64,000 bases of DNA from Anaerolineales bacterium (GTDB lineage Bacteria > Chloroflexota > Anaerolineae > Anaerolineales > E44-bin32), in assembly GCA_037382465.1 (NCBI GenBank), contig JARRPX010000005.1:6224-70223 (forward strand), written 5' to 3'. Positions within the stretch are counted from its first letter, which is position 1. Every line of letters begins with the position of its first letter. Below the pieces are notes generated by a model. That model was not told where the DNA came from. It worked only from the letters and a program-made list of their open reading frames with translations, and did no database searches. The position numbers and the translations under genes were made by a program. Shown one piece after another: positions 1 through 64,000 of this stretch.

Positions 1-627
1 AGCCCAGGTCATGATCTTGTGTTTACTCAAATCCTGCCAGCCATCCGATACGCCGACAAAACCGGCCGAACGCTGGAGCCAGGGAACGTCAACCGCCAGC
101 GCAAGCGCCAGGTCATCCCGTCGGGCAAATAACATGGGGACGCCTTTGTAGTCGCCGACCCAGGCAGTGTTTTCCGCGCCTCGGTTGCCCAGGTGCGGAG
201 CCAATAATGCGTGGAGGTGGTAGTCTGCGAGATCGCCCACGGTGGGGATGAACTGGGTATGCTGCAAGACTACATTGCGCTTCGGGTCGGCCAGGATCTC
301 TTTGGTGATGGTGTAGCGGCCGTCCAGGCAGGTATTGGTGAGTTTGTATGCGGGCACGGCCGGAGCAAGGAAGGCAATCTCGTGGCTGCAGTGGCGCTTT
401 TCTTCAGAGAAAAAGGCGTCGCCGTCGGTAACGATCAACCCCATGTCGCGCACACAGGCGTAATCCAGGCGCGGGTAATATATTTCGTTGAAGATGCCGT
501 GGCTGAGGGTAAACCATACGCGGCTGGGTGGATTGAAAGAGGTGCCGACGCCGCTTTTGGCGCTGGAAGTCCAGCGCGGAGGAATGCCCGGACGGCCGGG
601 TGCTTTGTTTTCGTTCGATTCCGTCAT
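1..627 (-). CDS. Glucoamylase / glucan 1,4-alpha-glucosidase (GH15), N-terminal 209 codons; the 3' end runs off the window
   Basis: Absent from the ORF track because it is open at the window edge. My own translation of the minus strand from ATG 627..625 gives MTESNENKAPGRPGIPPRWTSSAKSGVGTSFNPPSRVWFTLSHGIFNEIYYPRLDYACVRDMGLIVTDG..., the conserved N-terminal signature of bacterial GH15 glucoamylases. A GAGGGAAG Shine-Dalgarno-like run lies about 9 nt upstream. Confidence 0.75.
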   Translation of the reverse strand, partial: MTESNENKAPGRPGIPPRWTSSAKSGVGTSFNPPSRVWFTLSHGIFNEIYYPRLDYACVRDMGLIVTDGDAFFSEEKRHCSHEIAFLAPAVPAYKLTNTCLDGRYTITKEILADPKRNVVLQHTQFIPTVGDLADYHLHALLAPHLGNRGAENTAWVGDYKGVPMLFARRDDLALALAVDVPWLQRSAGFVGVSDGWQDLSKHKIMTWA

Positions 628-734
628 CAATAATATCTTCCCTCGTTTATGATTCGGCCTGGTGGAGTCGACCTGAAAAAGTCCAGGGATGCCTGATACC
701 CCCGGCGCCAATTCGTTTTCGATGTCCTATCCCG

Positions 735-3113
735 TTACGCCTGCCATTTCCAGTTGCGTATCTCCGGCATATCTTCCAGGTTTTCGCGGATGTAGTATTT
801 ATGCTGGGTCAACTTTTCCTCGAAGCCGGCGATCACCTGGTTCGCTTTGTCCTCCAGCCGCGTCGTCCGCCGCAGCGCTTCGATCGCCAGGTGAAAGCGG
901 CTGAGCTGGTTGCGCACCACCATGTCGAAGGGGGTCGTGGTAGTCCCCTCTTCCATGTAGCCGCGCACGTGGAAACGAGCTGGCTGGGGACGGCCGTGTA
1001 CCAAATCGTGGATCATGCGCGGGTAACCGTGATAGGCAAAGATCACCGGCTCGTCCTCGGTAAACAGATCCAAAAACGCTTCAGGACCCATGCCGTGCGG
1101 ATGGTAGGCGGGCGGCGAAAGACTCATCACGTCCACAATGTTGACCAGGCGCACCTTCAATTCCGGGGCGTGTTTTCGCAGCAGCCAGGCCGCCGCCACC
1201 GTCTCCAACGTAGGCACGTCGCCGGCACACGCCAATATGACGTCCGGCCCCTGGCCCTCCTCGTTCCCGGCCCACGCCCAAATGCCGGCCCCCTGTGCGC
1301 AGTGATGCCTGGCCGTCTCCATATCCAACCATTGCAGATCGGGCTGCTTGCCGGCCACGATCACGTTGACGTAATTGCGGCTGCGGAGACAATGGTCCAT
1401 TACGGAAAGCAGGCTGTTGGCATCTGGAGGTAGATAGATGCGCACGACCGCGCCCTTCTTGTTGATCACGGTATCGAGGAATCCCGGTCCCTGATGGCTG
1501 TACCCATTGTGATCCTGCCGCCAGGTGTGCGAGGTCAACAAGTAATTCAGCGAGGCGATGGGATGCCGCCAGTCCAATTCCCGGGTCGTTTTGAGCCATT
1601 TGGCGTGCTGGTTGAACATCGAATCCACGATCGTCGTGAACGCTTCGTAGCAGGGGAATAAGCCATGACGGCCGGTAAGCAGGTAGCCCTCGAGCCATCC
1701 CTGGCAGAGATGTTCGCTGAGCACTTCCATCACCCGACCGTCGGGCGAAATGTGATCGTCGATGGGAATCGTTTTACCGGTGAAACAGCGGTTTGTTGCC
1801 TCGAAGACCGCATTCAGGCGGTTGGAATTCGTCTCGTCGGGGCAGAAGAGGCGGAAATCCTGATCCTCTTCATTCTTCAGAAAAACATCGCGCAGATAGC
1901 GGCCCAACACCCGCGTGGCTTCGGCGATGACCGTGCCGGGTGTGGGGACATCTACCCCGTAGCTCGTGAAATCCGGCAGATTCAAATCGATCAGCAGACG
2001 GCCGCCGTTGGCGTGGGGATTGGCGCTCATGCGTTGATTGCCCTTGGGCGGCAGATCGGCCAACTCAGGAATGAGGCGGCCTTCGTCGTCAAACAACTCC
2101 GACGGGCGATACGAACGAAGCCACGTTTCCAGCAATTCTAGATGTTCGGGATTGGTGGCGGGATCGGGGATGGGAACCTGGTGGGCGCGGAAAGTCCCTT
2201 CCAGGGGCACACCATCCAATTCCTTCGGGCATGTCCATCCCTTGGGCGTCCGCATAATGATCAAGGGCCACTTTGGTTGGCCAGAAAATCCATGCGTGCG
2301 CGCTTCCTCTTGTATGCCGCATATGTCCGCGTGACACTGATCCAGCGCGACGGCCATTGCCGGATGAACCTTCAGCGGATCGTCGCCGGCCACGAAGTAG
2401 ACTTTGTAGCCGTACCCGACAAACATCGATTCCAATTCGTCATCTTCCATGCGTCCCATCACCGTCGGACCGGAGATTTTGTAGCCGTTGAGGTGCAGGA
2501 TGGGGAGCACCGCGCCGTCTCGTACCGGATTCAGGAAGGTGATGGACTTCCAACTGCCGGCCAGTGGTCCGGTTTCCGCTTCACCGTCGCCTACCACGCA
2601 GGCCGCGATAAGGTCCGGATTGTCGAAGACCGCGCCAAAAGCGTGGGTCAGGGAGTAGCCCAATTCGCCGCCCTCGTGGATGGAGCCCGGCGTTTCCGGG
2701 CTTACGTGGCTGGGAACGCCTCCCGGCGTAGAAAATTGACGGAACAGGCGCAGCATGCCCGGCTCGTCCTGCGTGACCTTCGGGTAAACTTCGGTGTACG
2801 TTCCCTCCATGTAAGTATGCGCCAGGATGGCCGGGGCGCCGTGGCCCGGACCGATAATGTAAATGACGTTGGCAGAGGTGTCCCGGATGAGCCGGTTGAG
2901 ATGCACGTAAATCAAGCTGAGTCCGGGGCTGGTTCCCCAGTGGCCGAGTAATCGTGGTTTGATATGATCTGCACTGAGCGGTTCACGCAGCAGTGGGTTG
3001 TCCCGCAGGTAAATTTGGCCGAGCGCCAGGTAGTTGGCGGCACGCCAGTATGCATCTATTTTACTCAGACGATCTTGGGTTAAATCGGACACGTTGCCCT
3101 CCTGAAGCGTCAT
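735..3113 (-). CDS. xfp: Xylulose-5-phosphate/fructose-6-phosphate phosphoketolase
   Basis: 792-aa ORF of typical length for the family. Shows [46 protein letters not shown] and GDGEAETGP, all hallmark phosphoketolase/TPP motifs. Confidence 0.95.
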
Positions 3114-3188
3114 TCGAAAATTAGTTCGCGCACTGAAGGCTAGAGATTAGAGACAGGTCGGATCTCCGGTCCTCAGCCGCTGCGCATG

Positions 3189-4202
3189 TTAATCGGGTGG
3201 TACGCCTGCGCCCAAGCCGCTTTCGCGTTGGACGAGCAGATTAAAGGTGTGCCGGGCAATCATCAGGTCCTCATCTGTTTTCATGATCCGAACGGTCACC
3301 GGACTGTCTGCCGGTGATATGACCGGCTCGTTTGACTGATTGCGAAGCGGGTCTAGCTGGATACCCATAAACGCCATATCGTGACAGATGCGCTGGCGAA
3401 CGGCCGCCGCGTTCTCGCCAATGCCACCGGTAAAGATGAGCGTATCCAGGCCGCCCAGGGCGGCGGACAACGCGGCCAGAAATTTTTTCGCCTGGTAGCA
3501 GAACAGGGAAACCGCATCGGCAGCGCGTGGCTCTTGTCCTTCTTGACCCAGCAGTTCTTTCATGTCGGCGCTGATTCCCGATACACCTAAAAGGCCCGAC
3601 TGCCGGTTTAAAAGGAGGTCAAGCGCGTCGACGGACTGCTCGCGGAGGCGCATCAAATAAAGCAGGACGCCGGGATCCAGATCTCCGCAGCGCGTCCCCA
3701 TGATCAAGCCGCCAAGCGGCGTCAGTCCCATGGTGGTGTCCACACTTTGACCGTTAAGTACGGCCGTCATGCTGGCCCCTCCGCCCAAATGAGCGATGAC
3801 CAGGCGTCCTTTGGACGCCTGACTGCCGGCTTCCTTTTCCAACTCCTGCAAGATGTATTCGCAGGACAGGCCGTGAAAACCATAACGCCGCACACCTTCT
3901 CGTTCGTAGGTGTGCGGCAGGGCAAACAGGTATGCCTTTCGGGGCAAAGAGCGATGGGCTTGGTGATCGGGCAGTGGTAACCGCCGGCTGAATAAGCGCT
4001 CTCCGTTGGAATTGTGAATCTGGAAACGGCCGTCGCCTTCCCCGATCTTCTCCAGGCTGCCGGAGAAGAGGCGCATTTCATCCTGCCCCATTTGGTACAG
4101 CGCCACCTTGATGCTGGTCGAGCCGCTGTTAATGGTTAATATGTGTGCAGCACTCTTTTGCCTCATTGTATAAGACCAATTTCGTGCGAAAAGCTGGTTC
4201 AC
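3189..4202 (-). CDS. ackA: Acetate kinase homologue with an in-frame internal deletion (likely non-functional); the true start is probably Met13 at 4166
   Basis: ILTINSGSTSIKVALYQ (N-terminal ATPase motif), RRYGFHG, HLGGGASM, DTTMGLTPLGGLIMGTRCGDLDPG and FTGGIGENAA match acetate kinase. The product is about 325 aa instead of about 400 and lacks the HRVVHGG / PLAPLHNP / FDTAFH block. Confidence 0.8.
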   Translation of the reverse strand: MNQLFARNWSYTMRQKSAAHILTINSGSTSIKVALYQMGQDEMRLFSGSLEKIGEGDGRFQIHNSNGERLFSRRLPLPDHQAHRSLPRKAYLFALPHTYEREGVRRYGFHGLSCEYILQELEKEAGSQASKGRLVIAHLGGGASMTAVLNGQSVDTTMGLTPLGGLIMGTRCGDLDPGVLLYLMRLREQSVDALDLLLNRQSGLLGVSGISADMKELLGQEGQEPRAADAVSLFCYQAKKFLAALSAALGGLDTLIFTGGIGENAAAVRQRICHDMAFMGIQLDPLRNQSNEPVISPADSPVTVRIMKTDEDLMIARHTFNLLVQRESGLGAGVPPD

Positions 4203-4303
4203 GTCGGTTCAAATCGACCCGGCGCTGCGATTGCCGCCTGTGCCAAAAGGCTCGAGAGTCATGCGGCGTCCATCATAGGTGGGTGTATTTGCGCCGCGGA
4301 ATC

Positions 4304-5317
4304 CTAGCCCTTCTTCTCACGATGACCGCCAAACTCATAGCGCATGGCCGACATAATTTTGTTGGCAAATTCATCCTGCCCGCGTGAGCTAAAGCGGGCA
4401 TACAAGGCTGCGCTGATTACCGGAGCGGATACAGCTTCATCTATGGAGGCTAAAACCGTCCAGCGCCCTTCACCGGAGTCGGAAACCCGTCCTTTAAATT
4501 GGTTTAACTGGGGATCATCCAAAAGGGCGGCGGCCGTCAGGTCGAGCAGCCAGGAGCCAATAACGCTGCCTCGCCGCCACACTTCGGCCACATTTTTCAG
4601 GTCAAGGTCGTATTGGTAGTATTCCGGGTGGCGCAGCGGGGCTGTTTCGGCGTCGACATCGTGTGACTGCTGTCCGGCATTGGCTTTGTTGAGAATGTTC
4701 AGCCCTTCGGCAAGAGCGGCCATCATGCCGTATTCGATGCCGTTGTGAACCATTTTTACGAAATGGCCAGCTCCGTGCGGGCCGCAGTGGAAATAACCTT
4801 GTTCGGCCGGTGCAACGTCACTTTTCCTCCCCGGTGTGCGCACTGCCGCATCCACGCCGGGCGCCAAGGCCATGAAAATGGGATCGAGATGTTGAACGGC
4901 CGCCGCCTCCCCGCCGATCATCAGAGAATAGCCGCGCTCCAGACCCCAAACACCGCCGCTGACACCGACGTCAACGTAGTGGATACCGGTCGGTTCCAAA
5001 TTTGCGGCTCGGCGAATGTCATCGTGATAATAGGAATTGCCTCCCTCAACCACAATGTCACCGGCCTTCAGCAGAGGTTTCAGGTCTTCCAACACCTTAT
5101 CCACGACGGCGGCGGGCAGCATGAACCAGATGGCCCGCGGCGCTTCCAGTTTGTCCACCAACTCGCCCAATGATGCGGCACTGACCGCACCCTGCTTGAC
5201 CAAATCGACCGCAGCCTGGGCGTTTTGGTCATAGACCACGCAGTCGTGCCCGGCGCGCATCAGGCGGATTGTCATGTTCGCCCCCATTCGTCCTAATCCA
5301 ATCATTCCGATTTGCAT
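4304..5317 (-). CDS. gnd: 6-phosphogluconate dehydrogenase (decarboxylating), short YqeC/Gnd-like form
   Basis: MQIGMIGLGRMGANMTIRL Rossmann start, GGNSYY, HYVDVGVSGG, GAGHFVKMVHNGIEYG and SGEGRWT motifs. Length about 337 aa is typical of the short 6PGDH family. Confidence 0.9.
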   Translation of the reverse strand: MQIGMIGLGRMGANMTIRLMRAGHDCVVYDQNAQAAVDLVKQGAVSAASLGELVDKLEAPRAIWFMLPAAVVDKVLEDLKPLLKAGDIVVEGGNSYYHDDIRRAANLEPTGIHYVDVGVSGGVWGLERGYSLMIGGEAAAVQHLDPIFMALAPGVDAAVRTPGRKSDVAPAEQGYFHCGPHGAGHFVKMVHNGIEYGMMAALAEGLNILNKANAGQQSHDVDAETAPLRHPEYYQYDLDLKNVAEVWRRGSVIGSWLLDLTAAALLDDPQLNQFKGRVSDSGEGRWTVLASIDEAVSAPVISAALYARFSSRGQDEFANKIMSAMRYEFGGHREKKG

Positions 5318-5989
5318 GATGACAAGCTCCTTTTCGTTATCGATTTTGCCCGGTTTGCTGACTCCTGCGCCGGGGTTTGTGCTGCGGCAGGATCGCCCAG
5401 ATCATAATGCTTTTATACTGCGAGGTTCTCGCCCGATTCGTGTATGATGAGACGGCGGCAGGTGTGTCCCGGCCGACAATTTCATCGAAGTGCTTCGCCG
5501 ATGCTCGCAAGTTGCCACGAGCAGTTGCCTGCCAGGAAGATAAGTTATCCGCGACGAGTTTCGGGCGTAATTAAATCATACCAAAAGGACAGGACGCGCT
5601 GCTGAGAGTCTGTAGAGATTCGGTCGTGGGTGGTTGTGCATCGATCGATACTGCGAAACGGGGTCTTAGCTCGGAAGTCGCCTGCCGCCCCAGTCGAGCG
5701 CCGGGGACGGACACCGAAATGACGCTATTGAAGCTATCGACACTGCACTTTTACACCGTATCATCTTGTGGAGTGGCTGATTGATCGGCTGGCGATAAGC
5801 CGAAGAAACCTGAAATAATTGGATTACAAAAAATGTCTGATATGAGAAGATACGGAGACAAGCGCAATGGATATAGGTGAGGATATAGCGCAATTTTCGG
5901 ATATCGTTTTTCCGCGAATTTATTCTTGCTTATTTCCTGTCACGGATGTACATTTTCGGCCAGCATGGGATTGATAAAGGAGAAATACT

Positions 5990-6874
5990 ATGCACATCGG
6001 ATTACAAATTCCGTCTTTCAAGTATCCTGGCGGTACGGCCGCTATCCGGCCCAAACTGAAAGAAATCGTCACAACGGCGGAAGAATCAGGTTGTTACAGC
6101 CTCTGGGTGATGGATCATTACTATCAAATCAAGGGATTGTTCGGAGAAGCCTACACCGATCCGATGCTGGAAAGCTATACCACGCTCGGATTTTTTGCTG
6201 GCCTAACCGAGAAAGCCTATCTCGGTGTGTTGGTAACGGGCGTTATCTACCGCCATCCCTCCGTTCTGATGAAGATGGTCAACACGCTCGACATACTCTC
6301 CGGCGGCCGTGCTTATCTCGGCATCGGCGCGGCATGGTACGAAGATGAAGCAAAAGGCTTCGGCATCCCCTACCCTTCTACCTCAGAGCGCTTCGAGCAA
6401 CTGGAGGATACTTTAAGATTGGCAAAGGCGCTCTGGGATAGCGATCAGACATCCTTTGAGGGCAAGCATTTTTCTGCGCCGGCGATAACCAACAATCCCC
6501 GCCCGCTCTCAAAACCGCATCCGCGCATCATGGTGGGCGGCACGGGGCCGAAGAAGACGCTGCGAATGGTCGCGCAATATGCAGACGCCTGCAATATCGG
6601 GGATTGGGTGGGCACGGAAAACATGCAAAAAGCACTCGACATACTTAAAGAACATTGTGAAACTCTGGGACGTGATTACAACACAATCGAGAAGACATGC
6701 CTCTGCACGGTGCATCTTTCCGGGGACGATACTGCAGACAGCGTTGTAAGTCGTATCGAGGAACTCTCCGGGATGGGCTTCACGCACGCGATATTCAATA
6801 TGCCGGATGTTTACGAAATCACACCGCTCGCAACCTTTGCAAGAGAGATTATCCCGGCGGCGGCAGATCTCTAA
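5990..6874 (+). CDS. LLM-class (luciferase-like) F420-dependent oxidoreductase
   Basis: AAGGAG RBS before the ATG. Start MHIGLQIPSFKYPGG..., then SLWVMDHY, GRAYLGIGAGW-type segment (GRAYLGIGAAWYEDE) and HPRIMVGGTGPKKTLRMVAQYADACN, typical of the Rv1855c-type LLM family. Confidence 0.8.
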   Translation: MHIGLQIPSFKYPGGTAAIRPKLKEIVTTAEESGCYSLWVMDHYYQIKGLFGEAYTDPMLESYTTLGFFAGLTEKAYLGVLVTGVIYRHPSVLMKMVNTLDILSGGRAYLGIGAAWYEDEAKGFGIPYPSTSERFEQLEDTLRLAKALWDSDQTSFEGKHFSAPAITNNPRPLSKPHPRIMVGGTGPKKTLRMVAQYADACNIGDWVGTENMQKALDILKEHCETLGRDYNTIEKTCLCTVHLSGDDTADSVVSRIEELSGMGFTHAIFNMPDVYEITPLATFAREIIPAAADL

Positions 6875-7304
6875 ATAGTATAAATACTGAAGAAACGTGC
6901 AGGGTGGAAAAACCTCGTCCGGATGGATCGAGCATCAAGTTCCCCTCTATTATGTTGGGTTTTCAGCATCCTGCACCTATTCATATGGCGGATATCGTGA
7001 GACGGCCTCCGTGAAATCCGATCCGCTGGCCGAGCCGCAGACGACGACCTGTGCCTACCATGCCTTCATGCGGCTCGAGCGGGTGACCGCGCCCGGTGTC
7101 CGAAAGGTCGTGCAAGGGGAAATACTCCGTTCGCATCCATAACACAGCCAACGGCCATTTTAAGGCCTCGTTTAAGTTGTTTTTTGCAAGATTATGTAAT
7201 GTTTACACAAAAGGCAACGATAGGCTGCTGAATTTCACAACCGGCAATAATATGCTTTATAAAACGATCAAATGGACTTGGCAACAGATCCTTGCCGTGC
7301 TCGT

Positions 7305-9014
7305 CTACCCGCCGATGTAAGTATTGAAGTCCATCTTGTGATTGTGATGCAATATCTCGGTAAATCGGCGCATTTCCCCCTCGGTTTCCTGCGCAGACCA
7401 GCCCAGCACCGCTGCGCATAACTGGGCGATCTCCCGCAGGCAGTCCGGCGTGATCCGGCCCAGTACGCCCAGCATCGTCCTGCGCAGGATCAGATCGTCC
7501 AAATGGAGCACGTCCTCCTCAGCCAATACATAGCGCAGTTCCCCCACGCTGACGTCGGGGAGAGTCGCCAGCCGTTGCCCGGCATCCTTCCCCTCTGCCT
7601 CGAGCAGCGCTTCCACTTTGGTGCCGTAGCGTTCAAACAGGCGTACCAACCATTCTTGCCCTACCGGGTAGGCCTCTGCCAGTCCGGCCAGGTAGGTCTC
7701 CTTGTCCGCCGCCGTGCGCGGGATCCCTTTGCTGCCCCCGATTTCCAAATCCTCCGTGGAGATCTTGCGCACTGCCCCCAGGCGTTCCAGTGCCATGTCG
7801 GCAGCAAGCTCGGAAAACGCTCGGAATGAAGTCCACTTTCCCCCCACCAGCGAAAAAACCGGAATATCCAGCAGTTCCCCCGGCTCACATATCTGCACCT
7901 TGTGGTTGCGGCTGATCTGGCCGGTATCGCGCCGCTCAGAGTGCTGCAGCGGGCGCACGCCCGAAAAAGTGTAGACAATATGGTCGCGCTGCAAGTGGAT
8001 GTGCGGGAAAACGCGCCCGACCAGATCGAAGAAATACCGCACCTCATCTTCCGTGATGACTACGTCGTCCGGGTCGTCGACCAGAATATCGGAGGTTCCG
8101 ATCATTACTTTGTCTAACAGCGGAAAGATCAACACAATCCGTCCGTCTTTGTTCTCAAAAAAGAACTCGTTCTCGCCGATCGCCTGCCGCAGTTTTGGAT
8201 GATCCACCACCAGGTGCGAGCCTTTTGTCCCGCTGATGAAGGCGGTCCTTTGCCCCATGCGGGCGTTGACCAGATCGATCCACGGACCTGCCGCATTGAT
8301 AAGGATTTTTGGACGTAACTCGAAAATCTCTCCACTCACATCATCTCTCAGTGTGACACTCGTTTCGTGAGATGAAACCATCCCGACGTAATTGATGCTC
8401 ACCGCCCGCTCGTTCTCAGATTGGGCATCTTTCAGGACTTCAATCGCTATCCGTTCGGGGGAGTGCATGGCGCCATCGTAATAGGTGCCGGTATAGATAA
8501 CCTTGGGGTCGAGGGCAGGGAACAGGGCCAGCGATTCCTTCCGGTTGCGGAAGACATGTTTGGGCACGGTCTTCTGCTTGCGGGTATAGTAGTCGTACAA
8601 CAGCATCCCGATCTTGATTACCACCGCCCCGCGCTCGGCCGGCTTATCGAGTAAGCCCAAAAACTTGAGCGGTGCATTGAACAATCCGGAAAACAACTTG
8701 AAAATCGGGAAAGTGGTCGGCAGAGGCTTCACCATGTGAGGCATCTTCTCAAGTAACAGATTCCGTTCCCGGACAGCCTCTCGCACCAGATGGAATTCTC
8801 CGTTCTCCAGATAGCGGATACCCCCGTGCACCATGTGAGAGGAAGCCGCGCTCGCACCGCTGCAGTAATCTCCCCGATCGACCAATACGACGTCGACACC
8901 TTGCAAGGCCAAATCTCTAAAGGTACCGATACCGTTGATGCCGGCACCTATGATGAGGACGCTGACGTCGGGGTTGTTCCGCAGTATTTGCAGCCGCTCA
9001 TGTCGTGGTCGCAT
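7305..9014 (-). CDS. glpD: FAD-dependent glycerol-3-phosphate dehydrogenase
   Basis: VLIIGAGINGIGTFRDLALQG dinucleotide fold and CSGASAASSHMVHGGIRYLE motif. Sits 9 nt downstream of glpK on the same strand. Confidence 0.9.
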   Translation of the reverse strand: MRPRHERLQILRNNPDVSVLIIGAGINGIGTFRDLALQGVDVVLVDRGDYCSGASAASSHMVHGGIRYLENGEFHLVREAVRERNLLLEKMPHMVKPLPTTFPIFKLFSGLFNAPLKFLGLLDKPAERGAVVIKIGMLLYDYYTRKQKTVPKHVFRNRKESLALFPALDPKVIYTGTYYDGAMHSPERIAIEVLKDAQSENERAVSINYVGMVSSHETSVTLRDDVSGEIFELRPKILINAAGPWIDLVNARMGQRTAFISGTKGSHLVVDHPKLRQAIGENEFFFENKDGRIVLIFPLLDKVMIGTSDILVDDPDDVVITEDEVRYFFDLVGRVFPHIHLQRDHIVYTFSGVRPLQHSERRDTGQISRNHKVQICEPGELLDIPVFSLVGGKWTSFRAFSELAADMALERLGAVRKISTEDLEIGGSKGIPRTAADKETYLAGLAEAYPVGQEWLVRLFERYGTKVEALLEAEGKDAGQRLATLPDVSVGELRYVLAEEDVLHLDDLILRRTMLGVLGRITPDCLREIAQLCAAVLGWSAQETEGEMRRFTEILHHNHKMDFNTYIGG

Positions 9015-9023
9015 GATTCTTTT

Positions 9024-10529
<1,506 letters not shown>

Positions 10530-10904
10530 AATCAGTACCTTTCAATTCCCCAGATGTTACGAGCGATTCATATCCAACAGGGAATAGAAGCGGATGAAAA
10601 AGAGGTAATTCACGCTCGTCGCGAAATGGAAGTGAATCGCCTCTCGTCATATCTTCTTACGGGAGAATATTATCATCAACAAGCCAGTAGACCAATTTTC
10701 GTGTTGGATGGCTCATCGCATTCTCCTCGTCCGTTAAAATACCCCGATGCATTCGTGTACTGCTCAATTAGCGCGTTATCACTTTTTGGTTCTCACCTCC
10801 TCTGATCGTCAGGAAAGGGCTTCCGGATAAAGAACCTATCTCTCGGTGAACTCAATCCAAAATTGTTTGTGTCGATTTATACACGTTTATGCTGTCACAT
10901 AGGA

Positions 10905-10950
10905 GAGGTGGCTGAGCGGCAAATTGAAATCACCTCACTCAGCCAGCCTC
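10905..10950 (-). terminator. Stem-loop 20 nt downstream of the 10971..12743 gene (12-bp stem with one bulge, 21-nt loop); no U-tract
   Basis: gaggtggctgag (10905..10916) pairs with ctcagcca(g)cctc (10938..10950). It separates the hydrolase genes from the glpK upstream region. Confidence 0.35.
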
Positions 10951-10970
10951 GCCTTTGCTTACATCCGCCT

Positions 10971-12743
10971 CTACCCGAAGGAGTAGAGCGTGTTGCATGC
11001 GACCAGGTACCAGGTTACAAACAGTGTGTTTATGGCCGCACCGACATATATCTTTCCCGTCTTCCGAAAGTAGTAGGTCGATACGAGAGCGATGGCCGGT
11101 ACAATGGCAAACAACGCCAGTCCATTGATCAACCCCAATCCGCCAGGACCGAAGTTGGACGGAGCACCAAAGAACGTCAATGGAATGTAGTATCGAGCTT
11201 CCAGGATCAAAAACCCGATCAAGAGCATGAAGACATTCACGAGCATTTCTCGGGCGAAGCTCGCTTTGCCGTTTTTGGGTCGTAACGTCCCGTGAAGCAC
11301 AACCGCCAATGGGAAGAAGTAGATCGCGAGTGGGATCACGTAGGCGAACATCACCAGGAAGTGCCGGAAATCCGTGGTTTTGAGGGTTACTACCCAGAAA
11401 CGGAAGTCCACCTTCAACAGCGCGGTGATGACAGACAGGATCAGATAACCGATCGAGATGACGGTCAGCGCCAGCAGGAAGGACTTGCCGATCTTCTTCC
11501 AATCGAAGCCAACGCCATCCCACATGAAACCATAGTTGACACCTGTTGCCCCAGCCTTCTTCCCAATTGCGTAGTAGCCGACGACGAGCATCAGGATCGT
11601 CAAAAGACCCACTACGAAGAGCCACCCGACGAATCCGGTTGTCACAGGCTCTAAGTGGAATGGATTCGGCATGAAGAATTTAAGGAAGAGCCACATCAAA
11701 GTAACGGGGCCAAGCGCGGCGGTAATGATGGCAAACACCCACCACATCGTGCCGACATTGCCTTTGTACTCTGGAATGCGGTCCTTGAGGGTGCCGAAGT
11801 AGGATGTCTTCAACAGGACACCTCCCATCCCCATCAGGAAAATGACGAAACCGACGAACGCTGTCCCCGTTCCGAGAACCTTTAGCGGCCAAATTTGGCT
11901 TGAAGCCGGGATATCCTTGCCGCCTTTAAGCGTCATTCCGAACCAGGTAATCGCATTCCCGATAGAGGTCGGATCATCTGTAGAAATCGGATGATCACCC
12001 CAGTGGAAGTAGAAAATCCTCGCCGTTCCGGCTTCGATGGACCCGTAGAGATGACCCGGGATCACGGGCTGATCTGTGCCATAGGCCGCCATGGCGGCCG
12101 GCATGTTGGGAATTTCAGCTCCGTTGGGAGCGCCAAAGTTCGGTGGAACCTCGGTGTGCTTGCCCACGCTGATGGCCCAGTTCGTGAGCTCGGGGCATGA
12201 ATCTGTGCAGCCGGAATCCATAAAGAACAACGCCCGATATGCGCCAGGATTCTGCTGGGCAGCGGCATCGATCGCACTGCCGCCCATCGACATCCCGATC
12301 ATGCCTACATTATCGGGGTCCACGATGTCCAGGCTCCGAAGGAATCTGAGTCCATCGGAAGCCCCGATGCCGTTCAAAGAAGGCGTGCCCATTGGCGCTT
12401 TGGGTGTGTTGGATTTGTCTGATAGGCCGTGGTTGTCGAGATCCATGGCCAGGACGACGTACCCGCGGCGTGCGAGTTCCAGGGCTGTGTTTGCCATGTA
12501 TTCCTTGCTGTTGTTAAAGCCATGGGTAGCCAACACGGCTGGGGCGGGGTGACCAGTTGTAACACCATCCGGAATCCAAAGGTAACCAACGTAGTAGCCG
12601 TTATAGACGCCGTAGAACCTTACCTCGCGAATCTTCGCTGCGCCTTCACCTGTTTGCACCCATCCGGCTAAAAGGCTGCCAATCAGGATTAATAGAAGCG
12701 CTATGATCAAGGTTCGCATTGGCTTGCTTTTTTCTTCAGACAT
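10971..12743 (-). CDS. Membrane-anchored alpha/beta-hydrolase fused to a C-terminal domain of about 8 TM helices (function unknown)
   Basis: AAGGAG RBS. N-terminal signal anchor, then HGFNNSKE, ELARRGYVVLAMD, nucleophile elbow GMSMGG, MDSG and WGDHP (Ser/Asp/His candidates). The C-terminal ~300 aa are hydrophobic with about 8 predicted helices. Confidence 0.7.
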   Translation of the reverse strand: MSEEKSKPMRTLIIALLLILIGSLLAGWVQTGEGAAKIREVRFYGVYNGYYVGYLWIPDGVTTGHPAPAVLATHGFNNSKEYMANTALELARRGYVVLAMDLDNHGLSDKSNTPKAPMGTPSLNGIGASDGLRFLRSLDIVDPDNVGMIGMSMGGSAIDAAAQQNPGAYRALFFMDSGCTDSCPELTNWAISVGKHTEVPPNFGAPNGAEIPNMPAAMAAYGTDQPVIPGHLYGSIEAGTARIFYFHWGDHPISTDDPTSIGNAITWFGMTLKGGKDIPASSQIWPLKVLGTGTAFVGFVIFLMGMGGVLLKTSYFGTLKDRIPEYKGNVGTMWWVFAIITAALGPVTLMWLFLKFFMPNPFHLEPVTTGFVGWLFVVGLLTILMLVVGYYAIGKKAGATGVNYGFMWDGVGFDWKKIGKSFLLALTVISIGYLILSVITALLKVDFRFWVVTLKTTDFRHFLVMFAYVIPLAIYFFPLAVVLHGTLRPKNGKASFAREMLVNVFMLLIGFLILEARYYIPLTFFGAPSNFGPGGLGLINGLALFAIVPAIALVSTYYFRKTGKIYVGAAINTLFVTWYLVACNTLYSFG

Positions 12744-13086
12744 GGCCTATCTCCTTTACGAATAATCGGCTTTACATCATTAGTGCGTTCATGTTCTCGC
12801 AATATTCAACACCTCCCCGGCCTGGCTTTCCTTCTGACTGAATGGCATTCGCATTGAGAAATTCAAGGATGATGGGAAACTGATAGATGACTTCACCTCC
12901 GCGGCGATCCTGTTTTCTGGCGTAGTGATCCCGCAACAGAGCTTCCGGCAATAAGTGCAATCTGAAAATTGTACTTATTGCCGTCAACCCTGCCGGCCTA
13001 TCTGACGATCGGGTTGATCTCCCCGACTTCAGATTTGGGCCACGCATCAATTTTTAACCGGCTGCCATCCCCGGCGACGATCCCTT

Positions 13087-14880
13087 TCATACCCCAACCA
13101 CGGAACCGGCAGCCAGGAACCAGATGGCCATCATGGCGATGACCAACGCCCCCAGGTAGATCCGTCCCGTTCGCCGGAAGAACCAGGTGAGCATGAAGAG
13201 CAGCACGACAAATTCAGGGATGTATACCCAAAGCATCAGGATCCAGATGGCAAAGGGCGCTCCGACCGTACCTGTTAATCCCCAGAACGGTCCCGTACCA
13301 GCCAGCATCCACGGGATGTACTGAAGCGCCCAGACCAGGAAGAGACCCATCAGGCCCGCATAGAGGTTCTTGAGCCACCACATCCACAGGGACTTATTCG
13401 GTGTGCTGTATTCCGGCTGGCGGGCCTGACCGAACAAGAACACTCCGCCATTGATCAGGAAGAAAAGCAGCGCCGGGATCAGGTAGATCAAGAACAAGCC
13501 TACACGCTGCGGTGTTTGAAATTCGCGCATGTATGGCCAGGCGAATCGGAATTCCTCTCCCAAAGCCCACCGTGAGATTCCCGCCAGGACGTACATCCAA
13601 AGGAACAGGATTACACCCAGCAAGAGGGTCTTCCCCAGGATGCCCCAATCAAACCTCGTTTTTTCCTTATCGAAGCTTACGCCCAGCTCGTAGGTGGTGA
13701 CGCCTTCCTTTTTGGCTGATGTCCGGTACCAGAGGTAGATCAGAACTGCGGCAACAACGGCATTGATCAAGAACCAGAGCGCCGTTCCGTTGCCCATCAG
13801 CAGTTTCATGAAGGGAAGTTTTTCCAGGACGTCCCCCTTGTAGGCAAAAAACAGCCAGAACACACCGCCGAGGAGCGCGTTGATCGTGGCGAAAATCCAC
13901 CACTTTCCTTTCGAAGCCACATATCCTGTCGGCATCGGTTGAGCTACAGGGGAGAAGTACGCCGTACTCAAAAGCAGATTGGTCAGCGGGATCAATGAGG
14001 CGATTGCACCCAGCAGCGCGATCAGGCCGAATATCTCTTTGAACATGTAGACCTGGCTCGAGGGTTCGATCCAGTGTGCATCTTTTGCGCCATCCATGAG
14101 CGAAAGGCGGAACCAGTCTACGGCCTCCGCTACGGCTCGTGGCGAGAGCGACATGAGATGGTGATCTCCCCAGATCAATGCGGCTCTACGGGCGGTTCCG
14201 TCCTCGAAATTCCCATACGTTGTGTCCCATTCAACCGGAGCTGAGAGGCCGAAATCCGCGGGATTTACAGGAATTAACGCTTCCATGGAGTTGGTGAACT
14301 CGGCCATCGTAGGCTTCAGGAAAAGGACGTCGCTGTTATCGGGTGTACCCGTTCCGCCATCTTGGGAGACGATCGCCTTGACATCACCGTTGGCATCGGC
14401 GATTGCGAATGCCGTAACCCCGCCCATGGAGTGTCCCGTCGCCCCCATTTCGGACGCATCGACAAAAGGCAGGCTCTTCAAGTAGAGATAGGCCGGATTG
14501 AGGCCCATCCCTCCCAGCGGATCACCAAAGAAACGTCCGAAATTGAAGGCGCCTTCGGAGTCGCCATGCCCAAGGCCGTCGGTCGCAAGCACAACGAAGC
14601 CGCGTCTTGCGAGTTCTACGGAATATCCTGCTTGAACATCCTTATCGTTTTGATAGCCATGCATATTAATGACGGCTGGTGCTGGATTTTCTGCAGTGAC
14701 CCACGTCGGACGATAGAGTTTCGCAGCGATCGTTTCGCCCGAAGGCCCAATAATCCTGATGAACCTGATGTCGATCTTGCCGAAGTCCCGCTCAAGATAA
14801 TGAGCCATTACAGCCGAGAATGTGATGATGACCAGGATGATGAGCAACCCGTACCAATTCTTTCGAACTTTGTTTTCCAT
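13087..14880 (-). CDS. Paralogue of 10971..12743: alpha/beta-hydrolase::8-TM fusion protein
   Basis: GGAGGA RBS. Same architecture and shared motifs: PAPAV, HGYQNDKD, ELARRGFVVLATD, GHSMGG, QDGG, WGDHH, and C-terminal FFRRTGRIYLGA versus YFRKTGKIYVGA in the neighbour. Confidence 0.7.
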   Translation of the reverse strand: MENKVRKNWYGLLIILVIITFSAVMAHYLERDFGKIDIRFIRIIGPSGETIAAKLYRPTWVTAENPAPAVINMHGYQNDKDVQAGYSVELARRGFVVLATDGLGHGDSEGAFNFGRFFGDPLGGMGLNPAYLYLKSLPFVDASEMGATGHSMGGVTAFAIADANGDVKAIVSQDGGTGTPDNSDVLFLKPTMAEFTNSMEALIPVNPADFGLSAPVEWDTTYGNFEDGTARRAALIWGDHHLMSLSPRAVAEAVDWFRLSLMDGAKDAHWIEPSSQVYMFKEIFGLIALLGAIASLIPLTNLLLSTAYFSPVAQPMPTGYVASKGKWWIFATINALLGGVFWLFFAYKGDVLEKLPFMKLLMGNGTALWFLINAVVAAVLIYLWYRTSAKKEGVTTYELGVSFDKEKTRFDWGILGKTLLLGVILFLWMYVLAGISRWALGEEFRFAWPYMREFQTPQRVGLFLIYLIPALLFFLINGGVFLFGQARQPEYSTPNKSLWMWWLKNLYAGLMGLFLVWALQYIPWMLAGTGPFWGLTGTVGAPFAIWILMLWVYIPEFVVLLFMLTWFFRRTGRIYLGALVIAMMAIWFLAAGSVVGV

Positions 14881-14954
14881 CGTATCCTCCTCCTCATGAA
14901 ATTGGGTGAATAAGCCCTCTGGGCAATATGCCAGGCATTATTATTGTAGAAATA

Positions 14955-14992
14955 GTGCGCACACAATGTCAATCAATGTGCACAAACGTGCA
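14955..14992. promoter_or_regulatory. Candidate operator: three GTGC(G)CAC-type half-palindromes in the divergent hydrolase/SorC promoter region
   Basis: gtgcgcac (14955..14962) and tgtgcaca (14977..14984), each self-complementary and 22 nt apart centre to centre, followed by cgtgca (14988..14993). Confidence 0.3.
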
Positions 14993-15087
14993 TATTTTTG
15001 TCGTCATTTCATCCTGTCCGCTGGGATATTTTTCATAAAGGTTGTACATCCGTGCAGACTCATGTATAAAAATGATTAAGGTGAAAG

Positions 15088-16047
15088 ATGACAGAAGCGC
15101 AAAAAGTAGCAAATGCTATCCGCGCCGCCCGGATGTACTATTACCAAAATCTCACCACCGGTGTGATTGCGAAGGAAATGAACGTTTCCCGCTCGACGAT
15201 ATCCCGGCTGCTGGGTTTTGCCAGATTAAAAGGGCTGGTGGATATCCGGATCATTGAACCGACGGATCTGCCTGATCGGCTGGCCAATGCTTTGGTCGAT
15301 GAATTTGGCATTGAGAAAATCCACGTTGTACATGCCCCCGAAATCGCTGGAGAGGCGGAATGGCTGGAAAGGGTTGCCCAATATACGGCAAACTATCTCA
15401 ACACGAAATTTGATTCCAACATGATCTTGGGTATCGCCTGGGGTACCACCATGACGGCCATTTCAAAGCATCTGCTGCGAAAAACGACCCATAACAGCCA
15501 GATCGTACAGCTGAACGGGGCCGGGAATACCCAGTCCATGGGCATCGGTTACGCCAGCCAGATTATTATGCGGTTTTCTGACAATTATCGGGCGCGGGCC
15601 CATTTATTTCCTGTGCCCACATTCTTCGATTATGCGGAAACCAAACAAGCATTGTGGCGGGAGGGAAGCATCAGGCGCATCCTGGATTTGCAATCCAAGA
15701 CGGATTTATTGTTGTACAGCATCGGGGCGGTCAATGCCGGAATTCCAAGCCATGTGTACAGCGGCGGCTACCTGACGGAAGTAGATTACAAGGAATTAGA
15801 AAAATACAATATCGCGGGTGATATTGCCACGGTATTCTTCAAAGAGGATGGCAGCTTTGAAAATATTCCCATAAACAAAAGGGCCAGCGGACCAAACTTG
15901 GGATTATTCCAACAGAAACACGGGATTTGTGTCGTCTCAGGATTGGCCAAAGTAAAAGGACTCTATGCGGCACTCAAAGGAAAACTGATGTCTGAGTTGA
16001 TAGTTGATGAACCTACCGCCAGAAAATTGGTGGATAGTTATCTATAA
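15088..16047 (+). CDS. SorC/DeoR(Bsu)-family sugar-binding transcriptional regulator
   Basis: N-terminal HTH AARMYYYQNLTTGVIAKEMNVSRSTISRLLGFARLKGLVDIRI followed by a SorC-type sugar-phosphate-binding domain (GIAWGTT, VQLNGAG). Confidence 0.9.
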   Translation: MTEAQKVANAIRAARMYYYQNLTTGVIAKEMNVSRSTISRLLGFARLKGLVDIRIIEPTDLPDRLANALVDEFGIEKIHVVHAPEIAGEAEWLERVAQYTANYLNTKFDSNMILGIAWGTTMTAISKHLLRKTTHNSQIVQLNGAGNTQSMGIGYASQIIMRFSDNYRARAHLFPVPTFFDYAETKQALWREGSIRRILDLQSKTDLLLYSIGAVNAGIPSHVYSGGYLTEVDYKELEKYNIAGDIATVFFKEDGSFENIPINKRASGPNLGLFQQKHGICVVSGLAKVKGLYAALKGKLMSELIVDEPTARKLVDSYL

Positions 16048-16167
16048 CCCCGCCGGGCGGGAATCGTATTTCTTCCTTCGACAAGAGTTGAATTAAATCT
16101 TTCCTCGTTATCCCACAATGCTCCCCGCATGCCACGATTTCTTGATGGAAACCTGTTGATGCGAACG

Positions 16168-17172
16168 CTAGGGACGTCGTTTGCGGAGTTGATCGAGCAT
16201 GATCGCGGTTACGATGACCAAACCCTGTACGGCTTGCAGCCAGTAGGCCGAGACACCAACGAGCACCAGGCCGTTGCGCAGCACCTGCATCACCACGGTT
16301 CCAATCAGTACGCCCAGGATTGTACCTTCTCCACCCATGAGGCTGGTGCCGCCGACTACCGCAGCGGCGATGACATCCAGTTCATAGCCGTACGCAGCCG
16401 TAGGCGCAGCTACGCCCAGGCGCGCCGTCATGAGCACACCGCCGATAGCAGTAAGCAGCCCACACAGAGAATAAACCATGATCTTGACACTATCCGTGTT
16501 GATGCCGGAGAGGCGCGTGGCCGTCTCGCTGCCTCCGACGGCGTATATTCGGTAACCCCAAACGGTCCGGTTAAGGAATACTGCAGAGATCGTGGCGAAG
16601 ACGAGAGTGAAGATGAGTGGTAAAGGTACGCCGATTGTGCCAATGGGAATATCGTGCTGTCCGAGATACCGGAAAGAGGGGTCTAATTCACGTACCGGCC
16701 AACCGCCCGTTAATCCGTAACAAAGTCCGCGAGCCATGAGCAGCGTGCCTAGCGTAGCGATAAATGGGGGCAGTTTACCCTTGGTAATCATCAAGCCATT
16801 CGCAATCCCGACCAACAAACCTGCCACCAGACCCCCGATCACCGCGACCGGGACGGGTATCCCCTCAGCCAACAGCATGGCGCTGGCCAGGCCCGAAAGG
16901 CCCATGACTGAGCCTACGGATAGATCAATCCCGGCAGTGATGATCACCATGCATTGCCCGAAGGCGCTGAGCGCGATCCAGGAGAACGCCCGCAGGATAT
17001 TGAATATATTCGTGCTGGTGAGAAAAGTGTCGGTGTAAAGCGAGAGAAATACCACCAAGACCAATAAAATCAGCGCCACACCGAATTCTTGCCGGCCGAC
17101 GATCCTTCGCCAGGTAGTTCCGCGAGCCCGTATCTGGATATCTTCGCTCCTTGCCGTGTTTATGGTGCTCAC
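16168..17172 (-). CDS. CUT2 (ribose-type) sugar ABC transporter permease
   Basis: RbsC-like: [76 protein letters not shown]. Overlaps the upstream ATPase gene by 4 nt. Confidence 0.9.
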
Positions 17173-18782
17173 GTTGTTTCTCCTTTCGGCGCGCCCTCCG
17201 AGATAATGTCGTTATCCAGTTCTCCGCTTGCGTAGGCGATGATTCGTTCTTGTGTGGCATCCTTGCGGTCTAAAATTGCCGCAACTCTTCCTTCCGACAT
17301 CACCAGGACTCGATCGCTCATTCCCAGGATTTCCGGCAGCTCGGATGAGATCATGATGATGCCGATTCCCGAGGCCGCCAATTTACTCATCAACGCATGG
17401 ACCTCGGCCTTCGCGCCGACATCGATACCGCGCGTGGGTTCGTCCATGATCAAGATTTTGGGATCCGAGGCCAACCACTTGGCGAGGACCACCTTCTGCT
17501 GGTTGCCGCCGGAGAGGAACATCGCCTTCTGCTCTAAATAGGGCGTGCGGATGCTCAGTTTGTCGACATACTCCTGAGCTGTTTCCCGAATCGCACCCTG
17601 CTGAACCCAACCGAAACTGGCATGTTCTCCAAGCGTCGGCAGAACGATGTTCTCCGAAACGGCCATCCTGAGGACGAGTCCTTGTAACCCACGGTCCTCG
17701 GGAACCAGCCCAATACCAGCTCTTACGGCGTCGACGGGGGAACGAATGTTCAACGGGACGCCTTGGAACAGGATTTCTCCAGCTTCCTTTCGATCAGCGC
17801 CGAAGATCAAGCGCGCTGTTTCCGTTCGTCCGGCGCCAACGAGGCCGGCGAAACCCAGGATCTCGCCTTTATGTAGGGTGAAACTCACGTCTTTGACCTG
17901 ATCCCCGCCCGTCAAGCCCCGTACTTCCAACAGCGGCGCTCCGATCTCCGCCTCCTTCTTCTGGAACATGTCCGCCACCAACTCGCGGCCCACCATCAAG
18001 TGAATGATCACTTCGGTCGTCGCCTCTTGGATCGATAAACCGCCCACAAACCTGCCGTCCCGCAGGACCACAACGCGATCGGCGATGCGGAACACCTCTT
18101 CCAGGCGGTGTGTGATAAAGATGACGGCAATGCCTTGTTTTTTCAATGATTCGATAATGCCGAATAATGTATCAACTTCATCCTCACCCAGCGCCGAAGT
18201 GGGCTCGTCCATGATGATGATACGGGCATCAACGGCCAAGGCCTTGGCAACTTCGACCATTTGTTGTGCGGCGACGGATAAATCCTGGATGAGCGTGGAA
18301 GAAGATATTCGTGCGCCAACGCGCTCCAGATACATCTGTGCTTCTTTTTCCATCCGACGACGATCGACAAAGTTGAGGATCCGTCCCACGCCGCGCTCGC
18401 GAGGTTCGCGAGTGATGAAGATGTTCGCCGCCGCACTTTGATTGGGAGTCAGGTTGAATTCCTGGTAGATGATAGAAATGTTTAATTCCTGTGCGTGATG
18501 TGGGTTTTCGATCTCGATCTCTTTTCCGTCCAGCAAGATCTTCCCGGAATCTTTCCGGTATGCCCCACAGAGGATTTTCATCAACGTCGATTTTCCGGCC
18601 CCATTTTCACCAACGAGCGCAACGACTTCACCAGCCGCGACTTCAAAATCTACATTTTTCAACGCCTGGACCCCGGGGAATGCCTTGGATATGTCCTTCA
18701 TCACGAGTAAGGATTCTTGTTTTTCGGGCAAGGTGTACTCCAATATCGGGGGTTGTGGTGCGGGGTTATCCCCGCACCACAA
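17169..18782 (-). CDS. Sugar ABC transporter ATP-binding protein with two fused NBDs (RbsA-like); the exact start is uncertain
   Basis: GENGAGKST Walker [12 protein letters not shown] Walker B and ITHRLEE H-loop in NBD1; [17 protein letters not shown] and [11 protein letters not shown] in NBD2. Confidence 0.92.
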
Positions 18783-18866
18783 ATTGTTTGGATAATGTAT
18801 CAGGCATAGATGCTTATCGCAACGTTGCTCCAGGTAACGACTGCAACGAGCACCTCAGCCCAACAC

Positions 18867-19910
18867 TCATTCCAAACATGCGTAAGGATCGGGCAGATCT
18901 TGGGTGAAGTCGCTCGATGCCCACATCTCGGCCATGACGTCCACGTTGCACTCGGTCACGATGTCCATGCCGGAGTCGGTCCAGTCATCGTACGTGGCGC
19001 CGGAGACGATGTAGTCGTAGATCATCTGCACCGTGTCGTAGCCCCAGCCCCAGTATTTCTGTCCGACCAGGCCCTGGATGTAGCCGTCCTGCATGAACTC
19101 CAGCTGCACCGGCAGCGTGTCGAAAGCGATGGTGACCAGGCCGTTGTTCAGCGCCGCGTCCTCCCAGAGAGGCATAGAGCCGCGCTCGGCGAACAGCGGC
19201 CACAGGCCAACCAGGAACCAGCCATCCAGGTCGGGATGTGCCTGCATGGTTTCCTCGATCACCTGCACGCCCAGGTTGATGTCGTCGTTGCAGTAGACGG
19301 TCGAGACGATCTCGATGCCGGGGTAGTCGGCCACGCCGTCCTGGAAGCCGCGGATGCGCTCCTCCAGGTTGAAGGCGCCGGGGACGCCGGTCAGCAGGGC
19401 CACTTTGCCTTCCTCGCCCATGAATTTCACGAGCAACTCGGCAGCGGCCAAACCGCCCTGGTAGTTGTCCACGCCCAGGTAGGTGAAGCGGTCGCTGTCC
19501 GGAGAGTCTGAATCCCAGGTCATCACGGGGATGCCGGCGGCGACGGCCTTGTTGATGGGGTCTTCGCAGGCGGTCGGATCGTTGCAGGAGATGCCGATGG
19601 CGTCGACGCCCTTGGCGATCACGTCTTCCATGACCCGGGTTTGCTCAGCAGCATCCGAGGCCACGGAACCCACGTAATCGACGGTCACATCGACGCCGGT
19701 CGAGGCGCTCAGCTCTTCGGCTTTCTTGAAGGCGCCATCGCGCCCGACCTCGAAGACCGGGTTGTTCAACGCCTTGGGGATCCAGGCGATGGTCAGCGAT
19801 TCTAATCCGGCATCGCTGGGCGCTTCGGTTTTCTTCGCACACCCTGCCAATGCAGCGACGAGAATTATAGCGAGGGCAATTATCACGAAAAGATAGGTCT
19901 TTCTCCGCAT
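18867..19910 (-). CDS. Sugar ABC transporter substrate-binding lipoprotein (periplasmic binding protein type I, RbsB-like)
   Basis: Signal peptide plus lipobox [24 protein letters not shown] and FDTLP resemble ribose/galactose-type binding proteins. First gene of the SBP-ATPase-permease operon. Confidence 0.85.
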
Positions 19911-20348
19911 CTCTTCCTCCTTGGGTAAAGAGACTTTAGATTACTCACCGAGTACGACGATCATAAAGGACTCTTCCACCTCCTTAATATAATATTTTCA
20001 AAGCGGAACTCGAAATTGGATGTGTTTCGGAAAGCCTCTCGGCCCGGGTATCGTGAGCGGATGTACATAGTGTATAGAATCGATGCGCGGGCATCAATGC
20101 CTGTACCCCCAATAGAGGCATGGGATAACTCATGCTTTATGCGTAGGATATCCCCTTTCCTCCCATATACTCGGCTTTATAACTGCGTCTCATCCGTGAT
20201 TTCAGGCTATACTGCAAGGGAAATAGGCTGTAGGCTGCGGGATGAGAAATCCCCCAAGAACCTTCGTTCGATCCATATTCATCTTGTCTTCCATCCGCTT
20301 AATCCTGAAGGTTTGACGATATGACCTATACATTAGTAGAATGGAAAC

Positions 20349-21401
20349 ATGGCCGAGGTCCGCATTATTCTGGCTGATGATCATGCCATCGTACGCGCAG
20401 GTATCCGCAATGCGCTGCAAGAGATGGATGATCTGGTAATCGTCGCCGAAGTGGGCGACGGTCCTTCACTTTTCAAAGCACTGTCGGAGACAGAGGCGGA
20501 TTGCGTTTTAATCGATGTCACGATGCCAGACTTCGATCCCATTCCTTCCATAGAAAAAATCCGCTCTCGCTATCCGGTGATGAAGGTTCTTGTCGTCAGC
20601 GCCTATGACGACGACTTCTATGTACAGGGTCTGCTGGGGGCCGGGGTTAATGGATATCATCTCAAGGATCAACCGCTTAGCGATCTGCGTCTGGCTGTAC
20701 AACGTGTGCTGGACGGCGGACGGTGGTTGTCCGGATCGTTGATCGATAAATTGATCAGCTACGGGGAATCGACCGTTCAGGCGCCAGCCCTGACCACCCG
20801 TCAGCGCGAGATCTTGAGATTTCTGCAGCAAGGGTTGGACAATCAATCCATCGCGCGTGAAGCCGGATTGAGTGTCGGCACTGTCGAAAACCATCTCACC
20901 CGTATTTACCGGCAGCTCAACGTGCAGAGTCGGTTGGAAGCGGTACGCTTTGTGATCGACCATCCGGAGGTGCTTGCCTCACCCGGCCAAGCAGCTGTGG
21001 ACGGCGCGAGTTTTCCCGAGATCCCTGCCGGAGAGGGGATTACGTTATTGCTGGTGGACGATAATGCACGCTACCGCTGCGAACTACGTCGTATGATCGG
21101 CCGGGTGTGCCCCCATGCTTTAGTTTACGAAGCTGAGAACACGCGTGAAGCGGTGAATTTAGTTGAACGTGTGACCCCACAATTGGTATTCATCGATGTC
21201 ATTTTACGGGAAGAAAACGGTATCAGTTGTTTGCGCCGCATCAAGGCGATCTCGCCACAATTGCGCGTCGTCCTGATCAGCGCCTATCCGGATCGGGAGT
21301 TCCACAAGTCGGGTGTGGACGCCGGCGCCATCGCTTTCATCGACAAGAAAAATTTGGACGCTGATACGCTGCATCAGATGATAAGTGATGTCGTTTTATA
21401 G
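20349..21401 (+). CDS. Response regulator with REC - LuxR/NarL HTH - second REC architecture
   Basis: REC1: ILADDH...VLIDVTMPD...VVSAYDD...GYHLKD. HTH: LTTRQREILRFLQQGLDNQSIAREAGLSVGTVENHLTRIYRQL. REC2: LLVDDN...VFIDVIL...VLISAYPD...AFIDKK. Confidence 0.9.
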   Translation: MAEVRIILADDHAIVRAGIRNALQEMDDLVIVAEVGDGPSLFKALSETEADCVLIDVTMPDFDPIPSIEKIRSRYPVMKVLVVSAYDDDFYVQGLLGAGVNGYHLKDQPLSDLRLAVQRVLDGGRWLSGSLIDKLISYGESTVQAPALTTRQREILRFLQQGLDNQSIAREAGLSVGTVENHLTRIYRQLNVQSRLEAVRFVIDHPEVLASPGQAAVDGASFPEIPAGEGITLLLVDDNARYRCELRRMIGRVCPHALVYEAENTREAVNLVERVTPQLVFIDVILREENGISCLRRIKAISPQLRVVLISAYPDREFHKSGVDAGAIAFIDKKNLDADTLHQMISDVVL

Positions 21402-21443
21402 CGGATCAAGATCTCCCAGACGCTGTACTCCTTCTCGAATACT

Positions 21444-22469
21444 TTGGTGTTGGATCAAGTGGTTATGCAGTTGCCAGCGAAGTTGAATAATTCTCTCTCG
21501 TTGAGTTCGATCGTTCGGTTCTGGCGTCACTTGGTCCAGCGACGTGAATTTGCGGTATTGTTGCTGTTTCTCATCCTCTGCACTCTCTTAAGCCTGCTGA
21601 CAGATACCTTTCTCACTTTCGACAATTTATCGAACCTCGCCCGCAACTTTTCCTGGATCGCGATCATCGCCTTCGGTCAGAGCATGGTGATCATTATTGG
21701 TGGTCTCGACATGTCTGTAGGTGCGACGATGGCGTTGGCCGGCCTCATCACCGCATATTGTATGGACGAGAATATCGGCCTGCCGGTGGGTGTTGCCGTG
21801 ACCTCGGGGCTTTTCGTCGGAGTTCTCGTTGGATGGATTAATGGTTTCATGATCGCTCGCGCGAAGCTTCCATCCTATGTCGTCACCCTGGGCACGATGA
21901 GCGTGGTGCGGGGCATTGCGTTCAGCCTGACAGGCGGCTGGCCGGTACGCAATCTGCCGGAGAATTTTCGTGTTATCGGCCAACACGAGATTCAATTCGG
22001 TTCGTGGGGAATTCCGGTGCCGTTCCTGTTGACGGTGATGACGGCGCTTGTCGTAGGTTTGTTGCTCGATAAAATGGTGTTGGGCAGGTACGTTCATACA
22101 CTCAACCGGGGCGAGCGGGCGCTGCTTCTGGCCGGCGTCAACGTTAACCAGGTCACCACGCTGGTTTACACGCTCTGCGGACTTCTGGCGGCATTTGGAG
22201 GAATAGTCATGACCGCGCGTCTGGGAGTCGCTGCTCCCACCGCGGCAAGCGGGTACGAACTGGACAGCATCGCCGCTGCGGTCGTTGGCGGCACCAGCTT
22301 GTATGGAGGCGAAGGCAGTATCGTGGGTGTGTTGCTTGGCGGTGCCGTACTCCAAACCGTGCGGAATGGACTGGTCCTGCTGGGCTTTCCCGCCTACGGA
22401 CACACCGTCGCCGTAGGCGCAATGATCCTGGCGGTCATCCTATTGAACTACTGGCGACGTAAACACTAA
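21444..22469 (+). CDS. CUT2-type ABC permease, close paralogue of 16168..17172 (alternative ATG at 21465)
   Basis: FSWIAIIAFGQSMVIIIGGLDMSVGATMAL and [44 protein letters not shown] are nearly colinear with the permease of the neighbouring importer. Confidence 0.9.
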   Translation: MVLDQVVMQLPAKLNNSLSLSSIVRFWRHLVQRREFAVLLLFLILCTLLSLLTDTFLTFDNLSNLARNFSWIAIIAFGQSMVIIIGGLDMSVGATMALAGLITAYCMDENIGLPVGVAVTSGLFVGVLVGWINGFMIARAKLPSYVVTLGTMSVVRGIAFSLTGGWPVRNLPENFRVIGQHEIQFGSWGIPVPFLLTVMTALVVGLLLDKMVLGRYVHTLNRGERALLLAGVNVNQVTTLVYTLCGLLAAFGGIVMTARLGVAAPTAASGYELDSIAAAVVGGTSLYGGEGSIVGVLLGGAVLQTVRNGLVLLGFPAYGHTVAVGAMILAVILLNYWRRKH

Positions 22470-22479
22470 GACGAGAGAC

Positions 22480-24075
22480 ATGACGCAGTTATTGAAGGCG
22501 ATCGACATCTCGAAAAGCTTCGGCACCTTACCGGTCATCCGGAATGTGAGCCTGGAAATTTCGCCCGGCGAAGTCGTGGGCATTGCCGGACAGAGCGGAG
22601 CCGGGAAATCTGCATTGACCATGCTGCTCACAGGCTTTTTGACTCCCGACGAAGGCAAGTTGTTCCTTGAAGGGCAGCAACTGCGCTGGCCGTTCAACGG
22701 ACGGGCTCTCGGAATCGAGGTTATCCATCAACACCCAGATTTGGCTGAAGACCTCGACGTCAGCAGCAACGTATTTCTGGGAAATGAAATTGGATGGTCG
22801 TTGGGGGATGATTGGCTCAAATTCCCCAATCGGCGGCGAATGGCCAAGGAGACGGTCCGTATCCTGACGCAATTAGGGGCCAACCTCGAGGACCCACACG
22901 AGATCGTTGCCAATCTTTCGAGCGAGCAACGTCAATTAATTGCGATAGCTCGCGTAATGGTCAATCCATCGAAGTTGATCATCGTTGACAATCCGACGCT
23001 TGCGCTCAGCTATCCATACCAGCACAAACTCCTATCGCTCATCGAAAGCTGGCAGCAGCAGGGAATCGCCGTCCTGATCAACAGCGACAACCCCGATCAC
23101 TTGTTGGCAGTTACCGACCGTATCATCGTTCTGCGGAACGGGCGCTGCGACAACGAGTTCCAAACCGACGACACGAATCGTGAAGAGGTGGTCGCTGCGA
23201 TGGTGGGAACCATCGACCGTCAACAGCTCACGCCAATCCTCTGGGCGCTGGACAGCTATTATCGTGCTCGTGAGCAGGCTGAAAAGCTGTCCCAGCGACA
23301 GGCCATGCTCGAAAAGGGCCTGGCTTCGGGAGAAATGATCAATCGACAGTTCATCAGCCAGTTGGCCAATCAAATCGACGCGCTGGACCAGGTTAACGCG
23401 GCGCTGCAAAACGCACAGCGCCGCTTGTTGACCGAACTCGAGCAGGAACGCAAAGGCCTGGCGCGCGAAATCCACGATCAGGTAATCCAGGATATGTTGG
23501 GAGTGAATTATCGCCTGGAGGAAATTGAATCCTATGATAATTTGGCGCCCGCGGTAAGAAACGAGCTGTCCAGCCTGCAAGACAGAATTCGCACGCTGGT
23601 GGACGACTTGCGCGATATCTGCGGCAACTTGCGCCCGCCGACAATCGACAGTTTGGGTCTGGGACCGGCCATTGGTTCGTACGCGAGAGATTGGACCAGG
23701 CGATCCGGAATCCCGGTGACCCTGGATATTGATCCCGAGCTTGGGCGCTTGCCGGAAGCCATCGAGTTGTCGATCTTCCGCATCGTGCAAGAGGGGTTGA
23801 ATAACGTGCACAAGCATTCCGGCGCCAGCGAATCCAGAGTCGAACTACGGCGCACCCTGCCGCGCACATTGATGCTCTCCGTATCTGATAATGGACAGGG
23901 CGTTGACGGCGATTTCGATCTAACCATGCTGCCCGAAAGCGGCCACTATGGACTGTTGGGCATCAGCGAGCGGGTGGTGCTGTTGGGTGGGCGGCTTAAA
24001 TTGCAGAATAATGAAGACGGCGGCTTGCTGCTCCAGGTTGAGATCCCCCATCCCCGATTGGAAATGACTACCTAG
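22480..24075 (+). CDS. Fusion protein: single ABC nucleotide-binding domain (degenerate catalytic motifs) - coiled-coil linker - NarL-class histidine kinase (HisKA_3 + HATPase_c)
   Basis: Walker A GQSGAGKS (22588..22611). Signature-like LSSEQ (22915..22929). Walker B LIIVDN (22975..22992). Q/E/L-rich linker. H-box AREIHDQVIQD (His codon 23473..23475). EGLNNVHKH, SDNGQG and GHYGLLGISERV are the kinase ATP-lid motifs. Confidence 0.85.
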   Translation: MTQLLKAIDISKSFGTLPVIRNVSLEISPGEVVGIAGQSGAGKSALTMLLTGFLTPDEGKLFLEGQQLRWPFNGRALGIEVIHQHPDLAEDLDVSSNVFLGNEIGWSLGDDWLKFPNRRRMAKETVRILTQLGANLEDPHEIVANLSSEQRQLIAIARVMVNPSKLIIVDNPTLALSYPYQHKLLSLIESWQQQGIAVLINSDNPDHLLAVTDRIIVLRNGRCDNEFQTDDTNREEVVAAMVGTIDRQQLTPILWALDSYYRAREQAEKLSQRQAMLEKGLASGEMINRQFISQLANQIDALDQVNAALQNAQRRLLTELEQERKGLAREIHDQVIQDMLGVNYRLEEIESYDNLAPAVRNELSSLQDRIRTLVDDLRDICGNLRPPTIDSLGLGPAIGSYARDWTRRSGIPVTLDIDPELGRLPEAIELSIFRIVQEGLNNVHKHSGASESRVELRRTLPRTLMLSVSDNGQGVDGDFDLTMLPESGHYGLLGISERVVLLGGRLKLQNNEDGGLLLQVEIPHPRLEMTT

Positions 24076-24454
24076 TGAACAACGGATAATCCTATACGGG
24101 GAGAAACCTCGTCTGGAAGAATTGCGCATCTTTTTTTCGCTGTAATGGATGATGATGTTAAGTTTTCACAAACGGCAGCGATATACTGCTGCATTTCATG
24201 ATCGGTAACATTATGATACAAATCGATCTTCGCTAGTGGAGGAATTAGGGGCATTTCGCTGTTCAAACGGCCAGATTATGGGTGAAGTCACAGGAAAGCA
24301 ACGTGAACGGAGCAATGGATTAAAGAGAAGTTGCATCAGAATTTGGTGCGCATTTAGTTTTCCACCCTACAAGTTTTTCCCCTTGTACGAAATCTCGAAC
24401 GCCCGGTTCTCAGTGTGATTCTCTTGACAAACGCAAAATAATATGAAATGATCT

Positions 24455-24481
24455 GGTAACGTTACCCTGATAACGTTATCA
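24455..24481. promoter_or_regulatory. Two adjacent LacI-family operator palindromes upstream of the lacI-family gene
   Basis: ggtaacgttacc (24455..24466) and tgataacgttatca (24468..24481) are both perfect palindromes with the central CG typical of LacI/GalR operators. They lie 40 nt upstream of the regulator ATG, and a TTGACA occurs at 24424..24429. Confidence 0.6.
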
Positions 24482-24520
24482 TATTCTCGCCATTTACGAC
24501 AAACCTACAAAAGCGAAGAG

Positions 24521-25534
24521 ATGCCAACAGTTCTTGATGTAGCCAAGCGTGCAGGTGTCGCACCGATCACGGTTTCTCGGGTGATCAATAACTCGGGCTA
24601 TGTCAGCCAAGCTACTCGGGAGCGTGTCGAAGCAGCGGTCAAGGAGTTGGGATATGTTCCCAACACGCTGGCTCGCGGACTCCGCTCGAAACAGACGAAG
24701 ACTCTGGCGCTGGTCGTCACGGATATCACCAACCCATACTTTACTTTGATGGCCAGAGGGGTTGAGGACGCGGCGGGGATCTCCGACTATACGGTCGTTT
24801 ATTGCAATACGGATGAATCTGAAGCAAAGGAAGAAAAATATGCCAATCTATTGGCCCAGCGGCAGGTAGACGGCGTGCTATTGGTTCCTTCGTGTGGGAA
24901 TGTAAAGACGATCAAGTTCTTGCTCTCGAACGACATCAACGTTGTGGCGCTCGATCGCCGCGTTTCGGGCGTCAAAATCGATTGTGTACGCTCTGACTCG
25001 GAAAATGGCGCCTGTCGATTGATCGAGTTGCTCATCGGACTGGGGCACAAACGGATCGCTACAATTACCGGACCCAAAGATGTTTCAACTTCAGTCGACC
25101 GTGTAGCTGGCTATCGGCGAGCATTGGTCGAATCGAGCTTGGCGGAATACGAGCAAGTTCATTATGGGATGTTCAACCAGGAGAGTGGCTACAAATTCAC
25201 CAGGCAGGTGATGATGCATTCGCCAAAGCCGACGGCCATATTTGGTGCCAACAACTATATTGCGATTGGGATTATTAAAGCTTTGCGTGATCTCGAGTTC
25301 GATGTGCCTGGCGACGTCTCTGTTGTCGCATTTGATGATTTTCCCGAATCGATGCTCCTGGCGCCTTTTTTAACCATTGCTTATCAGCCAGCCTACGAGA
25401 TGGGGCAAATGGCGACTGAAATGTTGCTGAAACGTATTTCAGGTGAAATTACTGGAGAATGTCAAAACTTGGTATTGCCTACCGAAATCATCGAACGCGA
25501 ATCGGCTGGCCCAATCTGGAATAGAAGCAGGTGA
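24521..25534 (+). CDS. LacI-family transcriptional regulator
   Basis: MPTVLDVAKRAGVAPITVSRVINNSGYVSQATRERVEAAVKELGYVPNTLARGLRS is the canonical LacI HTH plus hinge. It is followed by a PBP type I sugar-binding core. Confidence 0.95.
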   Translation: MPTVLDVAKRAGVAPITVSRVINNSGYVSQATRERVEAAVKELGYVPNTLARGLRSKQTKTLALVVTDITNPYFTLMARGVEDAAGISDYTVVYCNTDESEAKEEKYANLLAQRQVDGVLLVPSCGNVKTIKFLLSNDINVVALDRRVSGVKIDCVRSDSENGACRLIELLIGLGHKRIATITGPKDVSTSVDRVAGYRRALVESSLAEYEQVHYGMFNQESGYKFTRQVMMHSPKPTAIFGANNYIAIGIIKALRDLEFDVPGDVSVVAFDDFPESMLLAPFLTIAYQPAYEMGQMATEMLLKRISGEITGECQNLVLPTEIIERESAGPIWNRSR

Positions 25535-25562
25535 CACTGGGAAGCGTATATTTTTATCTCGT

Positions 25563-25580
25563 TGTGGTAACGTTACCACA
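25563..25580. promoter_or_regulatory. LacI-family operator (18-bp perfect palindrome) upstream of the ABC importer genes
   Basis: tgtggtaacgttaccaca contains the same GGTAACGTTACC core as the site at 24455..24466. Confidence 0.6.
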
Positions 25581-25779
25581 TTGCTCTTCGATCTCGTAAT
25601 CTGGGAAGAGGCTAGGTGTTGATGGCGCAACAAAGCAGCGACAATTCCATCCCGGGGATTCCATTTTTACACTGCCGGCCCTTGTCAGTATTGAACGGTC
25701 AGCTTTCGTGTCGTTGGTGGAGTGATTCATTTCCTTGTCGGCAAGAGAGTTTTGTAGCTCGAAACTCAAGGAGATTGCG

Positions 25780-26574
25780 ATGAAACCCAAAACAGAAGCC
25801 ACGCCCATTGTGGAAATGCGGCATATCAAGAAGAGCTTCGCTGCCGTCCGGGCGCTGCGCGGCGTAGATCTGACACTGCACGAGAATGAGGTGTTGGGGT
25901 TGGTGGGCGACAACGCCGCGGGTAAATCCACATTGATGAAAGTTCTCAGTGGCGCCTACATCCCTGACGGTGGAGAAATCTTCATCGAAGGTAAGAAAGT
26001 GCATTTTAACAATCCGTTGGATGCGCGCCAAATGGGGATCGAGATGGTTTACCAGGATTTGGCCCTGGTCAACCACCTGAGTGTGGCAGCCAATGTTTTT
26101 CTTGGACGGGAAGAGATGTCCGTACAAATGGGTTTGTTTGGCGTGATCGACCAGCGTCATATAGAAGAAGAGACGCAGCGCCTGCTCGATCGTCTCAAGA
26201 TTGACATCTCCTCCGTACGCTTGGGTGTGGAACGACTTTCAGGTGGCCAGCGTCAAGCTGTGGCCATTGCCCGGGCGACGGCGTTCAACGCCAAGGTCAT
26301 CATCATGGATGAGCCTACGGCGGCTTTGAGTGTGGCGGCTATTGACAAGGTGCTCGATCTGGTGCGGGAGCTCAAGACGCAGGGTTGTTCGATCATCATC
26401 ATCAGCCACCGCCTGGAGGACATATATCGGGTGAGTGAGCGAATGGTGGTGCTGCGTCACGGGCGCAAAGTCTGCGATTATCCCGTCTCTGGTGACATTC
26501 ATGATTTCCGCGAGCGGGTGGTCGCTTACATCGTTGGCGCCCGAAATGATTTTCCCGAGGCAGAAGTTGATTGA
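25780..26574 (+). CDS. Sugar ABC transporter ATP-binding protein, single NBD (FrcA-like)
   Basis: AAGGAG RBS (25767..25772) 7 nt before ATG 25780; the ORF-track start at 25735 is probably too long. [26 protein letters not shown] and ISHRLED are all canonical. Confidence 0.92.
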
Positions 26575-26599
26575 TGCGCGTGAAGGAAAGGGTGCTTTC

Positions 26600-26803
26600 A
26601 TGATCTCCTCAAACGCGCTGGAGACGTTTGGCATGATGTATTGCTCTGCGGTTCTTCTCACGGGAGATCTAACGACGGTTCGCGGCCGTGTTGAAACGAC
26701 GCCGATTGAAGTACTCAATCCTGCCACCGGACCGGCCTCGTTAGTGAGAGTCGGCGTAGCGGCGACTGATAAAGGGCCAAACAAAAGGAAAGAGCAGCCA
26801 TGA
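26600..26803 (+). CDS. Possible 67-aa small ORF filling the ATPase-permease gap (hypothetical)
   Basis: ATG preceded by GAAGGAAAGGG. Its stop overlaps the permease start as ATGA (26800..26803). No recognisable motif, so this rests on position only. Confidence 0.25.
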   Translation: MISSNALETFGMMYCSAVLLTGDLTTVRGRVETTPIEVLNPATGPASLVRVGVAATDKGPNKRKEQP

Positions 26804-27810
26804 GCGAGATATTAACGGAACAAATTAGCAGGGATGATGCAGTTCGCGCCGGGGAGGCAGCCGTGAATCGCGGCTTGGCTGTGGACAGGTTCATTCGCTT
26901 ATTTGCAGTTGCTGTGTTGTTTACTATCTTCTCAATAACGGCCAGGAACTTCTTTACCGTCCGAAGCATTCTCACGCTTGCCTTGCAAACCAGCACGATC
27001 ACCCTCATGGGTATCGGTGTGACCTTCACGATCATCACGGGCGGTATCGATCTCTCTATCGGATCGATCGTTGCCCTGTCCGGCACCATCGCCGTGATGG
27101 TTGCCCTTGAAGGAGTCCCCATCTGGCTCAGCATGATCGTCGGGCTGCTTGTCGGAGTCGTGAGCGGTCTCATCAACGGACTGATGATCACCAAAATGAA
27201 GCTGCCTCCGTTCATCGCAACGCTCGGCATGATGATGGTTGCCAGAGGGGTTGCGCTTACGATTACGAATGCAAATGCAAAGCCGGCGCCTGAAGGGTTC
27301 GGTGAGTTGGGCAACGGCACCATTCTGGGGACCGGACCGGAATTCCCGGGTCTATCCTACCCGCTGTTGATCATGATCGCAGTGGCGTTCGTCTTTCATT
27401 TCATTCTCGCGAAAACGCGGCTCGGAAGGTACACCTACGCCGTGGGGTCGAACGAAGAGGCGGCACGGCTCGCCGGGATCAAGATCCATCAGGTTAAAAT
27501 CATCAATTACATTTTCTGCGGCCTGCTTACGGCATTGGTCGGCATCATCCTCGCCTCCCGCATGATCACATCCCAACCCAACAGCGCAATTGGCTACGAG
27601 ATGAACGCCATTGCTGCCGCCGTCATCGGCGGCACAAGCCTCATGGGTGGCGTAGGCACAGTAGCAGGGACGGTGATCGGTTCTTTCATCATCGGCATAT
27701 TAACCGTGGGACTCACGATGCAGGGTGCAAATTATTTCATGCAGCAGATCGTTATCGGGCTCGTGGTTATCGGCGCAGTAACAGTCGACCGACTCAGAAA
27801 CCGAAAGTGA
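26800..27810 (+). CDS. CUT2-type sugar ABC transporter permease
   Basis: [42 protein letters not shown] and [19 protein letters not shown] resemble RbsC/FrcC. Confidence 0.9.
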   Translation: MSEILTEQISRDDAVRAGEAAVNRGLAVDRFIRLFAVAVLFTIFSITARNFFTVRSILTLALQTSTITLMGIGVTFTIITGGIDLSIGSIVALSGTIAVMVALEGVPIWLSMIVGLLVGVVSGLINGLMITKMKLPPFIATLGMMMVARGVALTITNANAKPAPEGFGELGNGTILGTGPEFPGLSYPLLIMIAVAFVFHFILAKTRLGRYTYAVGSNEEAARLAGIKIHQVKIINYIFCGLLTALVGIILASRMITSQPNSAIGYEMNAIAAAVIGGTSLMGGVGTVAGTVIGSFIIGILTVGLTMQGANYFMQQIVIGLVVIGAVTVDRLRNRK

Positions 27811-27948
27811 GAGACGAAGGATCGCGATATCGGACTCCCCACTTTGTTCATGTCTCGAGAGGAGGTGCTCGCTTCATACTGATGAAAATTCGGCAACGCT
27901 ACTACGATCCGTTCTATGAACCGACTATTTCGAAGGAGAAGAGATAAT

Positions 27949-29010
27949 ATGAATAAGAAACTGTTCGCTCTAACAAGCCTTCTCATGGTCATTTCTCTCG
28001 CCTTGGCAAGCTGCGGCGCTCCGGCGACTGCGGAAGTCATCGAGAGAGAAGTTGAGGTGACGAAGATCGTCGAAGTAACCTCCGCCCCCGCTGCAGTGGT
28101 AGAAGAGGGTGGGGAGATTGCGGTCATCGTCAAGACGGGCAACTCCAGCTTCTGGCAGAATGTGCAGACTGGGGCAATGGACGCCCAGAACGAGCTTCAG
28201 GATAAGACTCCCAAGCTCTCGGTCACCTTCCTTGGAGCCCAGTCAGAGAGCAACATCAACGAGCAGATCAACATCGTCGAGAGCGCAATCGATCGCGGCG
28301 TGAAGGCGATCGTGCTTGCGCCCTCAGATACCCAGGCTCTCATCCCGGTGGTAGAGAAGGCAAAGGCTGCCGGCATTCCTGTGGTCATCATCGACTCGCT
28401 GCTCGAAGGCCCGGAAGATAACTACGTATCATTCCTTGCGACCGACAACTATGCAGCAGGAGAAGCTTGTGCCAAGAGGCTGATCGAGGAAGTAAAGGCC
28501 AACACGGGCGGCGATAGCGGCAATATTGCCGTTATGTCTTACGTTGCCGGCGTGGGCTCCGAGATTGGCCGCGTGGGTGGCTTCAAGGATTACATCGCGG
28601 CGAACTCGAATCTGGAGGTCGTCACGACTCAGTACTCCAACGCCGACATGCCCACCGCACTCGACCAGACGACGAATGTGCTGCAAGCAAACCCAGATCT
28701 GGTGGGTATCTTCGGCGCCAACGAGCCGACCGCCATTGGTATGGGCCGCGCGATCGAGCAAGCAGGCCTTGCAGGGACGATTGCCGCGATTGGCTTCGAT
28801 GGCAATAGTGTCCTGGCAGAAATGGTCAGAAACGACACGCTGCAGGCCATTGCCGTTCAAAGCTCCTATAACATGGGCTACTTGGGCGTCATGACTGCCT
28901 ATGCCGTTGCCTTTGAAGGCGAGACGGTTGACCACTATGTCGACACTGGCTTCATCATGGTCGACAAGGACAACATCGATTCTCAGGATGCTCAGAACGT
29001 GCTCTACTAG
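27949..29010 (+). CDS. Sugar ABC transporter substrate-binding lipoprotein (PBP type I)
   Basis: GAAGGAG RBS. MNKKLFALTSLLMVISLALASCG is a lipoprotein signal. IAVIVKTGNSSFWQNV, VKAIVLAP and IGFDG resemble RbsB. The ORF-track start at 27916 is probably too long. Confidence 0.88.
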   Translation: MNKKLFALTSLLMVISLALASCGAPATAEVIEREVEVTKIVEVTSAPAAVVEEGGEIAVIVKTGNSSFWQNVQTGAMDAQNELQDKTPKLSVTFLGAQSESNINEQINIVESAIDRGVKAIVLAPSDTQALIPVVEKAKAAGIPVVIIDSLLEGPEDNYVSFLATDNYAAGEACAKRLIEEVKANTGGDSGNIAVMSYVAGVGSEIGRVGGFKDYIAANSNLEVVTTQYSNADMPTALDQTTNVLQANPDLVGIFGANEPTAIGMGRAIEQAGLAGTIAAIGFDGNSVLAEMVRNDTLQAIAVQSSYNMGYLGVMTAYAVAFEGETVDHYVDTGFIMVDKDNIDSQDAQNVLY

Positions 29011-29030
29011 TTGCCAATTAGGTCTATCGT

Positions 29031-29062
29031 GGACGGTCTGTGCCTGAAAACACAGGCCGTCC
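29031..29062 (+). terminator. Stem-loop 20 nt after the binding-protein gene (12-bp stem including one G-U pair, 8-nt loop); no U-tract
   Basis: ggacggtctgtg / cctgaaaa / cacaggccgtcc. Confidence 0.45.
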
Positions 29063-29345
29063 ATGCCTGGTTGGCAGGGCGGTCAAAGATGGTTGCATTT
29101 CAGTCGGCGACGAGAGAATAGTCTGGGTGGGAAGTCCAAGAACACAGGACGGCATGCCTTGACGATGGTAAGAATTGTTGCAACTTATGACGCTAACGGT
29201 TTCCTATTGCGCTATGGGCAATGATGTGAGGAAGATAGTGGCCTCGAGTCGAGTACGAACAAGTATAGTTCTACGTATCTGGTCCAACCGAAAGGGGCAC
29301 GCTTCGCAGAGCAGTTAGCTTGGTTGAGTAAAGGAGAGGCTGGTT

Positions 29346-29819
29346 ATGTTGATTGGAATATCCCCTTTGATTTCTCCTGATTTACTGGCAGTCTTGTACC
29401 GCATGGGACATGGGGATGAAATCGTGCTCGCCGATGCGCACTTTCCAGGTGAGACTTGTGGTCAACGTGTGTTGCGCGCAGATGGTTTGAAGATCGCGGA
29501 TTTATTGGATGCAATCCTGCCCCTTTTTATTCTGGATACCTATGTCGAAAGCCCACTAATCATGATGGCGGTGGTTGCAGGCGATCAGGCAGATCCGGCC
29601 GTGGAGGTTTCATATCGGCTGATCATCGACAAATACTGGCCCAACACACCGCCTATTCAACGCATTGATCGTTTTGAGTTTTACGACAGGGCGAAACAAG
29701 CATTTGCCGTCCTCATGACCGGCGAGACGGCAAAATATGGCAACATCATTTTGAAGAAAGGAGTGACTCCCATTATTGATAATGAGGGAATATGGCCAAT
29801 AGGTGATAGTCATAAGTAA
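29346..29819 (+). CDS. fucU: L-fucose mutarotase (RbsD/FucU family)
   Basis: [34 protein letters not shown]...RADGL...[31 protein letters not shown] is colinear with E. coli FucU as I recall it (ISPLISPELL..MGHGDEI..DAHFP..KYGNILLKKGVTP). Confidence 0.9.
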
Positions 29820-30165
29820 GCTGTTTTAGAGGATAGGAACCAGCCGGGTATCCCCTTACAGATCATGGGTGGTCTGGCAGCGATGCGCCAGGCGCGTGGA
29901 AAGGAAGCGAAGTCGATTCCATGGCGATTGCACCTCACCCGCAGTTGCCAGCGTCGCGATCACAGATTAATTAAATGGAACACCGGAGGAATTGAGTAGG
30001 GGCCGGCGGCAGTGAGAAAGTTGTTGAAAATGGATGGTAATTTGACCAGGAAGGTTTCGAGAGTAATTGGAAGCAGACGCGCTGCCAACGCGAGACTTGT
30101 CGAAACAGCCACGTCTGGATATTGAAATGTAGTCCTGTTGTAGTAGTAGCACTTTACAAGGAGTC

Positions 30166-31221
30166 ATGATGAACAAAACCAAAAACAAAACAGCGCTCGA
30201 TGTTCTCGAGAAGGATGCTCTTATCGTCATAACCGGAGCCGGGGGGTTTATTGCCGGCGCGTTGACTCGCCATTTTCATGACCAGGGTTTTACGCGCATC
30301 CGGGCCATCGATCGAAAGCCGCTGCCGTACTGGTTTCAGAGGGTGCCCGGCGTGGAATGCCTCTCGATGGATTTGCGAGAAAAGCAAAATTGTATCCGCG
30401 CAGTGGAAGGCGCCGTCGAGGTTTTCAATCTGGCGGCGGACATGGGCGGGATGGGATTTATCGAGCATTTTCGCGTGGAATGTTTGCGCAGCATCCTGAT
30501 CAATACGCATCTCCTGGAGGCGGCTTATCGCGCAGGGGTGAATCGCTATTTCTTTTCCTCTTCGGCATGCGCCTACAACACGCAGCTGCAGCAGGATCCA
30601 CATGTGCGTGCACTAAAAGAATCCGATGCCTATCCGGCGATGGCGGAACGGGGCTATGGATGGGAAAAGTTGATGTCGGAGATGTTCTGCCAGGAATATA
30701 CGGCGGAGCGCGGCTTGAATACCGCCATCGCCCGCTTCCACAATGTGTATGGGCCTTTCGGAACGTGGGACGGTGGGCGCGAGAAAGCGCCGGCCGCCAT
30801 CTGCAGGAAGGTGATCGAGGCGAAGGAATCCGGGAAGAACGAGATCGTCATCTGGGGAGACGGGACGCAGACACGCAGTTTCATGTACATTGACGACTGT
30901 GTGGAGGGGATCGACATGATCATGCATTGCGACCGCCTGATCGCGACGCCGATCAATCTCGGCTCCAGCGAATTGCTCTCCATTAACGAGCTCGTAAGCC
31001 TGGCAGAGGAAATCGGCGGCGTCAAGCTGGAGCGCAAATATGACCTGGATGCGCCGCGCGGCGTGGCCGGACGTAATAGCGATAACACGTTTATAAAGGA
31101 AGTGTTAAACTGGGAACCCACCACGCCATTCCGTGAAGGTCTTCGTAAAACGTATGCCTGGATCGAGACGCAATTCCAAGACCGTAAAGCCGGCCGGCAT
31201 ACCGTCGAAGAAGTCTACTAG
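30166..31221 (+). CDS. GDP-mannose 3,5-epimerase-like NAD-dependent epimerase (SDR superfamily)
   Basis: ITGAGGFIAG Rossmann motif, SSACAY, YGWEKL (YxxxK) and the very characteristic RFHNVYGPFGTWDGGREKAPAAICRK block, which matches plant GME (RFHNIYGPFGTWKGGREKAPAAFCRK). Confidence 0.85.
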   Translation: MMNKTKNKTALDVLEKDALIVITGAGGFIAGALTRHFHDQGFTRIRAIDRKPLPYWFQRVPGVECLSMDLREKQNCIRAVEGAVEVFNLAADMGGMGFIEHFRVECLRSILINTHLLEAAYRAGVNRYFFSSSACAYNTQLQQDPHVRALKESDAYPAMAERGYGWEKLMSEMFCQEYTAERGLNTAIARFHNVYGPFGTWDGGREKAPAAICRKVIEAKESGKNEIVIWGDGTQTRSFMYIDDCVEGIDMIMHCDRLIATPINLGSSELLSINELVSLAEEIGGVKLERKYDLDAPRGVAGRNSDNTFIKEVLNWEPTTPFREGLRKTYAWIETQFQDRKAGRHTVEEVY

Positions 31222-31252
31222 GCCCTTTACCTTCTTACATCAGGAAAGTCAT

Positions 31253-32062
31253 ATGACTACATCACGGACGAATGAGAACACTGATGTCATCGGTAAAATC
31301 CCCTATCGAATGGCTTTCGCGGGAGGCTGGATCGATCAACCTTTCGTTTCGCAATTCAACCCGGAACCACCGGGGTCGATGGTTGTAGTATCGATAGAAC
31401 CTACTATTCGTTTCATGGATCGCTGTGGGATGGCGACCAGCACGCGCGAAGTGGCGAAGCGTCTGTGGAATGGTGTTATTCCCGATCGGGCTCCTGCGGA
31501 ATTGGTGCGTGAGCTGTATGCCGAGGAAAATAAGGACAAGCCGGAGCCATCCGGTTCGCAGGATATGGCGGGTTTGCTTTATCCTGGGATCAGCCGGCTG
31601 GATTATGACTTCGCCTACGAGGGAGGTATTTTTCCCGTTCACGTGGAATCGAACAACGATCCTGTTGTTGCAAGCTGGCTGGAAGATGTACTCCATCTGA
31701 TTCCGGTAGCCATGAGGTCGGCCCATTACAATCCGTTGGGTGTAAAGAATCTATCCCCCGAATGGATAGCCCGTTTGGGAAAGACCGGACGAGATTGCTT
31801 TGACGCGATCCTGGCACGCGATGTTATCGGGCTTGGCGCTTCGATGAATGAATGCATGCAATGCTGGGAGACCATTCTGCCGCATACCGTTACTCATCCT
31901 GAAATCACTGTTGATTTGAAATCTCTCTTGACACGCTACCAGACGCAATACGAGGGAGCGATGTATTCCGGATGCGGTGGCGGGTATCTGTACGTAGTAT
32001 CGGAAGAGAACATCCCCGGAACCTTAAAAGTCAAGATTCGGATTACGCCTCGAGATGAGTGA
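31253..32062 (+). CDS. Short GHMP-kinase-like protein (fucokinase/HddA-like), motifs divergent
   Basis: AGGAAAG RBS, with ATG 31253 just after the GME stop. RMAFAGGWIDQP (compare R.sLaGGGTD.P), GSQDMAGLLYPGI (compare GGWQDQ..GLYPG of fucokinase) and C-terminal SGCGGGYLYVV (compare GAGGGGF). Confidence 0.6.
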   Translation: MTTSRTNENTDVIGKIPYRMAFAGGWIDQPFVSQFNPEPPGSMVVVSIEPTIRFMDRCGMATSTREVAKRLWNGVIPDRAPAELVRELYAEENKDKPEPSGSQDMAGLLYPGISRLDYDFAYEGGIFPVHVESNNDPVVASWLEDVLHLIPVAMRSAHYNPLGVKNLSPEWIARLGKTGRDCFDAILARDVIGLGASMNECMQCWETILPHTVTHPEITVDLKSLLTRYQTQYEGAMYSGCGGGYLYVVSEENIPGTLKVKIRITPRDE

Positions 32063-32876
32063 AAAGACCGTCTTCGTTAGCGGCAGTTTTTTCGGCATGC
32101 AATCACCGGCTATCCGTTTTTTAGAGGAGGCAGCCAAGCTGGGGAGTGTCCACGTGCTGCTGTGGGTGGACGAACCCGACGAAGCTGTGCCCCGCGGATC
32201 GATGAAATTCACAGTAGAGGAGCGTCAATACCTACTGGCAAACAACCGTTATGTATCTTCCGTGACGATCGCGGAAGAAGACGAGGGACGGCTTGACCTT
32301 CCTCTGCAGAATGAGGTCCGGCCTGATATTTGGGCGGTGCGCGAGAAAGATGACCTGGAGCCTCGGCGTGCATTTTGCGATAGGCATGACATTCAATACA
32401 GCGTCATCAAGGACAGCGACTTGGCGGGATTTCCATATCTCCCAATACCACGCAAGCCTCCCGGGAGAAAGAAAGTTGTGGTCACCGGCTGCTTTGATTG
32501 GTTCCATTCCGGCCATGTTCGCTTTTTCGAGGAGGCGTCAGATTATGGAGATCTTTACGTGGTGGTCGGAAACGACAGCAATCTGCGTCTACTTAAAGGA
32601 AAGGAGCACCCTCTGTTTTCTCAGGAGGAGCGGCGCTACGTCGTGCAATCCGTTCGATTTGTCACGCAAGCCCTGATCTCCACCGGCGCGGGATGGATGG
32701 ACGCCGAGCCGGAGATCGAACGCATCCAGCCGGATATCTACATCGTCAACGAGGATGGGGATCAACCTGAGAAAAGAGAGTTTTGCAGGCAGCATGGATT
32801 GGAATACGTGGTCCTCAAGCGGGAGCCGAAACCCGGCTTACCTCGGCGGAGCAGCACGAATCTGAGGGGTTTCTAA
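32055..32876 (+). CDS. Tandem cytidylyltransferase-like (HxGH nucleotidyltransferase) protein; the N-terminal copy is degenerate
   Basis: C-terminal half: VVTGCFDWFHSGHVRFFEEASDYGDLYVVVGND...RRSSTNLR resembles TagD/RfaE-II. N-terminal half: VFVSGSFFGMQSPAIRFLEEAAKLGSVHVLLWVD aligns to it but lacks HxGH. The start overlaps the kinase stop (ATGAGTGA). Confidence 0.7.
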   Translation: MSEKTVFVSGSFFGMQSPAIRFLEEAAKLGSVHVLLWVDEPDEAVPRGSMKFTVEERQYLLANNRYVSSVTIAEEDEGRLDLPLQNEVRPDIWAVREKDDLEPRRAFCDRHDIQYSVIKDSDLAGFPYLPIPRKPPGRKKVVVTGCFDWFHSGHVRFFEEASDYGDLYVVVGNDSNLRLLKGKEHPLFSQEERRYVVQSVRFVTQALISTGAGWMDAEPEIERIQPDIYIVNEDGDQPEKREFCRQHGLEYVVLKREPKPGLPRRSSTNLRGF

Positions 32877-33970
32877 TGAGCAGGCAGAACGCCGGTGTGT
32901 TTTATGCAGTCATTATGGCGGGGGGGAGTGGGACGCGGCTGTGGCCGATGAGCCGCCGCAACCGTCCGAAGCAATCGTTGAAGCTGTTTGGAGAGAGGAC
33001 GCTTTTCCAGCAAGCGGTAGATCGCCTGCAGCCGTTGTTCTCTCCGGCTGAAATTTTGGTGGTTACCAAGTCGGACCTTGTCCCCTTGTTGCGGGATCAA
33101 TCCCCCGAATTGCCTGCCGAAAATTTCATCGTGGAACCGGAAGGCCGCGGGACGGCACCGGCTTTGGGTCTGGCAGCCATTCACCTGCAAAGGCGCGACC
33201 CGGAGGCGATAATGGCCGTGATGACCGCAGACCACTTCATCGCCGATGCAGCACCCTTTCGTAAGTTGCTGGCGGGCGCGCAAATCGCCGCGAGGTCCGA
33301 TTATTTGGTGACGTTTGGGATCATACCCACCTTCGCTTCCAGCGGATATGGTTACATCGAGAAAGGGGAAAGCCTCCCGCTTGAATCGGATCAGCCGGTT
33401 TTTCGAGTGCAGCGGTTCGTCGAAAAGCCGGACGTCGAAGATGCGGTTCGGATGGCGGCCAGTGGAAAATTCCTCTGGAACAGTGGGATGTTCACCTGGC
33501 GTGTGAAATGTTTGCTGGATGAATTACGTCGACAAATGCCGGATTTTTATACCCAACTTATGCAGGTCGAAGCCTCATTGCAAGATCCTGAGGAATATAC
33601 GACAGTCATCGGGCGAGTTTGGCCGCAAGTTGCTGAACAAACCATCGACTATGGCGTCATGGAAGGGGCGCGAAATGTGGCGGTGATTCCCACCCAGATC
33701 GGCTGGATCGATGTCGGAAGCTGGTCGAGTCTTTTCGAGTTGATGCCTTGCGATTCGCTGGGAAATGTGCTTGTCGGGCCTCATGAAACCATCAATACGC
33801 GTAACACGTTGGTGATGGGCAATGAGCGTCTGATCGCGACAATCGGGGTGGAAAACCTGGTGATTGTCGACACGGAAGATGCGCTGCTTGTTTGTTCGAG
33901 GGACGACGTGCAGGACGTGCGCCTCATCGTCAAAAATCTGAAGAGGGCCGGGCAAATCTCTTGGATTTAG
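32876..33970 (+). CDS. manC: Mannose-1-phosphate guanylyltransferase (GDP-mannose pyrophosphorylase)
   Basis: AVIMAGGSGTRLWPMSRRNRPKQ, FGIIPTFASSGYGYIE, RFVEKP, WNSGMF and DVGSW. The ATG at 32876 overlaps the previous stop (TAATG); the ORF-track start at 32783 is too long. Confidence 0.9.
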   Translation: MSRQNAGVFYAVIMAGGSGTRLWPMSRRNRPKQSLKLFGERTLFQQAVDRLQPLFSPAEILVVTKSDLVPLLRDQSPELPAENFIVEPEGRGTAPALGLAAIHLQRRDPEAIMAVMTADHFIADAAPFRKLLAGAQIAARSDYLVTFGIIPTFASSGYGYIEKGESLPLESDQPVFRVQRFVEKPDVEDAVRMAASGKFLWNSGMFTWRVKCLLDELRRQMPDFYTQLMQVEASLQDPEEYTTVIGRVWPQVAEQTIDYGVMEGARNVAVIPTQIGWIDVGSWSSLFELMPCDSLGNVLVGPHETINTRNTLVMGNERLIATIGVENLVIVDTEDALLVCSRDDVQDVRLIVKNLKRAGQISWI

Positions 33971-33980
33971 GAGGATAACC

Positions 33981-34229
33981 ATGATTAAGCTGCGGGCAGC
34001 GTATGGCGGCGCGTACATTGCCTGGGTCGATAGGAGAGTGCCGCAGCGCATCAACCCCGTTGATCCGGTAGAATTACGCCACCGCAATTCGTCCCCGCTG
34101 ACCTGGAAGAATTACACCGCTGCATGGAATCGGATATTTCTTTGTATAGCGTCGATACACCTTCGAAAAACCTCCAGTAAACTATCACGGCTCAGATCTT
34201 TGTGGAAGCCTTACTTGAATTCTAATTAG
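33981..34229 (+). CDS. Possible 82-aa basic small protein (hypothetical)
   Basis: A perfect AGGAGG (33969..33974) lies 6 nt before the ATG, immediately after the manC stop. No motif recognised. Confidence 0.25.
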   Translation: MIKLRAAYGGAYIAWVDRRVPQRINPVDPVELRHRNSSPLTWKNYTAAWNRIFLCIASIHLRKTSSKLSRLRSLWKPYLNSN

Positions 34230-34233
34230 AATT
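34218..34233. promoter_or_regulatory. 16-bp perfect AT-rich palindrome upstream of the hybrid kinase gene
   Basis: aattctaattagaatt is self-complementary. It lies 180 nt upstream of ATG 34413. Confidence 0.3.
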
Positions 34234-34412
34234 GAAATTGACGAATGAACGTTATTCTGGCCGATGTATTGCCCATCCAGGCTGGTCAGGCAGTCATCCA
34301 ATTGGCGGGCAGGATGATAGGTTTCGGTTAATCGAGCTAACAAGCTCATCCGCTTGAGAAGGAATTCCAAAATGTGGTACTTCCCTGAAAGGCGACCGGG
34401 AGGAAGCTGAAT

Positions 34413-36626
34413 ATGAGGATAAAGACTTTCTGGCAACGCATCTCGGCTACTTCCACCTCTGAGGAATTAGATGAATTCCGGCGCGGCATGGTTTTATCCA
34501 TTGCCGTGGCAATGGGATTGGTTAGTTGGCCTTTTCTGTGGGCTTCCTTACATTACCATCAAATAGGCTATTTTTGGGTGTCCGCTATGCTGGCCGTGGG
34601 CGCCATGGCGGGAGCCAGGTTGCGCGCCGCTCACCTGCGGAGGGCGCTCGTTTGCATCATTCTGACCCTCATGGGCGCGATTGTCTCCCTGAAAATATTC
34701 TACCCGGACAGCCTGGCGCAATATTATTTTCCGCTTGTGGTGATTGTAGCCGGTCTGCTCGAATCGAATTTAAGCGTCTTTGTCGTAGCTACGATAGCCG
34801 CGATTACGGCCGCAAGCGTTGCCCGCCTGCATGGCGCCGGTTGGCTTGATTATTCCGAAAGCATCACGCCGAACATTCTTATCTATTTGACCGCATTCAC
34901 CATATGGTTGAGTGCGCGCCAGCTTCTGACCGCATTGAATTGGATGCGCACGGCATACAAACAGGCACATCATCTCCTTGAACAGTTGCGCGACGAACGT
35001 GCGTCGCTGGCTCGAACGCTCAAACAGCTGGAAGAAGCATACCAGCGTATTGAAAAAATGAACTACGCGTTGATAGAAGCCCACAGCGCTGCCGAGGAGG
35101 CACGCCGGCTCAAGACAGAATTTGCTGCCAATATCAGCCACGAACTACGCACACCCTTGAACATCATTATTGGTTTCAGCGAAACGATGGCCAACGCACC
35201 GGAAACCTACGCCGGCGTCACTTGGTCTCCCACGCTGCGCGGCGATGTCGATCAAATCTACCAGAGCAGTCGCCACCTGTTATCGCTCATCGACGATATC
35301 CTCGACCTGACGGCGCTGGATATGCACCGATTGGGGATAACCATTGAGGAAACCGCGATCGAGACGGTCATTGAAGAAGCTGTGGCCGTGGTACAGGACA
35401 TCTTCCATGTCAAGAATCTGTACCTGCAGGTCCAGGTTATGCCAGGTTTGCCGTTGTTGCGTATCGACGCCACACGTATTCGTCAAGTGTTGATTAACCT
35501 TTTGACCAACGCCAGCCGGTTTACGACCACCGGCGGTGTCACCATCACCGCTCAACTGACGGGGCACGCCGTACAAGTGGCGGTGGCCGATACCGGCATT
35601 GGAATAGCGCCGGAAGACGTCGATAAGGTCTTTGATGAATTTGGCCAGGTGGACAGTTCCATCCGCCGCAAACAGGAAGGTTCAGGTTTAGGTGTCCCTC
35701 TTAGCAAACGCCTGGTTGAACTGCATCACGGGCGGATGTGGCTGGAGAGTCAACCGGACCAGGGATCGACGTTTTATTTTACCCTGCCGACACTCGATCA
35801 AATGCAGCCGGTGCGGGAACAGAGAAAATTAGATAAAAGTCCGGCGGCCTTGCCGGGTCATAAAACTGTGTTGATGGTTGAACCTGACCCAATGCTGCTT
35901 AACATCGTGCGACGCCACTTGAACCAGTGCGAGGTAGTCAAAGTTGATCGTCCGACAGGCCTGACCGAGTTGACTGAGCAGTATCACCCCACCGCGCTCA
36001 TTATCGATCACCAGGACGCAGCTGGCGACGTGCCAGACTTCTCCGTATCACCGGATTTACCCGTCATACTGGTTCGGCTGCCCAATCAAATGCATAATGC
36101 GCAAGCGCTGGGTATCCGAGAATTTCTGATCAAACCCATCACGCGAGAGCGATTGCTCGAGGCCATCGCCGAAATAGGACAACCAATGCGCAGTGTGCTC
36201 ATTGTTGCTGAAGATCCGGCCTTGGTGGAATTGGTCAGCCGTATGCTGCAAGTTGGCGGCTCTTACCGCATCCTCAAGGCCTGGGACGAGACGGAGGCTT
36301 TGGCACTCCTGCGGCGCGAGAAGATTGACCTGGTGCTGTTGGATTGGCTGATGGCGGAAGTCACCAACCTGACGATGTTGCAGGAGATCCAGAGTCAACC
36401 CGAATTAGCCGACATCCCCGTGATCGTGCTTGGAAGCGAATACCCCGACACGCAGATGCCGGAAGGAGGCTTGGATTTACGGCTGGTCCGGTCTGAAAAA
36501 GCGTCGGTGGCGGAAATGGTCAAATATCTGGATATTCTGGTGGGGGCATTGCCTCTGCGGGGGCTCCCGGCTTTATCAGCTGTTCAACCTGTGCCAGCAA
36601 CGTCAATCGTTCCACCGGTTTCTTGA
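34413..36626 (+). CDS. Hybrid sensor histidine kinase (multi-TM input, HisKA, HATPase_c, two C-terminal receiver-like domains)
   Basis: About 5 N-terminal TM helices. FAANISHELRTPLNIIIGFSE H-box. NLLTNASRFT, DTGIGI and GSGLGV. Then VLMVEPD...LIIDHQD and VLIVAEDP...LVLLDWLM receiver motifs. Confidence 0.9.
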   Translation: MRIKTFWQRISATSTSEELDEFRRGMVLSIAVAMGLVSWPFLWASLHYHQIGYFWVSAMLAVGAMAGARLRAAHLRRALVCIILTLMGAIVSLKIFYPDSLAQYYFPLVVIVAGLLESNLSVFVVATIAAITAASVARLHGAGWLDYSESITPNILIYLTAFTIWLSARQLLTALNWMRTAYKQAHHLLEQLRDERASLARTLKQLEEAYQRIEKMNYALIEAHSAAEEARRLKTEFAANISHELRTPLNIIIGFSETMANAPETYAGVTWSPTLRGDVDQIYQSSRHLLSLIDDILDLTALDMHRLGITIEETAIETVIEEAVAVVQDIFHVKNLYLQVQVMPGLPLLRIDATRIRQVLINLLTNASRFTTTGGVTITAQLTGHAVQVAVADTGIGIAPEDVDKVFDEFGQVDSSIRRKQEGSGLGVPLSKRLVELHHGRMWLESQPDQGSTFYFTLPTLDQMQPVREQRKLDKSPAALPGHKTVLMVEPDPMLLNIVRRHLNQCEVVKVDRPTGLTELTEQYHPTALIIDHQDAAGDVPDFSVSPDLPVILVRLPNQMHNAQALGIREFLIKPITRERLLEAIAEIGQPMRSVLIVAEDPALVELVSRMLQVGGSYRILKAWDETEALALLRREKIDLVLLDWLMAEVTNLTMLQEIQSQPELADIPVIVLGSEYPDTQMPEGGLDLRLVRSEKASVAEMVKYLDILVGALPLRGLPALSAVQPVPATSIVPPVS

Positions 36627-37845
36627 GATAAGCGTGCGCTCCCAGCGACAAGGCCAGTTTGGGCTCCTTGAGCACCGAACAGATAATAATTGGCGTGGCG
36701 GCCGTGGCTGGGTTATCTTTCAAACTACGTAATACCTGCCAGCCATCCAGATTGGGCATCATTACATCGAGTATGATCACCGCGGGGCGGGTTTCGATTA
36801 CGAGCTCCAGCACCTCTTCCCCGCCGTTGGCCATAATTACTTCGAAATGCCGGGGCGTCAGGTATCTTTCAAATAACTGCAGGATGGCCGGATTATCATC
36901 GATGACCAGCACGCGGGTCTGATCGGCCATCGGCAGGCGGATGTTTACCTTCCAATCCTTATTTTCCCCGCTTTCCACGGATAAAGATCCCCCTTGCCGC
37001 TGAATCAGCAGGCGTGGAGCTTCCCATGCGTCATCCGCGGGACGGGCAGCATCAGCCGATTTGCAAAGCAGCTGTATCTCGATGAATTTTTCTTGCTGGA
37101 CGGCGGTCAGGGATATGGCGCTGCGAGTATGTTGTATGAGCAAGCGCATCGTCATGAGTAAAGCTTGCCGGGAGAGCGTCGTATCCACATAAACCAAGGC
37201 CAACGAATTCGGCAGATCAACGTGCACATCGGCCTGCCCTTCTTCCCGGGCAGCTTTAAGCAAGCTCAAAGTATCATTCACCAATGTATGTACGTCACAA
37301 GCTTGTCGGGAAAGTTCCCACTGTTTCAACTCGTTTTCCAGATCCGGTGCAGGTACGGCAGACGCCGATTCCGCCGGGGGCGCAGCTTCTGTCTCTAAGC
37401 CATGACGTGCCCACACAATTGAGGCCAGCGCTTCCAGTCCCTTTTGGATTTCACGCTGAAGTTGGCGCCGGCTCAGACTCAATTCGCTTTCAACTTGCCC
37501 TAAGACCATGCCCTGCACATACCGGTAGCGGAGAGCCAGGTAACTGCGCCATTCCGGCGAGCGGGAAGGTTTGCCCTGTGGCGGGCGGAGTGCTTCAATC
37601 GACTCCTTCAGCAGGCTCCTCAATTCTTGGGCGCGCGTCGAGCGGTGTGTTGTGGTTACACCGGCGATGTGAGTCAGTAACGGGTGTACTTCCAGATAGG
37701 CGGTGTCGTACAAGTGCTCCAGGGCGTCTCTGATCGAATGTTGGAATTCTGAGGATTTCATTAGCGTGGCGCTACTCTGGCACGAACCTGGCGTATAGCA
37801 GGACGAAAAGTGTATATCGTAGATATTAGAAACGGATCGTAGCAC
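36520..37845 (-). CDS. Response regulator with N-terminal sigma70-region-4-like HTH, central degenerate HATPase_c-like domain and C-terminal REC; the start may be Met29 (37761)
   Basis: REC: RVLVIDDNPAIL...VIILDVMMPNLDG...IIICSV...YLKKP. N-terminus: YLALRYRYVQGMVLGQVESELSLSRRQLQREIQKGLEAL. The middle has a kinase-like N-box region but no DxGxG or GxGLG. Confidence 0.75.
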   Translation of the reverse strand: MLRSVSNIYDIHFSSCYTPGSCQSSATLMKSSEFQHSIRDALEHLYDTAYLEVHPLLTHIAGVTTTHRSTRAQELRSLLKESIEALRPPQGKPSRSPEWRSYLALRYRYVQGMVLGQVESELSLSRRQLQREIQKGLEALASIVWARHGLETEAAPPAESASAVPAPDLENELKQWELSRQACDVHTLVNDTLSLLKAAREEGQADVHVDLPNSLALVYVDTTLSRQALLMTMRLLIQHTRSAISLTAVQQEKFIEIQLLCKSADAARPADDAWEAPRLLIQRQGGSLSVESGENKDWKVNIRLPMADQTRVLVIDDNPAILQLFERYLTPRHFEVIMANGGEEVLELVIETRPAVIILDVMMPNLDGWQVLRSLKDNPATAATPIIICSVLKEPKLALSLGAHAYLKKPVERLTLLAQVEQLIKPGAPAEAMPPPEYPDI

Positions 37846-38131
37846 ATCCTAAGTCATTGGTCAATATTCACTTGCCGTTCAACGCTTTTTCAAGATTAAT
37901 ACAAGAGATGGTGTTATACGGCGAAAGCGAAGGATGAATGAAAAAGGCACGCTCGAGACCGATGCCTTATTCACATCCAGCAGTGCGCACCGACACCACA
38001 CTGACGAGTCCTCTTGAAAAAGCCACGTAGTGCACGAAGGAAGGAGGTTCGCGTCGTCAGTTGTAAGCTACCTGATTTGATGTAATTTAAATTCAACTCC
38101 CATATTCATTTCATTCAAGGAGGAGATAAGA

Positions 38132-39424
38132 ATGTTCAAGCAAATTTGGAAATACTTGGGTCTATTCGTTCTTGTATCAATCTTCGTGGTTGCCTGTGGT
38201 AAAACCGAAGCACCCGCAGAAATCACCTACGATGAGAATGCCCCCATCACCGTCTGGATCGACCAGGACCGCCAGCCGTACATCGACGCTTACAAGGCGG
38301 CGAATCCAGACAAGGCCGATCTCATCGAGGAGGCCATCGTCGATCGTGAGCAGTTCCCGTCCAAGGTTCTGCTCTTCAACAACACCAATCAGGGCTGGCC
38401 GGACGTGGTCTTTGGCGAGCCGCGGTTTGTCGGCCGCGTTGCCGATGCGGCGCACAATTTCCCACTCGACCTCAAGCCGTGGGTCGATGCAGATGTGTTG
38501 AATAACTACGACGGCATGGCCGGCTGCACCTTCGGCGATCAGATCTTCTGTGTGCGTAACGACCTGGCACAGTACGTGCTGTACTACAACAAACCGCTCA
38601 TGGATGAGTTTGGCTACGCCGTCCCCACCACGTGGGAGGAGTACCAGGATCTCAGTGACAAGGTGGCCGCGGAACATCCCGGTTATCTGTTGGGCACCTT
38701 TGGCGACGGGTGGACGTTCCTTGCCTACTTCGACCCCAGCGGCTGCCCGTCCCACGAACTGGTGGACGACAACACGTTTAAAGTCGATATGAGCGACGGG
38801 CGCTGTGTGCGCGCCGCGAAGCTGGTGGACCACATGATCGCTAACAAGACACTGTGGAACACCGATTACTTCGATGCGACATTTGTACAGCAGCAGAATG
38901 ACAACAAAGTTTTGATGGTGCCCATGGCTTCATGGGCGTGGGGCGTCTTCAACGGTACGTACTACTTGACCGCGGAGCATCAGCTGGGTGTTTCGCCTCC
39001 ACTCAAATGGGAGGACCAAGAGCAAGCGATTGACGTAGCACAGGGCGGCTCGGGGTGGATGGTTTCACGCCACACTAAAAATCCCAAGCTGGCCACAGAG
39101 CTGATCGTATGGCTCACCACCAATGAGGATTTGTGGTCGACCATCCCCAACTTCCCGGCCTACAAGCCTATTCAGTCTTTGTTCCAGGACCAGGTCTCCG
39201 GCAACGACATCTTTGCCAATGATCCGTTCCCGGCAATGCAGGAAGCGGCGGGTCTGCTCGGGCCTTTGGACAAATGGCCGCGCTTCGACCTCATTTCCCC
39301 GTTGACCGAGGTAGTAAAGGGCGCCTATCAAGAAAACGCGACGATCGAATCGGTTTTGAACATGGTGGCCGAGAAGTTAACGCCGCTGGCGCAAACCGAG
39401 GGATACGAAGTCGTCAATCAATAG
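38132..39424 (+). CDS. CUT1 carbohydrate ABC transporter substrate-binding lipoprotein (SBP family 1)
   Basis: AAGGAGG RBS, lipobox VVACGK, size 430 aa, followed by MalF/MalG-type permeases. Confidence 0.88.
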   Translation: MFKQIWKYLGLFVLVSIFVVACGKTEAPAEITYDENAPITVWIDQDRQPYIDAYKAANPDKADLIEEAIVDREQFPSKVLLFNNTNQGWPDVVFGEPRFVGRVADAAHNFPLDLKPWVDADVLNNYDGMAGCTFGDQIFCVRNDLAQYVLYYNKPLMDEFGYAVPTTWEEYQDLSDKVAAEHPGYLLGTFGDGWTFLAYFDPSGCPSHELVDDNTFKVDMSDGRCVRAAKLVDHMIANKTLWNTDYFDATFVQQQNDNKVLMVPMASWAWGVFNGTYYLTAEHQLGVSPPLKWEDQEQAIDVAQGGSGWMVSRHTKNPKLATELIVWLTTNEDLWSTIPNFPAYKPIQSLFQDQVSGNDIFANDPFPAMQEAAGLLGPLDKWPRFDLISPLTEVVKGAYQENATIESVLNMVAEKLTPLAQTEGYEVVNQ

Positions 39425-39430
39425 TAGTAT

Positions 39431-39450
39431 CTGAGTGACTCAGTTTTTTT
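39431..39450 (+). terminator. Weak intrinsic-terminator-like element after the SBP gene (5-bp stem, 3-nt loop, T7 tract)
   Basis: ctgag-tga-ctcag followed by ttttttt (39444..39450). Confidence 0.35.
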
Positions 39451-39462
39451 CCTTCTCCCGGA

Positions 39463-39493
39463 CCCCTTCTCGTCCGTACAGGGCGAGAAGGGG
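39463..39493 (+). other. Strong GC-rich stem-loop in the SBP-permease intergenic region (10-bp perfect stem, 11-nt loop)
   Basis: ccccttctcg (39463..39472) pairs with cgagaagggg (39484..39493). Confidence 0.5.
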
Positions 39494-39583
39494 CAACGGG
39501 TGAAGGTCAGAAAGCCGCTATACCTCTCCTGGCATAGCCGTGAGAAGCGCCGTTGGGAAGAGGGAGGCTGAAAGGAGTCTCAC

Positions 39584-40507
39584 ATGACCAATCAGACAAT
39601 AAAGGCTGACATGAGGACAAGTCGGAGATGGCGTCGCAATCTGAGTGCCTATCGGTTTGTGCTGCCGTATTTGATATTCATGCTGGCCTTTGGTCTCGGT
39701 CCGGGGATATATGCGATTCTGATCAGTTTTGCTGATTTCGAGTTTGGCGTGCCCGATTATTTTGCCGCGGGGTTACAAAACTACGTGACGGCCTTTACCG
39801 ACTATCGCTTCGGCTTTACCATGGGAAATATCGCCGAATTCCTGGTGGTTTCGGTGCCGCTGGGTATCGCGCTGGTCGTTCTGATCGCGCTCTTGTTGCA
39901 CATGCGTCATGGAAGGCTTTCATCCACGATGCGCACGCTCTTTTTCATCCCGGGCTCGGTCACGGGACCAGCACTCTTGCTGCTGGCCATTTTCATGTTT
40001 TCCCCATTGATGAGCCCCTTTGGCTCCCTTCTGCGTGCGCTTGGCTATGACAGTTTCGATGCCCTCATTGCACCGCAGCGTCTCCCCGTAATCTTCACTA
40101 TTATCGGGTTCTTCTCCGGTGCAGGAATGTGGATTGCCATCCATTACGGCGCTTTGGAAGGCATATCTCATGAAGTGCTGGAAGCCGCCAGGATTGACGG
40201 CTGCAACGCCTGGCAACAAGCCATGTACATTAAATTCCCGTTGATCCGGCCCTATATCATATATCAATTCATCCTGATTTTTGCCGGAAATGTGCAGCTG
40301 TTTGTGGAGCCGCAGCTGCTGGGCACAACCTGGATCATGGCCAATGTGCCGCAGCAATGGTCGCCAAACCAGCTTGCCTATTCTTTTGCATTTGATTTGG
40401 GTAATTTCGGCGCCGCCGCTGCGTTATCGTTGTTGATGCTGCTGGTGGGTCTGGGCGCCGCCTATCTCGTCGTTCGGTTGACCGGCTTTTTCGATATCAA
40501 AGCCTGA
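39584..40507 (+). CDS. CUT1 sugar ABC transporter permease (MalF/UgpA-like)
   Basis: Six TM segments and an EAA-type loop (EAARIDGCNAWQQAMYIKFPLIRP). Confidence 0.9.
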   Translation: MTNQTIKADMRTSRRWRRNLSAYRFVLPYLIFMLAFGLGPGIYAILISFADFEFGVPDYFAAGLQNYVTAFTDYRFGFTMGNIAEFLVVSVPLGIALVVLIALLLHMRHGRLSSTMRTLFFIPGSVTGPALLLLAIFMFSPLMSPFGSLLRALGYDSFDALIAPQRLPVIFTIIGFFSGAGMWIAIHYGALEGISHEVLEAARIDGCNAWQQAMYIKFPLIRPYIIYQFILIFAGNVQLFVEPQLLGTTWIMANVPQQWSPNQLAYSFAFDLGNFGAAAALSLLMLLVGLGAAYLVVRLTGFFDIKA

Positions 40508-40542
40508 GCGTACTTATAAAACACGCGAAGGAGAAATGCGCT

Positions 40543-41502
40543 ATGTCTACACTGAAAACCGTACCCTCGGAAATCCCGCCATCTACCCTGCAGCAGGTGA
40601 AAACGATCAGCCGCCGGGTATTCGCGGATATGGGACCTCTCGGCTACTTCTTGCGTTGGGCGATATTGCTGATATTTGTCTTTTACTTTGGCTTACCCCT
40701 GCTCTGGCTGCTGTTGGCCCCTTCCAAGGACCAAACCGCGATCATCACGCAGAGCCCGCTATCGTTTGGGAACTGGGCAACGGTTCTCGAGTCCTGGAGC
40801 AACGTAAACCAATATGTACATGGCGAGATCTGGGTATGGTTTAAAAACTCCATCATCTACGTAATGTCGTCGCTGGCCGTTGGTTTGGTGATAGGAATTC
40901 CGGCAGGTTATATCCTGGCGGTGGCGCGTTTCACCGGCCGAAAAATCCTGCTATGGCTGACGCTCATCACCATGCTCTTGCCCTCCTCCGCGATGGTCCT
41001 GCCCTTATTCCTGGAGTTGAATTTGGTGCATTTGATCAAGACCGTATGGGCCGTCATCCTGCCGGCTTGTTTCTTTCCATTCGGCGTATATCTGACCTAC
41101 GTCTACTACAGCTCCAACCTGCCGACGGATCTGTTGGATGCGGCGCGGGTGGATGGCTGTTCGGAGTGGCAGTTGTTCAGGCATATCGCTCTGCCGCTGG
41201 CCAAACCTCTCTTGGGCCTGCTGGGATTCATCAGTTTCAATATCAACTGGAACAATTTCTTTGGCCCTTATGTGATGCTGAACAGCAACAAACTCTTCAA
41301 CCTGCCCGTAGGCCTGCAAACGATGATCGCCGGCACGTCGGCTATCCGGCCCGGTTTCAATACAACCCCAGGGATGCTAAAATTCCAACAAGCCGACGCA
41401 GCCATGGCCGGATTGATCATGATCGTACCCGTTGTGATCGTCTTTCTTTTCGCCCAACGGTACGTCATAGCCGGCGCTTTCACCGGTTCGGTGAAAGGCT
41501 GA
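40543..41502 (+). CDS. CUT1 sugar ABC transporter permease (MalG/UgpE-like)
   Basis: DAARVDGCSEWQLFRHIALPLAKP EAA loop and six TM segments. Confidence 0.9.
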   Translation: MSTLKTVPSEIPPSTLQQVKTISRRVFADMGPLGYFLRWAILLIFVFYFGLPLLWLLLAPSKDQTAIITQSPLSFGNWATVLESWSNVNQYVHGEIWVWFKNSIIYVMSSLAVGLVIGIPAGYILAVARFTGRKILLWLTLITMLLPSSAMVLPLFLELNLVHLIKTVWAVILPACFFPFGVYLTYVYYSSNLPTDLLDAARVDGCSEWQLFRHIALPLAKPLLGLLGFISFNINWNNFFGPYVMLNSNKLFNLPVGLQTMIAGTSAIRPGFNTTPGMLKFQQADAAMAGLIMIVPVVIVFLFAQRYVIAGAFTGSVKG

Positions 41503-41536
41503 GCTTTATCGCGTGTGTCTGCGCTCTTGATGGAGG

Positions 41537-42940
41537 ATGCACGGTGTGAGTTCGACTTCCGATGTAAACGATACGGCCTGCATAAGCTATGTGTGCTGCG
41601 ACGAGGCGCTCCCTTACCAGGGAGCGGCTCGCGAAGACGAGCTGCGCCGTGCTGCGCCACGCTCTGGCGGCGGTGCTCCGCCCTGGTCTGCGTCCGCATC
41701 CGGAAGGTCTTTCCTGAGACAGCTTCTATCTGGTTTTGTCGTGTTCTGCTTTACGGTTCTTCTGCCGGCTTGCGCTCGCACCAACTCAATTGCATCTTCT
41801 GCGACACCAGCCATTTCGGCGAGCACCGCCGAGCAGGGCTTGCCGCTGGCCAGCCCTGAGCGAATGGCCACTTATACAGCACAAGCGTCTACACCCATCT
41901 CATCTATGAATAATATCGTGCTGCGCTCTCCAGAGGTCAACGCTGATCGAACGGTTACTTTGCGGCTGTTTGCCCCCAATGCAGCCAGCGTAACCGCCAC
42001 AGGAGATTTCGGCGATCTCATCTTGACAAAAGATGCGCAGGGTATCTGGTCCGCGACCACCGAGCCTCTGGAGCCTGCTGTCTACATCTACCACTTCGAT
42101 GTCGATGGCGTGCAAATGGCCGATCCATACAATCCAGACAATAAAGGAATCTCCGAATCCCTCTTCATAGTCCCCGGCGATCCGCCCATGCCCTGGGAAC
42201 TGCGGAATGTACCCCACGGCGATGTTACTCAGGTGCTTTACTTCTCCCAGGTTTTCAACACCCATCGTCGCTTCTTTGTCTATACTCCACCGGGATACGA
42301 TGAAACTGCAAATAAGCTGCCCGTGCTTTACCTGCTGCATGGTTATTCCGATGATGATTCTGCATGGACCATCGTCGGGAAAGCCAACCTCATCGCCGAC
42401 AGCCTGCTGGCCGACGGGAAAATCGAGCCCATGCTGATCGTCATGCCGTACGGCCAGTTCGACAGCCATGTAACGATAGAACATTGTCTCGATGACGATT
42501 TCCAGGAAAAGTACGAGAAACAGATCCTCACGGAGATCATTCCCTACGTTGAGCAGGCATTTCACGCGGCTCCGGACGCCCAGCATAGGGCCATGGCTGG
42601 CCTATCGATGGGCGGCTTCCAGGCGGCGATCATCGGCTTGAATCACCCGGAGATTTTTTCCACCATCGGTATCTGGAGTCCCGCCTTCTTCGGCAATCCC
42701 TCTGTGCTCCTTGGGAGACTCGTCGCTGCACCGGACGATCTCAAGCATTCATTTCTTTATGTTCATGTGGGTGTGGGCCAGGAAGACTCTCTCCTGGCCC
42801 GCAGCTATACGATCGACGAATTTCTTACACAACAGGATATCGCCCACGAGTTCACTGTCACTCCCGGAACGCATAGTTGGGTAGTCTGGCGCGGCTACCT
42901 TGTCGATTTCCTTCCTAGATTCTCCACTGCCGCCCAATGA
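41537..42940 (+). CDS. Carbohydrate esterase (esterase D / CE1-like 'putative esterase' fold) with N-terminal E-set/CBM48-like domain; lipoprotein; the true start is uncertain
   Basis: Lipobox LLPAC. TVTLRLFAPNAASVTATGDF...GIWSATTEPLEPAVYIYHFDVDG is E-set-like. LPVLYLLHGYSDDDSAW and the GLSMGG nucleophile elbow mark the esterase. Confidence 0.8.
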   Translation: MHGVSSTSDVNDTACISYVCCDEALPYQGAAREDELRRAAPRSGGGAPPWSASASGRSFLRQLLSGFVVFCFTVLLPACARTNSIASSATPAISASTAEQGLPLASPERMATYTAQASTPISSMNNIVLRSPEVNADRTVTLRLFAPNAASVTATGDFGDLILTKDAQGIWSATTEPLEPAVYIYHFDVDGVQMADPYNPDNKGISESLFIVPGDPPMPWELRNVPHGDVTQVLYFSQVFNTHRRFFVYTPPGYDETANKLPVLYLLHGYSDDDSAWTIVGKANLIADSLLADGKIEPMLIVMPYGQFDSHVTIEHCLDDDFQEKYEKQILTEIIPYVEQAFHAAPDAQHRAMAGLSMGGFQAAIIGLNHPEIFSTIGIWSPAFFGNPSVLLGRLVAAPDDLKHSFLYVHVGVGQEDSLLARSYTIDEFLTQQDIAHEFTVTPGTHSWVVWRGYLVDFLPRFSTAAQ

Positions 42941-43258
42941 TTCGGTTCTCATTGCGAGCACCTGGCTGGGGCGGGAAGGAATAATCTGTGAATCGAAGTG
43001 CCACAATATCCGCGTATCGATTCGGCGCGATGTGCGTTGAATGTGCACCGGAGTCGAGATTCTGTAACGCCGGACCCTTTCTTTACCTCGACGGCACGCC
43101 GGACAGGCCGGGAGTACACCACGAGTTTCTGCCTCGAAAATCCCGGACTTTTCCTGTGAAAGCGGCGCAGGAATATGATCGGCGTAAATTGCCGGATGAG
43201 CGATCGACGGGATCTGAGCCAATGTCCCCCAAATCCATCATAACTTGAAAAGGCACTT

Positions 43259-45535
43259 ATGAAACCACAAAATAACTTATTGGCCGACTTGCTTGACCTG
43301 GATGCACCTGAAGCCTCGCACGATGTCTTATGGTCTGTAGGCACACCGCAAACCATTCGAGTTCAGGAAGGTCAGGTTGGTATCGAATTGGAATTTATTG
43401 CGCAGGCTTTGGTCGAAGAAGGGATCAAGCCGGATAAAAGCATCCCGCCGAAGAAGCACACTTTGTGGGTGCGTGCCTACGGAGAGGAAATCATCCGTCT
43501 GACGATTGATTTTAATGGCGATGAATTGTGCACCGACGACAACAACGTGATGTTGGATATCGACGACGAGCTCGAACGGTTGCCTTTGTCGGTAGATAAG
43601 GACTCTCAAGACTGGAAGGTCATTGATTCCAAGGGAAAGATGCGGATGGAAATCATTACCCAACCCCCATCAATCAAGCATTGGAGCGACCAGATTCCCG
43701 CCCCGCCAGAAATCCTAAATGCAACGATATACCCGGATGGTTCAACCGCCGTGCTGCTTGAGCCCTATGATATTTTTACACCGGGACAGCGCGAGTCCTT
43801 TCCGCTAGCTTGTATCGAACGCAGAAAACGCCCGCATCGGGCAGCGTTTGCCTTCCACGCTTCTACGGATGAAAAAACCGCAGGAACAGGAGAGCGTTTC
43901 GCGCCCATGAATCTTTCCGGGCGGACGTTGGTTCTGGAAAATGCGGACGCTCTGGGGGTCAACAATCGACGCTGTTACAAGAACGTGCCTTTTTATGTTT
44001 CCAATCGTCCCTATGGTCTCTTGATTCTGACCTCTGCGCATACACGATTGTCTTTGGCTGATATATCTACCCGGGTCAATCAAGCAATGGTGGAAGATGG
44101 TCTACTTGATCTGTTTGTAATTGGTGGAAAGAATGTTGAACGAATTCTTCATAACTACCGTCTACTGACCGGCTTCCCACATGAAGTGCCCGTGTGGTCG
44201 TATGGGATTTGGATGGGGCGAATGACGTATTTCAGCGCTGACGAAACTCGTCAGGTTGCAGCACGTTTGAGGAAGGAAGCGTTCCCTTGTGATGTAATCC
44301 ATATCGATACCGGGTGGTTCGACAAGGACTGGATTTGCGACTGGAAATTCAGCCCGCGCACGTTCCCCGATGCGCAAGATTACCTGAAGGAGATGCGTTC
44401 AAACGGGTTTCGCATCACCCTTTGGCAGCTTCCCACAGTCAGTGAAGAGACAGATTTATTCGCGCCGGCCCTGGAGAAAAAATATATCGCCAGCGACAAC
44501 AATATTGTTAGCAGCCGTTCAAATTTTGGCGAACGAGGACTCGCCGCGACGATTGACTTCACGAATCCACGCGCCATCGAATGGTACCAGGGGCTGCTAG
44601 AAAAATTGTTGTTGATGGGCGTGGCTGCCATCAAAACGGATTTTGGTGAAACCATAGACCTTCAGGCACACTATCAGGGAATGGATGCGATGTTATTGCA
44701 CAATCTCTACTCTTTGCTCTATCAAAAGGCGGCCTTTGAAATAACCGAAAGAGTCACCGGAGAAGGGTTGATCTGGGCCAGATCTGGCTGGGTTGGCAAC
44801 CAGCGCTATCCGGTGCATTGGGGAGGGGATGCCGCTTCTACTTGGGACGGGATGGCGGGTTCATTACGCGGCGGTTTGCATTTGGGTTTGTCGGGCTACG
44901 CTTTTTGGGCTCACGATATTGCGGGTTTTCATGGTTTACCCAACTTTATGAATTGCTGGCCCACAGATGAGTTATATATGCGCTGGACGCAATTTGGTGT
45001 ATTTTCTTCCCACATTCGCTATCATGGCGCTTCTCCTCGTGAACCATATGAATACCCTGCGATTGCCGACGTTGTGAGGCAGTGGTGGAACCTGCGCTAT
45101 TCCCTTATTCCGTATCTCGTGGAACAAGGACGGCGGATAGTGCATACCGGTTTGCCCATGCTGCGGGCATTAATTTTCCACCACGACGATGATCCCATGT
45201 GCTGGCACATCGATGATCAATACTACTTTGGAGATGCTTTTTTGGTTGCGCCGATCATGAATGACGCTGGCGTTAGAGATGTATATCTTCCGTCGGGAAA
45301 ATGGATTGATTTTTGGACAGGAGAACTGCTGGAAGGCAGCCAATGGATAAAGGATATTACGATGCCGTTGGAGCGTATGCCGGTCTACGTCAAGTTTGGA
45401 GCTAAAGTGCCTGTCTATCCGCTTCGTGTTCAGTGTACGGATGAAATCGACTTGTCCAAGGCGGTCAACATCATTTTTAATGACCGCTATCTGGGATTGG
45501 GAAGCTCTGTTCTGTCGAATGTTGTGGAATTGTAA
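43259..45535 (+). CDS. GH31 alpha-xylosidase/alpha-glucosidase (YicI-like)
   Basis: DVIHIDTGWF, GFRITLWQLP, AAIKTDFGE (nucleophile Asp), YPVHWGGD and SLRGGLHLGLSGYAFWAHDIAGF (acid/base Asp). Confidence 0.9.
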   Translation: MKPQNNLLADLLDLDAPEASHDVLWSVGTPQTIRVQEGQVGIELEFIAQALVEEGIKPDKSIPPKKHTLWVRAYGEEIIRLTIDFNGDELCTDDNNVMLDIDDELERLPLSVDKDSQDWKVIDSKGKMRMEIITQPPSIKHWSDQIPAPPEILNATIYPDGSTAVLLEPYDIFTPGQRESFPLACIERRKRPHRAAFAFHASTDEKTAGTGERFAPMNLSGRTLVLENADALGVNNRRCYKNVPFYVSNRPYGLLILTSAHTRLSLADISTRVNQAMVEDGLLDLFVIGGKNVERILHNYRLLTGFPHEVPVWSYGIWMGRMTYFSADETRQVAARLRKEAFPCDVIHIDTGWFDKDWICDWKFSPRTFPDAQDYLKEMRSNGFRITLWQLPTVSEETDLFAPALEKKYIASDNNIVSSRSNFGERGLAATIDFTNPRAIEWYQGLLEKLLLMGVAAIKTDFGETIDLQAHYQGMDAMLLHNLYSLLYQKAAFEITERVTGEGLIWARSGWVGNQRYPVHWGGDAASTWDGMAGSLRGGLHLGLSGYAFWAHDIAGFHGLPNFMNCWPTDELYMRWTQFGVFSSHIRYHGASPREPYEYPAIADVVRQWWNLRYSLIPYLVEQGRRIVHTGLPMLRALIFHHDDDPMCWHIDDQYYFGDAFLVAPIMNDAGVRDVYLPSGKWIDFWTGELLEGSQWIKDITMPLERMPVYVKFGAKVPVYPLRVQCTDEIDLSKAVNIIFNDRYLGLGSSVLSNVVEL

Positions 45536-45546
45536 GCGCAGTCATT

Positions 45547-45573
45547 CAGGATAATTAACAGGAACTTATCCTG
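45547..45573 (+). terminator. Stem-loop 12 nt after the GH31 stop (8-bp stem, 11-nt loop), between convergent genes
   Basis: caggataa / ttaacaggaac / ttatcctg. Confidence 0.35.
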
Positions 45574-45658
45574 CGATAGTAGCGTATCGCTAGAAATATG
45601 CTGGATTGCACGGTTATTTCGAGATGTTACCTACCAGTTTGCCTGTGCATTCACCCAG

Positions 45659-46471
45659 CTACTGGGACTCTCCCGTCTCCAGGCGTGTGAACCGAACGGA
45701 ATAAACCAGTTGTTCGATGAATTCGATGGATTGCTTTTCGGGCAGACGGATGTTCATGGCCTCGAAATACTTGCTGTATCCTTCAGGAAGCATGATGACA
45801 ATGACAGTCTCGTCCGGCCAATCCGGTCCCATAGTACTCTGCGGGTTATAGACCAGGGCATATACACCGTCCGGGTGCAAGATGATCTTCAGCGGCTCGA
45901 CCTCGAATTCCCTGCCGTCGATGAAATCCAGGTAATAGGCGCCGCGCGTACGTCGGAAACGAATCACATCGGCGGGAGTTTCGCTGATGTAACCGATGTG
46001 GTCGCTGGCGACCGCGCTGGCGAAAAATTCCTGGAATCGCCCTGCGTTTGACGGACTGACTGCATCGATGGTCCAATAGATACTGGAGAAAGTGGGCCAC
46101 CTGTCCCAGCGCGGCGAGTGGCACAACAGGTAAGTGTATTCGTATCGATAATTGCCAGTCGGTGGTGGATACTCGAATTCGACACCAAGTTCCTCGCTCT
46201 CGAAAATTAGCAGGCCCCGCTCCGAATAGCGGGGTTCGATCGCCTGTGGTTCACAGCCTTCTGCCTCGAGCCAGTTCGAGGGTGTCGGGCTTTCAGTGGG
46301 AGGTAGGGTTTCGGTGGGTTGTGCCTCTGTGACTCCCGGCGTGGCCGTGGGGGTTTTTGTAGCGTCGGGTTCGATGGTGGGAAAATCGATGTGTATGGGC
46401 GTCGCCCTGCCACTGCAGGCAGTGAGCAGTGTGACCAGAAGGAGCGAGAAGATCGGAATCTTGTGTTTCAT
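45659..46471 (-). CDS. Hypothetical lipoprotein
   Basis: MKHKIPIFSLLLVTLLTACSG lipoprotein signal, Pro/Thr-rich linker, no recognisable catalytic motif. Confidence 0.6.
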   Translation of the reverse strand: MKHKIPIFSLLLVTLLTACSGRATPIHIDFPTIEPDATKTPTATPGVTEAQPTETLPPTESPTPSNWLEAEGCEPQAIEPRYSERGLLIFESEELGVEFEYPPPTGNYRYEYTYLLCHSPRWDRWPTFSSIYWTIDAVSPSNAGRFQEFFASAVASDHIGYISETPADVIRFRRTRGAYYLDFIDGREFEVEPLKIILHPDGVYALVYNPQSTMGPDWPDETVIVIMLPEGYSKYFEAMNIRLPEKQSIEFIEQLVYSVRFTRLETGESQ

Positions 46472-46910
46472 AGCGTTAATCCTTTTGGCGAATTATCTGG
46501 TTGACTTCGATGCAAGTCTACGCGGCACATGTTACGAGCCAATGACGGATATACTTGAGTTCGGAAACACGGTATTACAGTCCAGTAACAGGCTTTCATC
46601 CGGAGGAAAGTGCCGGACGCTCGTGTACCCCGTAAAACACGTTCGTTCCGCAATCGTTGCGAAGCCCGAGTGACGGCTTGTCTTTTCCACATCTCTCCCA
46701 AACAATAGCGTATGGCGTCCTTGCAGACGTTGTTAATCAGGCTCCGCGTCGGAGGCGGGCAAATCGCTGTTTACTAAAAAGCCCGGCAAGATTATAGGTG
46801 AAATCGCAAGCAGGCGTGCTGAAAAGGGCGATCGATTAATGGGCAATTCCATTGGAACTCAGGATGGATATAGTTTTTCACCATACACCTAATAGATTAA
46901 AATCTTACCC

Positions 46911-48140
46911 ATGATATCGAAAATCGAGAATAGAAGAATCATCCTGATCGCCTTTCTGATGTTCGTCGGGCTGGGACTGTCGGCCGGACTGCTCGGCGTG
47001 GCCTGGCCCTACATGCAGGACGAATTCAACCTGGAGCTGGATGCTGTCAGTGTGCTGTTTCTGGTTCAAACCATCGCGTACACGCTGGCGAGTTTCATCA
47101 TCGGACGGATCATGGCGCGTTTGGGCAGCGGCACGATCCTGGTCGGCGGCATCTTGATCCTGGCGCTGAGTATGTTTGCCATTGCGGCCTCTGCGACCTG
47201 GGTTCTGATCGTCGCGTTCGGACTGATCGCAGGATTCGGCAGCGGCGTCATCGACGCCGGACTGAATCTGTATGTCACCACCTATCATTCGGCGCGGGAA
47301 ATGAACTGGCTGCATGCCAGCTTTGGGATCGGTATTACCCTTGGTCCGCTGCTTATGACCTACTGTGCGCTGCAGCTGAAGTGGCAGATCGGTTATGCCA
47401 TTACCGGGGCTGTACTGGTCGTCATCCTGGCGCTGCTCATCGTGAACCGCCACCTGTGGCGAAATGAGGGTTTCCAAAGCGCGGAGAACACACCGGTTCG
47501 CCGCGCCGGCTTCAGCCAATCACTGCGCCTGCCGGTGCTGTGGTTCAGCATGATTACGTTCCTGGCTTATGTGGCGATGGAGATCGGCATCGGACAGTGG
47601 GCCTATACCCTGCTGACTCAGGCACGCGGCATTGCGCCGGAAATCGCGGGCCTCTGGGTCAGCATTTATTGGGGCGTGTTTACCGGCGGAAGAATACTCT
47701 TTGGTTTCGTTGCCAACCGCTTAGATGCCACCCGGTTGCTCCGCGGGTGTTTGCTGGGGGCCGTAGTAGGGACGTTCATGTTCGCATGGAACCCGCTGCC
47801 GATCATCGGGTCAATTGGCCTGATTGTTGTCGGGTTCGCCGAAGCGCCGATCTTCGCAATGCTGATGATGACCACCCCGCAGCGCGTCGGATTGGAACAT
47901 GCCGAAAACGGAGTCGCTCTGCAAATGGCCAGTGTCGGACTGGGGTCGGCTATTCTCCCCGGCTTGATCGGGACGATTGGTATGCACTTCGGTCTGGAGA
48001 CGATGACGGCAACTTTTACGGCGGTGGCTATCGTCGCCTTTGTTTTCCACGAGCTGGCCCATCTTACTCGAAGTCCGGTTCCGGCTGCGGCGCGGGCCAC
48101 GGATGACGAGACGAAAACTTCGTCCGAATGTACCTCTTAA
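46911..48140 (+). CDS. MFS transporter
   Basis: About 12 hydrophobic segments and a GRIMARLG-type loop between TM2 and TM3. 409 aa. Confidence 0.85.
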   Translation: MISKIENRRIILIAFLMFVGLGLSAGLLGVAWPYMQDEFNLELDAVSVLFLVQTIAYTLASFIIGRIMARLGSGTILVGGILILALSMFAIAASATWVLIVAFGLIAGFGSGVIDAGLNLYVTTYHSAREMNWLHASFGIGITLGPLLMTYCALQLKWQIGYAITGAVLVVILALLIVNRHLWRNEGFQSAENTPVRRAGFSQSLRLPVLWFSMITFLAYVAMEIGIGQWAYTLLTQARGIAPEIAGLWVSIYWGVFTGGRILFGFVANRLDATRLLRGCLLGAVVGTFMFAWNPLPIIGSIGLIVVGFAEAPIFAMLMMTTPQRVGLEHAENGVALQMASVGLGSAILPGLIGTIGMHFGLETMTATFTAVAIVAFVFHELAHLTRSPVPAAARATDDETKTSSECTS

Positions 48141-48336
48141 CATTGCCCGAGAGCTGATGCGGATCTTGGGTTCCATATGTCTATCGTTTTTCCTTTTACG
48201 GGTCCACGCTCTTTTTTCGTGAGGCCTGCCTGCGGTAAATCGAATGTAAAGACAATCGAAGCTGGCCTGGCCTGGTGTATGATGTAAAAGGTGGTCCGTT
48301 TGGTTTCCAAGACACGCAAGTATGTGGGAGGCAATC

Positions 48337-49605
48337 ATGTTTTACGACGGCCTGATGACCGAGGAAGAACGTGACCTTCAACAGGAGGTCAGGCAGTTTG
48401 TGCGCGAGGAGGTTCCCCACGATCTGGTGAGAGCTTTGGATCGTGATGAGATTCAATATCCGCGTGACTTTGTCGAAAAGCTGGCCGCCCACAACCTGCT
48501 GGGGCTTCGTTTCGACCCAAAATGGGGTGGACGCGGTCTACCCTGGACGGCCGAAGTGATCGCGGAAGAAGAAATCGGCGTCCTGGGAACTACATTGGGC
48601 TGTGCCTTCGTGATGCCCTCCATCGTGGGAGAGGCGCTGCACGTATTTGGAACGGAGACGCAAAAGGAACGTTTCCTGCGGCCCATCCTCGAAGGCAAAC
48701 TCGTCAGCGCGGAAGCACTCACCGAGCCCCGAGGCGGCTCGGACTTTTTCGGCGCCACGTCGCGGGCGGAATTGAAAGGTGACCGCTTCGTGGTCAACGG
48801 TCAAAAACGTTTCATCGTGGGCGCTACGGAAGCCGATGTGTTCCTGGTTTACTGTCGAACAAACTTTCAGGAGCAGGCACACAAGCACCGCAGGATCAGC
48901 GCCATCCTGGTCGAACGAGGGCCCGGGGTAAAAACGGAGTACGTGTATGGTCTCATGGGCACGCGCGGGGGAGGTACGGGGCGATTGGTGTTCCGGGACG
49001 TCGAGGTTCCCAAAGAGAATCTCATGGGCGAACTGCACGGCGGCGTGGACGTCTTCAATCAAATGATGATTCCGGAACGTTTGACCTCTGCGGCCGCGAG
49101 CCTGGGTGTGCGGGCGGCGCTGGAAGTGGCGGCCCGGTATAGCGATAAGCGGCGGGCATTCGGTCAGCGAATCCGACGCTTCCAGGGCGTCAGCTTCAAG
49201 ATCGCGGACGCCATCACCCAACTGGATGCGGCTCGAGCCATGGTGTATATGGCGGCACGAGCCGTGGACAGCGGATCCCCGAATTGCAGACGGCTGGTGA
49301 GCCAGGCGAAGAAATTCGCCACGGATACAGCCTGGAACGTATCCAACCTGGCCATGCAGATCACAGGCGGCATCGGCTACACCGATGTGTATCCGATTGA
49401 AAAGATGGTCCGGGACTTCCGCCTCTCCCAGATCTGGACCGGGACGAACGAGATCATGAATCTTTTGATCCAGCACGAGTACTACAAAGAGGTTCTGGAA
49501 GGCAGCAGCAATCGGCGCAACATCGAGTTAGATGCAGCAAGCCACGATGCGCAAGCGGAGAAATGCTTTACGGACGAGGATATGTGGCTCGTTCATGGAA
49601 CGTAA
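48337..49605 (+). CDS. Acyl-CoA dehydrogenase
   Basis: GGGAGG RBS 5 nt before ATG 48337. ALTEPRGGSDF, GQKRFI and IWTGTNEIM motifs. Carries a C-terminal extension of about 40 aa. Confidence 0.9.
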   Translation: MFYDGLMTEEERDLQQEVRQFVREEVPHDLVRALDRDEIQYPRDFVEKLAAHNLLGLRFDPKWGGRGLPWTAEVIAEEEIGVLGTTLGCAFVMPSIVGEALHVFGTETQKERFLRPILEGKLVSAEALTEPRGGSDFFGATSRAELKGDRFVVNGQKRFIVGATEADVFLVYCRTNFQEQAHKHRRISAILVERGPGVKTEYVYGLMGTRGGGTGRLVFRDVEVPKENLMGELHGGVDVFNQMMIPERLTSAAASLGVRAALEVAARYSDKRRAFGQRIRRFQGVSFKIADAITQLDAARAMVYMAARAVDSGSPNCRRLVSQAKKFATDTAWNVSNLAMQITGGIGYTDVYPIEKMVRDFRLSQIWTGTNEIMNLLIQHEYYKEVLEGSSNRRNIELDAASHDAQAEKCFTDEDMWLVHGT

Positions 49606-49691
49606 AGAACCGGGATTAGATTTTCTCCGTCGGGCACGATGACGTCGGCTTGTCCGAGCGTGATGCTGTCTCGTTACATCCCCGGCATCAC

Positions 49692-50813
49692 CTATTCCTG
49701 CACAGAATCCCACCAATCCTGCCAGGCATCGGCATCCAGACCGAAAGACTGGCCGGTAATCCGCACCAGGGCTTCAGAGGCGAGGTCGGCTCGCGCCTCG
49801 CTGCCGGTGCGCAAGACATCGATCAATGCGGGTACGGCCTCGCGCGCCGCCGGCCCAATATCCTCGAGGGCGATGATTGCATCGACTGCTGCGCAGGAAG
49901 ACGAGAGTATGGCTTGCGCCAGGAGGGGAACGGCCTCTTTTGCCGCGGCGCCGAGCCTCCCCAGAGCAAATGCGGCATTGCCGCTGACCCAGCATTGGTT
50001 GGCCTGATCATCGTTTTGAAATGCCTGCATGAGAACGGACACGATGTCGCTCGTCTCGAGCCCGGCGGCTCTGGCTTCCGATCGCTCGACTGCCATGACG
50101 ATTCCCAGGCGCACTTCGGGGTCTTGCTCTGCCAGGCCTGCATGCAAGGCGGGCTGTCCCCATAGTTGGAGCAGGTTACCCAGCAATGCCCCTGAAGAAG
50201 TCAGGTAGAACGGTGCGCCGCTGGGCTCTTCTTCACAGGTATTGGCGGAGGCGACGAAATGGGGTTCTTCGGTCACCGTAAACGAGGCCGTGTTCACGCT
50301 CTGGTATCCTTCGGCGGCAAGGGTCGCCCGGCTCGTGGCCGTGGCGCCTGTATAGCAGCGACCAAGATTGTTGTACGTTCCACTCAACGCCTGAGCCGTG
50401 ATGTCGATCGAAAGCTGAGCGTCACACTCGTCACCGGATCCGACAGCTTCGATCCCCATTCGGCCCAGCACGCGGGAGAGAAGTGCGTCCACCGGTAACG
50501 AGAAGTCGCCTTCCACGTTGGTGTAGGTTTGATGGATCTCCAGGCATACCGTGTATATGCCGGCGGATTCCCAAGCAGGGACTTGTATCGGCATGGGTGT
50601 TGAGGTGCTGGTTGGAGTGGGTGTGTTGGTGGGTGTGTTGGTGGGCCTTGAAGTACTCGTCGCCGTTGGCGGATTCGTCCGGGTCGCGGAGGGGGAAATT
50701 CGCGCATCGACGACCTGACTGGCCGCCTGTTCTGAAGACGGTGCACAGGCGACCAGCAACATCCCGATCAGAAATAATTTCGGCAGTCTGGACAGGCAGC
50801 AGTGGAACGGCAT
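49692..50813 (-). CDS. Secreted/lipoprotein HEAT-repeat protein
   Basis: AAGGAG RBS before ATG 50813. Lipobox LLVACAP. PT-rich linker (TNTPTNTPTPTSTSTP). C-terminal HEAT-like repeats (AAKEAVPLLAQAIL, PAAREAVPALIDVLRTGS). Confidence 0.65.
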   Translation of the reverse strand: MPFHCCLSRLPKLFLIGMLLVACAPSSEQAASQVVDARISPSATRTNPPTATSTSRPTNTPTNTPTPTSTSTPMPIQVPAWESAGIYTVCLEIHQTYTNVEGDFSLPVDALLSRVLGRMGIEAVGSGDECDAQLSIDITAQALSGTYNNLGRCYTGATATSRATLAAEGYQSVNTASFTVTEEPHFVASANTCEEEPSGAPFYLTSSGALLGNLLQLWGQPALHAGLAEQDPEVRLGIVMAVERSEARAAGLETSDIVSVLMQAFQNDDQANQCWVSGNAAFALGRLGAAAKEAVPLLAQAILSSSCAAVDAIIALEDIGPAAREAVPALIDVLRTGSEARADLASEALVRITGQSFGLDADAWQDWWDSVQE

Positions 50814-51245
50814 AGGTCTAACTCCTTTACAGATCGAGTGCGTGGTCACACAAGAAATGATACTGTAATCTCCCCTCGTCGAGCAGTGACTTATCCGCAT
50901 TTATGTACGTCGATCGTGTGGGAGGTGTTGCTGCGTTGTTGATGTGAACGAAGCGATAACGCAGCAAGCCGCCTTTTAATACCCCGTAATTGTCCTTTTC
51001 GCAAGATGATGGTATGCGTCAGATTGTAAGAAGCCAAGGTGCAAAGACCAATCGATCGGATTGATATCGCGTCGGAATCCGGTATGGATAAGGTTCTTTC
51101 CTTTTTTACGCCGAAACGATCCCGACATCGCATGAAAACCACAGGTAATGCGTATGTTAATCGTCCTCTGATCTGCGGTATCGGATCATATAATCATCCT
51201 CGAAGTTCCCTTATTTATCCGCTTTTGATATCAAAGGGGTTAAAA

Positions 51246-51836
51246 ATGGCCGCAAGAACCCGTCAAAAGCCGTTCTTCTACTTTGCCGCATGGACGCTGC
51301 TGGGCACGATTTCCATCCTCATTGGTTTTGCCCTGCTTCGCCTGCTCGTCCCTCCTGCGTCGGGCAAGGTCAACCTCGTTGTTGAAACCATTCTTGGGGT
51401 GCTTGGATTCGGGATCCTGCTTCCATTGGTCCAGTGGATCGTCCTGAGCAGATTCCTTTCGAATGCATATTGGTGGCTGATCGCTTCATTCACAAGCCTT
51501 TTACTGGGATTGTCGATCGACTTGCTCGTGACGCGGTGGATCACGTATCCAATTCCCGGCGCATTTTCGATCGGCATGTCCACCGCATTCGGGTTGATCA
51601 CAGGCACTGCCCAATGGGCGTATCTACGCCATCATTTTTCGAAGGCAACCATTTGGATATTTGCAAGTGCGCTCGGTTGGGGCTTGACGTCGATAGCTGC
51701 GGGGACGGATATTGACAGCTTCTTCGCGCAAGTGCTGTTTGGGTTGATCCCGGCACTCTTTACAGGATCGGCGCTGTTCTATTTGATGAGCGCATCGCCT
51801 CACCAATCTTCTGATGGGCTCAGCGGTATCTCATAA
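51246..51836 (+). CDS. Hypothetical polytopic membrane protein
   Basis: AAAGGGG RBS and an internal ATG of the longer ORF-track entry. About 6 hydrophobic helices with repeated W-rich segments. Confidence 0.5.
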   Translation: MAARTRQKPFFYFAAWTLLGTISILIGFALLRLLVPPASGKVNLVVETILGVLGFGILLPLVQWIVLSRFLSNAYWWLIASFTSLLLGLSIDLLVTRWITYPIPGAFSIGMSTAFGLITGTAQWAYLRHHFSKATIWIFASALGWGLTSIAAGTDIDSFFAQVLFGLIPALFTGSALFYLMSASPHQSSDGLSGIS

Positions 51837-51905
51837 CGGTTCACCGGTGTGGGGCTAGTTCGCCCCGATGTATCCAAGATCGATGGAACAAGATGGAGGT
51901 GAAAA

Positions 51906-53147
51906 GTGAGAGTGCGCATCGGCCTACTTTGTGTGATTTTCGTGTTTGTGTCGAGCGGTTGTCGGCATCTGGCCACAACTACTCCGTACGCAACGGAGGA
52001 TTTCCAATCGGAATTCCACATTATCGATCGCCATCCGCCTGCAAACCAGTGGCATCAAGGTAAGTTGAGCTGGTTGCCGGGTTTCAGCCTGGATACCGAA
52101 AATCCCATGATGATGGACCTGCGGTCTGCAGACGTTTCTGGTTTGAATTTAACGGGTGAATGGAGCGTCCTTCAATATGCTGCCTTCGACAGCAATACCA
52201 TCTGGCCAACAGAAGATCGAATGCCGCCTGAATTTGATAAAGATCTGATAATGGAACTGGGCAAGAATCCTGGATTGGGCGTTCGGAGCCTTCACGCTCG
52301 GGGAATCACCGGACAAGGTGTGGGAATAGCCATTCTCGACCAAACATTGTTAATTGAGCACGTAGAATATGCAGATCGAATTCAGCTTTATGAAGAGATT
52401 AATTACGAACCGGAATTTCCAGCCGCAATGCATGGCCCTGCTGTAACCTCACTCGCAGTTGGCAAAAACACAGGGACGGCTCCGGGAGCAAGTGTCTATT
52501 ACATCGCAGTGAATGTGACAGATCCATCATCGATGCCCTCCGACATGAAGCGTAATTTTCAATATCTAGCTCAAGGTGTGCGACGCATTATCGAAATCAA
52601 TCGACTATTGCCCGCAAGCCAGAAAATTCGAGTGATCTCAACAAGTATTGGGTGGAATCCAGAGGAGATTGGATATGAAGATATAACGGCCGCAGTTGAA
52701 GAAGCGAACGAGGAGGGAATTCTCGTAATCTCCGGCAGGATGTATTTGACCTATGATTACCGATTGTACTGGTTGGGCCGCTACCCGTACGATGATCCTG
52801 ATTCCTTCGATTCCTACGGACTTTGTGTGTTATGTGCAGAAGTTACTCCCGACGATCCTGCTTTGGAAAACAGTCTATTGATTCCCATGGATTCCAGGAC
52901 CGTTGCGGGTTTTACGGGGGTCGAGGACTATGCTTATTTCAGCGTTGGGGGCGGCAGTTGGACCATGCCTTATCTGGCGGGGGTGTATGCACTTGCCGTG
53001 CAGGTTGACCCGTCGATCACGCCGGATGATTTCCTGGAATTGGCGGTTGAAACAGGCCGTGTGCTTGAAATTACGCGCGGCGACGAGTCGTTCATCCTGG
53101 GGACGATCATCGATCCGGTTGCGCTAATCGAAGTGTTAATCAAGTGA
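51906..53147 (+). CDS. Subtilisin-like (S8) serine peptidase, lipoprotein
   Basis: GGAGGTG RBS with a GTG start. Lipobox VSSGC. Asp GVGIAILDQ, His AMHGPAVTS, Asn SIGWN and Ser GGGSWTMPYLAG occur in S8 order. Confidence 0.7.
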   Translation: MRVRIGLLCVIFVFVSSGCRHLATTTPYATEDFQSEFHIIDRHPPANQWHQGKLSWLPGFSLDTENPMMMDLRSADVSGLNLTGEWSVLQYAAFDSNTIWPTEDRMPPEFDKDLIMELGKNPGLGVRSLHARGITGQGVGIAILDQTLLIEHVEYADRIQLYEEINYEPEFPAAMHGPAVTSLAVGKNTGTAPGASVYYIAVNVTDPSSMPSDMKRNFQYLAQGVRRIIEINRLLPASQKIRVISTSIGWNPEEIGYEDITAAVEEANEEGILVISGRMYLTYDYRLYWLGRYPYDDPDSFDSYGLCVLCAEVTPDDPALENSLLIPMDSRTVAGFTGVEDYAYFSVGGGSWTMPYLAGVYALAVQVDPSITPDDFLELAVETGRVLEITRGDESFILGTIIDPVALIEVLIK

Positions 53148-53453
53148 CATGATCAGGCACTAGGGAAAGATATCCTGCAGATGGCTCATGCTGCTTGTCG
53201 ATGATATTGGCGGCCATAATGACCAGGATTGGCATGACAACACGCGTTCTGACCAGGTGCGCCCGAATGGGCACTCATTCGAGGTGAGATTGCACTTTGT
53301 CTCCGGGCGTGTAGGACTTCCCCCCAACGCTATTTTCGATCCTCGCGACTTTGTCCTCGCTCAGGCCGTACATCACCGGGATCGGGACGGATTCTCCAGG
53401 AGTTGTTGTATCATCAGAGATGAGAGCGGCTTCTGTCCCAAAAGGAGAAGGCG

Positions 53454-54404
53454 ATGTTCAAGTCCAAGGGCCTTGTTGGGAGGGGGTTCGCGTACCTGGC
53501 GGCGTCCGTCATCCTCTTGCTGCTGGCTGCGTGCGGCTCCACGGATTCGTCGAAGGTGCCGTCGACATCCGCTTCATACTACGTCTCACCCCTCGGCAAC
53601 GATGATTGGAGCGGCGAGTTGGAAGTGCCCAACAGATCAGGAACAGACGGTCCCTTTCTTACACTCCAGAGAGTGATAGAAGAAGTACGCGTGCGTTTGA
53701 GGAAGCCGCAAACGGAAGATTTCATTGTTTATATCCGCGAAGGGACCTACTACCTGGAGGACCCGCTCGTATTCCATAAGGAAGACTCGGGCCGGGACGG
53801 ATTCCACGTGGTTTTCTGCAACTACGCCGGGGAAGCACCCGTTATCAGTGGGGGAATCGAACTTACGGATTGGGAATCTCTTGAGGATGGTGTCTTCACC
53901 ACCAGCGTGGATACGGCGTTCAACGTGCTCTACGAAGGCGATCAAACCGGCGTTCTCGCACGGTATCCGAACCGGAACCCGGAGGCGATCAGCCCCGGCA
54001 AACACGCATACATGAAGATCGAGGCGCTGCTCGAAGGGCACGAGTATGATGGATTCTATTTTGACCCGGGGACATTTCCGGTCATGGACGACTGGTCGAC
54101 CCTGGAGATGACAACCTGGAACGGCGGGGAGCATGGGGAATTTCACTGGAGAACCTACATGGGGCAGGTGACGCAGATCTCCTATGCGGACGGCACCCTC
54201 ATGGCGGACTTGAACGACATTTCCCCTCGCTGGGTGGACATGCTCGGTCCGGGTACGGATTACTTCATACAAAACTCGCCGGAGCTGCTGGACGGACCGG
54301 GCGAGTTCTATCTCGATCAGAACACGCTCTACTATCGACCCTGGCAGGCGCCGGGCGAAGGTCATCCCGTCATCGCACCGCGTCTGGATTACCCATCTAC
54401 ATGA
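53454..54404 (+). CDS. N-terminal part of a right-handed parallel beta-helix protein (lipoprotein signal plus helix cap plus insert domain); probably the 5' half of a disrupted gene
   Basis: LLLAACGS lipobox. YYVSPLGNDDWSG...GPFLTLQRV cap motif typical of pectate-lyase-fold proteins. The stop overlaps the next ATG (ATGA) in a different frame. Confidence 0.65.
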   Translation: MFKSKGLVGRGFAYLAASVILLLLAACGSTDSSKVPSTSASYYVSPLGNDDWSGELEVPNRSGTDGPFLTLQRVIEEVRVRLRKPQTEDFIVYIREGTYYLEDPLVFHKEDSGRDGFHVVFCNYAGEAPVISGGIELTDWESLEDGVFTTSVDTAFNVLYEGDQTGVLARYPNRNPEAISPGKHAYMKIEALLEGHEYDGFYFDPGTFPVMDDWSTLEMTTWNGGEHGEFHWRTYMGQVTQISYADGTLMADLNDISPRWVDMLGPGTDYFIQNSPELLDGPGEFYLDQNTLYYRPWQAPGEGHPVIAPRLDYPST

Positions 54405-56593
54405 AAAACGCAGAAGACATCCAGATCCTGGGGAATCACTTGCAGCACATCGGCGGCATTGGTATTTACACCACAGGCAACGGCGTGCGCCGCATCACGA
54501 TCGAGAACAATCTGATCGATCATATCGGCGACACGGCGATTGAAATCAACGGCCAATGGGACGTACCCAATGAAAGCAACGACCACCTCATCGAAAATAA
54601 CCACATCCACCACACGGGCATGCTGATTCCCTCTGCGCGGGGCATCCAAATCTACAACAGCTCCAATGATCGTGTCGCCCACAATCTGTTACACGACATC
54701 CCCAAGGGCGCCATCGGTTTCGGAGGATCGGGGACATCCAACAACTTGGTGGAATTCAACGAAATACACAGCGTGCTCCAGGACAGCCAGGACATGGGGC
54801 CGATCTACTTCGGCGGCGTCGGTCCGGATAACGTGATCCACAACAATTACCTTCATGACGTTTACGGCCTCTTTTCCTACCAGGGTGGTATTTACATGGA
54901 TCAGGGAACAAGTGGCTATACCATCACCAACAATCTGGTGGAAAATTTCGGGTGGCAGGGCGGCGGCCGGATTTCAGGTTTGATCGATGCGTCCGATATC
55001 GAGACGGTCATTCGCAATAATTTCCTCGTGCTGAACAACGTGCACCTCTCCAGCGCCATCTTTCCCCGTGAGTACAGCATCGAAGAAGCGGGCACGGAGG
55101 CAAATTCCGCGGCATCCACGCCGCCGAACGACATCGACGTCATCGGCAACATCTTCTACAACAACGATGGGCCGATCTACAGCTTTCGCTTCGGGAGCGA
55201 AGGTTCCTGGCTGCGGCAGTCCGACATGAATCTCTTCTTCAGCGATCAGGGCATGTACCGGGTGGTGGGCATTCCCGGCGTGATAACCCTGGAGGATTGG
55301 CAGGCGTTGGCGGACGGTCGTTTCGATCAAAACTCCCTCATCGCCGATCCCTTGTTCGTCAATGTCGAGTCGAGTGACTATCGCCTGCGCTTTGATTCGC
55401 CGGCCTACGGGTTGGGCATCGAGGACATCGATCAGGCGGATGTCGGTTTGACCGCGGATTTCCCCTTCGAATCCCCCGACAGCTCCTTGCATCGAATGTA
55501 TATCACCTCGGACGTGGCCGGAAACAGCGCCAACCTGCATCTCGCAGTTGGGGAAAAGGCAATGCTGACGATCACCGCGCGAACGGCAAGCGGGTATATC
55601 CTGGATCCCGGGGACTACGTGCAGAAGTGCCTTTCGAGCGAAATCGACAAGGTCTTTGTGAATCATGCCGGTCAGATCCAGGCCAAAGAACAGGGCTTCG
55701 CGCAAGTCACGTGCTCGGTGGAAGCGAACGGCGTCAAGCTGTCTCTTCCGGTCTACGTTCTGGTCGATACGACAGTAGAGGAGGCTGCGGCACTGGTGCC
55801 CCCAGCGGCCCTCCCGGATACACAACCGGCCTATCTCGAAGAGCTGGAGAGAATCGATTTTGACACCAACGAGGGGCTGATCGATCATTGGCCGTCCTAT
55901 AACTCGTGGGAGATCGTGCACGAGGACGGAACGGTCATGTACTGCGGGTACGAAGAAGAAACTGGGACGCACATGTCCTTTGGTTCGATGGGGTGGACGG
56001 ATTACCAGGTGGACGTCCGCCTGCGGATCGCGGGCGAACCGAATGCCGCGGCCGACATCCGGCAGCGGGAAGGATGGGGGGACGATTCGCATCACTATGT
56101 ACACACACTTAATTCGGGTGCGGATGGCCAATGGGTCAGCCAGATCTACTGCGACAGTGACGATTGCTCTGCCTGGAAGAGCATCAATACCCCGATAGAA
56201 CGGGGGGAGTGGATCCAATTCAGGGCGGAGGTGGAAGGAACCATGATTCGCACCTATCTGAACGGCCGCCTGGTATTGACCCAGTACCTGGACTTCACTT
56301 CGGTTGGAAACGCGGGAATGCGGGCACGACCTGGCACCACACTTTGCATCGACGACATCACGGTCCGTTCGCTCGACCGGTCAGCGGAGGCGCTGGATCG
56401 GGCCAGCACGGCACAATCCGGTCGATCGCAGCCCGTCTATTTATGGCCCGGTGAAGATCAGAAAGTCATAGGCCAGCTTCCAGGAGGTGTGGAAGTCTAC
56501 CTGCTGGACGAGGACCAGGAGTGGGCCTACATCCGGCTGGACGGCAGTGGTCTCCAGGGCTGGGTCCCCATACAAGGACTGGAGATGCCCTGA
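54401..56593 (+). CDS. Parallel beta-helix repeat protein with Big_2-like, LamG/DUF1080-like and SH3 C-terminal domains
   Basis: PbH1-type repeats (ILGNHLQHIGGIGIY, IENNLIDHIGDTAIEI, NNHIHHTG, VAHNLLHDIPKGAIGF). A Big_2-like segment. WTDYQVDVRLRI...IRTYLNGRLV is concanavalin-like. VYLWPGEDQKVIGQLPGGVEVYLL...GWVP is SH3-like. Confidence 0.75.
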   Translation: MKNAEDIQILGNHLQHIGGIGIYTTGNGVRRITIENNLIDHIGDTAIEINGQWDVPNESNDHLIENNHIHHTGMLIPSARGIQIYNSSNDRVAHNLLHDIPKGAIGFGGSGTSNNLVEFNEIHSVLQDSQDMGPIYFGGVGPDNVIHNNYLHDVYGLFSYQGGIYMDQGTSGYTITNNLVENFGWQGGGRISGLIDASDIETVIRNNFLVLNNVHLSSAIFPREYSIEEAGTEANSAASTPPNDIDVIGNIFYNNDGPIYSFRFGSEGSWLRQSDMNLFFSDQGMYRVVGIPGVITLEDWQALADGRFDQNSLIADPLFVNVESSDYRLRFDSPAYGLGIEDIDQADVGLTADFPFESPDSSLHRMYITSDVAGNSANLHLAVGEKAMLTITARTASGYILDPGDYVQKCLSSEIDKVFVNHAGQIQAKEQGFAQVTCSVEANGVKLSLPVYVLVDTTVEEAAALVPPAALPDTQPAYLEELERIDFDTNEGLIDHWPSYNSWEIVHEDGTVMYCGYEEETGTHMSFGSMGWTDYQVDVRLRIAGEPNAAADIRQREGWGDDSHHYVHTLNSGADGQWVSQIYCDSDDCSAWKSINTPIERGEWIQFRAEVEGTMIRTYLNGRLVLTQYLDFTSVGNAGMRARPGTTLCIDDITVRSLDRSAEALDRASTAQSGRSQPVYLWPGEDQKVIGQLPGGVEVYLLDEDQEWAYIRLDGSGLQGWVPIQGLEMP

Positions 56594-56638
56594 GACTGTA
56601 CGGGAGACATCAACGGCGTGGCTATCGTTTTCCCCCTC

Positions 56639-58042
56639 TCACGCAGATAGGACCTCCCAGATCCTGACCATTGCCAGCGTGTCCAACTCACAGTAGCGGA
56701 GCAGGTTTTCGCGCGTTTCGCTGATCTTTTCGCCGGGAATGCGGCCGGTCATAATATCCGCCCAGGCCAGCATCGCATCGTCTCCTCTGGAGATCGGCAG
56801 GTCATCGTAGTTGAGAGCGCCATCGTCCACCAGGACGGGCAAAACGTTCTTGATGGAAGCGCTTCCGTGGAAGTCGGGATGGACGTAGTATCCCTTGCTG
56901 AAAGGATCCATCAGATCGTACATCCTGTCGTTGACCCCCAGCAGGAAATCCCCATACTCCGGGTACATTTGCGCCATTTCTTTGTTCCGGCCGGCCTCAA
57001 AGGTTTTGTTCCAAACGATAACGGAACCCGATCGACCCATATGTTGGACCAGATGCTGAACGATCTTGTTTCCCGGGTCGCCCTGCTCCGTGATCAAACA
57101 TTCAAAGTGTTCCGGGACGCTCCCGGGTTCGGCAATGACGTGAAGGGAATATTGAAACACGATGGGCTGGTAGGGCTTATACCCGTCGAAGAGAGGCACT
57201 GCAGGATTGTAAGTTTCATAATCGAGGAAGTAAAGCGGATACTGCAATCGATCGAGTTCGTCTTTGATGGCCGCAATGTCGATCAAAGGTTTTCCCTGTT
57301 TCACGGCCAACATGTGCAGGGTTTGGCGGTCTGACAATGGAAAATCATTGGGGATATCTTTAATCCTGAACACCGCTCTGCCGATTAATCCTCTAGCCTT
57401 CTTCTGGTTGAGCCGGGGTATGTTGTAGATAGGATATTCCGGCAATTCCGGATGGCACAGGGAAGGACACGGACACCTATCTGGTTTTAGACAATTCGCA
57501 ATTCCCGTGGGCGTTGCCTTTGTTGCCACCAGCCGGGCATCTTCTCGAGCGACCGCAACCTCGTCTCTGACCTTCGCGCTTTCCTCGGTGAGGTTTTCTA
57601 TGATGAACAACTGGTTTAGATCGATTTCGCCCGACCGGACGTATTCCTTGTTGAGCAGCACGAGATAGGCGCTGCGAACCGGAATGGTGGCTTCACACAC
57701 CACGCGTTGGAATGCCACGTCATAGATGTAATCTTTACGAATCGATGTCGAACTTTTAATCTCATAGATGTCGTAGACTTGATTGCCCGTATCCAACGCC
57801 AGGACATCCACCCGGGCCTGAAAATCACCGTCCGTGAAAGTCTTTTGAGGCATCAGTTCATAAGCAGACGTGGCGAGACATCCCCGTAGGAATTCGTTCG
57901 CCAACTTTTCAATCGCTTTACCTTGCTCCATGAGGTGTAAGTCGTACGCGGATGGAGCGATCTCGATCTTAGCGTGCTTCTCCGCCCACATGTGCAGCGG
58001 AGCATCGAACATGTAAGTAATGAAATTCGTTTTCGTTATCAT
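56639..58042 (-). CDS. DUF2779 protein with N-terminal PD-(D/E)XK (Cas4/RecB-like) nuclease domain and a 4-Cys cluster
   Basis: DIYEIKSST nuclease motif. CLKPDRCPCPSLC Cys cluster. YPLYFLDYETYNPAVPLF...PYQPIVFQYSLH matches the DUF2779 FLDFET...PFQ(F/Y)S signature as I recall it. Confidence 0.7.
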   Translation of the reverse strand: MITKTNFITYMFDAPLHMWAEKHAKIEIAPSAYDLHLMEQGKAIEKLANEFLRGCLATSAYELMPQKTFTDGDFQARVDVLALDTGNQVYDIYEIKSSTSIRKDYIYDVAFQRVVCEATIPVRSAYLVLLNKEYVRSGEIDLNQLFIIENLTEESAKVRDEVAVAREDARLVATKATPTGIANCLKPDRCPCPSLCHPELPEYPIYNIPRLNQKKARGLIGRAVFRIKDIPNDFPLSDRQTLHMLAVKQGKPLIDIAAIKDELDRLQYPLYFLDYETYNPAVPLFDGYKPYQPIVFQYSLHVIAEPGSVPEHFECLITEQGDPGNKIVQHLVQHMGRSGSVIVWNKTFEAGRNKEMAQMYPEYGDFLLGVNDRMYDLMDPFSKGYYVHPDFHGSASIKNVLPVLVDDGALNYDDLPISRGDDAMLAWADIMTGRIPGEKISETRENLLRYCELDTLAMVRIWEVLSA

Positions 58043-58307
58043 CCGTCTGAAAACCCCCGTCCAAGAAATACAACATAACCCGAGGAATTCCTTAGCAACG
58101 TTTGGTTGACTTGAGGAACGTCGATATAATGCTCGGGATAAACATCCAAATTACACGATAGCCGAGTCCGATCAAAAGATCAAGATGAATGATCATTTCC
58201 GCTGCAAGAAAGTCAGGCGTACATTACGCAATTTTGATATTTCAGGATTGGAATTCAATGCGGAAATTGTCTTTTCCCATCATATGGGGCGAAAATTATG
58301 ATCGAGT

Positions 58308-58538
58308 CTAAGTTTCCAGGTCTTTCCGCATGGCTTCGTATTGTTCGCGCGTGATTTCCCCCCGTGCGTAGCGTCGATCCAGGATGTCTCTCGCACTTTG
58401 CTCCTGAGTCGACTGCGTCCGTGAGCCGGATTGATTACCGGGTTGAAACACTGCTCTTACCAACCAGACCGCACCGAGGATCAGCCCGCCCCAGAACAGG
58501 ATCATCAGCACGACTCCGATGAGCCCAAATCCCATCAT
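58308..58538 (-). CDS. SHOCT-domain small membrane protein
   Basis: GGAGGTGG RBS 7 nt before the internal ATG at 58538; the ORF track extends to 58598. One TM helix plus ILDRRYARGEITREQYEAMRKDL (SHOCT motif). Confidence 0.75.
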   Translation of the reverse strand: MMGFGLIGVVLMILFWGGLILGAVWLVRAVFQPGNQSGSRTQSTQEQSARDILDRRYARGEITREQYEAMRKDLET

Positions 58539-58601
58539 CGTTTTACCACCTCCAATATCACCCGTTAATGAATAGCGTTGGCATTTATCGCCTTCCACGC
58601 C

Positions 58602-58865
58602 TCATTTCAAATCCGACAGCAGTTCCTGAAACTGCTCGCGGTTGATTTCGCCGCGAGCGTAGCGAAGCCGTGCGATTTCAATCGGCGAGAGAGTTTCAGA
58701 TTCCTGATCCGCCGTACTGCCGGCGCTCGATTTGCCGGCGCGCCGGATCGCCCAAATGGCGAGAACGACGAATCCGACAATGACGCCGGCAATCACGATC
58801 AGATTGAGGATCCCGGCAATCCAACCCGAAGTCCCGAACCAGCCATAACCACAACAACCCATCAT
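58602..58865 (-). CDS. SHOCT-domain small membrane protein (paralogue)
   Basis: AAGGAG RBS 6 nt before the ATG at 58865; the ORF track extends to 58895. MMGCCGYG N-terminus, one TM helix, ARLRYARGEINREQFQELLSDL. Confidence 0.75.
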   Translation of the reverse strand: MMGCCGYGWFGTSGWIAGILNLIVIAGVIVGFVVLAIWAIRRAGKSSAGSTADQESETLSPIEIARLRYARGEINREQFQELLSDLK

Positions 58866-59011
58866 GTCGATCTCCTTTCTCGTTTTCTCGCTCATCCAAC
58901 GAACGAGAATGTTCTCACATTTGAGTTGATCTTAGCGGCTGCGGATGAAGATACGTTAGTGGAAGTTTAAAGAAACAGTAAAGAATGGGGGAAACAGGAG
59001 GTTAGCAGGGG

Positions 59012-60172
59012 CTAGGCATGGGCCGCGATGGGGAGGGTGAATGAAAAGGTGCTGCCTTTGTCTTTGCCCGGGCTCTCCGCCCAGATGTGCCCACCGTGCG
59101 CCTCGACGATGTGTTTGGCGATCGTCAGTCCGATACCGCTCCCGCCGCTGGCGCGGGAACGAGATTTATCCACGCGATAGAAACGGGAGAAGATATGCGG
59201 CAGATGTTCCAGGGGGATGCCGATGCCCGTATCTTGAATCCGGATTAAAATCTCATCTTTCGATCGAGCCGCCCGAACACATACTTTTCCCTTTGGTGGA
59301 GTGTACTGTAATGCATTGCCCAATAAGTTGAGCAGCACCTGCCCGATCCGGTTTTCGTCGGCGTGAATCAAGGGCAGGTTCGGTTCTATCTCGACTTCCA
59401 GTGCGACTCCCTTTTCGATGTACTGGCGCTCCAGACGCGTGCGCGCCGTTTCGATCGAGGCATCGATGCGGACATCCTGCCGCTCCATTTCAAACCCGCC
59501 GGCTTCTACGCGGCTGAGTTCCTGGAGATCGTTTACCAGACGCTGCATTCGATCCGCCTCGCGGTGAACCTGTTGGTAGATCTCGATCTGTGCGGGGAGC
59601 ACGCCGTCGATCAAGCCCTCCATGGAAGCCTTGATCGTAGAAAGCGGGGTCCGCAGCTCGTGCGCCACGTCCCCGATAAGCTGCCGGCGCATGGTTTCCA
59701 TTTGGGCCAACTTGGATGCCATACGGTTGAAGCTGACCGCCAGATTGGCCAACTCGTCCATTTCAGATGGTGGCTGTTCCCCGGGAATGTTCACGCGTTC
59801 ATCAAAGTGGCCATCTGCGATGTGCTGGCTGATCGACATCATCTCCTGTACCGGTGAAACGATTTGACGGCTGAAAAGTACGCTGACGATAATCGCGGCC
59901 AGAACCGAGACGAATGTGGCCAGAAGCAGGGCTTCGTTTACCGCGGAGCGAAAATTAGTGAATAGATCCGCTTCGAGATCCACGCCCAGCGTGGAATCAC
60001 CCATCATCCGGCCCATCATGGCACTCATCTCCGCCAGATGGCGTTGAAATGATGTCGGTATGCTCAGCTCCGCTGCCGTGGCTAAAATCAGCACGCCCAC
60101 CACAATCACGATGAGATAGGAGAGAAATAGCTTCCAGGCCAAGTGTCCTCGTATCGCTGCAAACATGGTCAA
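59012..60172 (-). CDS. Sensor histidine kinase (2 TM, HAMP, HisKA, HATPase_c)
   Basis: DVAHELRTPLSTI H-box, LLGNALQYT, DTGIGI and GGSGIGLTI. TTG start overlapping the regulator stop. Confidence 0.92.
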   Translation of the reverse strand: MTMFAAIRGHLAWKLFLSYLIVIVVGVLILATAAELSIPTSFQRHLAEMSAMMGRMMGDSTLGVDLEADLFTNFRSAVNEALLLATFVSVLAAIIVSVLFSRQIVSPVQEMMSISQHIADGHFDERVNIPGEQPPSEMDELANLAVSFNRMASKLAQMETMRRQLIGDVAHELRTPLSTIKASMEGLIDGVLPAQIEIYQQVHREADRMQRLVNDLQELSRVEAGGFEMERQDVRIDASIETARTRLERQYIEKGVALEVEIEPNLPLIHADENRIGQVLLNLLGNALQYTPPKGKVCVRAARSKDEILIRIQDTGIGIPLEHLPHIFSRFYRVDKSRSRASGGSGIGLTIAKHIVEAHGGHIWAESPGKDKGSTFSFTLPIAAHA

Positions 60173-60852
60173 TCTCCCCGATCCTCGAAGCGATAGCCGA
60201 TTCCGCGCACTGTGGCGATCAGGTCGTCGTCTCCAAATTTCTGGCGGATGTGCCCGATATGCACGTCTACAACCCTTATCTCGCCGTAGTAATCGTGCCC
60301 CCAGACTTTTTCTAGAAGTTGTTCCCTGCTCAGAACTCGTCCGTGGTGTTCTGCCAGCGTTCGCAGCAGGTCGAATTCGGTCGTGGTGAGGTCGATCGGG
60401 TTTCCGTTCATCCAGACCTTGCGGCTGCCGGTGTCGACACGCACGTGTTCGAAGGCAAGTATCGTTTCGTCGGGCAAGCCCGTACCCCCGCTAAGACGAC
60501 GCAAAGCGGCTTTCACCCGGGCGACCAATTCGCGCGGGCTGAAGGGCTTGGTGAGATAATCGTCCGCCCCGACGGACAGACCCACGATCTTGTCCGTCTC
60601 TTCCGCTTTTGCGGTCAGCATGATCACGTACACGTCGGATTCGCGCCGCAATTGGGTGAGCACTTCCACGCCGTCCATGCCAGGCAGCATGATGTCCAGG
60701 ACGATCAGGTCCGGTTTGTACGTGCGTGCCGCTTTCAATCCGGACGGGCCGTCCATCGCCGTGTAGACTTCGTAGCTCTCCGCCTCGAAGTAGGCGCTTA
60801 CGATCTCGATGATGGATCGTTCATCGTCAACGACCAATATTCTCGCGTTCAA
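60169..60852 (-). CDS. OmpR/PhoB-family response regulator
   Basis: ILVVDDE...LIVLDIMLPGMDG...IMLTAK...DYLTKPF REC domain plus a winged-helix C-terminus (TEFDLL...LSREQLL..VW...VDVHIGHIRQK). Confidence 0.95.
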   Translation of the reverse strand: MNARILVVDDERSIIEIVSAYFEAESYEVYTAMDGPSGLKAARTYKPDLIVLDIMLPGMDGVEVLTQLRRESDVYVIMLTAKAEETDKIVGLSVGADDYLTKPFSPRELVARVKAALRRLSGGTGLPDETILAFEHVRVDTGSRKVWMNGNPIDLTTTEFDLLRTLAEHHGRVLSREQLLEKVWGHDYYGEIRVVDVHIGHIRQKFGDDDLIATVRGIGYRFEDRGD

Positions 60853-61139
60853 CTCTGCATCTCTCCAGCGTGTGACTGCTTTCGATGGAAATTCCCCCAG
60901 ACTGCCGCCCGGGGGAATTTATCGGATTAACTAACGTACGCTCAGCGGTGAGATCGATCGAACGCCGAATCCCTCGACCTTCAACGCATCGGTGACTAAC
61001 TCAACGGATCCCTCGAAGGACAGCGGCAGCTCGATGCGAAAGGTGTATTCGGATTCTGACTTCGACACAATTTCCATCCTCTCCACCCTCCGATTCTACC
61101 CGGAGATTTGCGCTGAATGCATTCGCCGGAGAGTCATTC

Positions 61140-61934
61140 CTATTCGTGCGCCTCCGACATTTCGATAAACTCGCCGTGCCAGGTATGGACGAACACCTGA
61201 CCGGTGAACCCGTTTACGCTGAGCATGCCGATCACGGAACCATCATCTTCGATGTGCAGCGTGTAGTACCCGTAGAACGTATCGGCGTGTTCGTCCGCCT
61301 TTTCACCCGATCCGTATCGATCCAGATACGCTTGGGCGAACTGCACGGCTTCATTCGGACCGACCGGCATCTCTGAAGCCTGAAAGTCCGTCGTCTGTCC
61401 GGGGAGCATTCCGCCGTATCGAGACGAACGTGCGTAGCCACCCATCATACCTGAATCCGCCATCGGGCTGTACTTGAGATTCCACATCATGTTCGGTCCG
61501 AATTCCGGATATACGCTTCCCGTGGCCGGATCTACGAGCACTTCCATCGCTCCGATTCCGGTGCTTGTTTCGACGATCTGGGCGTAGGCGTGATTATCGA
61601 AGATCATGATCTCCCCGATGGAAAGGTCGTCGCTTCCTACGGCGTTGAGATAGTCATCGACCGCGTTTTCCGCCTCGGACAGGGAAAGTGGTTCGACGCT
61701 GGGCAATCCGGCGGCGTCGAGCGGGCCCATCATATCGGGTCCCCTCATGCCGTAACCCGGCGGCCATGGGTACCCGGAATCCTCCGCAGAGAAGTACCCG
61801 TTCATCATGGTTCCCGGGCCGTACCCCACGGGATTCCACCATCTGCGGTCGAAGCTTATTCCCATGAGTACGAGCGCCGCTGCGCCTACGATTACCGTCA
61901 GGACGATTAAAGTATTGCGTAATGTTCTGCTCAC
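61140..61934 (-). CDS. Membrane-anchored Met-rich protein with two PepSY-like repeats (hypothetical)
   Basis: N-terminal TM anchor. Met/Gly/Pro-rich spacers (GTMMNGY, GYGMRGPDMMGP, GPNMMWN, ADSGMMGGY). Two segments of the type LS..EA...DYL.....IGE...F.N.YYA.V....G....L.V...TG.V. Confidence 0.55.
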   Translation of the reverse strand: MSRTLRNTLIVLTVIVGAAALVLMGISFDRRWWNPVGYGPGTMMNGYFSAEDSGYPWPPGYGMRGPDMMGPLDAAGLPSVEPLSLSEAENAVDDYLNAVGSDDLSIGEIMIFDNHAYAQIVETSTGIGAMEVLVDPATGSVYPEFGPNMMWNLKYSPMADSGMMGGYARSSRYGGMLPGQTTDFQASEMPVGPNEAVQFAQAYLDRYGSGEKADEHADTFYGYYTLHIEDDGSVIGMLSVNGFTGQVFVHTWHGEFIEMSEAHE

Positions 61935-62426
61935 TTTACCACCTCCGTTTCGATTGTCCGTTAGGACTTTCCTATCTTTGTGAAGTGTAAAAAACCAATT
62001 TAAAGCTGTAATGTCGCCAGATTAAAGGATTCGTAAAGGTATCGTGTGTGCGTTCAACGGCGCATACTCAGATGTGCCCGCTAAGGTTCGATTTGGGCCG
62101 CAGCATCTGTGTGATGAACCGCTTCATTTCAATTTCGTGGCAGAGGAATGTGTTAATCGAGTGGTGATGAAGTCGCGGTAGAGTTAACCAAAGGAATGAA
62201 GGTGGCATCCGGCCGAAAGATCATCGTGGGCAATCGCATGCTGTATGAAATCACGCCTGCCCATAGAGATGCAATTGAAGCGTGGAGTGTACGCGTGAAG
62301 CCGTCGTTCGATTTGCGTACCACATTAACCCCACTCCAATTTGCTCGGGTTCAATCACGCGACGTGTATGCAAGACGATCGGATTGAACGAAACTTTCAT
62401 CGATTTACGTAGAAGGGAGGACGAAC

Positions 62427-64000
62427 ATGAACATGGAACACGAAGGACATCACCACGAACATCAGCGTGCCATGTCGGGAGACGATCGCGGGCACGAATC
62501 TCACAACGTCATGGAATCCCACATGGGACACGGTGGGGGCGAAATGACGTCCGCAGAACACGAAGGTCATGAGCATCACGTTGATCATACCGGCCACGAG
62601 CAGATGTTCCGCAAACGCTTCTGGATCAGTCTGATCCTGTCGATTCCCGTCATCCTGTTCAGCCCGTTCGTTCAAGACACGCTCGGCTTCGTGATGCCGG
62701 CGTTCACGGGAAGTGAGTGGGTCACGCCCGTATTTGCCGTGATCGTCTTCATCTACGGCGGTCTGCCGTTCCTGCGCATGGCGGTGCCGGAGGTGAAGAA
62801 CAGGCGCCCGGGGATGATGCTGCTCATTTCGCTGGCGATCAGTGTCTCTTTCGTGTACAGCATTGCGGCGCTGTTCCTGCCGACGAGCGCAACCTTTTTT
62901 TGGGAACTGGTTACTCTGATCGACATCATGCTGCTCGGCCATTGGATCGAGATGCGCAGCGTGCGGCAGGCGTCGGGCGCGCTCGACGAACTGGCGAAGT
63001 TAATGCCGGACACCGCGGAGCGGATCGATGCGAACGGAGACGTGGAGACGGTCAAGACCAGCGAGCTCAAAACGGGAGACTTGGTCTTGGTGCGGCCCGG
63101 CGCCAGCGTCCCGGCGGACGCCGAAGTGGAGACGGGCGATTCGCAGGTCAACGAGTCCATGATCACGGGGGAATCCAAACCGGTGTCGAAAGCGCCGGGC
63201 GACAAGGTCATCGGGGGTTCGATAAATGGCGACGGAAGTCTGCGGGTGCGCGTGCAAGCCACGGGCGACGAGACGGCGCTGGCGGGCATCATGCGCCTCG
63301 TGAAAGAGGCCCAGCAGAGCAAGTCCAACACGCAGGTTTTAGCCGATAAGGCCGCCGGCTGGCTGTTCTACATCGCCGTCGGTGTAGCCGTGCTCACCGC
63401 CATCGCCTGGGTGATTGCCGTCGGGTTCAACGTCGATGTCATCGCACGGGTGGCGACGGTTCTGGTGATCGCCTGCCCGCACGCGCTCGGGCTGGCTGTT
63501 CCACTGGTGGTCGCCATAACGACCTCGCTGGGGGCAAAAAACGGGATACTGGTGCGCGACCGTCTGGCGTTGGAAGAGGCGCGTCAGGTCGACAGCGTAA
63601 TTTTCGACAAGACGGGCACCCTGACGAAGGGGGAATTCGGGGTCGTCGACATCGCTGCGGCAGACGGTTGGTCGGAGGGCGATGCCATCGCGTTGGCGGC
63701 CGCCGTCGAGGGCGACTCGGAACACACGATTGCACGCGGCATCCGGACCTCTGCGGAGGAGCGAAACGCCGTACTGCCGGAGGTTACGCAGTTCGAGGCG
63801 CTCAAAGGACGCGGCGTGCGAGCCAACGCCGGCGGGCATGCGGTGTTCGTGGGCGGACCCAGGATGCTGGAAATGCTGGAGCTTCCCCTCAGAGGCGACA
63901 TGGCGCAGTTCTCGGACCGGGCAAACTCGAAGGGCCAGAGTGTCGTTTACCTGGTTCAGGAAAAGCAAATTGTGGCCAGTTTCGCATTGGCCGACGTCAT
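62427..64000 (+). CDS. copB: Heavy-metal (copper) translocating P1B-type ATPase, CopB-like with His-rich N-terminus; the 3' end runs off the window
   Basis: Not in the ORF track (open at the edge). My translation from ATG 62427 (GGGAGG RBS) gives [13 protein letters not shown]...[21 protein letters not shown], the CPH membrane motif ([13 protein letters not shown]) and FDKTGTLT. Confidence 0.92.

Follow-up and report, generated by a model that had tools for sequence, protein, structure and literature searches.

The stretch of 64,000 nucleotides from an Anaerolineales genome that was analyzed here (contig JARRPX010000005.1, "the window") encodes a sugar importer and, divergently to it, a sensor module that appears to be derived from such an importer. 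In our reading, which we rate at a probability of about 0.6, the sensor has lost its own binding-protein gene and uses sbpA, the binding protein of the adjoining importer, for sugar detection. That a binding protein is borrowed in this way had been proposed in the initial annotation, and the comparison with related loci lends the proposal strong support at the sequence level, as relatives carry sbpA-family genes within the sensor operon or fused to the sensor permease, and sbpA turned out to be the only gene of its family in the genome.

Gene content of the two divergent operons

All genes of the initial annotation were confirmed at their coordinates. The length of the intergenic region, which had been given as 437 bp, was counted as 438 bp. 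The following features were found.

16168..17172, minus strand: permA, CUT2 importer permease of the pA family (Pfam BPD_transp_2, PF02653, E 1e-43)
17169..18782, minus strand: RbsA-like importer ATPase with two fused ATP-binding domains (two ABC_tran stretches)
18867..19910, minus strand: sbpA, importer-type sugar-binding lipoprotein, proposed shared ligand sensor (Peripla_BP_4, PF13407, E 3e-63)
19911..20348, no strand: divergent intergenic region, 438 bp (blocks conserved with the nearest species, L002)
20144..20157, no strand: degenerate operator-like half-palindrome TAGGATATCCCCTT (3 mismatches to TAGGGG-N-CCCCTA)
20313..20342, plus strand: promoter-like TTGACG-18-TAGAAT upstream of the regulator gene (consensus scan 10/12)
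20349..21401, plus strand: response regulator REC-GerE(LuxR HTH)-REC (Pfam PF00072 twice, PF00196)
21444..22469, plus strand: permS, sensor permease, paralogue of pA-type importer permeases (Pfam BPD_transp_2)
22480..24075, plus strand: histidine kinase, a soluble ATP-binding domain fused to HisKA_3 and HATPase_c (Pfam ABC_tran, PF07730, PF02518)

The importer at 16168–19910 has the composition of a CUT2 system, i.e., a BPD_transp_2 permease, a single ATPase polypeptide with two fused ATP-binding domains, and a cluster-B sugar-binding protein of the Peripla_BP_4 type, the signal peptide of which carries the lipobox LAGC. The ATPase matched the NCBIfam models XylG, RbsA, and AraG with about 544 bits, in all cases below the equivalog cut-offs. 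The solved structures closest to sbpA are 5hqj and 2h3h/3c6q, which were all deposited simply as sugar-binding proteins.

Binding proteins of the sensor and its relatives

No binding-protein gene was found between 20349 and 24075, in agreement with the earlier statement that the sensor operon has none. Many relatives do have an in-operon binding-protein gene as a CUT2 system would. In at least 12 loci (e.g., L011, L026, L045, and L074), an sbpA-family gene is located inside the sensor operon between the permease gene and the kinase gene. These binding proteins of the sensors are the closest relatives of sbpA, with identities of 54–69%, and the identities of others did not exceed 33%. In four genomes (L014, L015, L017, and L078), the sensor permease continues at its C-terminus, in frame, into an sbpA-family protein. 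A basic linker and a retained membrane anchor connect the two parts; this arrangement is topologically sound and represents a Rosetta-stone fusion. The four independent fusions argue that docking of the binding protein is intrinsic to the family of sensor permeases, here called pS.

Six sensor loci also carry a gene for a pA importer permease, and five of them (the window, L020, L028, L040, and L075) are devoid of an in-operon binding-protein gene. The same layout is present in L005/L101, with the A2 ATPase and pA genes at the far end. The sixth locus, L062, has one in-operon gene and is organized as a single A2-pA-pS-sA-kinase operon. Whole-genome searches revealed that the importer-adjacent sbpA-family genes are the only ones in the genomes of the window, L020, L040, L075, and L101. 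The sbpA of the window lies inside the importer-type clade (support 100), and its sister sequences belong to free-standing importers in genomes without the kinase. In L002, an importer-type sbpA with 88% identity adjoins pS and the kinase, and a pA-type permease was not found anywhere in the L002 assembly. The dN/dS values between the window and L002 were 0.06–0.11 for sbpA, permS, and the kinase (0.11 for permS and 0.06 for the kinase), which indicates purifying selection. In relatives, the importer binding-protein gene often codes for two or three binding domains in tandem, and the single-domain gene of the window could be the result of a collapsed assembly.

The lack of a binding-protein gene in the sensor operon would also be expected if the sensor did not need a binding protein. 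permS might bind the sugar itself, or the module might report an intracellular or membrane cue, and its position next to the importer would then reflect co-regulation only. The kinase family can indeed be wired in several ways, because 23 related kinase loci have neither a permease of their own nor an sbpA-family gene. Nevertheless, we regard this explanation as unlikely. Among the pS-bearing loci with enough flanking sequence, an sbpA- or sX-family gene was present in the operon, fused to the permease gene, or divergently adjacent in all cases but L069, where the upstream region was not resolved. In addition to this co-occurrence and the four fusions, the conservation of the outside loops of pS, which are as conserved as its membrane helices, speaks against a sensor that works without a binding protein.

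The in/out topology of permS that underlies the analysis of the loops is our own model, built from hydropathy, the helices of an AF2 model, and the EAA loop, which is cytoplasmic. The AF2 model (pLDDT 91.8) agrees with the helix boundaries used and contains 10 long helices, which we read as 10 membrane helices. The consensus sequences of pS and pA are 67% identical in the outside loops, 68% in the membrane helices, and 40% in the cytoplasmic loops, and the identity to other CUT2 permeases is about 30% throughout. An outside loop containing ..FR.LGQ is common to pS and pA. In one pS subclade, the loci of which have a different binding-protein family (sX), the loop becomes GW-SVTN.P..FL. The match of the outside loops supports the shared use of sbpA. 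However, outside loop 3 reads TNGQ-PVRGFP in the pA of L020, L028, and L040 and is noticeably unlike the loop in the respective pS. The similarity of the outside loops and the membrane helices of pS and pA could be due to shared ancestry and not to a shared docking partner.

The kinase, its regulator, and the control region

The kinase begins directly with its ATP-binding domain, and no membrane segment was found in it, the maximum 19-aa hydropathy being 1.18. It is thus not a membrane-spanning kinase with a periplasmic ligand-binding domain of the LuxQ, TorS, VirA, or LytS type. HisKA_3 (PF07730, 323–387) and HATPase_c (PF02518, 429–524) assign it to the NarL/UhpA-type systems, and the NCBIfam model UhpB matched with 99 bits, which is under the cut-off. 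More than 2000 homologues were found, and the named ones are from Chloroflexota. The histidine of the H-box, H332, is invariant across the family and is retained, as are the other family-invariant residues. The genome also carries, on contig C4, a further copy of the kinase, and this copy is broken up into two ORFs. The Walker B motif is followed by Asn (LIIVDNPT), at a position where the consensus of the kinase family is D-D, and the signature motif reads LSSEQRQ. The sensor module thus has neither the catalytic Glu after Walker B nor the LSGGQ motif of a hydrolysis-competent CUT2 domain, and the fused domain is probably unable to hydrolyze ATP.

The coupling (EAA) loop has the sequence IYAVGGNE.A..LSGI in pA and other importer permeases and IY.L..SERALLVSGV in pS. 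This clade-specific loop, which is unlike the canonical EAA loop of permA, implies a specific pairing of pS with the kinase. It also bears on a mode of sensing in which the kinase would respond to the activity of the importer, in the manner of BceAB-BceS, by docking on permA or by exchanging with the ATPase there, and permS would be an accessory or an alternative dock. The above-mentioned 23 loci are in line with such flux sensing, because their kinase gene is co-operonic with a complete binding-protein/ATPase/permease importer, and a kinase without a permease of its own must use that of the importer or none. However, in the window the kinase gene is translationally adjacent to a dedicated permS, with a gap of 11 bp, and together with the deviating coupling loop this makes flux sensing quite improbable.

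The regulator has the receiver domain and the GerE/LuxR HTH domain of NarL/UhpA-type regulators and an extra C-terminal receiver domain. Its recognition helix reads LSVGTVENH, and that of relatives reads LS(V/I/A)KT(V/I)E(N/K)H; a Gly is present where 27 of the 27 loci retrieved in a pattern search have a Lys. In relatives, a conserved palindromic operator, TAGGGG-AWWT-CCCCTA, is present upstream of the regulator gene and of the binding-protein gene of the adjacent importer. This canonical operator is absent from the window, including the region 19911–20348. TAGGATATCCCCTT is a weak candidate for a degenerate operator: matches with 3 mismatches to TAGGGG-N-CCCCTA occur at background frequency in the window, but L002 has kept the block GTAGGATA.CC.CT. 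The promoter-like element is conserved there as TTGATG..TAGAAT, despite the deletion of most of the regulator gene. The earlier suggestion that the regulator controls the importer is backed in relatives only, by operator positions that are suggestive, but the missing operator and the exchange of Lys to Gly make the output arm in the window uncertain.

The module of the window could be drifting, and, taken further, it might be a decaying remnant that has lost its binding protein, its operator, and the DNA-contacting lysine, so that the likeness to the importer would be historical only. The missing operator, the Gly in the recognition helix, which is unique among relatives, the internal deletion of the adjoining regulator gene in the sister species L002, and the split second kinase copy would all fit. 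On the other hand, every ORF is intact, the invariant kinase residues including H332 are kept, the low dN/dS values argue against decay, the near-consensus promoter is conserved, and a paralogous regulator with 61% identity exists that could take the signal. We regard decay as quite improbable as well.

Ancestry, relation to known systems, and proposed mechanism

permA and permS are 52% identical over 315 aa (blastp, E 1e-101), and the third permease, permC (26800..27810), is 40% identical to permA and 34% to permS. Nothing else in the 3.7-Mb genome comes close to permA as a paralogue of permS (53%): the next ones reach at most 37%, and permA and permS are mutual best paralogues. The initial description of two nearly colinear permeases and a less similar third one was therefore correct, and the shared motifs that it quoted are present, except that permA reads MVIITAGID and not MVII.GG.D. 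In the trees, the pS permeases (44 rows), which stem from about 44 Chloroflexota loci, were united in one clade (support 99–100) that branches among the pA-type importer permeases. The joint pS and pA clade has a support of 97, and other CUT2 permeases are far from it. The sensor permease was thus not placed far from the neighboring permease, and the sequences support that, among CUT2 permeases, pS is closest to pA and pA to pS.

In contrast, the idea that the sensor module is a duplicate of the adjacent importer did not hold. permS is 77% identical to the sensor permease of L002, and permA shares 78–84% identity with the permeases that sensor-less Anaerolineae genomes encode in free-standing sbpA-ATPase-permease importers. 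The pS sequences from Anaerolineae, Caldilineae, Chloroflexia, and Thermoflexia form a monophyletic group, and as the split of pS and pA predates the spread of pS across these classes, a recent local duplication did not occur. The tree roots within the binding-protein and permease families disagree, which leaves the direction of descent ambiguous. The fused ATP-binding domain does resemble the first domain of the neighboring ATPase, as initially stated, but only weakly (33%, and 25% for the second domain; blastp), and the single-domain ATPase of the third system (25735–26574) is nearer with 36%. The trees gave the same grouping: the kinase domain clusters with single-domain CUT2 ATPases (support 92–95), and the first domain of the neighboring ATPase clusters with the ATPases of pA-type importers and not with the kinase domain. 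From these comparisons, the fused domain is assigned to the single-domain lineage and not to the adjoining ATPase. A recent origin of permS from permA in situ, with a copied first ATPase domain, has the adjacency and the 52% identity in its favor but is refuted by the permease and ATP-binding-domain trees.

A receptor that is a paralogue of the adjoining transporter is also found in other systems. UhpC/UhpT with UhpB-UhpA of E. coli and Snf3/Rgt2 and Ssy1 of yeast are examples of a transporter paralogue that acts as the receptor controlling a transporter gene, and the kinase and the regulator of the window are also of the UhpB/UhpA (HisKA_3/NarL) type. However, the Uhp and yeast proteins are MFS or APC secondary carriers that have no binding protein and no fusion to a kinase, while the receptor proposed here is a three-part ABC assembly. 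In BceAB-BceS, PstSCAB-PhoU-PhoR, and MalK-MalT, an ABC assembly likewise provides the input to a transcriptional switch, but the transporter has kept its transport function and communicates with a sensor that is a protein of its own, whereas here the ATP-binding domain is covalently the kinase input, has no catalytic Glu, and comes with a permease copy dedicated to it. In GlnPQ and OpuA, which are importers of other ABC families and serve transport, binding domains occur as permease fusions or in tandem. The fusions and the tandem lipoproteins of the relatives resemble them, except that the fusion is to a CUT2-type sensor permease. Agrobacterium ChvE is shared between VirA and the sugar importer GguAB/MmsAB, and thus, as proposed for sbpA, one Peripla_BP_4-class protein serves an ABC importer and a two-component sensor. 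In the latter case, a paralogue of the permease is proposed as the dock, and the signal would reach the kinase via the ABC ATP-binding domain to which it is fused. More generally, binding proteins stimulate the sensor kinases of LuxP-LuxQ, TorT-TorS, XylFII-LytS, and GltB-GtrS (review PMC8050422). In the LuxQ/TorS/VirA/LytS type, the binding protein contacts the periplasmic domain of a membrane-spanning kinase, whereas the kinase of the window is soluble.

For the shared use of sbpA, we infer the following course of docking, signal transfer, and output. sbpA, the two-domain ATPase, and permA would form a working CUT2 sugar importer. The divergent receptor would consist of a dimer of permS, a permease from the same importer family as permA, and a dimer of the soluble kinase fusion; most related receptors appear to own an sbpA-family binding protein, the gene for which would be missing in the lineage of the window. 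Sugar-loaded sbpA would dock on the outer face of permA for import and on that of permS for signaling. Docking on permS would be transmitted via its specific coupling helix to the ATP-binding domains, and the domain pair would close or open and thereby change how the fusion acts, as a kinase or as a phosphatase, on the REC-HTH-REC regulator. Judging from relatives, this would result in transcription of the adjoining importer and of the sensor's own operon.

We tentatively suggest, at slightly less than even odds, that a widespread class of receptor kinases in Chloroflexota represents converted ABC importers, with a binding protein as sensor, a permease paralogue as transducer, and a hydrolysis-dead input domain of the kinase, and that the binding protein is swappable with the ancestral importer. 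If so, transfer of the signal across the membrane would make use of the conformational cycle of an ABC importer and not of a helical-bundle sensor domain. A single lipoprotein, in some cases with its binding domain present two or three times in tandem, would feed transport and transcription together via two paralogous membrane docks. The sharing of components would range from none (own or even permease-fused binding proteins) via the binding protein only (the window) to the binding protein and the permease (a kinase alone beside an importer), and a sensor operon without a binding-protein gene would point to a neighboring importer of the sister family. The natural intermediates of the family, with separate, fused, shared, and absent binding proteins, make the model testable, and the permease fusions and the conserved operator are direct handles for reconstitution and reporter assays.

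Divergent operons and the resemblance of their permeases

ORF calling and Pfam/NCBIfam scans of the window revealed two divergent operons, an importer on the minus strand and a sensor on the plus strand, followed by a third system.

Features of the window
16168-17172, minus strand: permA, the importer permease (BPD_transp_2)
17169-18782, minus strand: RbsA-like ATPase with two ATP-binding domains
18867-19910, minus strand: sbpA, the importer sugar-binding lipoprotein (Peripla_BP_4; lipoprotein signal ending LAGC)
19911-20348: divergent intergenic region, 438 bp
20349-21401, plus strand: REC-GerE-REC response regulator
21444-22469, plus strand: permS, the sensor permease (BPD_transp_2)
22480-24075, plus strand: soluble kinase of 531 aa (ABC ATP-binding domain, coiled linker, HisKA_3, HATPase_c)
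24521-29010: LacI-controlled third system

No membrane segment was found in the kinase (22480-24075). A SorC-type sugar-phosphate regulator (15088-16047, plus strand; Sugar-bind PF04198 and a helix-turn-helix) lies past the last gene of the importer operon, in convergent orientation to it.

The identity of permA and permS was 52% over 315 aa (blastp, E 1e-101); permC, the permease of the third system, was 40% identical to permA and 34% to permS. Throughout the genome (assembly 95% complete), the best paralogue of permS was permA with 53%, and the next reached at most 37%. The likeness of the two neighbouring permeases described in the initial annotation is thus borne out, and the motifs quoted there are present, with the exception of one small slip. 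The fused ATP-binding domain had been likened to the first domain of the neighbouring ATPase, but this turned out to be a general family resemblance: the identity was 33% to the first and 25% to the second domain of that ATPase, and the third system's single-domain ATPase reached 36%.

In the permease trees, the sensor permeases (pS) formed a single clade of 42-44 rows with an SH-aLRT support of 99-100. Once free-standing importers were added, this clade branched within the permeases of the window's importer type (pA), with a support of 97 for the joint clade. All other CUT2 permeases, including permC and those of sensor-adjacent importers of other lineages, were far from it. The closest relative of permS was the sensor permease of L002, the locus of the nearest other species (77%), and the importer permeases nearest to permA came from other genomes (78-84%). 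As the nearest relatives of both proteins are thus found in other genomes, the duplication is ancient and not local. The trees of permeases, binding proteins and ATP-binding domains rule out a recent local duplication, and the proposal that the sensor is a copy of the adjacent importer has to be given up in favor of ancient paralogy. A permS search of a library of 50%-identity representatives was too coarse to separate pS from pA.

The sbpA family was a tight clade (support 99-100) with a long stem. The window's sbpA fell into an importer-type subclade (26 rows, support 100) together with the binding proteins of free-standing importers, and the sensors' own binding proteins formed a neighbouring grade with 54-69% identity. 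The ATP-binding domain of the kinase (support 100) grouped with single-domain CUT2 ATPases (support 84-95), including that of the third system, and apart from the neighbouring ATPase's first domain. The sensor is therefore a mosaic, with a permease and a binding protein from the importer family of window type and an ATP-binding domain from the single-domain ATPase lineage. The roots inside the permease and binding-protein families disagree, and thus the trees give no direction of descent. Judged from identities and trees, the resemblance of permS and permA is real and meaningful, and it marks an ancient paralogy rather than a local copy.

Layouts of the sensor family and the proposed sharing of the binding protein

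More than 2000 homologues of the fusion kinase exist. From species-representative genomes of Anaerolineae, Caldilineae, Chloroflexia, Thermoflexia, and Ardenticatenales, 80 kinase loci were fetched, and layouts were assigned by mapping the window proteins onto them (RR, regulator; sA, sbpA-family binding protein; sX, second binding-protein family; A2, two-domain ATPase).

Layouts of the kinase loci
RR, pS, sA, kinase (sA gene within the sensor operon): at least 12 loci, often with a different complete importer before or after
pS::sA in one ORF of about 710 aa: L014, L015, L017, L078
pA, A2, sA divergent from RR, pS, kinase: the window, L020, L040, L075, L005/L101; L028 has a gap at the expected sA position
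pS and a divergent sX-family binding protein, without sA: 8 loci
kinase without its own permease, co-operonic with a complete importer: 23 loci

The in-frame fusions (L014:7859-9991, L015:4073-6211, L017:2748-4865, L078:3162-5306) carry the Pfam domains BPD_transp_2 and Peripla_BP_4 in one protein. After the cytoplasmic C-terminus of the permease (..LDYWRRE) come a basic linker of about 30 residues, a hydrophobic helix and the mature binding domain, in this order; the helix is the former signal peptide, which has lost the lipobox Cys and is kept as an extra membrane anchor. The junction is topologically sound. In three loci (L021:7360-9921, L025:13129-15690, L076:14106-16667), the CUT2 ATPase is 853 aa long, and an unassigned insert of about 350 aa separates its two ATP-binding domains.

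The co-occurrence of the components was analyzed in two samples. Among 18 genomes that each contain the kinase and an sbpA-family gene, the sbpA-family genes were confined to one locus in 17, the exception being the L062 genome, and 14 of the 18 had the sensor permease only, without pA. This kinase-selected sample had suggested that the sbpA family is exclusive to the sensor, which was overturned by the second sample of 301 Anaerolineae genomes. A pA-type permease (at least 62% identity) was found in about 28 of them, and about 18 of these had an sbpA-family gene (at least 73% identity) without a kinase, with pA usually on the same contig at a distance of about 3 kb. Thus, the importer is widespread and forms a system independent of the sensor.

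A sensor alone has its own binding protein, and so does an importer alone. When both are present on one contig, they are always adjacent and have one binding-protein locus, which heads the importer operon except in L062, where a single operon A2-pA-pS-sA-kinase has one binding-protein gene. The second sbpA-family copy of the L062 genome was considered as the importer's own binding protein and rejected, as it forms the C-terminal half of an sX::sA tandem protein; this tandem is encoded in another importer operon and has an orphan regulator as its neighbour. No other family member accompanies sbpA in the window's genome. The chief comparative argument for a shared binding protein where sensor and importer coexist comes from this pattern. 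That the window's sensor borrows the binding protein of the neighbouring importer is the best-supported reading, to which we assign a probability of roughly 60%.

In the L002 locus (kinase 81% identical), pS and the kinase diverge from an importer-type sbpA (88%). An importer ATPase or permease was absent within 10 kb, and a pA-type permease was not found in the whole assembly. Comparison of the window with L002 gave dN/dS values of 0.06 for sbpA, 0.11 for permS, and 0.06 for the kinase, at a dS near saturation; therefore, all three genes are kept under purifying selection, and part of this history may have passed without the importer. The L002 regulator gene is internally deleted (L002:8720-8940), leaving an in-frame remnant of about 45 N-terminal codons joined to the last 25 or so. 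Promoter, sensor permease, and kinase are intact, and a paralogous regulator is encoded elsewhere in the genome.

Several lipoproteins contain two or three tandem binding domains (L075:5576-7537, L040:5428-7476, L020:5457-6557, L092:3123-6080, L101:8073-11030, L087:62-2083), arranged as sA::sA (halves 98.6-99.7% identical), sX::sA, or sX::sA::sA. In L091, L092, and L095, for example, the tandem gene is flanked by a permease and a single-domain ATPase on one side and by a two-domain ATPase and pA on the other; as it lies between two different importers, one polypeptide may serve two transporters. Three metagenomic pA proteins were examined in their genomic surroundings. Of the six contigs obtained, four (L081, L082, L083, L085) break off at the ATPase gene or shortly upstream of it, the place of the binding-protein gene, and were therefore uninformative. 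Near-identical tandem domains that defeat assembly would explain these breaks, and the single-domain sbpA of the window could be a collapsed repeat. Downstream of pA, free-standing importers (L081:3032-8738, L083:4239-6916, L085:4033-6691) have genes for a GFO/IDH/MocA oxidoreductase, an FGGY kinase, a PfkB kinase, SIS and ROK proteins, or a xylose-isomerase-like TIM barrel, a hint at the transported sugar or polyol.

The proposed docking face and the coupling loop

Consensus sequences of 42 pS, 36 pA, and 27 other CUT2 permeases were built and mapped onto a 10-helix topology. A sequence search yielded no solved CUT2 permease structure to fix this topology; the orientation was inferred by placing the EAA loop in the cytoplasm and applying the positive-inside rule, and the helix boundaries are consistent with the AF2 model of permS (pLDDT 91.8). 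The pS and pA consensus sequences were 67% identical in the outside loops, 68% in the membrane helices, and 40% in the cytoplasmic loops, and the identity to other CUT2 permeases was about 30% in all three region classes. The long outside loop 3, whose motif includes ..FR.LGQ, is a signature common to pS and pA and the same motif as in the initial annotation. It reads GW-SVTN.P..FL in the pS subclade with sX loci and likewise in the fused pS::sA forms, whose loci also have sX. This suggests that loop 3 tracks the identity of the binding-protein partner, with the caveat that in L020, L028, and L040 loop 3 of pA is unlike that of pS of the same locus. The coupling (EAA) loop shows the reverse: pA keeps the importer consensus IYAVGGNE.A..LSGI and pS has its own IY.L..SERALLVSGV, which fits a different ATP-binding-domain partner.

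The regulatory arm and comparison with known systems

In about 35 of 57 relatives, the regulator gene is preceded by the palindrome TAGGGG-AWWT-CCCCTA, usually about 55-60 bp before the extended -10 element TGGTATAAT. Exact copies numbered 31 in 1.15 Mb of loci and were nearly all intergenic; in many loci, copies are also present directly upstream of the binding-protein gene of the adjacent importer. Examples are L040:7844, L041:11624, L056:11620, and C4:87388 on another contig of the window's own genome. This placement supports the view that regulators related to the window's would control the adjacent CUT2 importer. The claim that the regulator controls the importer operon thus gains support for the family, but in the window itself the intergenic region 19911-20348 contains no match to the canonical operator above background, the best one having three mismatches, which is the background frequency.

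The regulator of the window has a near-consensus promoter (TTGACG-18-TAGAAT). Its recognition helix LSVGTVENH (HTH at about residues 175-190) has a Gly where all relatives in the pattern search have a Lys, and this exchange coincides with the loss of the canonical operator in the window. The alignment of the window and L002 intergenic regions contains conserved blocks, including GTAGGATA.CC.CT at 20142-20158, a weak candidate for a regulator site. The window's genome has a single canonical operator, on C4, where it precedes the genes for a paralogous regulator (61% identical) and for a second copy of the kinase. This second module (C4:80299-90063) comprises an importer (binding protein, two-domain ATPase, permease), then a permease, a single-domain ATPase, and an sX binding protein on the minus strand, followed by the operator, a REC-HTH-REC regulator, and the fusion kinase, which is split into ORFs of 174 and 306 aa and lacks residues of about 174-231 of the window kinase's ATP-binding domain.

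A full-text literature search turned up no account of a kinase with a fused ABC ATP-binding domain, and none of a permease paralogue acting as a receptor in Chloroflexota. Kinases whose periplasmic domains contact a binding protein are surveyed (PMC8050422). In none of the surveyed kinases do a permease paralogue and a fused ABC ATP-binding domain serve as the receiver. ChvE is the nearest example of a shared binding protein, and UhpC/UhpT that of a transporter paralogue as a receptor. By analogy, the sensor of the window would be a variant of these known kinds, combining a shared binding protein as with ChvE and a transporter-paralogue receptor as with UhpC/UhpT.

Follow-up and report, generated by a model that had tools for sequence, protein, structure and literature searches.

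The window, as we call the whole stretch of 64,000 nucleotides analysed here, carries an operon in which the nucleotide-binding domain (NBD) of an ABC importer is the covalent input domain of a NarL-class histidine kinase (HK), together with genes for an importer permease and a response regulator. Domain architecture, motif retention and loss, and gene linkage, along with permease–binding protein fusions and a promoter motif found in relatives, suggest that an ABC importer has been turned into a receptor. A substrate-binding protein (SBP), a permease and the fused protein, NBD::HK, would signal, and the regulator would control the adjoining transporter operon; we give this reading a probability of about 60 per cent. 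The set of NBD::HK, permease and binding protein looks like a widespread and undescribed transporter-to-receptor conversion. The novelty lies in the use of an ABC NBD as kinase input, as covalent transporter::kinase fusions as such are already known.

Three close-set open reading frames lie on the forward strand at positions 20349–21401, 21444–22469 and 22480–24075. The first encodes a REC–LuxR_HTH–REC regulator of 350 amino acids (Pfam Response_reg twice, E 5.8e-38, and GerE, 3e-16). The second encodes a CUT2/RbsC-type permease (BPD_transp_2, 1.5e-32), whose best NCBIfam match, ribose permease RbsC, stays under the cut-off of the model; it has 341 amino acids if translated from TTG, or 334 from the ATG at 21465. 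The gap between these two genes is accordingly 42 or 63 nt, and the permease stop codon stands 10 nt before the start of the third gene, that of NBD::HK. The initial annotation had described the operon in the same way, and each check that could be made bore out its central reading of an importer NBD as kinase input.

The operon is adjoined divergently by the gene of an SBP lipoprotein (18867–19910, reverse strand; Peripla_BP_4, Pfam E 3.5e-63), with a signal peptide, the lipobox LAGC and one hydrophobic segment, which is N-terminal. Its orthologues in sister loci are 77–88% identical, and in NCBIfam it scores far below the cut-off of every model. It is likely the ligand receptor common to sensor and transporter. 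The divergent transporter operon also encodes a canonical tandem-NBD CUT2 ATPase (17169–18782, reverse strand; ABC_tran twice; 545 bits to XylG, RbsA and AraG), which probably starts further downstream than the listed TTG, and a transporter permease (16168–17172, reverse strand). The latter is, by Pfam and the permease tree, a paralogue of the sensor permease (49% identity). The claim that the operon lacks a binding-protein gene is correct for the transcription unit, but the SBP gene is divergently adjacent, and eight related loci carry an orthologue of it as a fusion with the sensor permease.

NBD::HK is a soluble protein of 531 amino acids comprising a single ABC NBD, a helical linker and a kinase core. 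The profile search returned the matches that had been predicted: ABC_tran (residues 21–173, 1.3e-24), HisKA_3 (323–387, 5.8e-12) and HATPase_c (429–524, 1.9e-7). The absence of hydrophobic segments (maximum KD19 1.18) implies that a membrane partner would be needed for sensing outside signals. In an AlphaFold2 model with 118 homologues as input, residues 1–245 (22480–23214) form a confident NBD (pLDDT ~90), followed by helices 247–281, 288–350 (with His332) and 357–384 and by an alpha/beta ATP-binding domain (394–523). In Foldseek, the N-terminal half matched experimentally solved structures of ABC NBDs (TM ~0.8 on target), and the nearest NBD relatives are single-NBD CUT2-like ATPases (35% identity).

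The best-conserved stretch of NBD::HK is the NBD-to-linker junction (residues 241–270, 23200–23289; VGTIDRQQLTPILWALDSYYRAREQAEKL), with a mean majority frequency of 0.93 versus ~0.80 in the rest of the protein; its Pro252, Trp255 and Tyr260 are invariant columns in both clades (alignment A5). The linker and the DHp domain follow (residues 271–390, 23290–23649). The linker had been called heptad-like; it is indeed helical and amphipathic, but with a periodicity of ~3.6–3.67 instead of the strict heptad value of 3.5. The phospho-accepting His332 (23473–23475) lies in the DHp, and the catalytic ATP-binding domain (residues 391–526, 23650–24057) has an intact N-box (QEGLNNVHKH), G1 (DNGQG) and G2 (GHYGLLGISER). 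H332, D333, Q337, N442, D470, G472, G474 and G491 are invariant in the 118 aligned sequences.

The NBD contains Walker A GQSGAGKS (residues 37–44, 22588–22611), the Q-loop Gln84 (22729–22731), a degenerate signature LSSEQ (146–150, 22915–22929) and Walker B LIIVDN (166–171, 22975–22992) with its Asp170 at 22987–22989. The coordinates first assigned to GQSGAGKS, LSSEQ, LIIVDN and His332 match the translation; what had been overlooked is that LIIVDN bears Asn171 (22990–22992) at the position of the catalytic Glu and that Asp203 (23086–23088) occupies the position of the H-loop His. Both substitutions show up when the protein is aligned with the canonical ATPases of the window, in which DE and the H-loop His are intact at the matching positions (in NBD1 of the tandem ATPase). 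Among the 118 NBD::HK homologues, Walker A GxSGxGK[ST] is invariant, the Walker B Asp is kept in all and the Q-loop Gln, the residue that in ABC transporters touches the coupling helix of the permease, in 117. The catalytic Glu position is held by Asp (98), Asn (10) or Glu (8), and the H-loop position by Asn (79), Asp (30), Ser (5) or Lys (4), never by His. As judged from sequence, the family has retained the motifs for ATP binding and permease coupling and lost the hydrolytic ones. Since the window protein has Asn and Asp in place of the catalytic Glu and H-loop His, and these residues are absent family-wide, its NBD is probably a switch and not a motor.

These data bear on the possibility that NBD::HK is a working ATPase which transports together with the 21444–22469 permease, so that the kinase would follow the hydrolysis and transport cycle in the manner of Bce modules. 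The conserved Walker A, Q-loop and Walker B Asp would suit such a flux sensor, as would the NBD-PAS-HK relatives, whose locus encodes a single permease and no further ATPase. The canonical Glu of eight homologues, together with the Asp found in most, means that residual ATPase activity may persist in some of them, and a distant relative, P0151, has kept both Glu and H-loop His. However, His is missing in 118/118 and Glu in 110/118 homologues, the P0124 clade, though wholly devoid of the Walker A P-loop, is still found in an ATPase–permease–RR–NBD::HK operon, and the neighbouring canonical transporter is complete, its tandem ATPase intact. We therefore consider a flux sensor unlikely.

The receptor reading requires a permease partner for the kinase. 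In the permease tree the sensor permease clusters with other permeases linked to NBD::HK, as sister to the divergent transporter permeases. Its divergence runs parallel to that of the kinase (58–79% versus 63–81% identity), whereas the transporter permease stays at 74–84%. A CUT2 permease is present in 26/26 loci with at least 4.5 kb upstream of NBD::HK; of the 59 loci that extend 1.2 kb or more upstream, 26 have a permease gene directly before NBD::HK, 14 an SBP gene and 8 a gene for a permease::SBP fusion. In the last group (L039 and seven other loci), permease, extra transmembrane helix and Peripla_BP_4 form one polypeptide beside NBD::HK, which shares 61–64% identity with the window SBP in its SBP half and 54% with the window sensor permease in its permease half. 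Other loci, L073, L078 and L085 among them, encode a full transporter and a full sensor set: besides RR, SBP, tandem ATPase and permease, they have another permease and another SBP that go with NBD::HK.

NBD::HK could alternatively monitor the transporter itself, competing with the tandem ATPase for the transporter's permease or binding to mixed permease dimers; the extra permease would then be a second transporter subunit. In a second clade (L023, L024, L025, L108) and in the Caldilineaceae locus L006 there is one permease, an ordinary ATPase and NBD::HK. A single permease, common to the bona fide ATPase, was found in 11/26 well-covered loci (~40%), and a dedicated sensor complex is consequently not universal. 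In the clade of the window, however, the extra permease is co-transcribed with NBD::HK and not with the ATPase, and co-diverges with the kinase; the permease::SBP fusions and the permease–SBP–NBD::HK cassettes beside a complete transporter also argue for a separate module. Such a monitor thus seems improbable. A cytoplasmic nucleotide or energy sensor, whose NBDs dimerise with cellular ATP and have no membrane partner, would account for the solubility of NBD::HK and its conserved ATP-binding residues, with permease linkage as co-regulation only. It is a very unlikely explanation given the Q-loop conserved for permease contact in 117/118 homologues, the permease linkage in 26/26 loci through many gene orders and the persistence of a Walker-A-less clade in the same operon.

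An assembly or annotation artefact, by frameshift or chimeric join of separate ATPase and kinase genes, is excluded for practical purposes and refuted for the family as a whole, because the same uninterrupted ORF recurs across independent assemblies (JGI, ENA, NCBI, Logan), being present in 449 metagenome loci and in over 240 listed protein clusters, and its junction is the best-conserved segment. The colinear homologues are 54–99% identical; all derive from metagenome assemblies, with no cultured strain among them, and all named sources are Chloroflexota. Full-text literature searches and NCBIfam yielded no named or described NBD::HK family.

In the regulator, both REC domains have the acidic pocket and the acceptor Asp (D10/D11/D56/S84/K106 and D237/D238/D283). 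The REC–LuxR_HTH–REC architecture adjoins NBD::HK in both clades, and the regulators are 57–80% identical across loci with kinases 43–80% identical (alignment A4). A palindrome, TAGGGGAAATCCCCTA, marks the promoters of NBD::HK loci. It was detected in 20/21 intergenic regions upstream of RR genes, compared with at most 6 in shuffles, and 58 sites were counted in 954 kb of loci, compared with 3 in shuffled sequence; nearly all are intergenic, before RR or transporter SBP genes. The SBP–regulator intergenic region of relatives carries one or two strong copies. The corresponding region of the window (19911–20348) has degenerate copies only, at 20138–20161 and 20237–20260, which rank second and third in the 64 kb (PWM ~10) and, lying within the shuffled null of 9–15, are not statistically detectable.

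A plausible mechanism for the receptor is the following. NBD::HK would dimerise via its DHp helices, with its two NBDs seated on the cytoplasmic coupling helices of the sensor permease dimer. The SBP lipoprotein would capture a putative sugar or polyol outside the cell and dock on the permease; as in ordinary importers, this would help the two ATP-loaded NBDs to close on each other. With the hydrolytic residues missing (Asn171, Asp203, degenerate signature), we propose that the closed state is not reset by hydrolysis, so that its occupancy would read out that of the binding protein. The junction TPxxWALDSYY and the long linker helix could transmit to the DHp bundle a change in how the NBDs are spaced or rotated and alter the kinase/phosphatase balance at His332. 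Phosphate would then pass to the regulator, which would bind TAGGGGAAATCCCCTA-type palindromes and control its own operon and the divergent SBP–ATPase–permease operon; the real transporter would thus be induced when its substrate is present.

Permease, SBP and NBD are all CUT2 (TC 3.A.1.2) by sequence, as in RbsABC, XylFGH and AraFGH. CUT2 ATPases, whether tandem (NBD1–NBD2) or with one NBD, have an intact catalytic site, whereas NBD::HK consists of a single NBD joined to a kinase, and its two composite sites would both be degenerate. The conversion of a duplicated transporter component into a sensor that does not itself transport but induces the actual transporter has precedents in UhpC of Escherichia coli (with UhpB/UhpA) and in Snf3/Rgt2 and Ssy1 of yeast, which the paralogous sensor permease resembles; those sensors, however, are MFS or APC secondary carriers signalling to separate proteins, with no ABC machinery or covalent kinase. 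In LuxP–LuxQ, TorT–TorS, ChvE–VirA and XylFII–LytS, a two-component kinase is governed by a ligand-capturing receptor of the periplasmic-binding-protein fold, the output of XylFII–LytS being a sugar transporter operon. The binding-protein-dependent kinase system LevQRST also has a sugar transporter operon as output (PMC3043104). The binding protein serves as ligand receptor for the kinase in all of these, as proposed here, but there its contact is with the extracytoplasmic domain of a membrane-bound kinase; NBD::HK has no membrane or external part, and the signal would need the ABC permease to cross the membrane.

The S-component-like 5TMR sensor kinases, presented as the first prokaryotic 'transceptor' case, likewise reuse a transporter-derived module as two-component kinase input (PMC11109136). 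That module is an ECF membrane substrate-binding subunit related by fold only, whereas the NBD, permease and binding protein reused here are of ABC importer type with clear sequence homology. A new transceptor class had been suggested for the operon; no characterised NBD::kinase family was found in the literature searched, and 'transceptor' is better read as 'transporter-derived receptor'. In Bce modules (BceAB with BceS/BceR) an ABC transporter complex is also the sensor, its state being read by a kinase without its own sensing domain, and the transporter operon is induced (PMC9169098, PMC3023708). Kinase and ATPase are, however, separate, BceB belongs to the FtsX-type exporter permeases, the membrane protein BceS contacts the permease, and BceA is an active ATPase with flux as the signal. 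NBD::HK instead fuses an NBD lacking hydrolytic residues to a soluble kinase, beside an importer-type BPD_transp_2 permease and a binding protein.

The transporter-coupled systems named in the initial annotation use separate polypeptides. This does not apply to CbrA and CrbS, in which an SLC5 symporter domain is covalently joined through STAC to a histidine kinase as its input (PMC7096432, PMC5715377); an ABC NBD in this role remains new. CbrA and CrbS have a membrane secondary-transporter domain and lack an ATPase, a binding protein and a permease gene of their own, whereas NBD::HK incorporates nothing of a primary ABC importer but the cytoplasmic domain that energises it.

An importer NBD also passes transporter state to a LuxR-type activator in the case of E. 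coli MalK and MalT. MalK, an active ATPase, uses an extra C-terminal regulatory domain to sequester MalT, and the pair differs from the present system in having no fusion and no kinase. The NBD was found as input to other outputs as well, in the architectures NBD-PAS-PAS-PAS-HK and NBD-TPR_MalT-LuxR; in the latter (P0153), an NBD of the NBD::HK type and its junction are joined directly to a MalT-like TPR and a LuxR HTH.

The product of the gene at 22480-24075 (+ strand), 531 aa long, joins an ABC nucleotide-binding domain (NBD) to a histidine kinase (HK) and is referred to here as NBD::HK. Pfam places ABC_tran (PF00005) at residues 21-173 (E 1.3e-24), HisKA_3 (PF07730) at 323-387 and HATPase_c (PF02518) at 429-524, as the initial annotation had predicted from motifs whose coordinates all proved correct against the translation. 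Also on the + strand, with gaps of 42 or 63 nt and then 10 nt, are a 350-aa regulator with two Response_reg domains flanking a GerE/LuxR helix-turn-helix (REC-GerE-REC, 20349-21401) and a BPD_transp_2 sensor permease (21444-22469; 341 aa from a TTG or 334 aa from an ATG at 21465). This three-gene set had been recognized, but the adjoining operon with its binding-protein gene had been left out: directly upstream of the regulator gene and divergent from it, on the - strand, lies a complete CUT2 transporter operon encoding a Peripla_BP_4 binding lipoprotein (SBP, 18867-19910), a tandem-NBD ATPase (17169-18782) and a transporter permease (16168-17172). The NCBIfam models nearest to the sensor permease are RbsC and AraH, and those nearest to NBD::HK residues 1-245 are the N-terminal halves of the CUT2 ATPases AraG, XylG and RbsA, in each case far below cut-off. 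No NCBIfam model spans the full NBD::HK architecture, all matches being partial and far below cut-off, and a search of the protein for hydrophobic segments detected none (maximum KD19 1.18). An Anaerolineales MAG sequence, DAOUEE010000069.1, matches the contig at 99% identity.

The fusion is genuine. The 120 best clusters matching the 531-aa protein, drawn from JGI, ENA, NCBI and Logan assemblies, align over 98-100% of its length at 63-99% identity; all contain ABC_tran and HisKA_3, and all but one also HATPase_c. At least 120 further clusters of the same architecture form a second clade, represented by protein P0275 (43% identical to the window protein), and a profile scan detected 449 NBD::HK-encoding stretches in JGI metagenomes. 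Named sources are Anaerolineae, Anaerolineales, Thermoflexia, Chloroflexales, Roseiflexaceae, Caldilineaceae and 'Chloroflexota'. Clustering at 50% reduces the family to a few representatives (P0121, P0124, P0125 and P0126) plus fragments, so that it is abundant but phylogenetically compact. The NBD-linker junction, residues 241-270, is the best-conserved stretch of the protein (majority frequency 0.93 vs approximately 0.80 elsewhere), and Pro252, Trp255 and Tyr260 are invariant in both clades. An assembly artefact, whether a chimeric join or a frameshift, is excluded by the recurrence of the same ORF across independent assemblies and by the conservation of this junction.

An AlphaFold2 model built with 118 homologues (mean pLDDT 77.8) comprises a confident NBD at residues 1-245 (pLDDT about 90), a helix at 247-281, a short break, a long helix at 288-350 bearing His332, a second DHp helix at 357-384 and a CA domain at 394-523. 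The RecA-like and helical subdomain fold of an ABC NBD is present according to both AlphaFold2 and Foldseek; in the latter, the NBD half resembles solved NBDs (E 5e-17, target TM 0.7-0.83) and no other half was matched. Pfam, AlphaFold2 and Foldseek thus agree on the ABC domain first recognized by its motifs. For the linker, initially described as heptad-like, a strict heptad repeat finds no support, the signal peaking at 3.6-3.67 residues. Neither sequence nor fold searches of the PDB detected a full-length analogue, only isolated NBDs.

Motif counts over the 118 homologues, together with alignment of the NBD to the window's own ATPases, suggest what this domain may do. In Walker A (GQSGAGKS, residues 37-44), G37, G42 and K43 are invariant; the Q-loop Q84 is kept in 117 of 118 proteins and Walker B D170 in all 118. 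The position of the catalytic Glu is occupied by Asp in 98, Asn in 10 and Glu in 8 proteins (Asn171 in the window protein), and that of the H-loop His by Asn in 79, Asp in 30, Ser in 5 and Lys in 4, never by His (Asp203 in the window protein). The signature reads LSSEQRQ, with a family form LS[SG]EQRQ (position 148, Ser in 88 and Gly in 28; position 149, Glu in 116) vs the canonical LSGGQ; NBD1 of CUT2 ATPases is likewise non-canonical here, with LSVAAQQ in the window ATPase. The second clade has lost the same hydrolytic residues (LLLLD[DN]A, SSDDLK). In the clade of P0124 (L108:4081-5691 and L109:5133-6743 in two metagenome loci) the Walker A P-loop has gone entirely (GIVDHESQAIF), and the kinase and an operon of tandem ATPase, permease, regulator and NBD::HK are kept. 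Hydrolysis by ABC ATPases needs both the H-loop His and the Walker B Glu, and E-to-Q-type mutants trap the ATP-bound closed dimer. In a homodimer of the fused NBD both sites would be degenerate. With Q-loop and Walker A and B kept and hydrolytic residues lost, the domain looks like a switch rather than a motor.

These residues also bear on one rival reading, in which NBD::HK is a true transporting transceptor. Two parts of a CUT2 importer (TC 3.A.1.2) are at hand, the BPD_transp_2 permease and the Peripla_BP_4 binding protein; the catalytic Glu and H-loop His of a hydrolysis-competent CUT2 ATPase are absent from NBD::HK, and we regard this reading as improbable.

All NarL-class kinase boxes are intact (H332, N442, D470, G472, G474 and G491 invariant), and a candidate cognate regulator of the NarL/LuxR type, REC-GerE-REC, adjoins NBD::HK in both clades. 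Both receiver domains of this regulator keep the acidic pocket and acceptor Asp. The regulator is unusually conserved, with 57-80% identity between loci as against 43-80% for their kinases.

The six-gene layout of the window recurs in sister loci, where one strand carries the permease, ATPase and SBP genes and the other those for regulator, permease and NBD::HK. We scored 80 metagenome loci by script. Among the 59 with at least 1.2 kb of upstream sequence, the gene directly upstream of NBD::HK encodes a permease in 26, an SBP in 14 (usually in the order permease-SBP-NBD::HK), a permease::SBP fusion in 8, a regulator in 3 and an ATPase in 1; 7 have none. Where the upstream sequence reaches 4.5 kb or more (26 loci), a permease is always present, an SBP in 24 loci, a regulator in 21, another ATPase in 19 and two permeases in 15. 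The fusions, of approximately 710 aa, combine a CUT2 permease, one extra TM helix and Peripla_BP_4 (L039, L045, L046, L056, L057, L058, L059 and L082). The one at L039:5849-7993 (714 aa) has BPD_transp_2 at residues 64-332, a basic linker, one extra hydrophobic helix (LLAFLIPSVLLVSALVVWQTVI), which makes its topology coherent, and Peripla_BP_4 at 412-673; its permease half shares 54% identity with the sensor permease of the window, and its SBP half 61-64% with the SBP encoded there. Judged by gene content, loci such as L073, L078 and L085 (regulator, SBP, tandem ATPase and permease, then another permease, another SBP and NBD::HK) each contain a complete transporter and a complete sensor set. 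Two further kinds of protein were observed. A locus with an SBP-ATPase-permease-NBD::HK-RR operon encodes an 852-aa ABC ATPase with two ABC_tran matches and Peripla_BP_4/Peripla_BP_1 matches at residues 259-601 (L023:3201-5759), and binding proteins of 650-760 aa with a tandem Peripla_BP_4 pair (L017:3576-5537, L006:1297-3573, L024:10885-13050, L039:997-3165) recur in transporter and sensor loci.

In a neighbour-joining tree, the NBD::HK-linked permeases of Anaerolineae form one clade, sister to the divergent transporter permeases. Between orthologous pairs, sensor permease identity (58-79%) tracks that of the kinase (63-81%) and regulator (66-81%); conservation is higher, at 74-88%, for the permease, ATPase and SBP of the transporter. 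In a second rival reading, NBD::HK would ride as a monitor on the permease of the transporter itself. Loci in the second clade and in Caldilineaceae that have one permease only, shared with an ordinary ATPase, suggest that such a mode may be ancestral or alternative; beside the dedicated permease clade of Anaerolineae, it seems an unlikely general account. The single-NBD ATPase encoded in locus L006 prompted the idea that NBD::HK pairs with a free NBD as a heterodimer. As a main model this was rejected, since such kinases form homodimers and the tandem ATPases of most loci offer no free NBD site.

The most economical model for these arrangements is an importer-derived receptor, in which the signal would pass from binding protein to permease dimer, NBD dimer, junction and linker, DHp, regulator and finally the transporter operon. 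The NBD would dock on the permease by its Q-loop and clamp on ATP by Walker A and B, without hydrolysis. In its most far-reaching form, the reading is that across the phylum Chloroflexota a whole ABC importer may have become a transmembrane receptor, that docking of the liganded SBP would drive hydrolysis-free, ATP-dependent NBD dimerization that mechanically switches the fused kinase, and that the same NBD input would feed PAS-containing kinases and a MalT-like one-component regulator; we give it a probability of about 0.5. The proposed receptor mechanism is now well constrained. If it is correct, kinase output would read NBD closure on binding-protein docking, the long-debated coupling step of importers, uncoupled from hydrolysis, and NBD::HK would provide a natural readout of the conformational coupling, from binding protein to NBD, on which all ABC importers rely. 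The loci show graded stages (a kinase on the one permease of the transporter, a permease duplicated and dedicated to the kinase, a binding protein dedicated likewise, and a fusion of permease and binding protein) that together would record the conversion of a transporter into a receptor.

Related architectures extend the picture. An exhaustive representative search identified about 14 clusters of NBD-PAS-PAS-PAS-HisKA_3-HATPase_c proteins of about 740-850 aa (L021:7001-9550, L022, L106:4980-7481 and L107; proteins P0287, P0421 and P0423), whose NBD shares 41-43% identity with the NBD1 domain found in ordinary sugar ATPases. In L021/L022 and L106 their neighbours are a regulator of plain REC-GerE type and a lone, divergently oriented permease; L021/L022 also have an SBP, and none of these loci contains another ABC ATPase gene. 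The aligned members P0178, P0266 and P0180 have Asp in place of Glu; they keep the H-loop His, so this NBD might be the working ATPase. A 549-aa protein on a 1981-nt metagenome contig (P0153) is a one-component variant, NBD-TPR_MalT-GerE, whose junction TPVVWALESYH is the second-clade junction motif; its union of NBD, MalT-like TPR and LuxR HTH recalls MalK-MalT regulation. These two architectures show CUT2-type NBDs coupled to different outputs on more than one occasion.

Transporter-derived input to two-component systems is an already known kind, within which NBD::HK falls, and several known systems resemble it in function. Judged by domain content, it lacks the defining features of each family. 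Bce modules also use a transporter as sensor, but with an FtsX-type BceB permease bearing a large extracellular domain, an intramembrane-sensing kinase and a separate ATPase, whereas here the permease is BPD_transp_2, the kinase has no TM segment, and ATPase domain and kinase are one polypeptide. XylFII-LytS and LuxPQ share a binding protein as input; LuxQ/TorS/LytS-type kinases, however, have TM helices and an extracytoplasmic domain binding the SBP, unlike NBD::HK with its lack of a hydrophobic segment. UhpC and Snf3 share the use of a transporter paralogue as sensor. CbrA/CrbS are alike in covalent design, but carry an SLC5 (SSF) membrane domain and STAC N-terminal to the kinase, neither of which Pfam finds in NBD::HK. 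A paper of 2024 that reviews transceptors in prokaryotes puts forward S-component-like kinases as the first example there and makes no mention of an ABC NBD fusion (PMC11109136). Our full-text search, covering open-access papers, whose silence is not proof, found no description of an ABC NBD::kinase fusion. Database entries bear automatic names, 'ATP-binding cassette domain-containing protein' or a generic 'histidine kinase', so the family is mis-named. With no description in open-access papers, no full-architecture NCBIfam model and automatic names only, the earlier suggestion that this is not an already characterized family stands. If the receptor model holds, NBD::HK would be the first transporter-derived receptor to be both ABC-based and covalently coupled, and would add a new transmembrane route into a two-component kinase, via ABC permease and NBDs rather than the kinase's own TM helices. 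Binding protein, permease, NBD::HK, regulator and a palindromic candidate operator could then serve as a portable biosensor chassis, its specificity set by the periplasmic binding protein.

This candidate operator emerged from k-mer enrichment in 21 non-redundant divergent intergenic regions upstream of the regulator gene, 20 of which contain GGGAAATCCC with at most one mismatch (shuffle maximum 5-6). The full element is a 16-bp palindrome, TAGGGGAAATCCCCTA, often present as two copies spaced by 22-24 bp and lying 14-110 bp ahead of the regulator start. Allowing up to three mismatches, 58 sites were found in 954 kb of fetched loci vs 3 in shuffled sequence, nearly all intergenic, before the regulator gene or between it and the transporter SBP gene; others lie just past NBD::HK, ahead of the next SBP or ATPase operon. 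Examples are L039:4727, L082:2142, L091:6835, L024:10679 and L094:1179, and the second-clade locus L024 has a perfect copy. The element is probably the operator of the REC-HTH-REC regulator, and its placement fits a LuxR-type dimer operator over both sensor and transporter operons. The relevant regions of the window contain no match with three or fewer mismatches. Only degenerate copies occur there, at 20138-20161 and 20237-20260, so that the regulatory link for this locus rests on synteny; they rank second and third in the window by PWM score, inside the null range, and no operator is claimed for the window. A perfect GGGGTTATCCCC core lies at 18762-18773, between the SBP gene and the likely true ATPase start, with approximately three such matches expected by chance per window. 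Promoter and terminator scans of 19800-24600, which include a TTGACG-18-TAGAAT match at 20313-20342, gave the same counts as shuffles, and a repeat search of the 19900-20360 intergenic region detected weak pairs only.

The substrate could not be assigned from the SBP with NCBIfam, the best models (RhaS, rhizopine SBP, LsrB and RbsB) scoring 72-90 bits vs cut-offs of 337-420. At 7305-10529 and 15088-16047, within approximately 7 kb of the transporter operon and with two alpha/beta hydrolase genes intervening, the window encodes a glycerol-3-phosphate-oxidase-like FAD enzyme (DAO and DAO_C), an FGGY sugar kinase and a SorC-type 'Sugar-bind' regulator. The set is reminiscent of erythritol (eryABD) or lsr loci, which makes a polyol or an unusual sugar a possible ligand. 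Just downstream of NBD::HK, at 24521-29010, is a second CUT2-like system with a LacI-type repressor, a single-NBD ATPase, a permease and an allose/ribose-like binding protein; its ATPase (25735-26574) is, with 35% identity, the canonical protein most closely related to the fused NBD. Further along are nucleotide-sugar genes (30166-33970) and a hybrid histidine kinase with HisKA, HATPase_c and REC domains (34413-36626), unconnected with the NBD::HK system.

Follow-up and report, generated by a model that had tools for sequence, protein, structure and literature searches.

In PstSCAB-PhoU-PhoR, a histidine kinase with no ligand-binding domain of its own receives its signal from the conformational state of an ABC transporter, and in UhpC-UhpB-UhpA, a NarL-class system, a transporter paralogue serves as the receptor and the system induces the real transporter. 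In LuxP-LuxQ, TorT-TorS, ChvE-VirA and the clostridial sets of binding protein, kinase and regulator, the kinase has an extracytoplasmic domain with which the binding protein makes contact. Bce systems relay the conformation of an ABC transporter to a histidine kinase without its own ligand-binding domain (PMC11109136, PMC11466899), BceAB-BceS and the SLC5/STAC kinases set a precedent for transporter-to-kinase signalling (PMC11109136), and in the SLC5/STAC kinases (CbrA, CrbS) and the S-component-fold 5TMR kinases a transporter-derived module is joined covalently to the kinase (PMC9100948, PMC11109136). How information passes from transporter to kinase is an open mechanistic question in Bce, Pst/PhoU/PhoR and DctA/DcuS, whose contacts are non-covalent and hard to trap. 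Degenerate nucleotide-binding sites, for their part, occur in asymmetric ABC proteins such as TAP1, CFTR (site 1) and SUR. In the non-hydrolytic site of Pdr5, which carries an Asn (N334) and the signature LNVEQ and has lost the H-loop His, ATP is held but not hydrolysed and the site plays a structural or regulatory role (PMC8421411). In CFTR, G551D and G551E abolish ATP-driven NBD dimerisation through repulsion of the gamma-phosphate (PMC4178940).

We analysed a 64-kb stretch of DNA, referred to as a whole as the window, in which one open reading frame encodes a 531-residue protein that joins, in this order, an ABC NBD, a helical linker of about 100 residues, HisKA_3 and HATPase_c. This gene and its neighbours, with the evidence for each assignment, are:

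16168-18782, minus strand: conventional transporter, made of a tandem-NBD ATPase (17169-18782) and a permease (16168-17172) (ORFs, Pfam)
18867-19910, minus strand: sugar-binding lipoprotein (Peripla_BP_4), the candidate ligand receptor (Pfam)
20349-21401, plus strand: cognate response regulator, REC - LuxR/GerE HTH - REC (Pfam)
21444-22469, plus strand: dedicated RbsC-type permease paralogue, 'permS' (Pfam BPD_transp_2, identity, tree, adjacency)
22480-24075, plus strand: NBD-histidine kinase fusion gene (ORF list, Pfam, AlphaFold secondary structure)

In the fusion, Pfam placed ABC_tran at residues 21-173 (1.3e-24; 87.7 bits, cut-off 25, which makes it a member of PF00005), HisKA_3 at 323-387 (PF07730, 5.8e-12) and HATPase_c at 429-524 (PF02518, 1.9e-7). 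Pfam and the AlphaFold secondary structure revealed no transmembrane segment, PAS or GAF domain, so that the ABC NBD is the sole input domain of the protein. The identical three-domain architecture is found in more than 120 homologues. The NBD fold is confidently predicted, with pLDDT mostly between 80 and 93, and every top Foldseek match of the model was an ABC NBD (target TM-scores 0.75-0.82); the search with the whole model returned NBD matches only and no fused analogue. The NBD is 36% identical to the single-NBD ATPase of the window and 33% identical to the N-terminal half of the RbsA-like ATPase, and its nearest kin are the single-NBD and N-terminal-half ATPases of CUT2-type monosaccharide importers. 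Among NCBIfam models, the N-halves of AraG, XylG and RbsA match it far below their cut-offs, the best being AraG (131.8 bits, cut-off 689) and RbsA (128.9 bits, cut-off 745), and only one NBD is covered. Given these below-cut-off scores and the NBD-plus-kinase architecture, the fusion is related to the CUT2 importer ATPases (RbsA/AraG/XylG/FrcA type) without being a member of that family. We found no description of an NBD-kinase fusion in the literature searched, the coverage of which is incomplete.

The motifs of the NBD were assigned from codons, alignments and homologues as follows:

22480-23205, plus strand: ABC NBD, residues 1-242 (BLASTP, NCBIfam, Foldseek, pLDDT)
22588-22611, plus strand: intact Walker A, GQSGAGKS, residues 37-44 (conservation in homologues)
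22729-22731, plus strand: intact Q-loop Gln84 (conservation in homologues)
22915-22929, plus strand: deviant signature LSSEQ, residues 146-150, read as CTT TCG AGC GAG CAA, with Glu149 in place of the second Gly of LSGGQ
22975-22992, plus strand: Walker B LIIVD, with Asn171 next, at the site of the catalytic base (alignments); GAC-AAT at 22987-22992 encodes Asp170-Asn171, with the Asn171 codon AAT at 22990-22992
23083-23091, plus strand: H-loop position, AGC GAC AAC, S202-D203-N204, where the switch His is replaced by Asp (alignments)

Three independent alignments (HMMER, BLASTP and MAFFT) agree on these positions. HMMER set 'vdnpt' under 'lDEaT' and 'LSseQ' under 'LSGGQ' of the ABCB4/ABCB1 NBDs; BLASTP paired IIVDNPT with IIMDEPT and LSSEQRQ with LSGGQRQ of the window's own ATPases; MAFFT, with 124 sequences, gave the same result. 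A first-pass annotation of this DNA had read Asn171 as occupying the site of the catalytic Glu, a reading that an alignment placing it elsewhere would have overturned; all three put it exactly there. The motifs that it had quoted for comparison from the conventional ATPases at 17169-18782 and 25780-26574 are present in the window. For the H-loop, which it had also reported as deviant (INSDNPDH), the AlphaFold model ends a beta-strand at S202 and starts the next helix at 205, so that D203 stands at the site of the His. The nearby conserved His207 was considered as a relocated switch His and rejected: conventional single-NBD relatives read SHNLHD there, which makes His207 ancestral rather than a replacement. 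Measured against a competent motor, the NBD has Walker A (GxxGxGK[ST]), Walker B (hhhhD) and the Q-loop Gln and lacks the catalytic Glu (Asn171), LSGGQ (LSSEQ) and the H-loop His (Asp203).

We then asked how these residues vary in 81 species-level homologues of the fusion, all from Chloroflexota, and in a set of 121 close homologues used for the NBD columns. The nucleotide-binding residues, among them Walker A and the Q-loop Gln, which the first-pass annotation had called intact, are conserved: G37, G42 and K43 are present in 121/121 close homologues, Walker A is conserved in all but 5 of 80 species sequences, Gln84 is found in 120/121 close homologues and 81/81 species, and Asp170 is invariant, which amounts to about 100% conservation of the Walker A Gly/Lys, Asp170 and Gln84. 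The deviant signature is conserved as well, with Glu149 in 81/81 species and 119/121 close homologues, while the H-loop His is present in 0/81 species (N 47, D 14, K 10 and others). Position 171 behaves otherwise. It is E in 47, D in 29, N in 4 and K in 1 of the 81 species, and D in 99, N in 11 and E in 8 of the close homologues; the catalytic Glu is kept in 58% of species, all deep clades included. On the tree, Glu stands on the deep branches and Asn in the clade of the window, and Glu has been lost at least two times independently. Glu at 171 is ancestral, and Asn171 a minority state, derived, recent and confined to the window's sub-clade. To judge from the alignments, the hallmarks of the whole family are the signature Glu149 and the missing H-loop His, not Asn171. 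The question of whether the substitutions are conserved in homologous fusions is answered positively for Glu149 and the missing His and negatively for Asn171, found in only 4 of 81. The amide at 171, which had been the key argument, loses that role, being a recent change of a sub-clade in a family that mostly has Asp or Glu. The pattern as a whole points to purifying selection on the nucleotide-binding residues, with hydrolysis residues lost or relaxed.

Conventional ATPases encoded at the same loci served as controls, in two groups: single-NBD ATPases, overlap-filtered to exclude fusions, and RbsA N-halves. They keep the catalytic Glu in 38/38 and the H-loop His in 38/38, and the single-NBD ATPases keep the fourth-position signature Gly in 13/13. 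Fisher tests comparing fusions with conventional ATPases gave p = 5e-32 for His, 1e-7 for Glu and 3e-16 for Gly, uncorrected for phylogeny. Because the deviations are conserved family-wide while conventional ATPases of the same loci keep the consensus, they are more than chance.

The fusion resembles site 1 of Pdr5, with Walker-B Glu replaced by Asn, Glu at the fourth signature position and the H-loop His lost. Walker A, however, is intact in the fusion and altered in Pdr5; Pdr5-type proteins retain one consensus site that drives the cycle, whereas both sites of a fusion homodimer would be degenerate; and the output is a histidine kinase instead of the transport pathway or channel of asymmetric ABC proteins. 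Glu149 also occupies the exact position of CFTR G551D/E, an acidic residue replacing the second LSGGQ Gly in both. In CFTR the change is a pathogenic loss of function, with dimerisation blocked and ATP inhibitory, whereas in the fusion Glu149 is invariant, and its presence in every species indicates a selected residue rather than a deleterious one. By analogy with G551E, Glu149 may prevent any ATP-sandwich dimer, and the hinge would then be unlike that of a normal NBD pair. The earlier proposal that the domain is trapped as an ATP-bound closed dimer is for this reason doubtful, although the Pdr5 site does hold ATP; since CFTR G551D/E and the Pdr5 site point opposite ways, the sequence does not tell which way the switch works. 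Some ABC proteins tolerate changes in the H-loop.

The region that follows the NBD divides in two:

23218-23445, plus strand: family-specific helical linker, residues 247-322 (AlphaFold helices, invariant columns, linker-only search)
23446-24051, plus strand: kinase core, with HisKA_3, DxxxQ and HATPase_c with N, G1 and G2 boxes (Pfam, invariant columns)

Two predicted helices, 247-282 and 289-350, span the linker and lead from the NBD C-terminus into the dimerisation helix of the kinase. The linker contains the near-invariant segment QLTPIxWALDSYYRAREQAEKL, and a search with the linker only, among 1.84 billion representatives, returned only 43 clusters; 8 of these are 496-549 residues long (6 of them 528-549) and the remainder are fragments. 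In the kinase core, the candidate phospho-accepting residue is His332 (codon 23473-23475), and H332, D333, Q337, N442, D470, G472, G474, G488 and G491 are invariant in the family, as are the boxes D470xGxG and G488xYG. The His, the DxxxQ motif, the N, G1 and G2 boxes and a nearby NarL/LuxR-type regulator are those of the HisKA_3 (NarX-UhpB-LiaS) class, and the kinase half matches the UhpB model at 2e-28, below its cut-off.

The permease gene permS stops 10 nt upstream of the fusion start. PermS is 52% identical to the neighbouring transport permease and 34% identical to a third permease, and on the tree the fusion-adjacent permeases form one clade, sister to the transport permeases. One loop sets this clade apart:

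22086-22148, plus strand: remodelled cytoplasmic loop of permS, residues 215-235, RYVHTLNRGERALLLAGVNVN (clade comparison, hydropathy)

At this site transport permeases read YA[VI]GGNxEAAxLSGI (comparison of 33 versus 29 sequences); in the sensor permease clade GGNxEAA is replaced by xxSERALL, with the conserved Gly kept. A hydropathy scan shows the loop as a hydrophilic stretch between hydrophobic segments. By analogy with the EAA motif, residues 215-235 may be an EAA-type coupling loop, which makes them a candidate for docking the NBD. Of the 38 positions conserved in transport permeases, the clade keeps 32. No solved structure matched permS by sequence.

We compared 80 loci, with flanks of up to 8 kb on each side (shorter for L017). 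A dedicated permease adjoins the fusion in about 35 of them and full-length orthologues of the REC-HTH-REC regulator do so in about 60. The usual order, regulator, dedicated permease, often a binding protein, then fusion, recurs in Anaerolineae, Caldilineae, Thermoflexia and Chloroflexales. In about 15 loci, orthologues of the window's binding lipoprotein (55-71% identity) lie in the sensor operon, between permease and fusion; in the window, the lipoprotein gene is divergent from the sensor genes and stands alongside the conventional transporter. Rhamnose, AI-2 and ribose binding proteins matched the lipoprotein below threshold, and TorT, ChvE and LsrB matched it weakly. Four loci (L011, L035, L039 and L044) have no conventional ATPase within their flanks, nor has L017 over its shorter ones; at L011 and L035 the sensor module stands beside a transporter of another class.

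On balance, we favour the view that the fusion is the signalling subunit of a receptor derived from an ABC importer, a hydrolysis-impaired nucleotide switch relaying the state of binding protein and permease to the kinase; the module has the look of a sugar importer turned receptor. We infer a complex in which two copies of permS would carry a dimer of the fusion instead of a motor ATPase and the binding lipoprotein would dock on the outer side of permS. Docking of the liganded binding protein would move permS between its two conformations, altering the spacing and orientation of the two fusion NBDs. As the NBD C-terminus is directly continuous with the helical linker and, through it, with the dimerisation helix, this movement would bias the kinase between kinase and phosphatase states, and the regulator would then control the neighbouring sugar-uptake genes. 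The NBD itself would still bind Mg-nucleotide, with impaired catalysis, and would thus act as a reversible nucleotide-dependent hinge rather than a motor. That the NBD links permease to kinase had already been suggested; the synteny (10-nt gap, recurrence in about 35 of 80 loci, a dedicated permease clade) speaks for the link. The companion claim that the NBD is not a transport motor is plausible for the window protein and unproven for the family members that retain Glu, which are the majority: with Glu in 58% of species and in all deep clades, slow hydrolysis may matter in much of the family. Pairing of the fusion NBD with a conventional one, so as to leave one consensus site, was rejected as the main model, since one polypeptide deviant on both the Walker-B/H-loop and signature sides makes both composite sites deviant, and since HisKA_3 kinases are homodimers. 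A bolder extension is possible, though rather unlikely. It proposes a self-contained Chloroflexota receptor whose every component comes from an ABC importer or a two-component pair (a binding protein, a permease paralogue with a remodelled coupling loop, the NBD-kinase fusion and the REC-HTH-REC regulator), which would pass a sugar signal across the membrane without transport or ATP turnover by the NBD; the signature Glu would make nucleotide a reversible or inhibitory gating ligand, and the kinase would integrate outside sugar with the ATP/ADP ratio.

Such a receptor would differ from each described system. The kinases of Bce and Pst are separate membrane proteins that touch a permease or adaptor, and the NBDs they depend on are working motors whose motifs fit the consensus; here a soluble kinase is joined covalently to a degenerate NBD. 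PermS is of RbsC type (BPD_transp_2), not of BceB or PstAC type, and the 10-TM BceB permease with its large extracellular domain and the separate two-TM kinase of a Bce-type module are lacking. The module is like Uhp in having a transporter paralogue as putative receptor and a HisKA_3 kinase, but UhpC is an MFS protein working with a membrane-anchored kinase, with no ABC parts and no fusion. In the SLC5/STAC and 5TMR kinases a membrane transport domain is fused, whereas in the Chloroflexota protein it is the cytoplasmic energising domain, the membrane part being separate. As in LuxP-LuxQ-type sensors, the candidate ligand receptor is a sugar-binding protein of the same fold family, encoded beside a sugar ABC transporter; unlike theirs, the kinase has no extracytoplasmic domain, and permease and NBD would carry the signal across the membrane.

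The importer parts could also be doing their original work. As a working transceptor or flux sensor, the complex would really import sugar, driven by ATP hydrolysis that is slow yet indispensable, and the kinase would report transport cycles, as proposed for BceAB-BceS. The catalytic Glu of 47 species and of all deep branches, the intact Walker A, Asp170 and Q-loop and the conserved positions of the sensor permeases speak for this view, and at L011, L014, L015, L017, L035, L039 and L044 a binding protein, a permease and the fusion as the only NBD make up a complete importer gene set. We nevertheless regard it as unlikely, since the H-loop His is lost in all members, the invariant signature Gly-to-Glu change abolishes ATP-driven dimerisation in CFTR, several clades, the window's included, tolerate Asp, Asn or Lys at the catalytic position, and the window has a conventional transporter for probably the same binding protein. 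The opposite proposal, that the domain is decaying and non-functional, can point to three catalytic motifs off consensus, but conservation effectively refutes it: the reading frame is intact and the fold well predicted, there are 118 species-level relatives (52-99% identity among 80 examined), and many residues are invariant, the deviant Glu149 among them.

Two further alternatives turn on the permease. About 20 loci have a fusion without its own permease, placed within a full conventional transporter operon or next to one, and these fall outside the dedicated-permease version of the favoured receptor. At L054, L062-L067 and L073-L075 the fusion lies directly upstream of genes for a binding protein, a tandem ATPase and a permease; at L022, L024, L028, L038 and L071 it follows genes for a single-NBD ATPase and for a permease whose EAA loop is canonical. 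In one alternative, the fusion dimer would be a second kind of cap that vies with the motor ATPase for a working importer's permease and senses the occupancy of that importer or regulates it, with the dedicated permease as a later acquisition. Arrangements of this kind sit on deep branches of the tree, and fusions that have a dedicated permease differ from those that lack one at no diagnostic position in NBD residues 1-245 except residue 240, so the NBD shows no co-variation signal. The translational coupling of a remodelled-loop permease to the fusion in the window and about 35 other loci, and modules with no conventional ATPase or permease nearby, make this explanation quite improbable. The same holds, somewhat more strongly, for a cytoplasmic sensor independent of any permease, whose NBD would measure ATP/ADP (energy charge) or merely dimerise, the transporter link being only regulatory. 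Such a sensor would fit a protein predicted to be soluble that conserves nucleotide-binding residues and not catalytic ones, and three loci (L047, L051 and L060) show regulator and fusion alone. Without contact, however, it is hard to see why the fusion should be so closely tied, in operons, to a dedicated permease clade and a binding protein, and the proposal conflicts with the strong conservation of SxNxFLGxE, the Q-loop and adjacent helical-subdomain sequence, which faces the membrane subunit in ABC proteins.

If the reading as a self-contained receptor is true, the fusions would be prokaryotic transceptors of a class not described before and would offer a natural experiment in reading out NBD motion. 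The contacts that are hard to trap elsewhere lie here within one polypeptide, and with NBD, linker and dimerisation helix in one chain, opening and closing of the NBDs should set kinase output, a coupling that is testable. The natural series Glu, Asp, Asn at position 171, in a background without the H-loop His and with an acidic residue at the CFTR G551 position, is useful for studying the role of nucleotide binding in an ABC domain freed from powering transport. The receptor would extend the short list of transporter-derived receptors with a prokaryotic example from a phylum whose signalling is little studied, and it might serve as a modular part for sugar biosensors.

A repeat search for operator sites in the intergenic region 19911-20348 gave only weak two-copy matches, none convincing. 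The conventional transporter at 16168-18782, whose ATPase has canonical DEPT and THR motifs, is the likely regulatory target of the module and the likely source of the permease duplication, and its arrangement in the window recurs in L003, L005, L020, L030 and L053.

We examined the codons and Pfam domains (ABC_tran, residues 21–173; HisKA_3, 323–387; HATPase_c, 429–524) of the gene that fuses an ABC nucleotide-binding domain (NBD) to a kinase. The following elements were read from the DNA:

22480–24075, + strand: ORF of the NBD–kinase fusion, 531 aa
22915–22929, + strand: CTT TCG AGC GAG CAA, signature LSSEQ
22987–22992, + strand: GAC AAT, Asp170-Asn171
23083–23091, + strand: AGC GAC AAC, Ser202-Asp203-Asn204
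23218–23290, + strand: residues 247–270, directly after the NBD, family-specific and near-invariant QLTPIxWALDSYYRAREQAEKL

Walker A (GQSGAGKS), the Walker-B Asp170 and Gln84 are intact. Three independent alignments (HMMER against the solved ABCB1/ABCB4 NBDs, BLASTP against the window's ATPases and a 124-sequence MAFFT alignment) agree in placing Asn171 at the catalytic Glu, Ser148-Glu149 at both Gly of LSGGQ and Asp203 at the H-loop His. The codons and alignments thus confirm the motifs as described in the first-pass annotation, including Asn171 at the catalytic-base position. In the AlphaFold model (mean pLDDT 74.5; NBD mostly 80–93), a strand stops at Ser202 and the next helix starts at 205, an H-loop-like layout, and Foldseek matched the model to ABC NBDs only. 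The NBD departs from a motor NBD in three catalytic motifs, and the fusion scores far under the CUT2 ATPase cut-offs. Neither Pfam nor the model revealed a transmembrane segment, PAS or GAF domain. As a kinase, the fusion is a regular HisKA_3 member, its core carrying both kinase boxes and the DxxxQ phosphatase motif. The segment following the NBD, better conserved than most of the NBD, may be a hinge to the signalling helix.

More than 120 homologues (63–99% identity) that share the three-domain layout came up in a protein search; they are named only 'signal transduction histidine kinase' or 'ATP-binding cassette domain-containing protein [Anaerolineae bacterium]'. Scanning species-representative genomes gave 118 relatives, the best 80 of which were examined (their loci carry L numbers; L001, the window's own genome, is an Anaerolineales MAG). 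All of these best 80 come from Chloroflexota, namely Anaerolineae, Caldilineae, Thermoflexia, Chloroflexales/Roseiflexaceae and Ardenticatenaceae. The linker alone, searched against 1.84 billion representatives, retrieved only 43 clusters, eight of 496–549 aa (six of these 528–549 aa) and the remainder fragments. Judged by sequence, the NBD–kinase fusions are a single compact family.

Residues at three NBD positions in the fusions and in conventional ATPases from the same loci (13 single-NBD ATPases and 25 N-terminal halves of tandem ATPases)
Position 171 (catalytic base): E 47, D 29, N 4, K 1 in 81 species-level fusions; D 99, N 11, E 8 in 121 close homologues; Glu in 38/38 conventional ATPases
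Position 149 (signature, fourth position): Glu in 81/81 species-level fusions and 119/121 close homologues; Gly in 13/13 conventional ATPases, single-NBD only
Position 203 (H-loop): His in 0/81 species-level fusions (N 47, D 14, K 10, others) and never in 121 close homologues; His in 38/38 conventional ATPases

Fusions and conventional ATPases differ at all three positions (Fisher tests, phylogeny ignored: H-loop His, p = 5e-32; signature Gly, 3e-16; catalytic Glu, 1e-7). Among homologous fusions, conservation of the substitutions holds for Glu149 and the missing His but not for Asn171, found in four of the 81. On a neighbour-joining tree, D-E, LSGEQ and an H-loop Asn occur in all deep clades, Glu changed to Asp at position 171 at least twice, and Asn171 is confined to the window's small clade and one case elsewhere. 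The tree indicates that the ancestral, defining degeneracy is loss of the switch His together with an acidic signature residue, and that loss of the catalytic base is a later, local step, which fits relaxed constraint on an already non-motor site. The first-pass argument was built on the catalytic base; Asn171 is real, but it is not the family hallmark. In a few fusions Walker A also deviates (GSIGSGRS, DRAGAGKD, AGHGDGKS, AGHGGGKS and GRSGSGRT in L035, L048, L049, L055 and L078), and some lineages may thereby have weakened nucleotide binding as well.

Two published precedents for these substitutions point in opposite directions. The non-catalytic site of Pdr5, with Walker-B Asn334 and signature LNVEQ, binds ATP without hydrolysing it (PMC8421411), which fits the nucleotide-bound, non-hydrolytic site of the first-pass annotation. 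Glu149, however, occupies the position of CFTR Gly551. There G551D and G551E, by repelling the gamma-phosphate, eliminate the dimerisation of the NBDs that ATP normally drives and make ATP inhibitory; G551S and G551K do not (PMC4178940). That residue 149 is invariably acidic thus counts against simply assuming the proposed trapped closed dimer; speculatively, Glu149 could render NBD closure reversible without hydrolysis.

The fusion lies beside genes for a permease and a regulator:

17169–18782, − strand: tandem-NBD ATPase, encoded with a transport permease, consensus motifs, divergent from the sensor genes
18867–19910, − strand: sugar-binding lipoprotein, also divergent
20349–21401, + strand: REC-GerE-REC response regulator, 350 aa, preceding the sensor permease
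21444–22469, + strand: RbsC-type sensor permease, the fusion starting 10 nt downstream
22086–22148, + strand: changed loop of the sensor permease, residues 215–235, YA[VI]GGNxEAAxLSGI to Y[TA]Lxx[SG]ERALLVSGV

The REC–LuxR/GerE HTH–REC order of the regulator is unusual; acidic-pocket and phospho-acceptor residues seem to be preserved in each REC domain, and about 60 of the 80 loci have a full-length orthologue alongside the fusion. The tandem ATPase has the built-in asymmetry usual in its transporter class: its NBD1 signature is deviant (LSVAAQQ), and in NBD2 Walker A reads GAGRTE and SSE replaces the H-loop, so that the ATPase already works with one consensus site.

Three arrangements recur across the 80 loci. 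In A (the window and others), the order is regulator, permease, fusion. In B (about 15 loci), a binding protein that shares 55–71% identity with the window's divergent lipoprotein lies between permease and fusion. In C, the fusion lacks its own permease and either follows a single-NBD ATPase and permease (L022, L024, L028, L038, L071) or, in Pelolinea/Anaerolineaceae (L054, 8001–13915; L062–L067; L073–L075), is gene 1 of a conventional binding-protein/tandem-ATPase/permease operon with a divergent regulator; these latter fusions all keep the catalytic Glu. In some Caldilineaceae genomes (L020, 3463–5483; L053, 3440–5305), the sensor operon is preceded by two or three tandem binding-protein gene copies or fragments.

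The sensor permease shares 52% identity with the adjoining transport permease and 34% with the window's third permease. Fusion-adjacent permeases form one clade, with transport permeases as sister. Among 38 columns conserved in at least 85% of 29 transport permeases, 32 are retained in 33 sensor permeases, and four of the six changed columns fall in the one loop. This hydrophilic loop, flanked by hydrophobic segments about 110 residues before the C-terminus, lies at what we take to be the EAA/coupling-loop site of binding-protein-dependent permeases, and is probably an NBD-docking loop. On the NBD side, no diagnostic difference matching the loop change separated fusions that have a dedicated permease from those that lack one. 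A PDB sequence search with the permease (21444–22466, E ≤ 0.001) found no matching chain; RbsC-type (BPD_transp_2) permeases, a common importer class, appear to lack an experimental structure.

We lean towards a receptor in which a dedicated permease dimer would bear a fusion dimer. Liganded binding protein would alter the permease conformation; the NBDs, presumed to be nucleotide-loaded but catalytically impaired, would alter their separation; helices 247–282 and 289–350, the second with His332, would pass this change to the HisKA_3 core; and the REC-HTH-REC regulator would then act, with either sign, on a putative regulon of neighbouring sugar genes. That the fusion is the permease's only NBD partner, and that the module senses for adjoining uptake genes, is supported most strongly by arrangement-B modules without a conventional ATPase within 8 kb on each side (L011, L035, L039, L044) or over shorter flanks (L017). 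Two of these, stand-alone regulator/permease/binding-protein/fusion modules (L011, 1263–4507; L035, 9845–13229), adjoin a transporter of another class (SBP_bac_1 and two BPD_transp_1 permeases, no ATPase gene), which suggests that such sensors control uptake systems sharing no parts with them. We think it unlikely that the fusion caps a conventional transporter as a kinase-bearing alternative, although arrangement C makes this a possible ancestral mode. A slow-ATPase transceptor or flux sensor is unlikely, if somewhat less so: many lineages long kept Glu, so residual hydrolysis is possible in the family as a whole, but the H-loop His is absent throughout. We consider an energy sensor independent of the permease improbable. 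Gene decay, to which the degenerate motifs might point, is scarcely credible beside an invariant Glu149.

The fusion resembles, without belonging to them, the degenerate ABC sites of Pdr5, TAP1, CFTR and SUR; the transporter-dependent kinase signalling of BceAB-BceS, whose Bce hallmarks it lacks entirely, and of Pst/PhoU/PhoR; UhpC-UhpB, in which a transporter paralogue acts as sensor for a HisKA_3 kinase; and the transporter–kinase fusions of SLC5/STAC and 5TMR kinases. The literature searched contains no description of an NBD–kinase fusion, and a 2024 paper on prokaryotic transceptors, which calls such cases rare, mentions none (PMC11109136). The architecture is of real interest to the ABC and two-component fields alike. 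A separate third sugar cluster in the window (24521–29819, + strand) encodes a LacI-type repressor, a single-NBD ATPase whose motifs are all consensus, a permease, a binding protein with its best matches among allose, ribose and rhamnose types, and a homologue of L-fucose mutarotase that scores above cut-off.

Follow-up and report, generated by a model that had tools for sequence, protein, structure and literature searches.

Closest described pathways

Among the closest described systems, the Leloir pathway (GalM, GalK, GalT, GalE) combines a mutarotase, a GHMP-fold kinase for the anomeric position, a transferase that nucleotidylates the sugar-1-phosphate and an SDR epimerase for the nucleotide sugar with the release of a common hexose-1-phosphate under LacI-family control. 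The locus analysed here, situated in a 64,000-nucleotide stretch of DNA from an uncultured Anaerolineales bacterium (the window), resembles it in these respects. The nucleotide, however, would be GDP instead of UDP, the epimerase GME would invert C3 and C5 instead of C4, the transferase CT2 has an HxGH Rossmann-type tandem fold where GalT belongs to the HIT family, the kinase-like protein X is a strongly reduced GHMP form and the route would lead to mannose-1-phosphate instead of glucose-1-phosphate. Equally, Fkp performs anomeric phosphorylation of L-fuco/L-galacto-configured sugars followed by nucleotide activation, and shares with X the GHMP fold as well as the Arg/Trp/Asp and Gln/Asp residues for sugar contact and catalysis. 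On the other hand, its kinase part is longer (about 360 aa versus 269 aa, X lacking the adenine-contact segment), is joined to an NTP_transferase/beta-helix partner instead of an HxGH-fold partner and serves fucosylation, whereas the cassette adds GME and has a utilisation context.

The plant Smirnoff-Wheeler first steps (VTC1/ManC and GME) and the Methylacidiphilum GM35E (PMC6678494) possess identical GME catalytic residues and, as in the cassette, ManC and GME interconvert mannose-1-P, GDP-mannose and GDP-L-galactose, with the flux there directed to GDP-L-galactose to supply ascorbate, cell walls, LPS or antibiotics. The reaction of GME is reversible and its equilibrium disfavours GDP-L-Gal; the context of repressor, importer, glycosidases and kinase indicates the opposite direction in the cassette. 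Heptose modules (HldE; HddA with HddC) equally couple, often by fusion, a sugar kinase to a nucleotidyltransferase; the catalytic half of CT2 has its nearest counterpart in HldE domain II, and the structure of X is closest to those of the HddA/WcbL heptokinases. Those modules, however, use heptose phosphates to build LPS or capsule, and the HldE kinase is PfkB-type while HddC is NTP_transferase-type; a combination of GHMP and HxGH folds has, to our knowledge, not been described. Growth on L-galactose, the same purpose, is achieved by the oxidative catabolism encoded by the lgu genes of Luteolibacter (PMC12632266, where Bacteroides vulgatus is cited as well), in which L-galactose is converted to L-galactonate and D-tagaturonate and is neither phosphorylated nor nucleotide-activated. 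A Leloir-like GDP-sugar route to mannose phosphate was not found in the literature searched.

Organisation and control of the locus

The locus comprises the following features, with positions in the window:

24455..24480, no strand assigned: two adjacent LacI-type operators, GGTAACGTTACC at 24455 and GATAACGTTATC at 24469, upstream of the LacI gene
24521..25534, + strand: LacI-family repressor (PF00356 and periplasmic-binding-protein domains)
25566..25577, no strand assigned: third operator, GGTAACGTTACC, ahead of the gene for the ABC ATPase
25735..26574, + strand: CUT2-type ABC ATPase with a single nucleotide-binding domain (PF00005; start codon uncertain)
26800..27810, + strand: CUT2 ABC permease (PF02653; ribose/arabinose permease models)
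27916..29010, + strand: putative periplasmic sugar-binding protein (PF13407 at 199.9 bits)
29346..29819, + strand: FucU, L-fucose mutarotase family (NF011949, 194.5 bits)
30166..31221, + strand: GME, GDP-mannose 3,5-epimerase homologue (phmmer to solved plant GMEs)
31253..32062, + strand: X, reduced GHMP-fold, fucokinase-like putative L-hexose 1-kinase of 269 aa (AF2 model, profile comparison)
32055..32876, + strand: CT2, tandem cytidylyltransferase-fold protein (PF01467 at 49.6 bits)
32876..33970, + strand: ManC, a second, operon-specific copy of the mannose-1-phosphate guanylyltransferase type, lacking a PMI domain (PF00483 and PF22640; TIGR01479 at 336 bits)

The five genes from FucU to manC lie where a preliminary description, made from the sequence alone, had placed them, and the overlaps it had noted among the last three are both present, ATGAGTGA at 32055-32062 joining X to CT2 and TAATG at 32874-32878 joining CT2 to manC; 31 nt separate the gme stop from the X start. 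Its assignment of FucU downstream of a LacI-controlled CUT2 importer equally stands, with a score above the 141-bit cut-off of the NCBIfam L-fucose mutarotase equivalog and with repressor, ATPase, permease and binding protein upstream. The ATPase aligns only to the first half of RbsA/XylG-type models.

Perfect palindromes GGTAACGTTACC occur in the window at 24455 and 25566. In 1 Mb of related loci, the operator GGTAACG[T/G/A]TACC was found 19 times, where by our own estimate roughly 2 occurrences are expected by chance, and for all copies but one, the start of a LacI, ABC ATPase or gme gene follows within 260 nt. In seven relatives (L002-L006, L038, L070), the operator GGTAACGTTACC precedes gme by 25-54 nt; in this window, FucU and gme have no preceding operator. 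FucU is flanked by spacers of 335 nt to the binding-protein gene and 346 nt to gme, searches of which revealed neither an operator nor an Rfam element nor a convincing terminator. These spacers, the missing operators and the fact that only about one locus in ten has FucU beside the cassette would suit two units, with LacI, ABC system and FucU as an independent sugar uptake system and gme-X-CT2-manC as a separately controlled adjoining operon. We consider such a division very unlikely, as orthologues of the importer (67-84% identity) are cassette-linked, in differing arrangements, in at least nine Chloroflexota loci, and the closest relatives possess LacI-gme-X-CT2-manC-ABC-permease-SBP in one run of co-directional genes, gme being preceded by the shared operator. 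Specifically, ATPase orthologues (77-80% identity) are located 3' of manC in L002, L004, L005 and L006, while permease orthologues (76-79% identity) are linked in L002, L004, L006, L057, L072 and L080 and binding-protein orthologues (67-84% identity) in L002, L006, L033, L057, L072 and L080. LacI homologues (31-64% identity) reside inside 22 related loci, and an RbsD/FucU gene is the immediate cassette neighbour in 8 other loci.

The epimerase and the kinase-like protein

The recognition of a GME-type epimerase is borne out by phmmer matches to solved plant GDP-mannose 3,5-epimerases (E 2e-84 and 1e-82), by identity with plant GME in 23 of the 26 positions of the RFHNVYGPFGTWDGGREKAPAAICRK block and by the retention of all eight key plant residues in the alignment to AtGME, with S133, C135, Y164, K168, N193, K207, R237 and R303 corresponding to S143, C145, Y174, K178, N203, K217, R243 and R306. 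The high identity to the plant enzymes together with the conserved equivalent of the diphosphate-binding R243 and the GGREKAPAA block argues for a GDP-hexose substrate.

Searches of Pfam and NCBIfam gave no family match for X, which has the same length as database protein P0001. A GTG at 31133 was rejected as its start in favour of the ATG at 31253, which is preceded by AGGAAAG. The AF2 model (pLDDT 94.6) resembles WcbL (Z 22.7) and the fucokinase part of Fkp (Fkp-CTD, Z 20.7), and profile comparison connects X with Fkp (E 1.8e-14) and the HddA-type 3k85 (E 5.5e-9). Residues R592, W599, D601, Q761 and D762 of Fkp contact C2-C4 of beta-L-fucose-1-P or participate in catalysis, D762 being the base, and L-galactose is accepted as a substrate (PMC11982464). 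The aligned R19, W26, D28, Q103 and D104 of X are invariant among homologues down to 32% identity, while the position of Fkp T602 is occupied by an invariant Gln. The placement of X among the GHMP-fold proteins of the fucokinase/HddA branch is thus supported, in agreement with the fucokinase-like character initially attributed to it. Between its motifs I and II, however, X is shorter by roughly 70-90 residues; the missing segment holds the adenine contacts D644, M645, P666 and I669 in Fkp, which makes the use of ATP by X uncertain.

Conservation and gene neighbourhood

The conserved core of the cassette is gme-X-CT2, which occurs complete in 58 of 79 related loci, across seven phyla: gme is upstream of X in 59/71 related loci and CT2 downstream in 66/73 loci with room. 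Phylum labels cluster in the X tree. Only 25/79 loci have a ManC in the 3.5 kb downstream of X, and ManC has repeatedly been recruited to the same position from different ManC lineages (35-73% identity); in L011, a type I PMI is inserted between CT2 and manC. A census of the ORFs flanking the cassette most closely, two per side, retrieved LacI (about 20), GH29 (9), FucU (8), MFS (6) and AraC (4) besides ABC importers. As a counterpoint to L-galactose, the GH29 neighbours point first to L-fucose.

The preliminary description had proposed a different purpose, namely salvage by X and CT2 of imported L-fucose or L-galactose to an NDP-sugar in parallel with de novo synthesis of GDP-L-galactose or GDP-L-gulose by ManC and GME, both feeding glycosyltransferases elsewhere. 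Fkp-type salvage supplies surface glycans in Bacteroides, the genome contains Gmd and hence makes GDP-deoxyhexoses, GT2 and other glycosyltransferase-like domains occur in fusion with distant relatives of X, so that the module can serve biosynthesis, and the sole characterised bacterial GME adjoins a glycosyltransferase and was assigned to LPS synthesis (PMC6678494). Nevertheless, neither the glycan nor the parallel synthesis is upheld by the neighbourhoods, and we regard this proposal as rather unlikely: LacI/AraC regulators, importers, FucU, GH29 and other glycosidases dominate, no glycosyltransferase family is among the 25 commonest neighbour families of either census of the 79 loci, and flippase or polymerase families are equally absent from the common neighbours. 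Moreover, pure salvage would not need GME or ManC and de novo synthesis would not need X or CT2, yet the core unites gme with X and CT2. A second ManC (48% identity to the operon ManC) is encoded on another contig and a full-length L-fucose isomerase (FucI) elsewhere in the genome, so that neither L-fucose catabolism nor the housekeeping supply of GDP-mannose depends on this operon. These neighbours, the LacI operator directly before gme in relatives and the second ManC point instead to sugar-inducible assimilation with GME working towards GDP-mannose. Speaking against such assimilation, searches of the 95%-complete genome recognised neither GH29 nor a PMI (type I or PF01050 type).

A proposed Leloir-like route for L-galactose

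The locus is most naturally read as importing and activating an L-configured hexose. Our preferred interpretation, to which we give an even chance, is a Leloir-like assimilation in which L-galactose is converted via L-Gal-1-P, GDP-L-Gal and GDP-Man to Man-1-P. The CUT2 ABC system would import the sugar, FucU would equilibrate its anomers and X would phosphorylate it at C1, upon which CT2 would convert beta-L-Gal-1-P to GDP-L-galactose, either with GTP or via exchange with GDP-mannose. GME would then epimerise C3 and C5 to GDP-D-mannose in the thermodynamically favoured direction, and reverse ManC or the exchange reaction would release mannose-1-phosphate for central metabolism, with L-Gal + ATP giving Man-1-P + ADP as the net reaction and the LacI-family repressor controlling the system. 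The choice of sugar and nucleotide, the donor from which X would take its phosphoryl group, the flux direction and the co-regulation in this window are inferred. An L-galacto-configured hexose is the expected substrate with L-galactose, a minor sugar in nature in its free form, as the best fit. On chemical grounds, L-fucose would be a dead end, since 3,5-epimerisation of GDP-L-fucose leads to GDP-D-rhamnose with no obvious catabolic exit, whereas GDP-L-Gal yields GDP-Man. If true, such a route would be conserved across seven phyla.

The transferase leaves room for other chemistry. The N-terminal half of CT2 is degenerate, and HxGH is kept only in the C-terminal half, which carries FHSGH and an RRSSTNLR tail; motif conservation in 61 orthologues supports this description. 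The protein matches ethanolamine-phosphate cytidylyltransferase 3elb over two domains and rfaE_dom_II is the closest NCBIfam model; its nearest model is thus a heptose-1-P adenylyltransferase, whereas GME needs a GDP-sugar. The characterised HxGH transferases known to us use CTP or ATP, and a CDP-sugar instead of a GDP-sugar is a possible product. L-fucose, D-arabinose or L-gulose as the substrate, or a CDP- or ADP-sugar made by CT2, with a GME product other than GDP-mannose, would accord with the proximity of the catalytic half to ADP-heptose and CDP-glycerol enzymes, with FucU and GH29 as classic L-fucose markers, with the Gln in place of Fkp T602 and with a second, paralogous cassette in L048, which suggests several substrate specificities. 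We judge such alternatives unlikely in view of the plant-like GME with its conserved diphosphate-binding arginine, the repeated recruitment of ManC, the missing exit from epimerised GDP-L-fucose and the complete FucI elsewhere in the genome.

The pairing of a kinase-like protein with an HxGH nucleotidyltransferase, first noted from adjacency, recurs in distant relatives as fusions of the X and CT domains. As had been anticipated from the fold of the Fkp pyrophosphorylase half, X and CT2 are not orthologues of Fkp. L048 contains a CT::X fusion that matches the NCBIfam Fkp model, and in one distant fusion an N-terminal L-rhamnose mutarotase domain is followed by the transferase and then the kinase in a single chain.

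Organization of the locus

From the LacI gene to a gene for a hybrid histidine kinase, the ORF listing and the family scans delineate a single co-directional block on the + strand of the window.

Genes of the co-directional block in the window
24521-25534, +, LacI-family repressor
25735-26574, +, CUT2-type ABC ATPase
26800-27810, +, ABC permease
27916-29010, +, sugar-binding protein
29346-29819, +, FucU (NF011949 equivalog)
30166-31221, +, homologue of GDP-mannose 3,5-epimerase (GME; gene gme), matching plant GME
31253-32062 (start ATG 31253), +, X, putative L-hexose 1-kinase, matched by no family model
32055-32876, +, CT2, with two cytidylyltransferase-fold halves
32876-33970, +, ManC (PF00483 and PF22640)
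after ManC, +, hybrid histidine kinase

The gene overlaps quoted in the preliminary description are present, ATGAGTGA at 32055-32062 and TAATG at 32874-32878, and its near-canonical FucU is borne out by 194.5 bits to NF011949 (cut-off 141) versus only 37 bits to the D-ribose pyranase model. Translation of X starts at ATG 31253, located 31 nt past the gme stop with AGGAAAG in front, to give a protein of 269 aa, equal in length to the identical database protein P0001. GTG 31133, which would overlap gme by 89 nt, was rejected as start in favour of ATG 31253 with its ribosome-binding site and the length of the database protein. ManC is composed of the NTP_transferase (PF00483, 153.5 bits) and ManC beta-helix (PF22640, 65.5 bits) domains and reaches 336 bits against TIGR01479, under the cut-off of 373; as this match covers model positions 2-350 of 467, ManC is devoid of the phosphomannose isomerase (PMI) half.

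Within 25735-26803, the ABC ATPase possesses one nucleotide-binding domain of about 270 aa where a tandem of about 500 aa is usual, with a gap of 225 nt between the ATPase and permease genes. Since single-domain orthologues with 77-80% identity occur in the related loci L002, L004, L005 and L006, the single-domain form is not an assembly error, while remoter relatives in L057, L064, L070, L072 and L080 have the normal two-domain form. The closest public record, L001, is 99% identical and belongs to a MAG labelled Anaerolineales.

The epimerase

The GME homologue aligns over residues 19-343 with solved structures of plant GDP-mannose 3,5-epimerases (E 2e-84 and 1e-82), with GDP-fucose synthase as the runner-up family at E 5.6e-25. 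Residues essential in GM35E have been named as S143, C145, Y174, K178, N203, K217, R243 and R306 of the Arabidopsis enzyme (PMC8787198). Upon mapping by alignment to the Arabidopsis structure chain (index offset 2), the Ser/Tyr/Lys triad of C4 oxidation-reduction (S143, Y174, K178) is found as S133, Y164 and K168 of the window protein, the Cys-Lys acid/base pair (C145, K217) as C135 and K207, N203 and R306 as N193 and R303, and the diphosphate-binding R243 as R237. Thus, the earlier call of a bacterial GME holds for every essential residue as well as for overall similarity, and the window epimerase is, judged from its sequence, an extended SDR of the GM35E type with predicted activity. The GME reaction is reversible, with an equilibrium unfavourable towards GDP-L-galactose.

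Protein X as a reduced GHMP-fold protein

No Pfam, NCBIfam or phmmer-versus-PDB match was obtained for X, with PF00288 and PF08544 silent even at E 10, and PF08544 is reached by distant relatives only (P0253, 29.1 bits). Fold and homology become visible through profiles and structure, not through direct sequence searches. More than 7,700 database relatives are found at E <= 0.001, most of them 65-87% identical and, in the exhaustive search, down to about 30% identity; every source name seen among them is 'hypothetical protein', and the protein atlas clusters are equally unnamed. A profile of stand-alone X proteins matches Fkp, the bifunctional fucokinase/GDP-fucose pyrophosphorylase of Bacteroides, at E 1.8e-14 and an HddA-type kinase at 5.5e-9. 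The AlphaFold (AF2) model from a 60-sequence alignment (pLDDT 94.6; a shallow 24-sequence model with pLDDT 55 was discarded) displays the two-domain GHMP fold (Foldseek E 2.8e-8), with similarity to the heptokinase WcbL (VIA Z 22.7, rmsd 2.9 over 239 residues), to the C-terminal domain of Fkp with beta-L-fucose-1-phosphate (Z 20.7, rmsd 2.6 over 226, with 21% the highest identity) and to galactokinases (Z about 19-19.8).

Sugar-contacting and catalytic residues of Fkp, which also phosphorylates L-galactose and D-arabinose, are R592, W599, D601, T602, Q761 and D762 (PMC11982464). HMMER aligns PYRMAFAGGWIDQP, the GHMP motif I of X, with PVRIDMAGGWTDTP of Fkp, and GSQDM with GWQDQ. Five of these six residues are kept in X as R19, W26, D28, Q103 and D104, invariant across the whole family, with T602 replaced by Q29, a position that is strictly Gln among cassette-linked members and either Gln or His in the family at large. 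Motif III reads SGCGGGY. The phosphate loop, motif II, is present in altered form, as G59-M-A-T-S-T-R65 aligns with SGLGTSS of the heptokinase-type structure 3k85; a reading of X as devoid of motif II was rejected, with EPSGSQDM representing the catalytic GWQDQ motif and not a degenerate motif II.

X bridges the motif I strand and motif II with about 10 residues versus 72 in 3k85 (39-110), and the corresponding stretch of Fkp, 621-711, comprises about 90. Five residues of Fkp are named as contacting adenine, four of which, D644, M645, P666 and I669 (PMC11982464), lie in the stretch absent from X; this makes the phosphoryl donor of X, or the manner in which X binds it, uncertain. As modelled, X is a reduced, new subfamily of the GHMP fold rather than a canonical kinase; it stands outside the FKP family, yet probably works like the kinase half of Fkp.

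The tandem transferase CT2

CT2 matches PF01467 with 49.6 bits (cut-off 21) and consists of two cytidylyltransferase-fold halves, as in ethanolamine-phosphate cytidylyltransferase. Of the two halves, the C-terminal one alone retains VTGC.DW.HSGH.RFFEE and the R.S..LRGF tail among 61 orthologues, with FHSGH and RRSSTNLR (RTxGISTT-like) kept at 90% or above, while the N-terminal half retains G.FD and shows HxGH in none of the 61. All equivalog models remain far under their cut-offs, the nearest curated model being the heptose-1-phosphate adenylyltransferase domain of HldE (rfaE_dom_II, 70 bits versus a cut-off of 181.5). Distant relatives of X carry one or two CT domains fused at their N-terminus. 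The conserved and fused partner of X is an HxGH cytidylyltransferase-fold domain and the Fkp-style NTP_transferase/beta-helix partner is absent, so that the pair is not orthologous to Fkp, as initially proposed.

Conservation and genomic neighbourhood

A pattern scan with one genome per species recovered at least 564 candidate stretches in species-representative genomes confirmed to carry X, and the best 80 of these at least 564 served for the locus counts, the window's own record being left out (n=79). These 80 loci derive from Chloroflexota, Acidobacteriota, Planctomycetota, Latescibacterota, Verrucomicrobiota, Lentisphaerota and Spirochaetota; all are MAGs, and as the sampled database clusters have MAG or metagenome names only, no cultured carrier was found in either set. 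CT2 lies immediately 3' of X in 66 of the 73 loci with room for it and gme immediately 5' in 59 of 71, with gme, X and CT2 together in 58/79 loci. A ManC gene follows within 3.5 kb downstream in 25/79 loci, some adjacent ManC lineages being only 35-42% identical to the one of the window, and in L011 a type I phosphomannose isomerase is encoded between CT2 and manC. In the closest relatives, the gene order is LacI-gme-X-CT2-manC-ABC-permease-SBP, where SBP is the sugar-binding protein; at least nine Chloroflexota loci have the cassette linked to orthologues of the window's importer (67-84% identity). That the LacI/ABC/FucU genes and the gme-X-CT2-manC operon are merely adjacent, the explanation ranked last, is considered improbable.

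The phylum labels require 8 changes when placed on a quick maximum-likelihood tree built for X, with a minimum of 6 and a shuffled mean of 42, which argues for inheritance mostly within phyla with a few transfers. Recent promiscuous transfer as the source of the 65-70% identity between phyla gained no support from the same comparison.

In a Pfam census of the two ORFs closest to the cassette on either flank (218 ORFs), LacI (about 20), GH29 alpha-L-fucosidase (9), RbsD/FucU (8), MFS (6) and AraC (4) were encountered, along with ABC components, GH43 and GH42. No glycosyltransferase family is among the 25 commonest families of either neighbour set. Individual loci have additional genes. A gene of the 3-keto-disaccharide-hydrolase family (PF06439) is located directly after CT2 in three Acidobacteriota loci (L008:5444-6313, L015:9901-10737), an aldo-keto reductase gene after manC in L030, and an extra SDR epimerase/dehydratase-family gene after the cassette in L010 and L019, with an ORF of similar length at the same position in L036.

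Regulation

The 12-mer GGTAACGTTACC is found in front of the LacI and the ABC ATPase genes of the window. With one mismatch allowed, it occurs 19 times in 1 Mb of fetched loci, with about 2 occurrences expected by chance on our own estimate, and in 18 of the 19 cases a LacI, ABC ATPase or gene for gme starts no more than 260 nt downstream of it. In L002, L003, L004, L005, L006, L038 and L070 it resides 25-54 nt before the gme start, which makes the epimerase operon a direct member of the regulon in those relatives. In the window, neither the spacer between the sugar-binding protein gene and FucU (335 nt) nor the one between FucU and gme (346 nt) contains a convincing operator, palindrome, Rfam element or terminator. 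Control here must proceed by read-through or else is relaxed, the weakest link for this locus. At 30033-30046, about 120 nt upstream of gme, TGGTAATTTGACCA has the outer half-sites of the relatives' TGGTAACGGTACCA with the central CG lost and may represent a decayed operator.

A proposed Leloir-like route for L-galactose

The four operon genes are exactly the set that a closed Leloir-like cycle needs. In such a cycle, X would convert L-galactose to beta-L-galactose-1-phosphate, from which CT2 would form GDP-L-galactose to be epimerized by GME to GDP-mannose in the favoured direction; mannose-1-phosphate would then be released by ManC running in reverse or by CT2 through a GalT-like exchange, with recycling of GTP and pyrophosphate. 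FucU would provide the kinase with the anomer that it needs, once the sugar has been imported or set free by retaining GH29 enzymes. Were CT2 GalT-like, the gme-X-CT2 trio would be self-sufficient, with ManC only priming the cycle. The resemblance to the Leloir pathway is one of logic and not of membership, as the cassette has no HIT-family GalT and its epimerase is of the GME type and not a C4-epimerizing GalE. Equally, the cassette would work similarly to Fkp salvage without being a member, differing in transferase fold, reduced kinase and 3,5-epimerase.

Assimilation of L-galactose is the reading to which we assign roughly an even chance. The more comprehensive proposal, a GDP-linked Leloir-type L-galactose assimilation in at least seven phyla by a reduced GHMP kinase without the canonical adenine pocket and a half-dead tandem HxGH transferase, perhaps GalT-like in swapping GMP between GDP-mannose and L-galactose-1-phosphate, is held more tentatively, at somewhat below even. 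The main uncertainties of this reading lie in the nucleotide of an HxGH enzyme, in the phosphoryl donor of a GHMP protein devoid of the usual adenine pocket and in the scarcity of free L-galactose.

The preliminary description had proposed uptake, salvage and de novo synthesis of an L-hexose for a glycan, and the single characterized bacterial GME, from Methylacidiphilum, is encoded beside a glycosyltransferase and has been assigned to LPS synthesis (PMC6678494). This model ranks second and is regarded as rather unlikely: a pure salvage route could dispense with GME and ManC and a de novo route with X and CT2, which favours L-galactose assimilation.

Ranked third, and judged slightly less probable than synthesis for a glycan, is the same architecture operating on another sugar or with another nucleotide. 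Known HxGH nucleotidyltransferases use CTP or ATP, and the proposed route demands GTP of CT2. L-fucose fits the pocket of X as well as L-galactose. L-galactose is nevertheless favoured, because GDP-L-fucose would be epimerized to GDP-D-rhamnose, a dead end with no evident exit, and for L-fucose a complete L-fucose isomerase (FucI; 598 aa, all three domains) is encoded on another contig of the assembly (G000; 3.73 Mb, 95% complete). The FucI gene (L081:9642-11438, contig C36) has GH53, GH4 and GT87-like neighbours and no adjoining fuculokinase or aldolase genes. Searches of the assembly detected neither GH29 nor a PMI, be it type I or PF01050-type; in a 95%-complete bin this does not prove absence. 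Two ManC genes (the second 48% identical) and a Gmd are nevertheless encoded.

Bacterial L-galactose catabolism as described so far in the literature found is oxidative (PMC12632266), and a GDP-linked catabolic route is absent from the full-text literature searched, in which subscription journals are thinly covered. If true, L-galactose assimilation by the cassette would be a new bacterial way of channelling an L-hexose from the glycans of plants and algae to central metabolism, and bacterial GME would have a catabolic function, the opposite of that in plants. Assigning a function to X would improve the annotation of many soil, peat and sediment genomes of Chloroflexota, Acidobacteriota, Planctomycetota, Verrucomicrobiota and Latescibacterota. 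Mechanistic interest lies in a GHMP kinase that dispenses with the usual adenine pocket and in an HxGH enzyme that may work with guanine nucleotides, and the cassette enzymes could provide a short biocatalytic route from L-galactose to GDP-L-galactose or GDP-mannose and back.

Related modules

Fusions within the wider X family (P0198, P0253, P0204, P0218, P0166) combine L-rhamnose mutarotase-CT-X, phosphorylase-superfamily (PNP_UDP_1)-CT-X, GT2-X and other glycosyltransferase-like domains with X. The kinase/transferase module appears to be a sugar-activation unit of general use, not described so far, that serves several sugars and ends. In L048 (3412-9653), two tandem cassettes are placed behind one LacI gene, a CT::X fusion with a GME paralogue directly followed by the canonical gme-X-CT2. 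The fusion protein of 385 aa hits the NCBIfam model for Fkp with an E-value of 3.6e-17, and the paralogue (330 aa, 43% identical) keeps the Cys and the GGREKAPAAICRK block. The tandem arrangement hints at sister modules that serve a second sugar.
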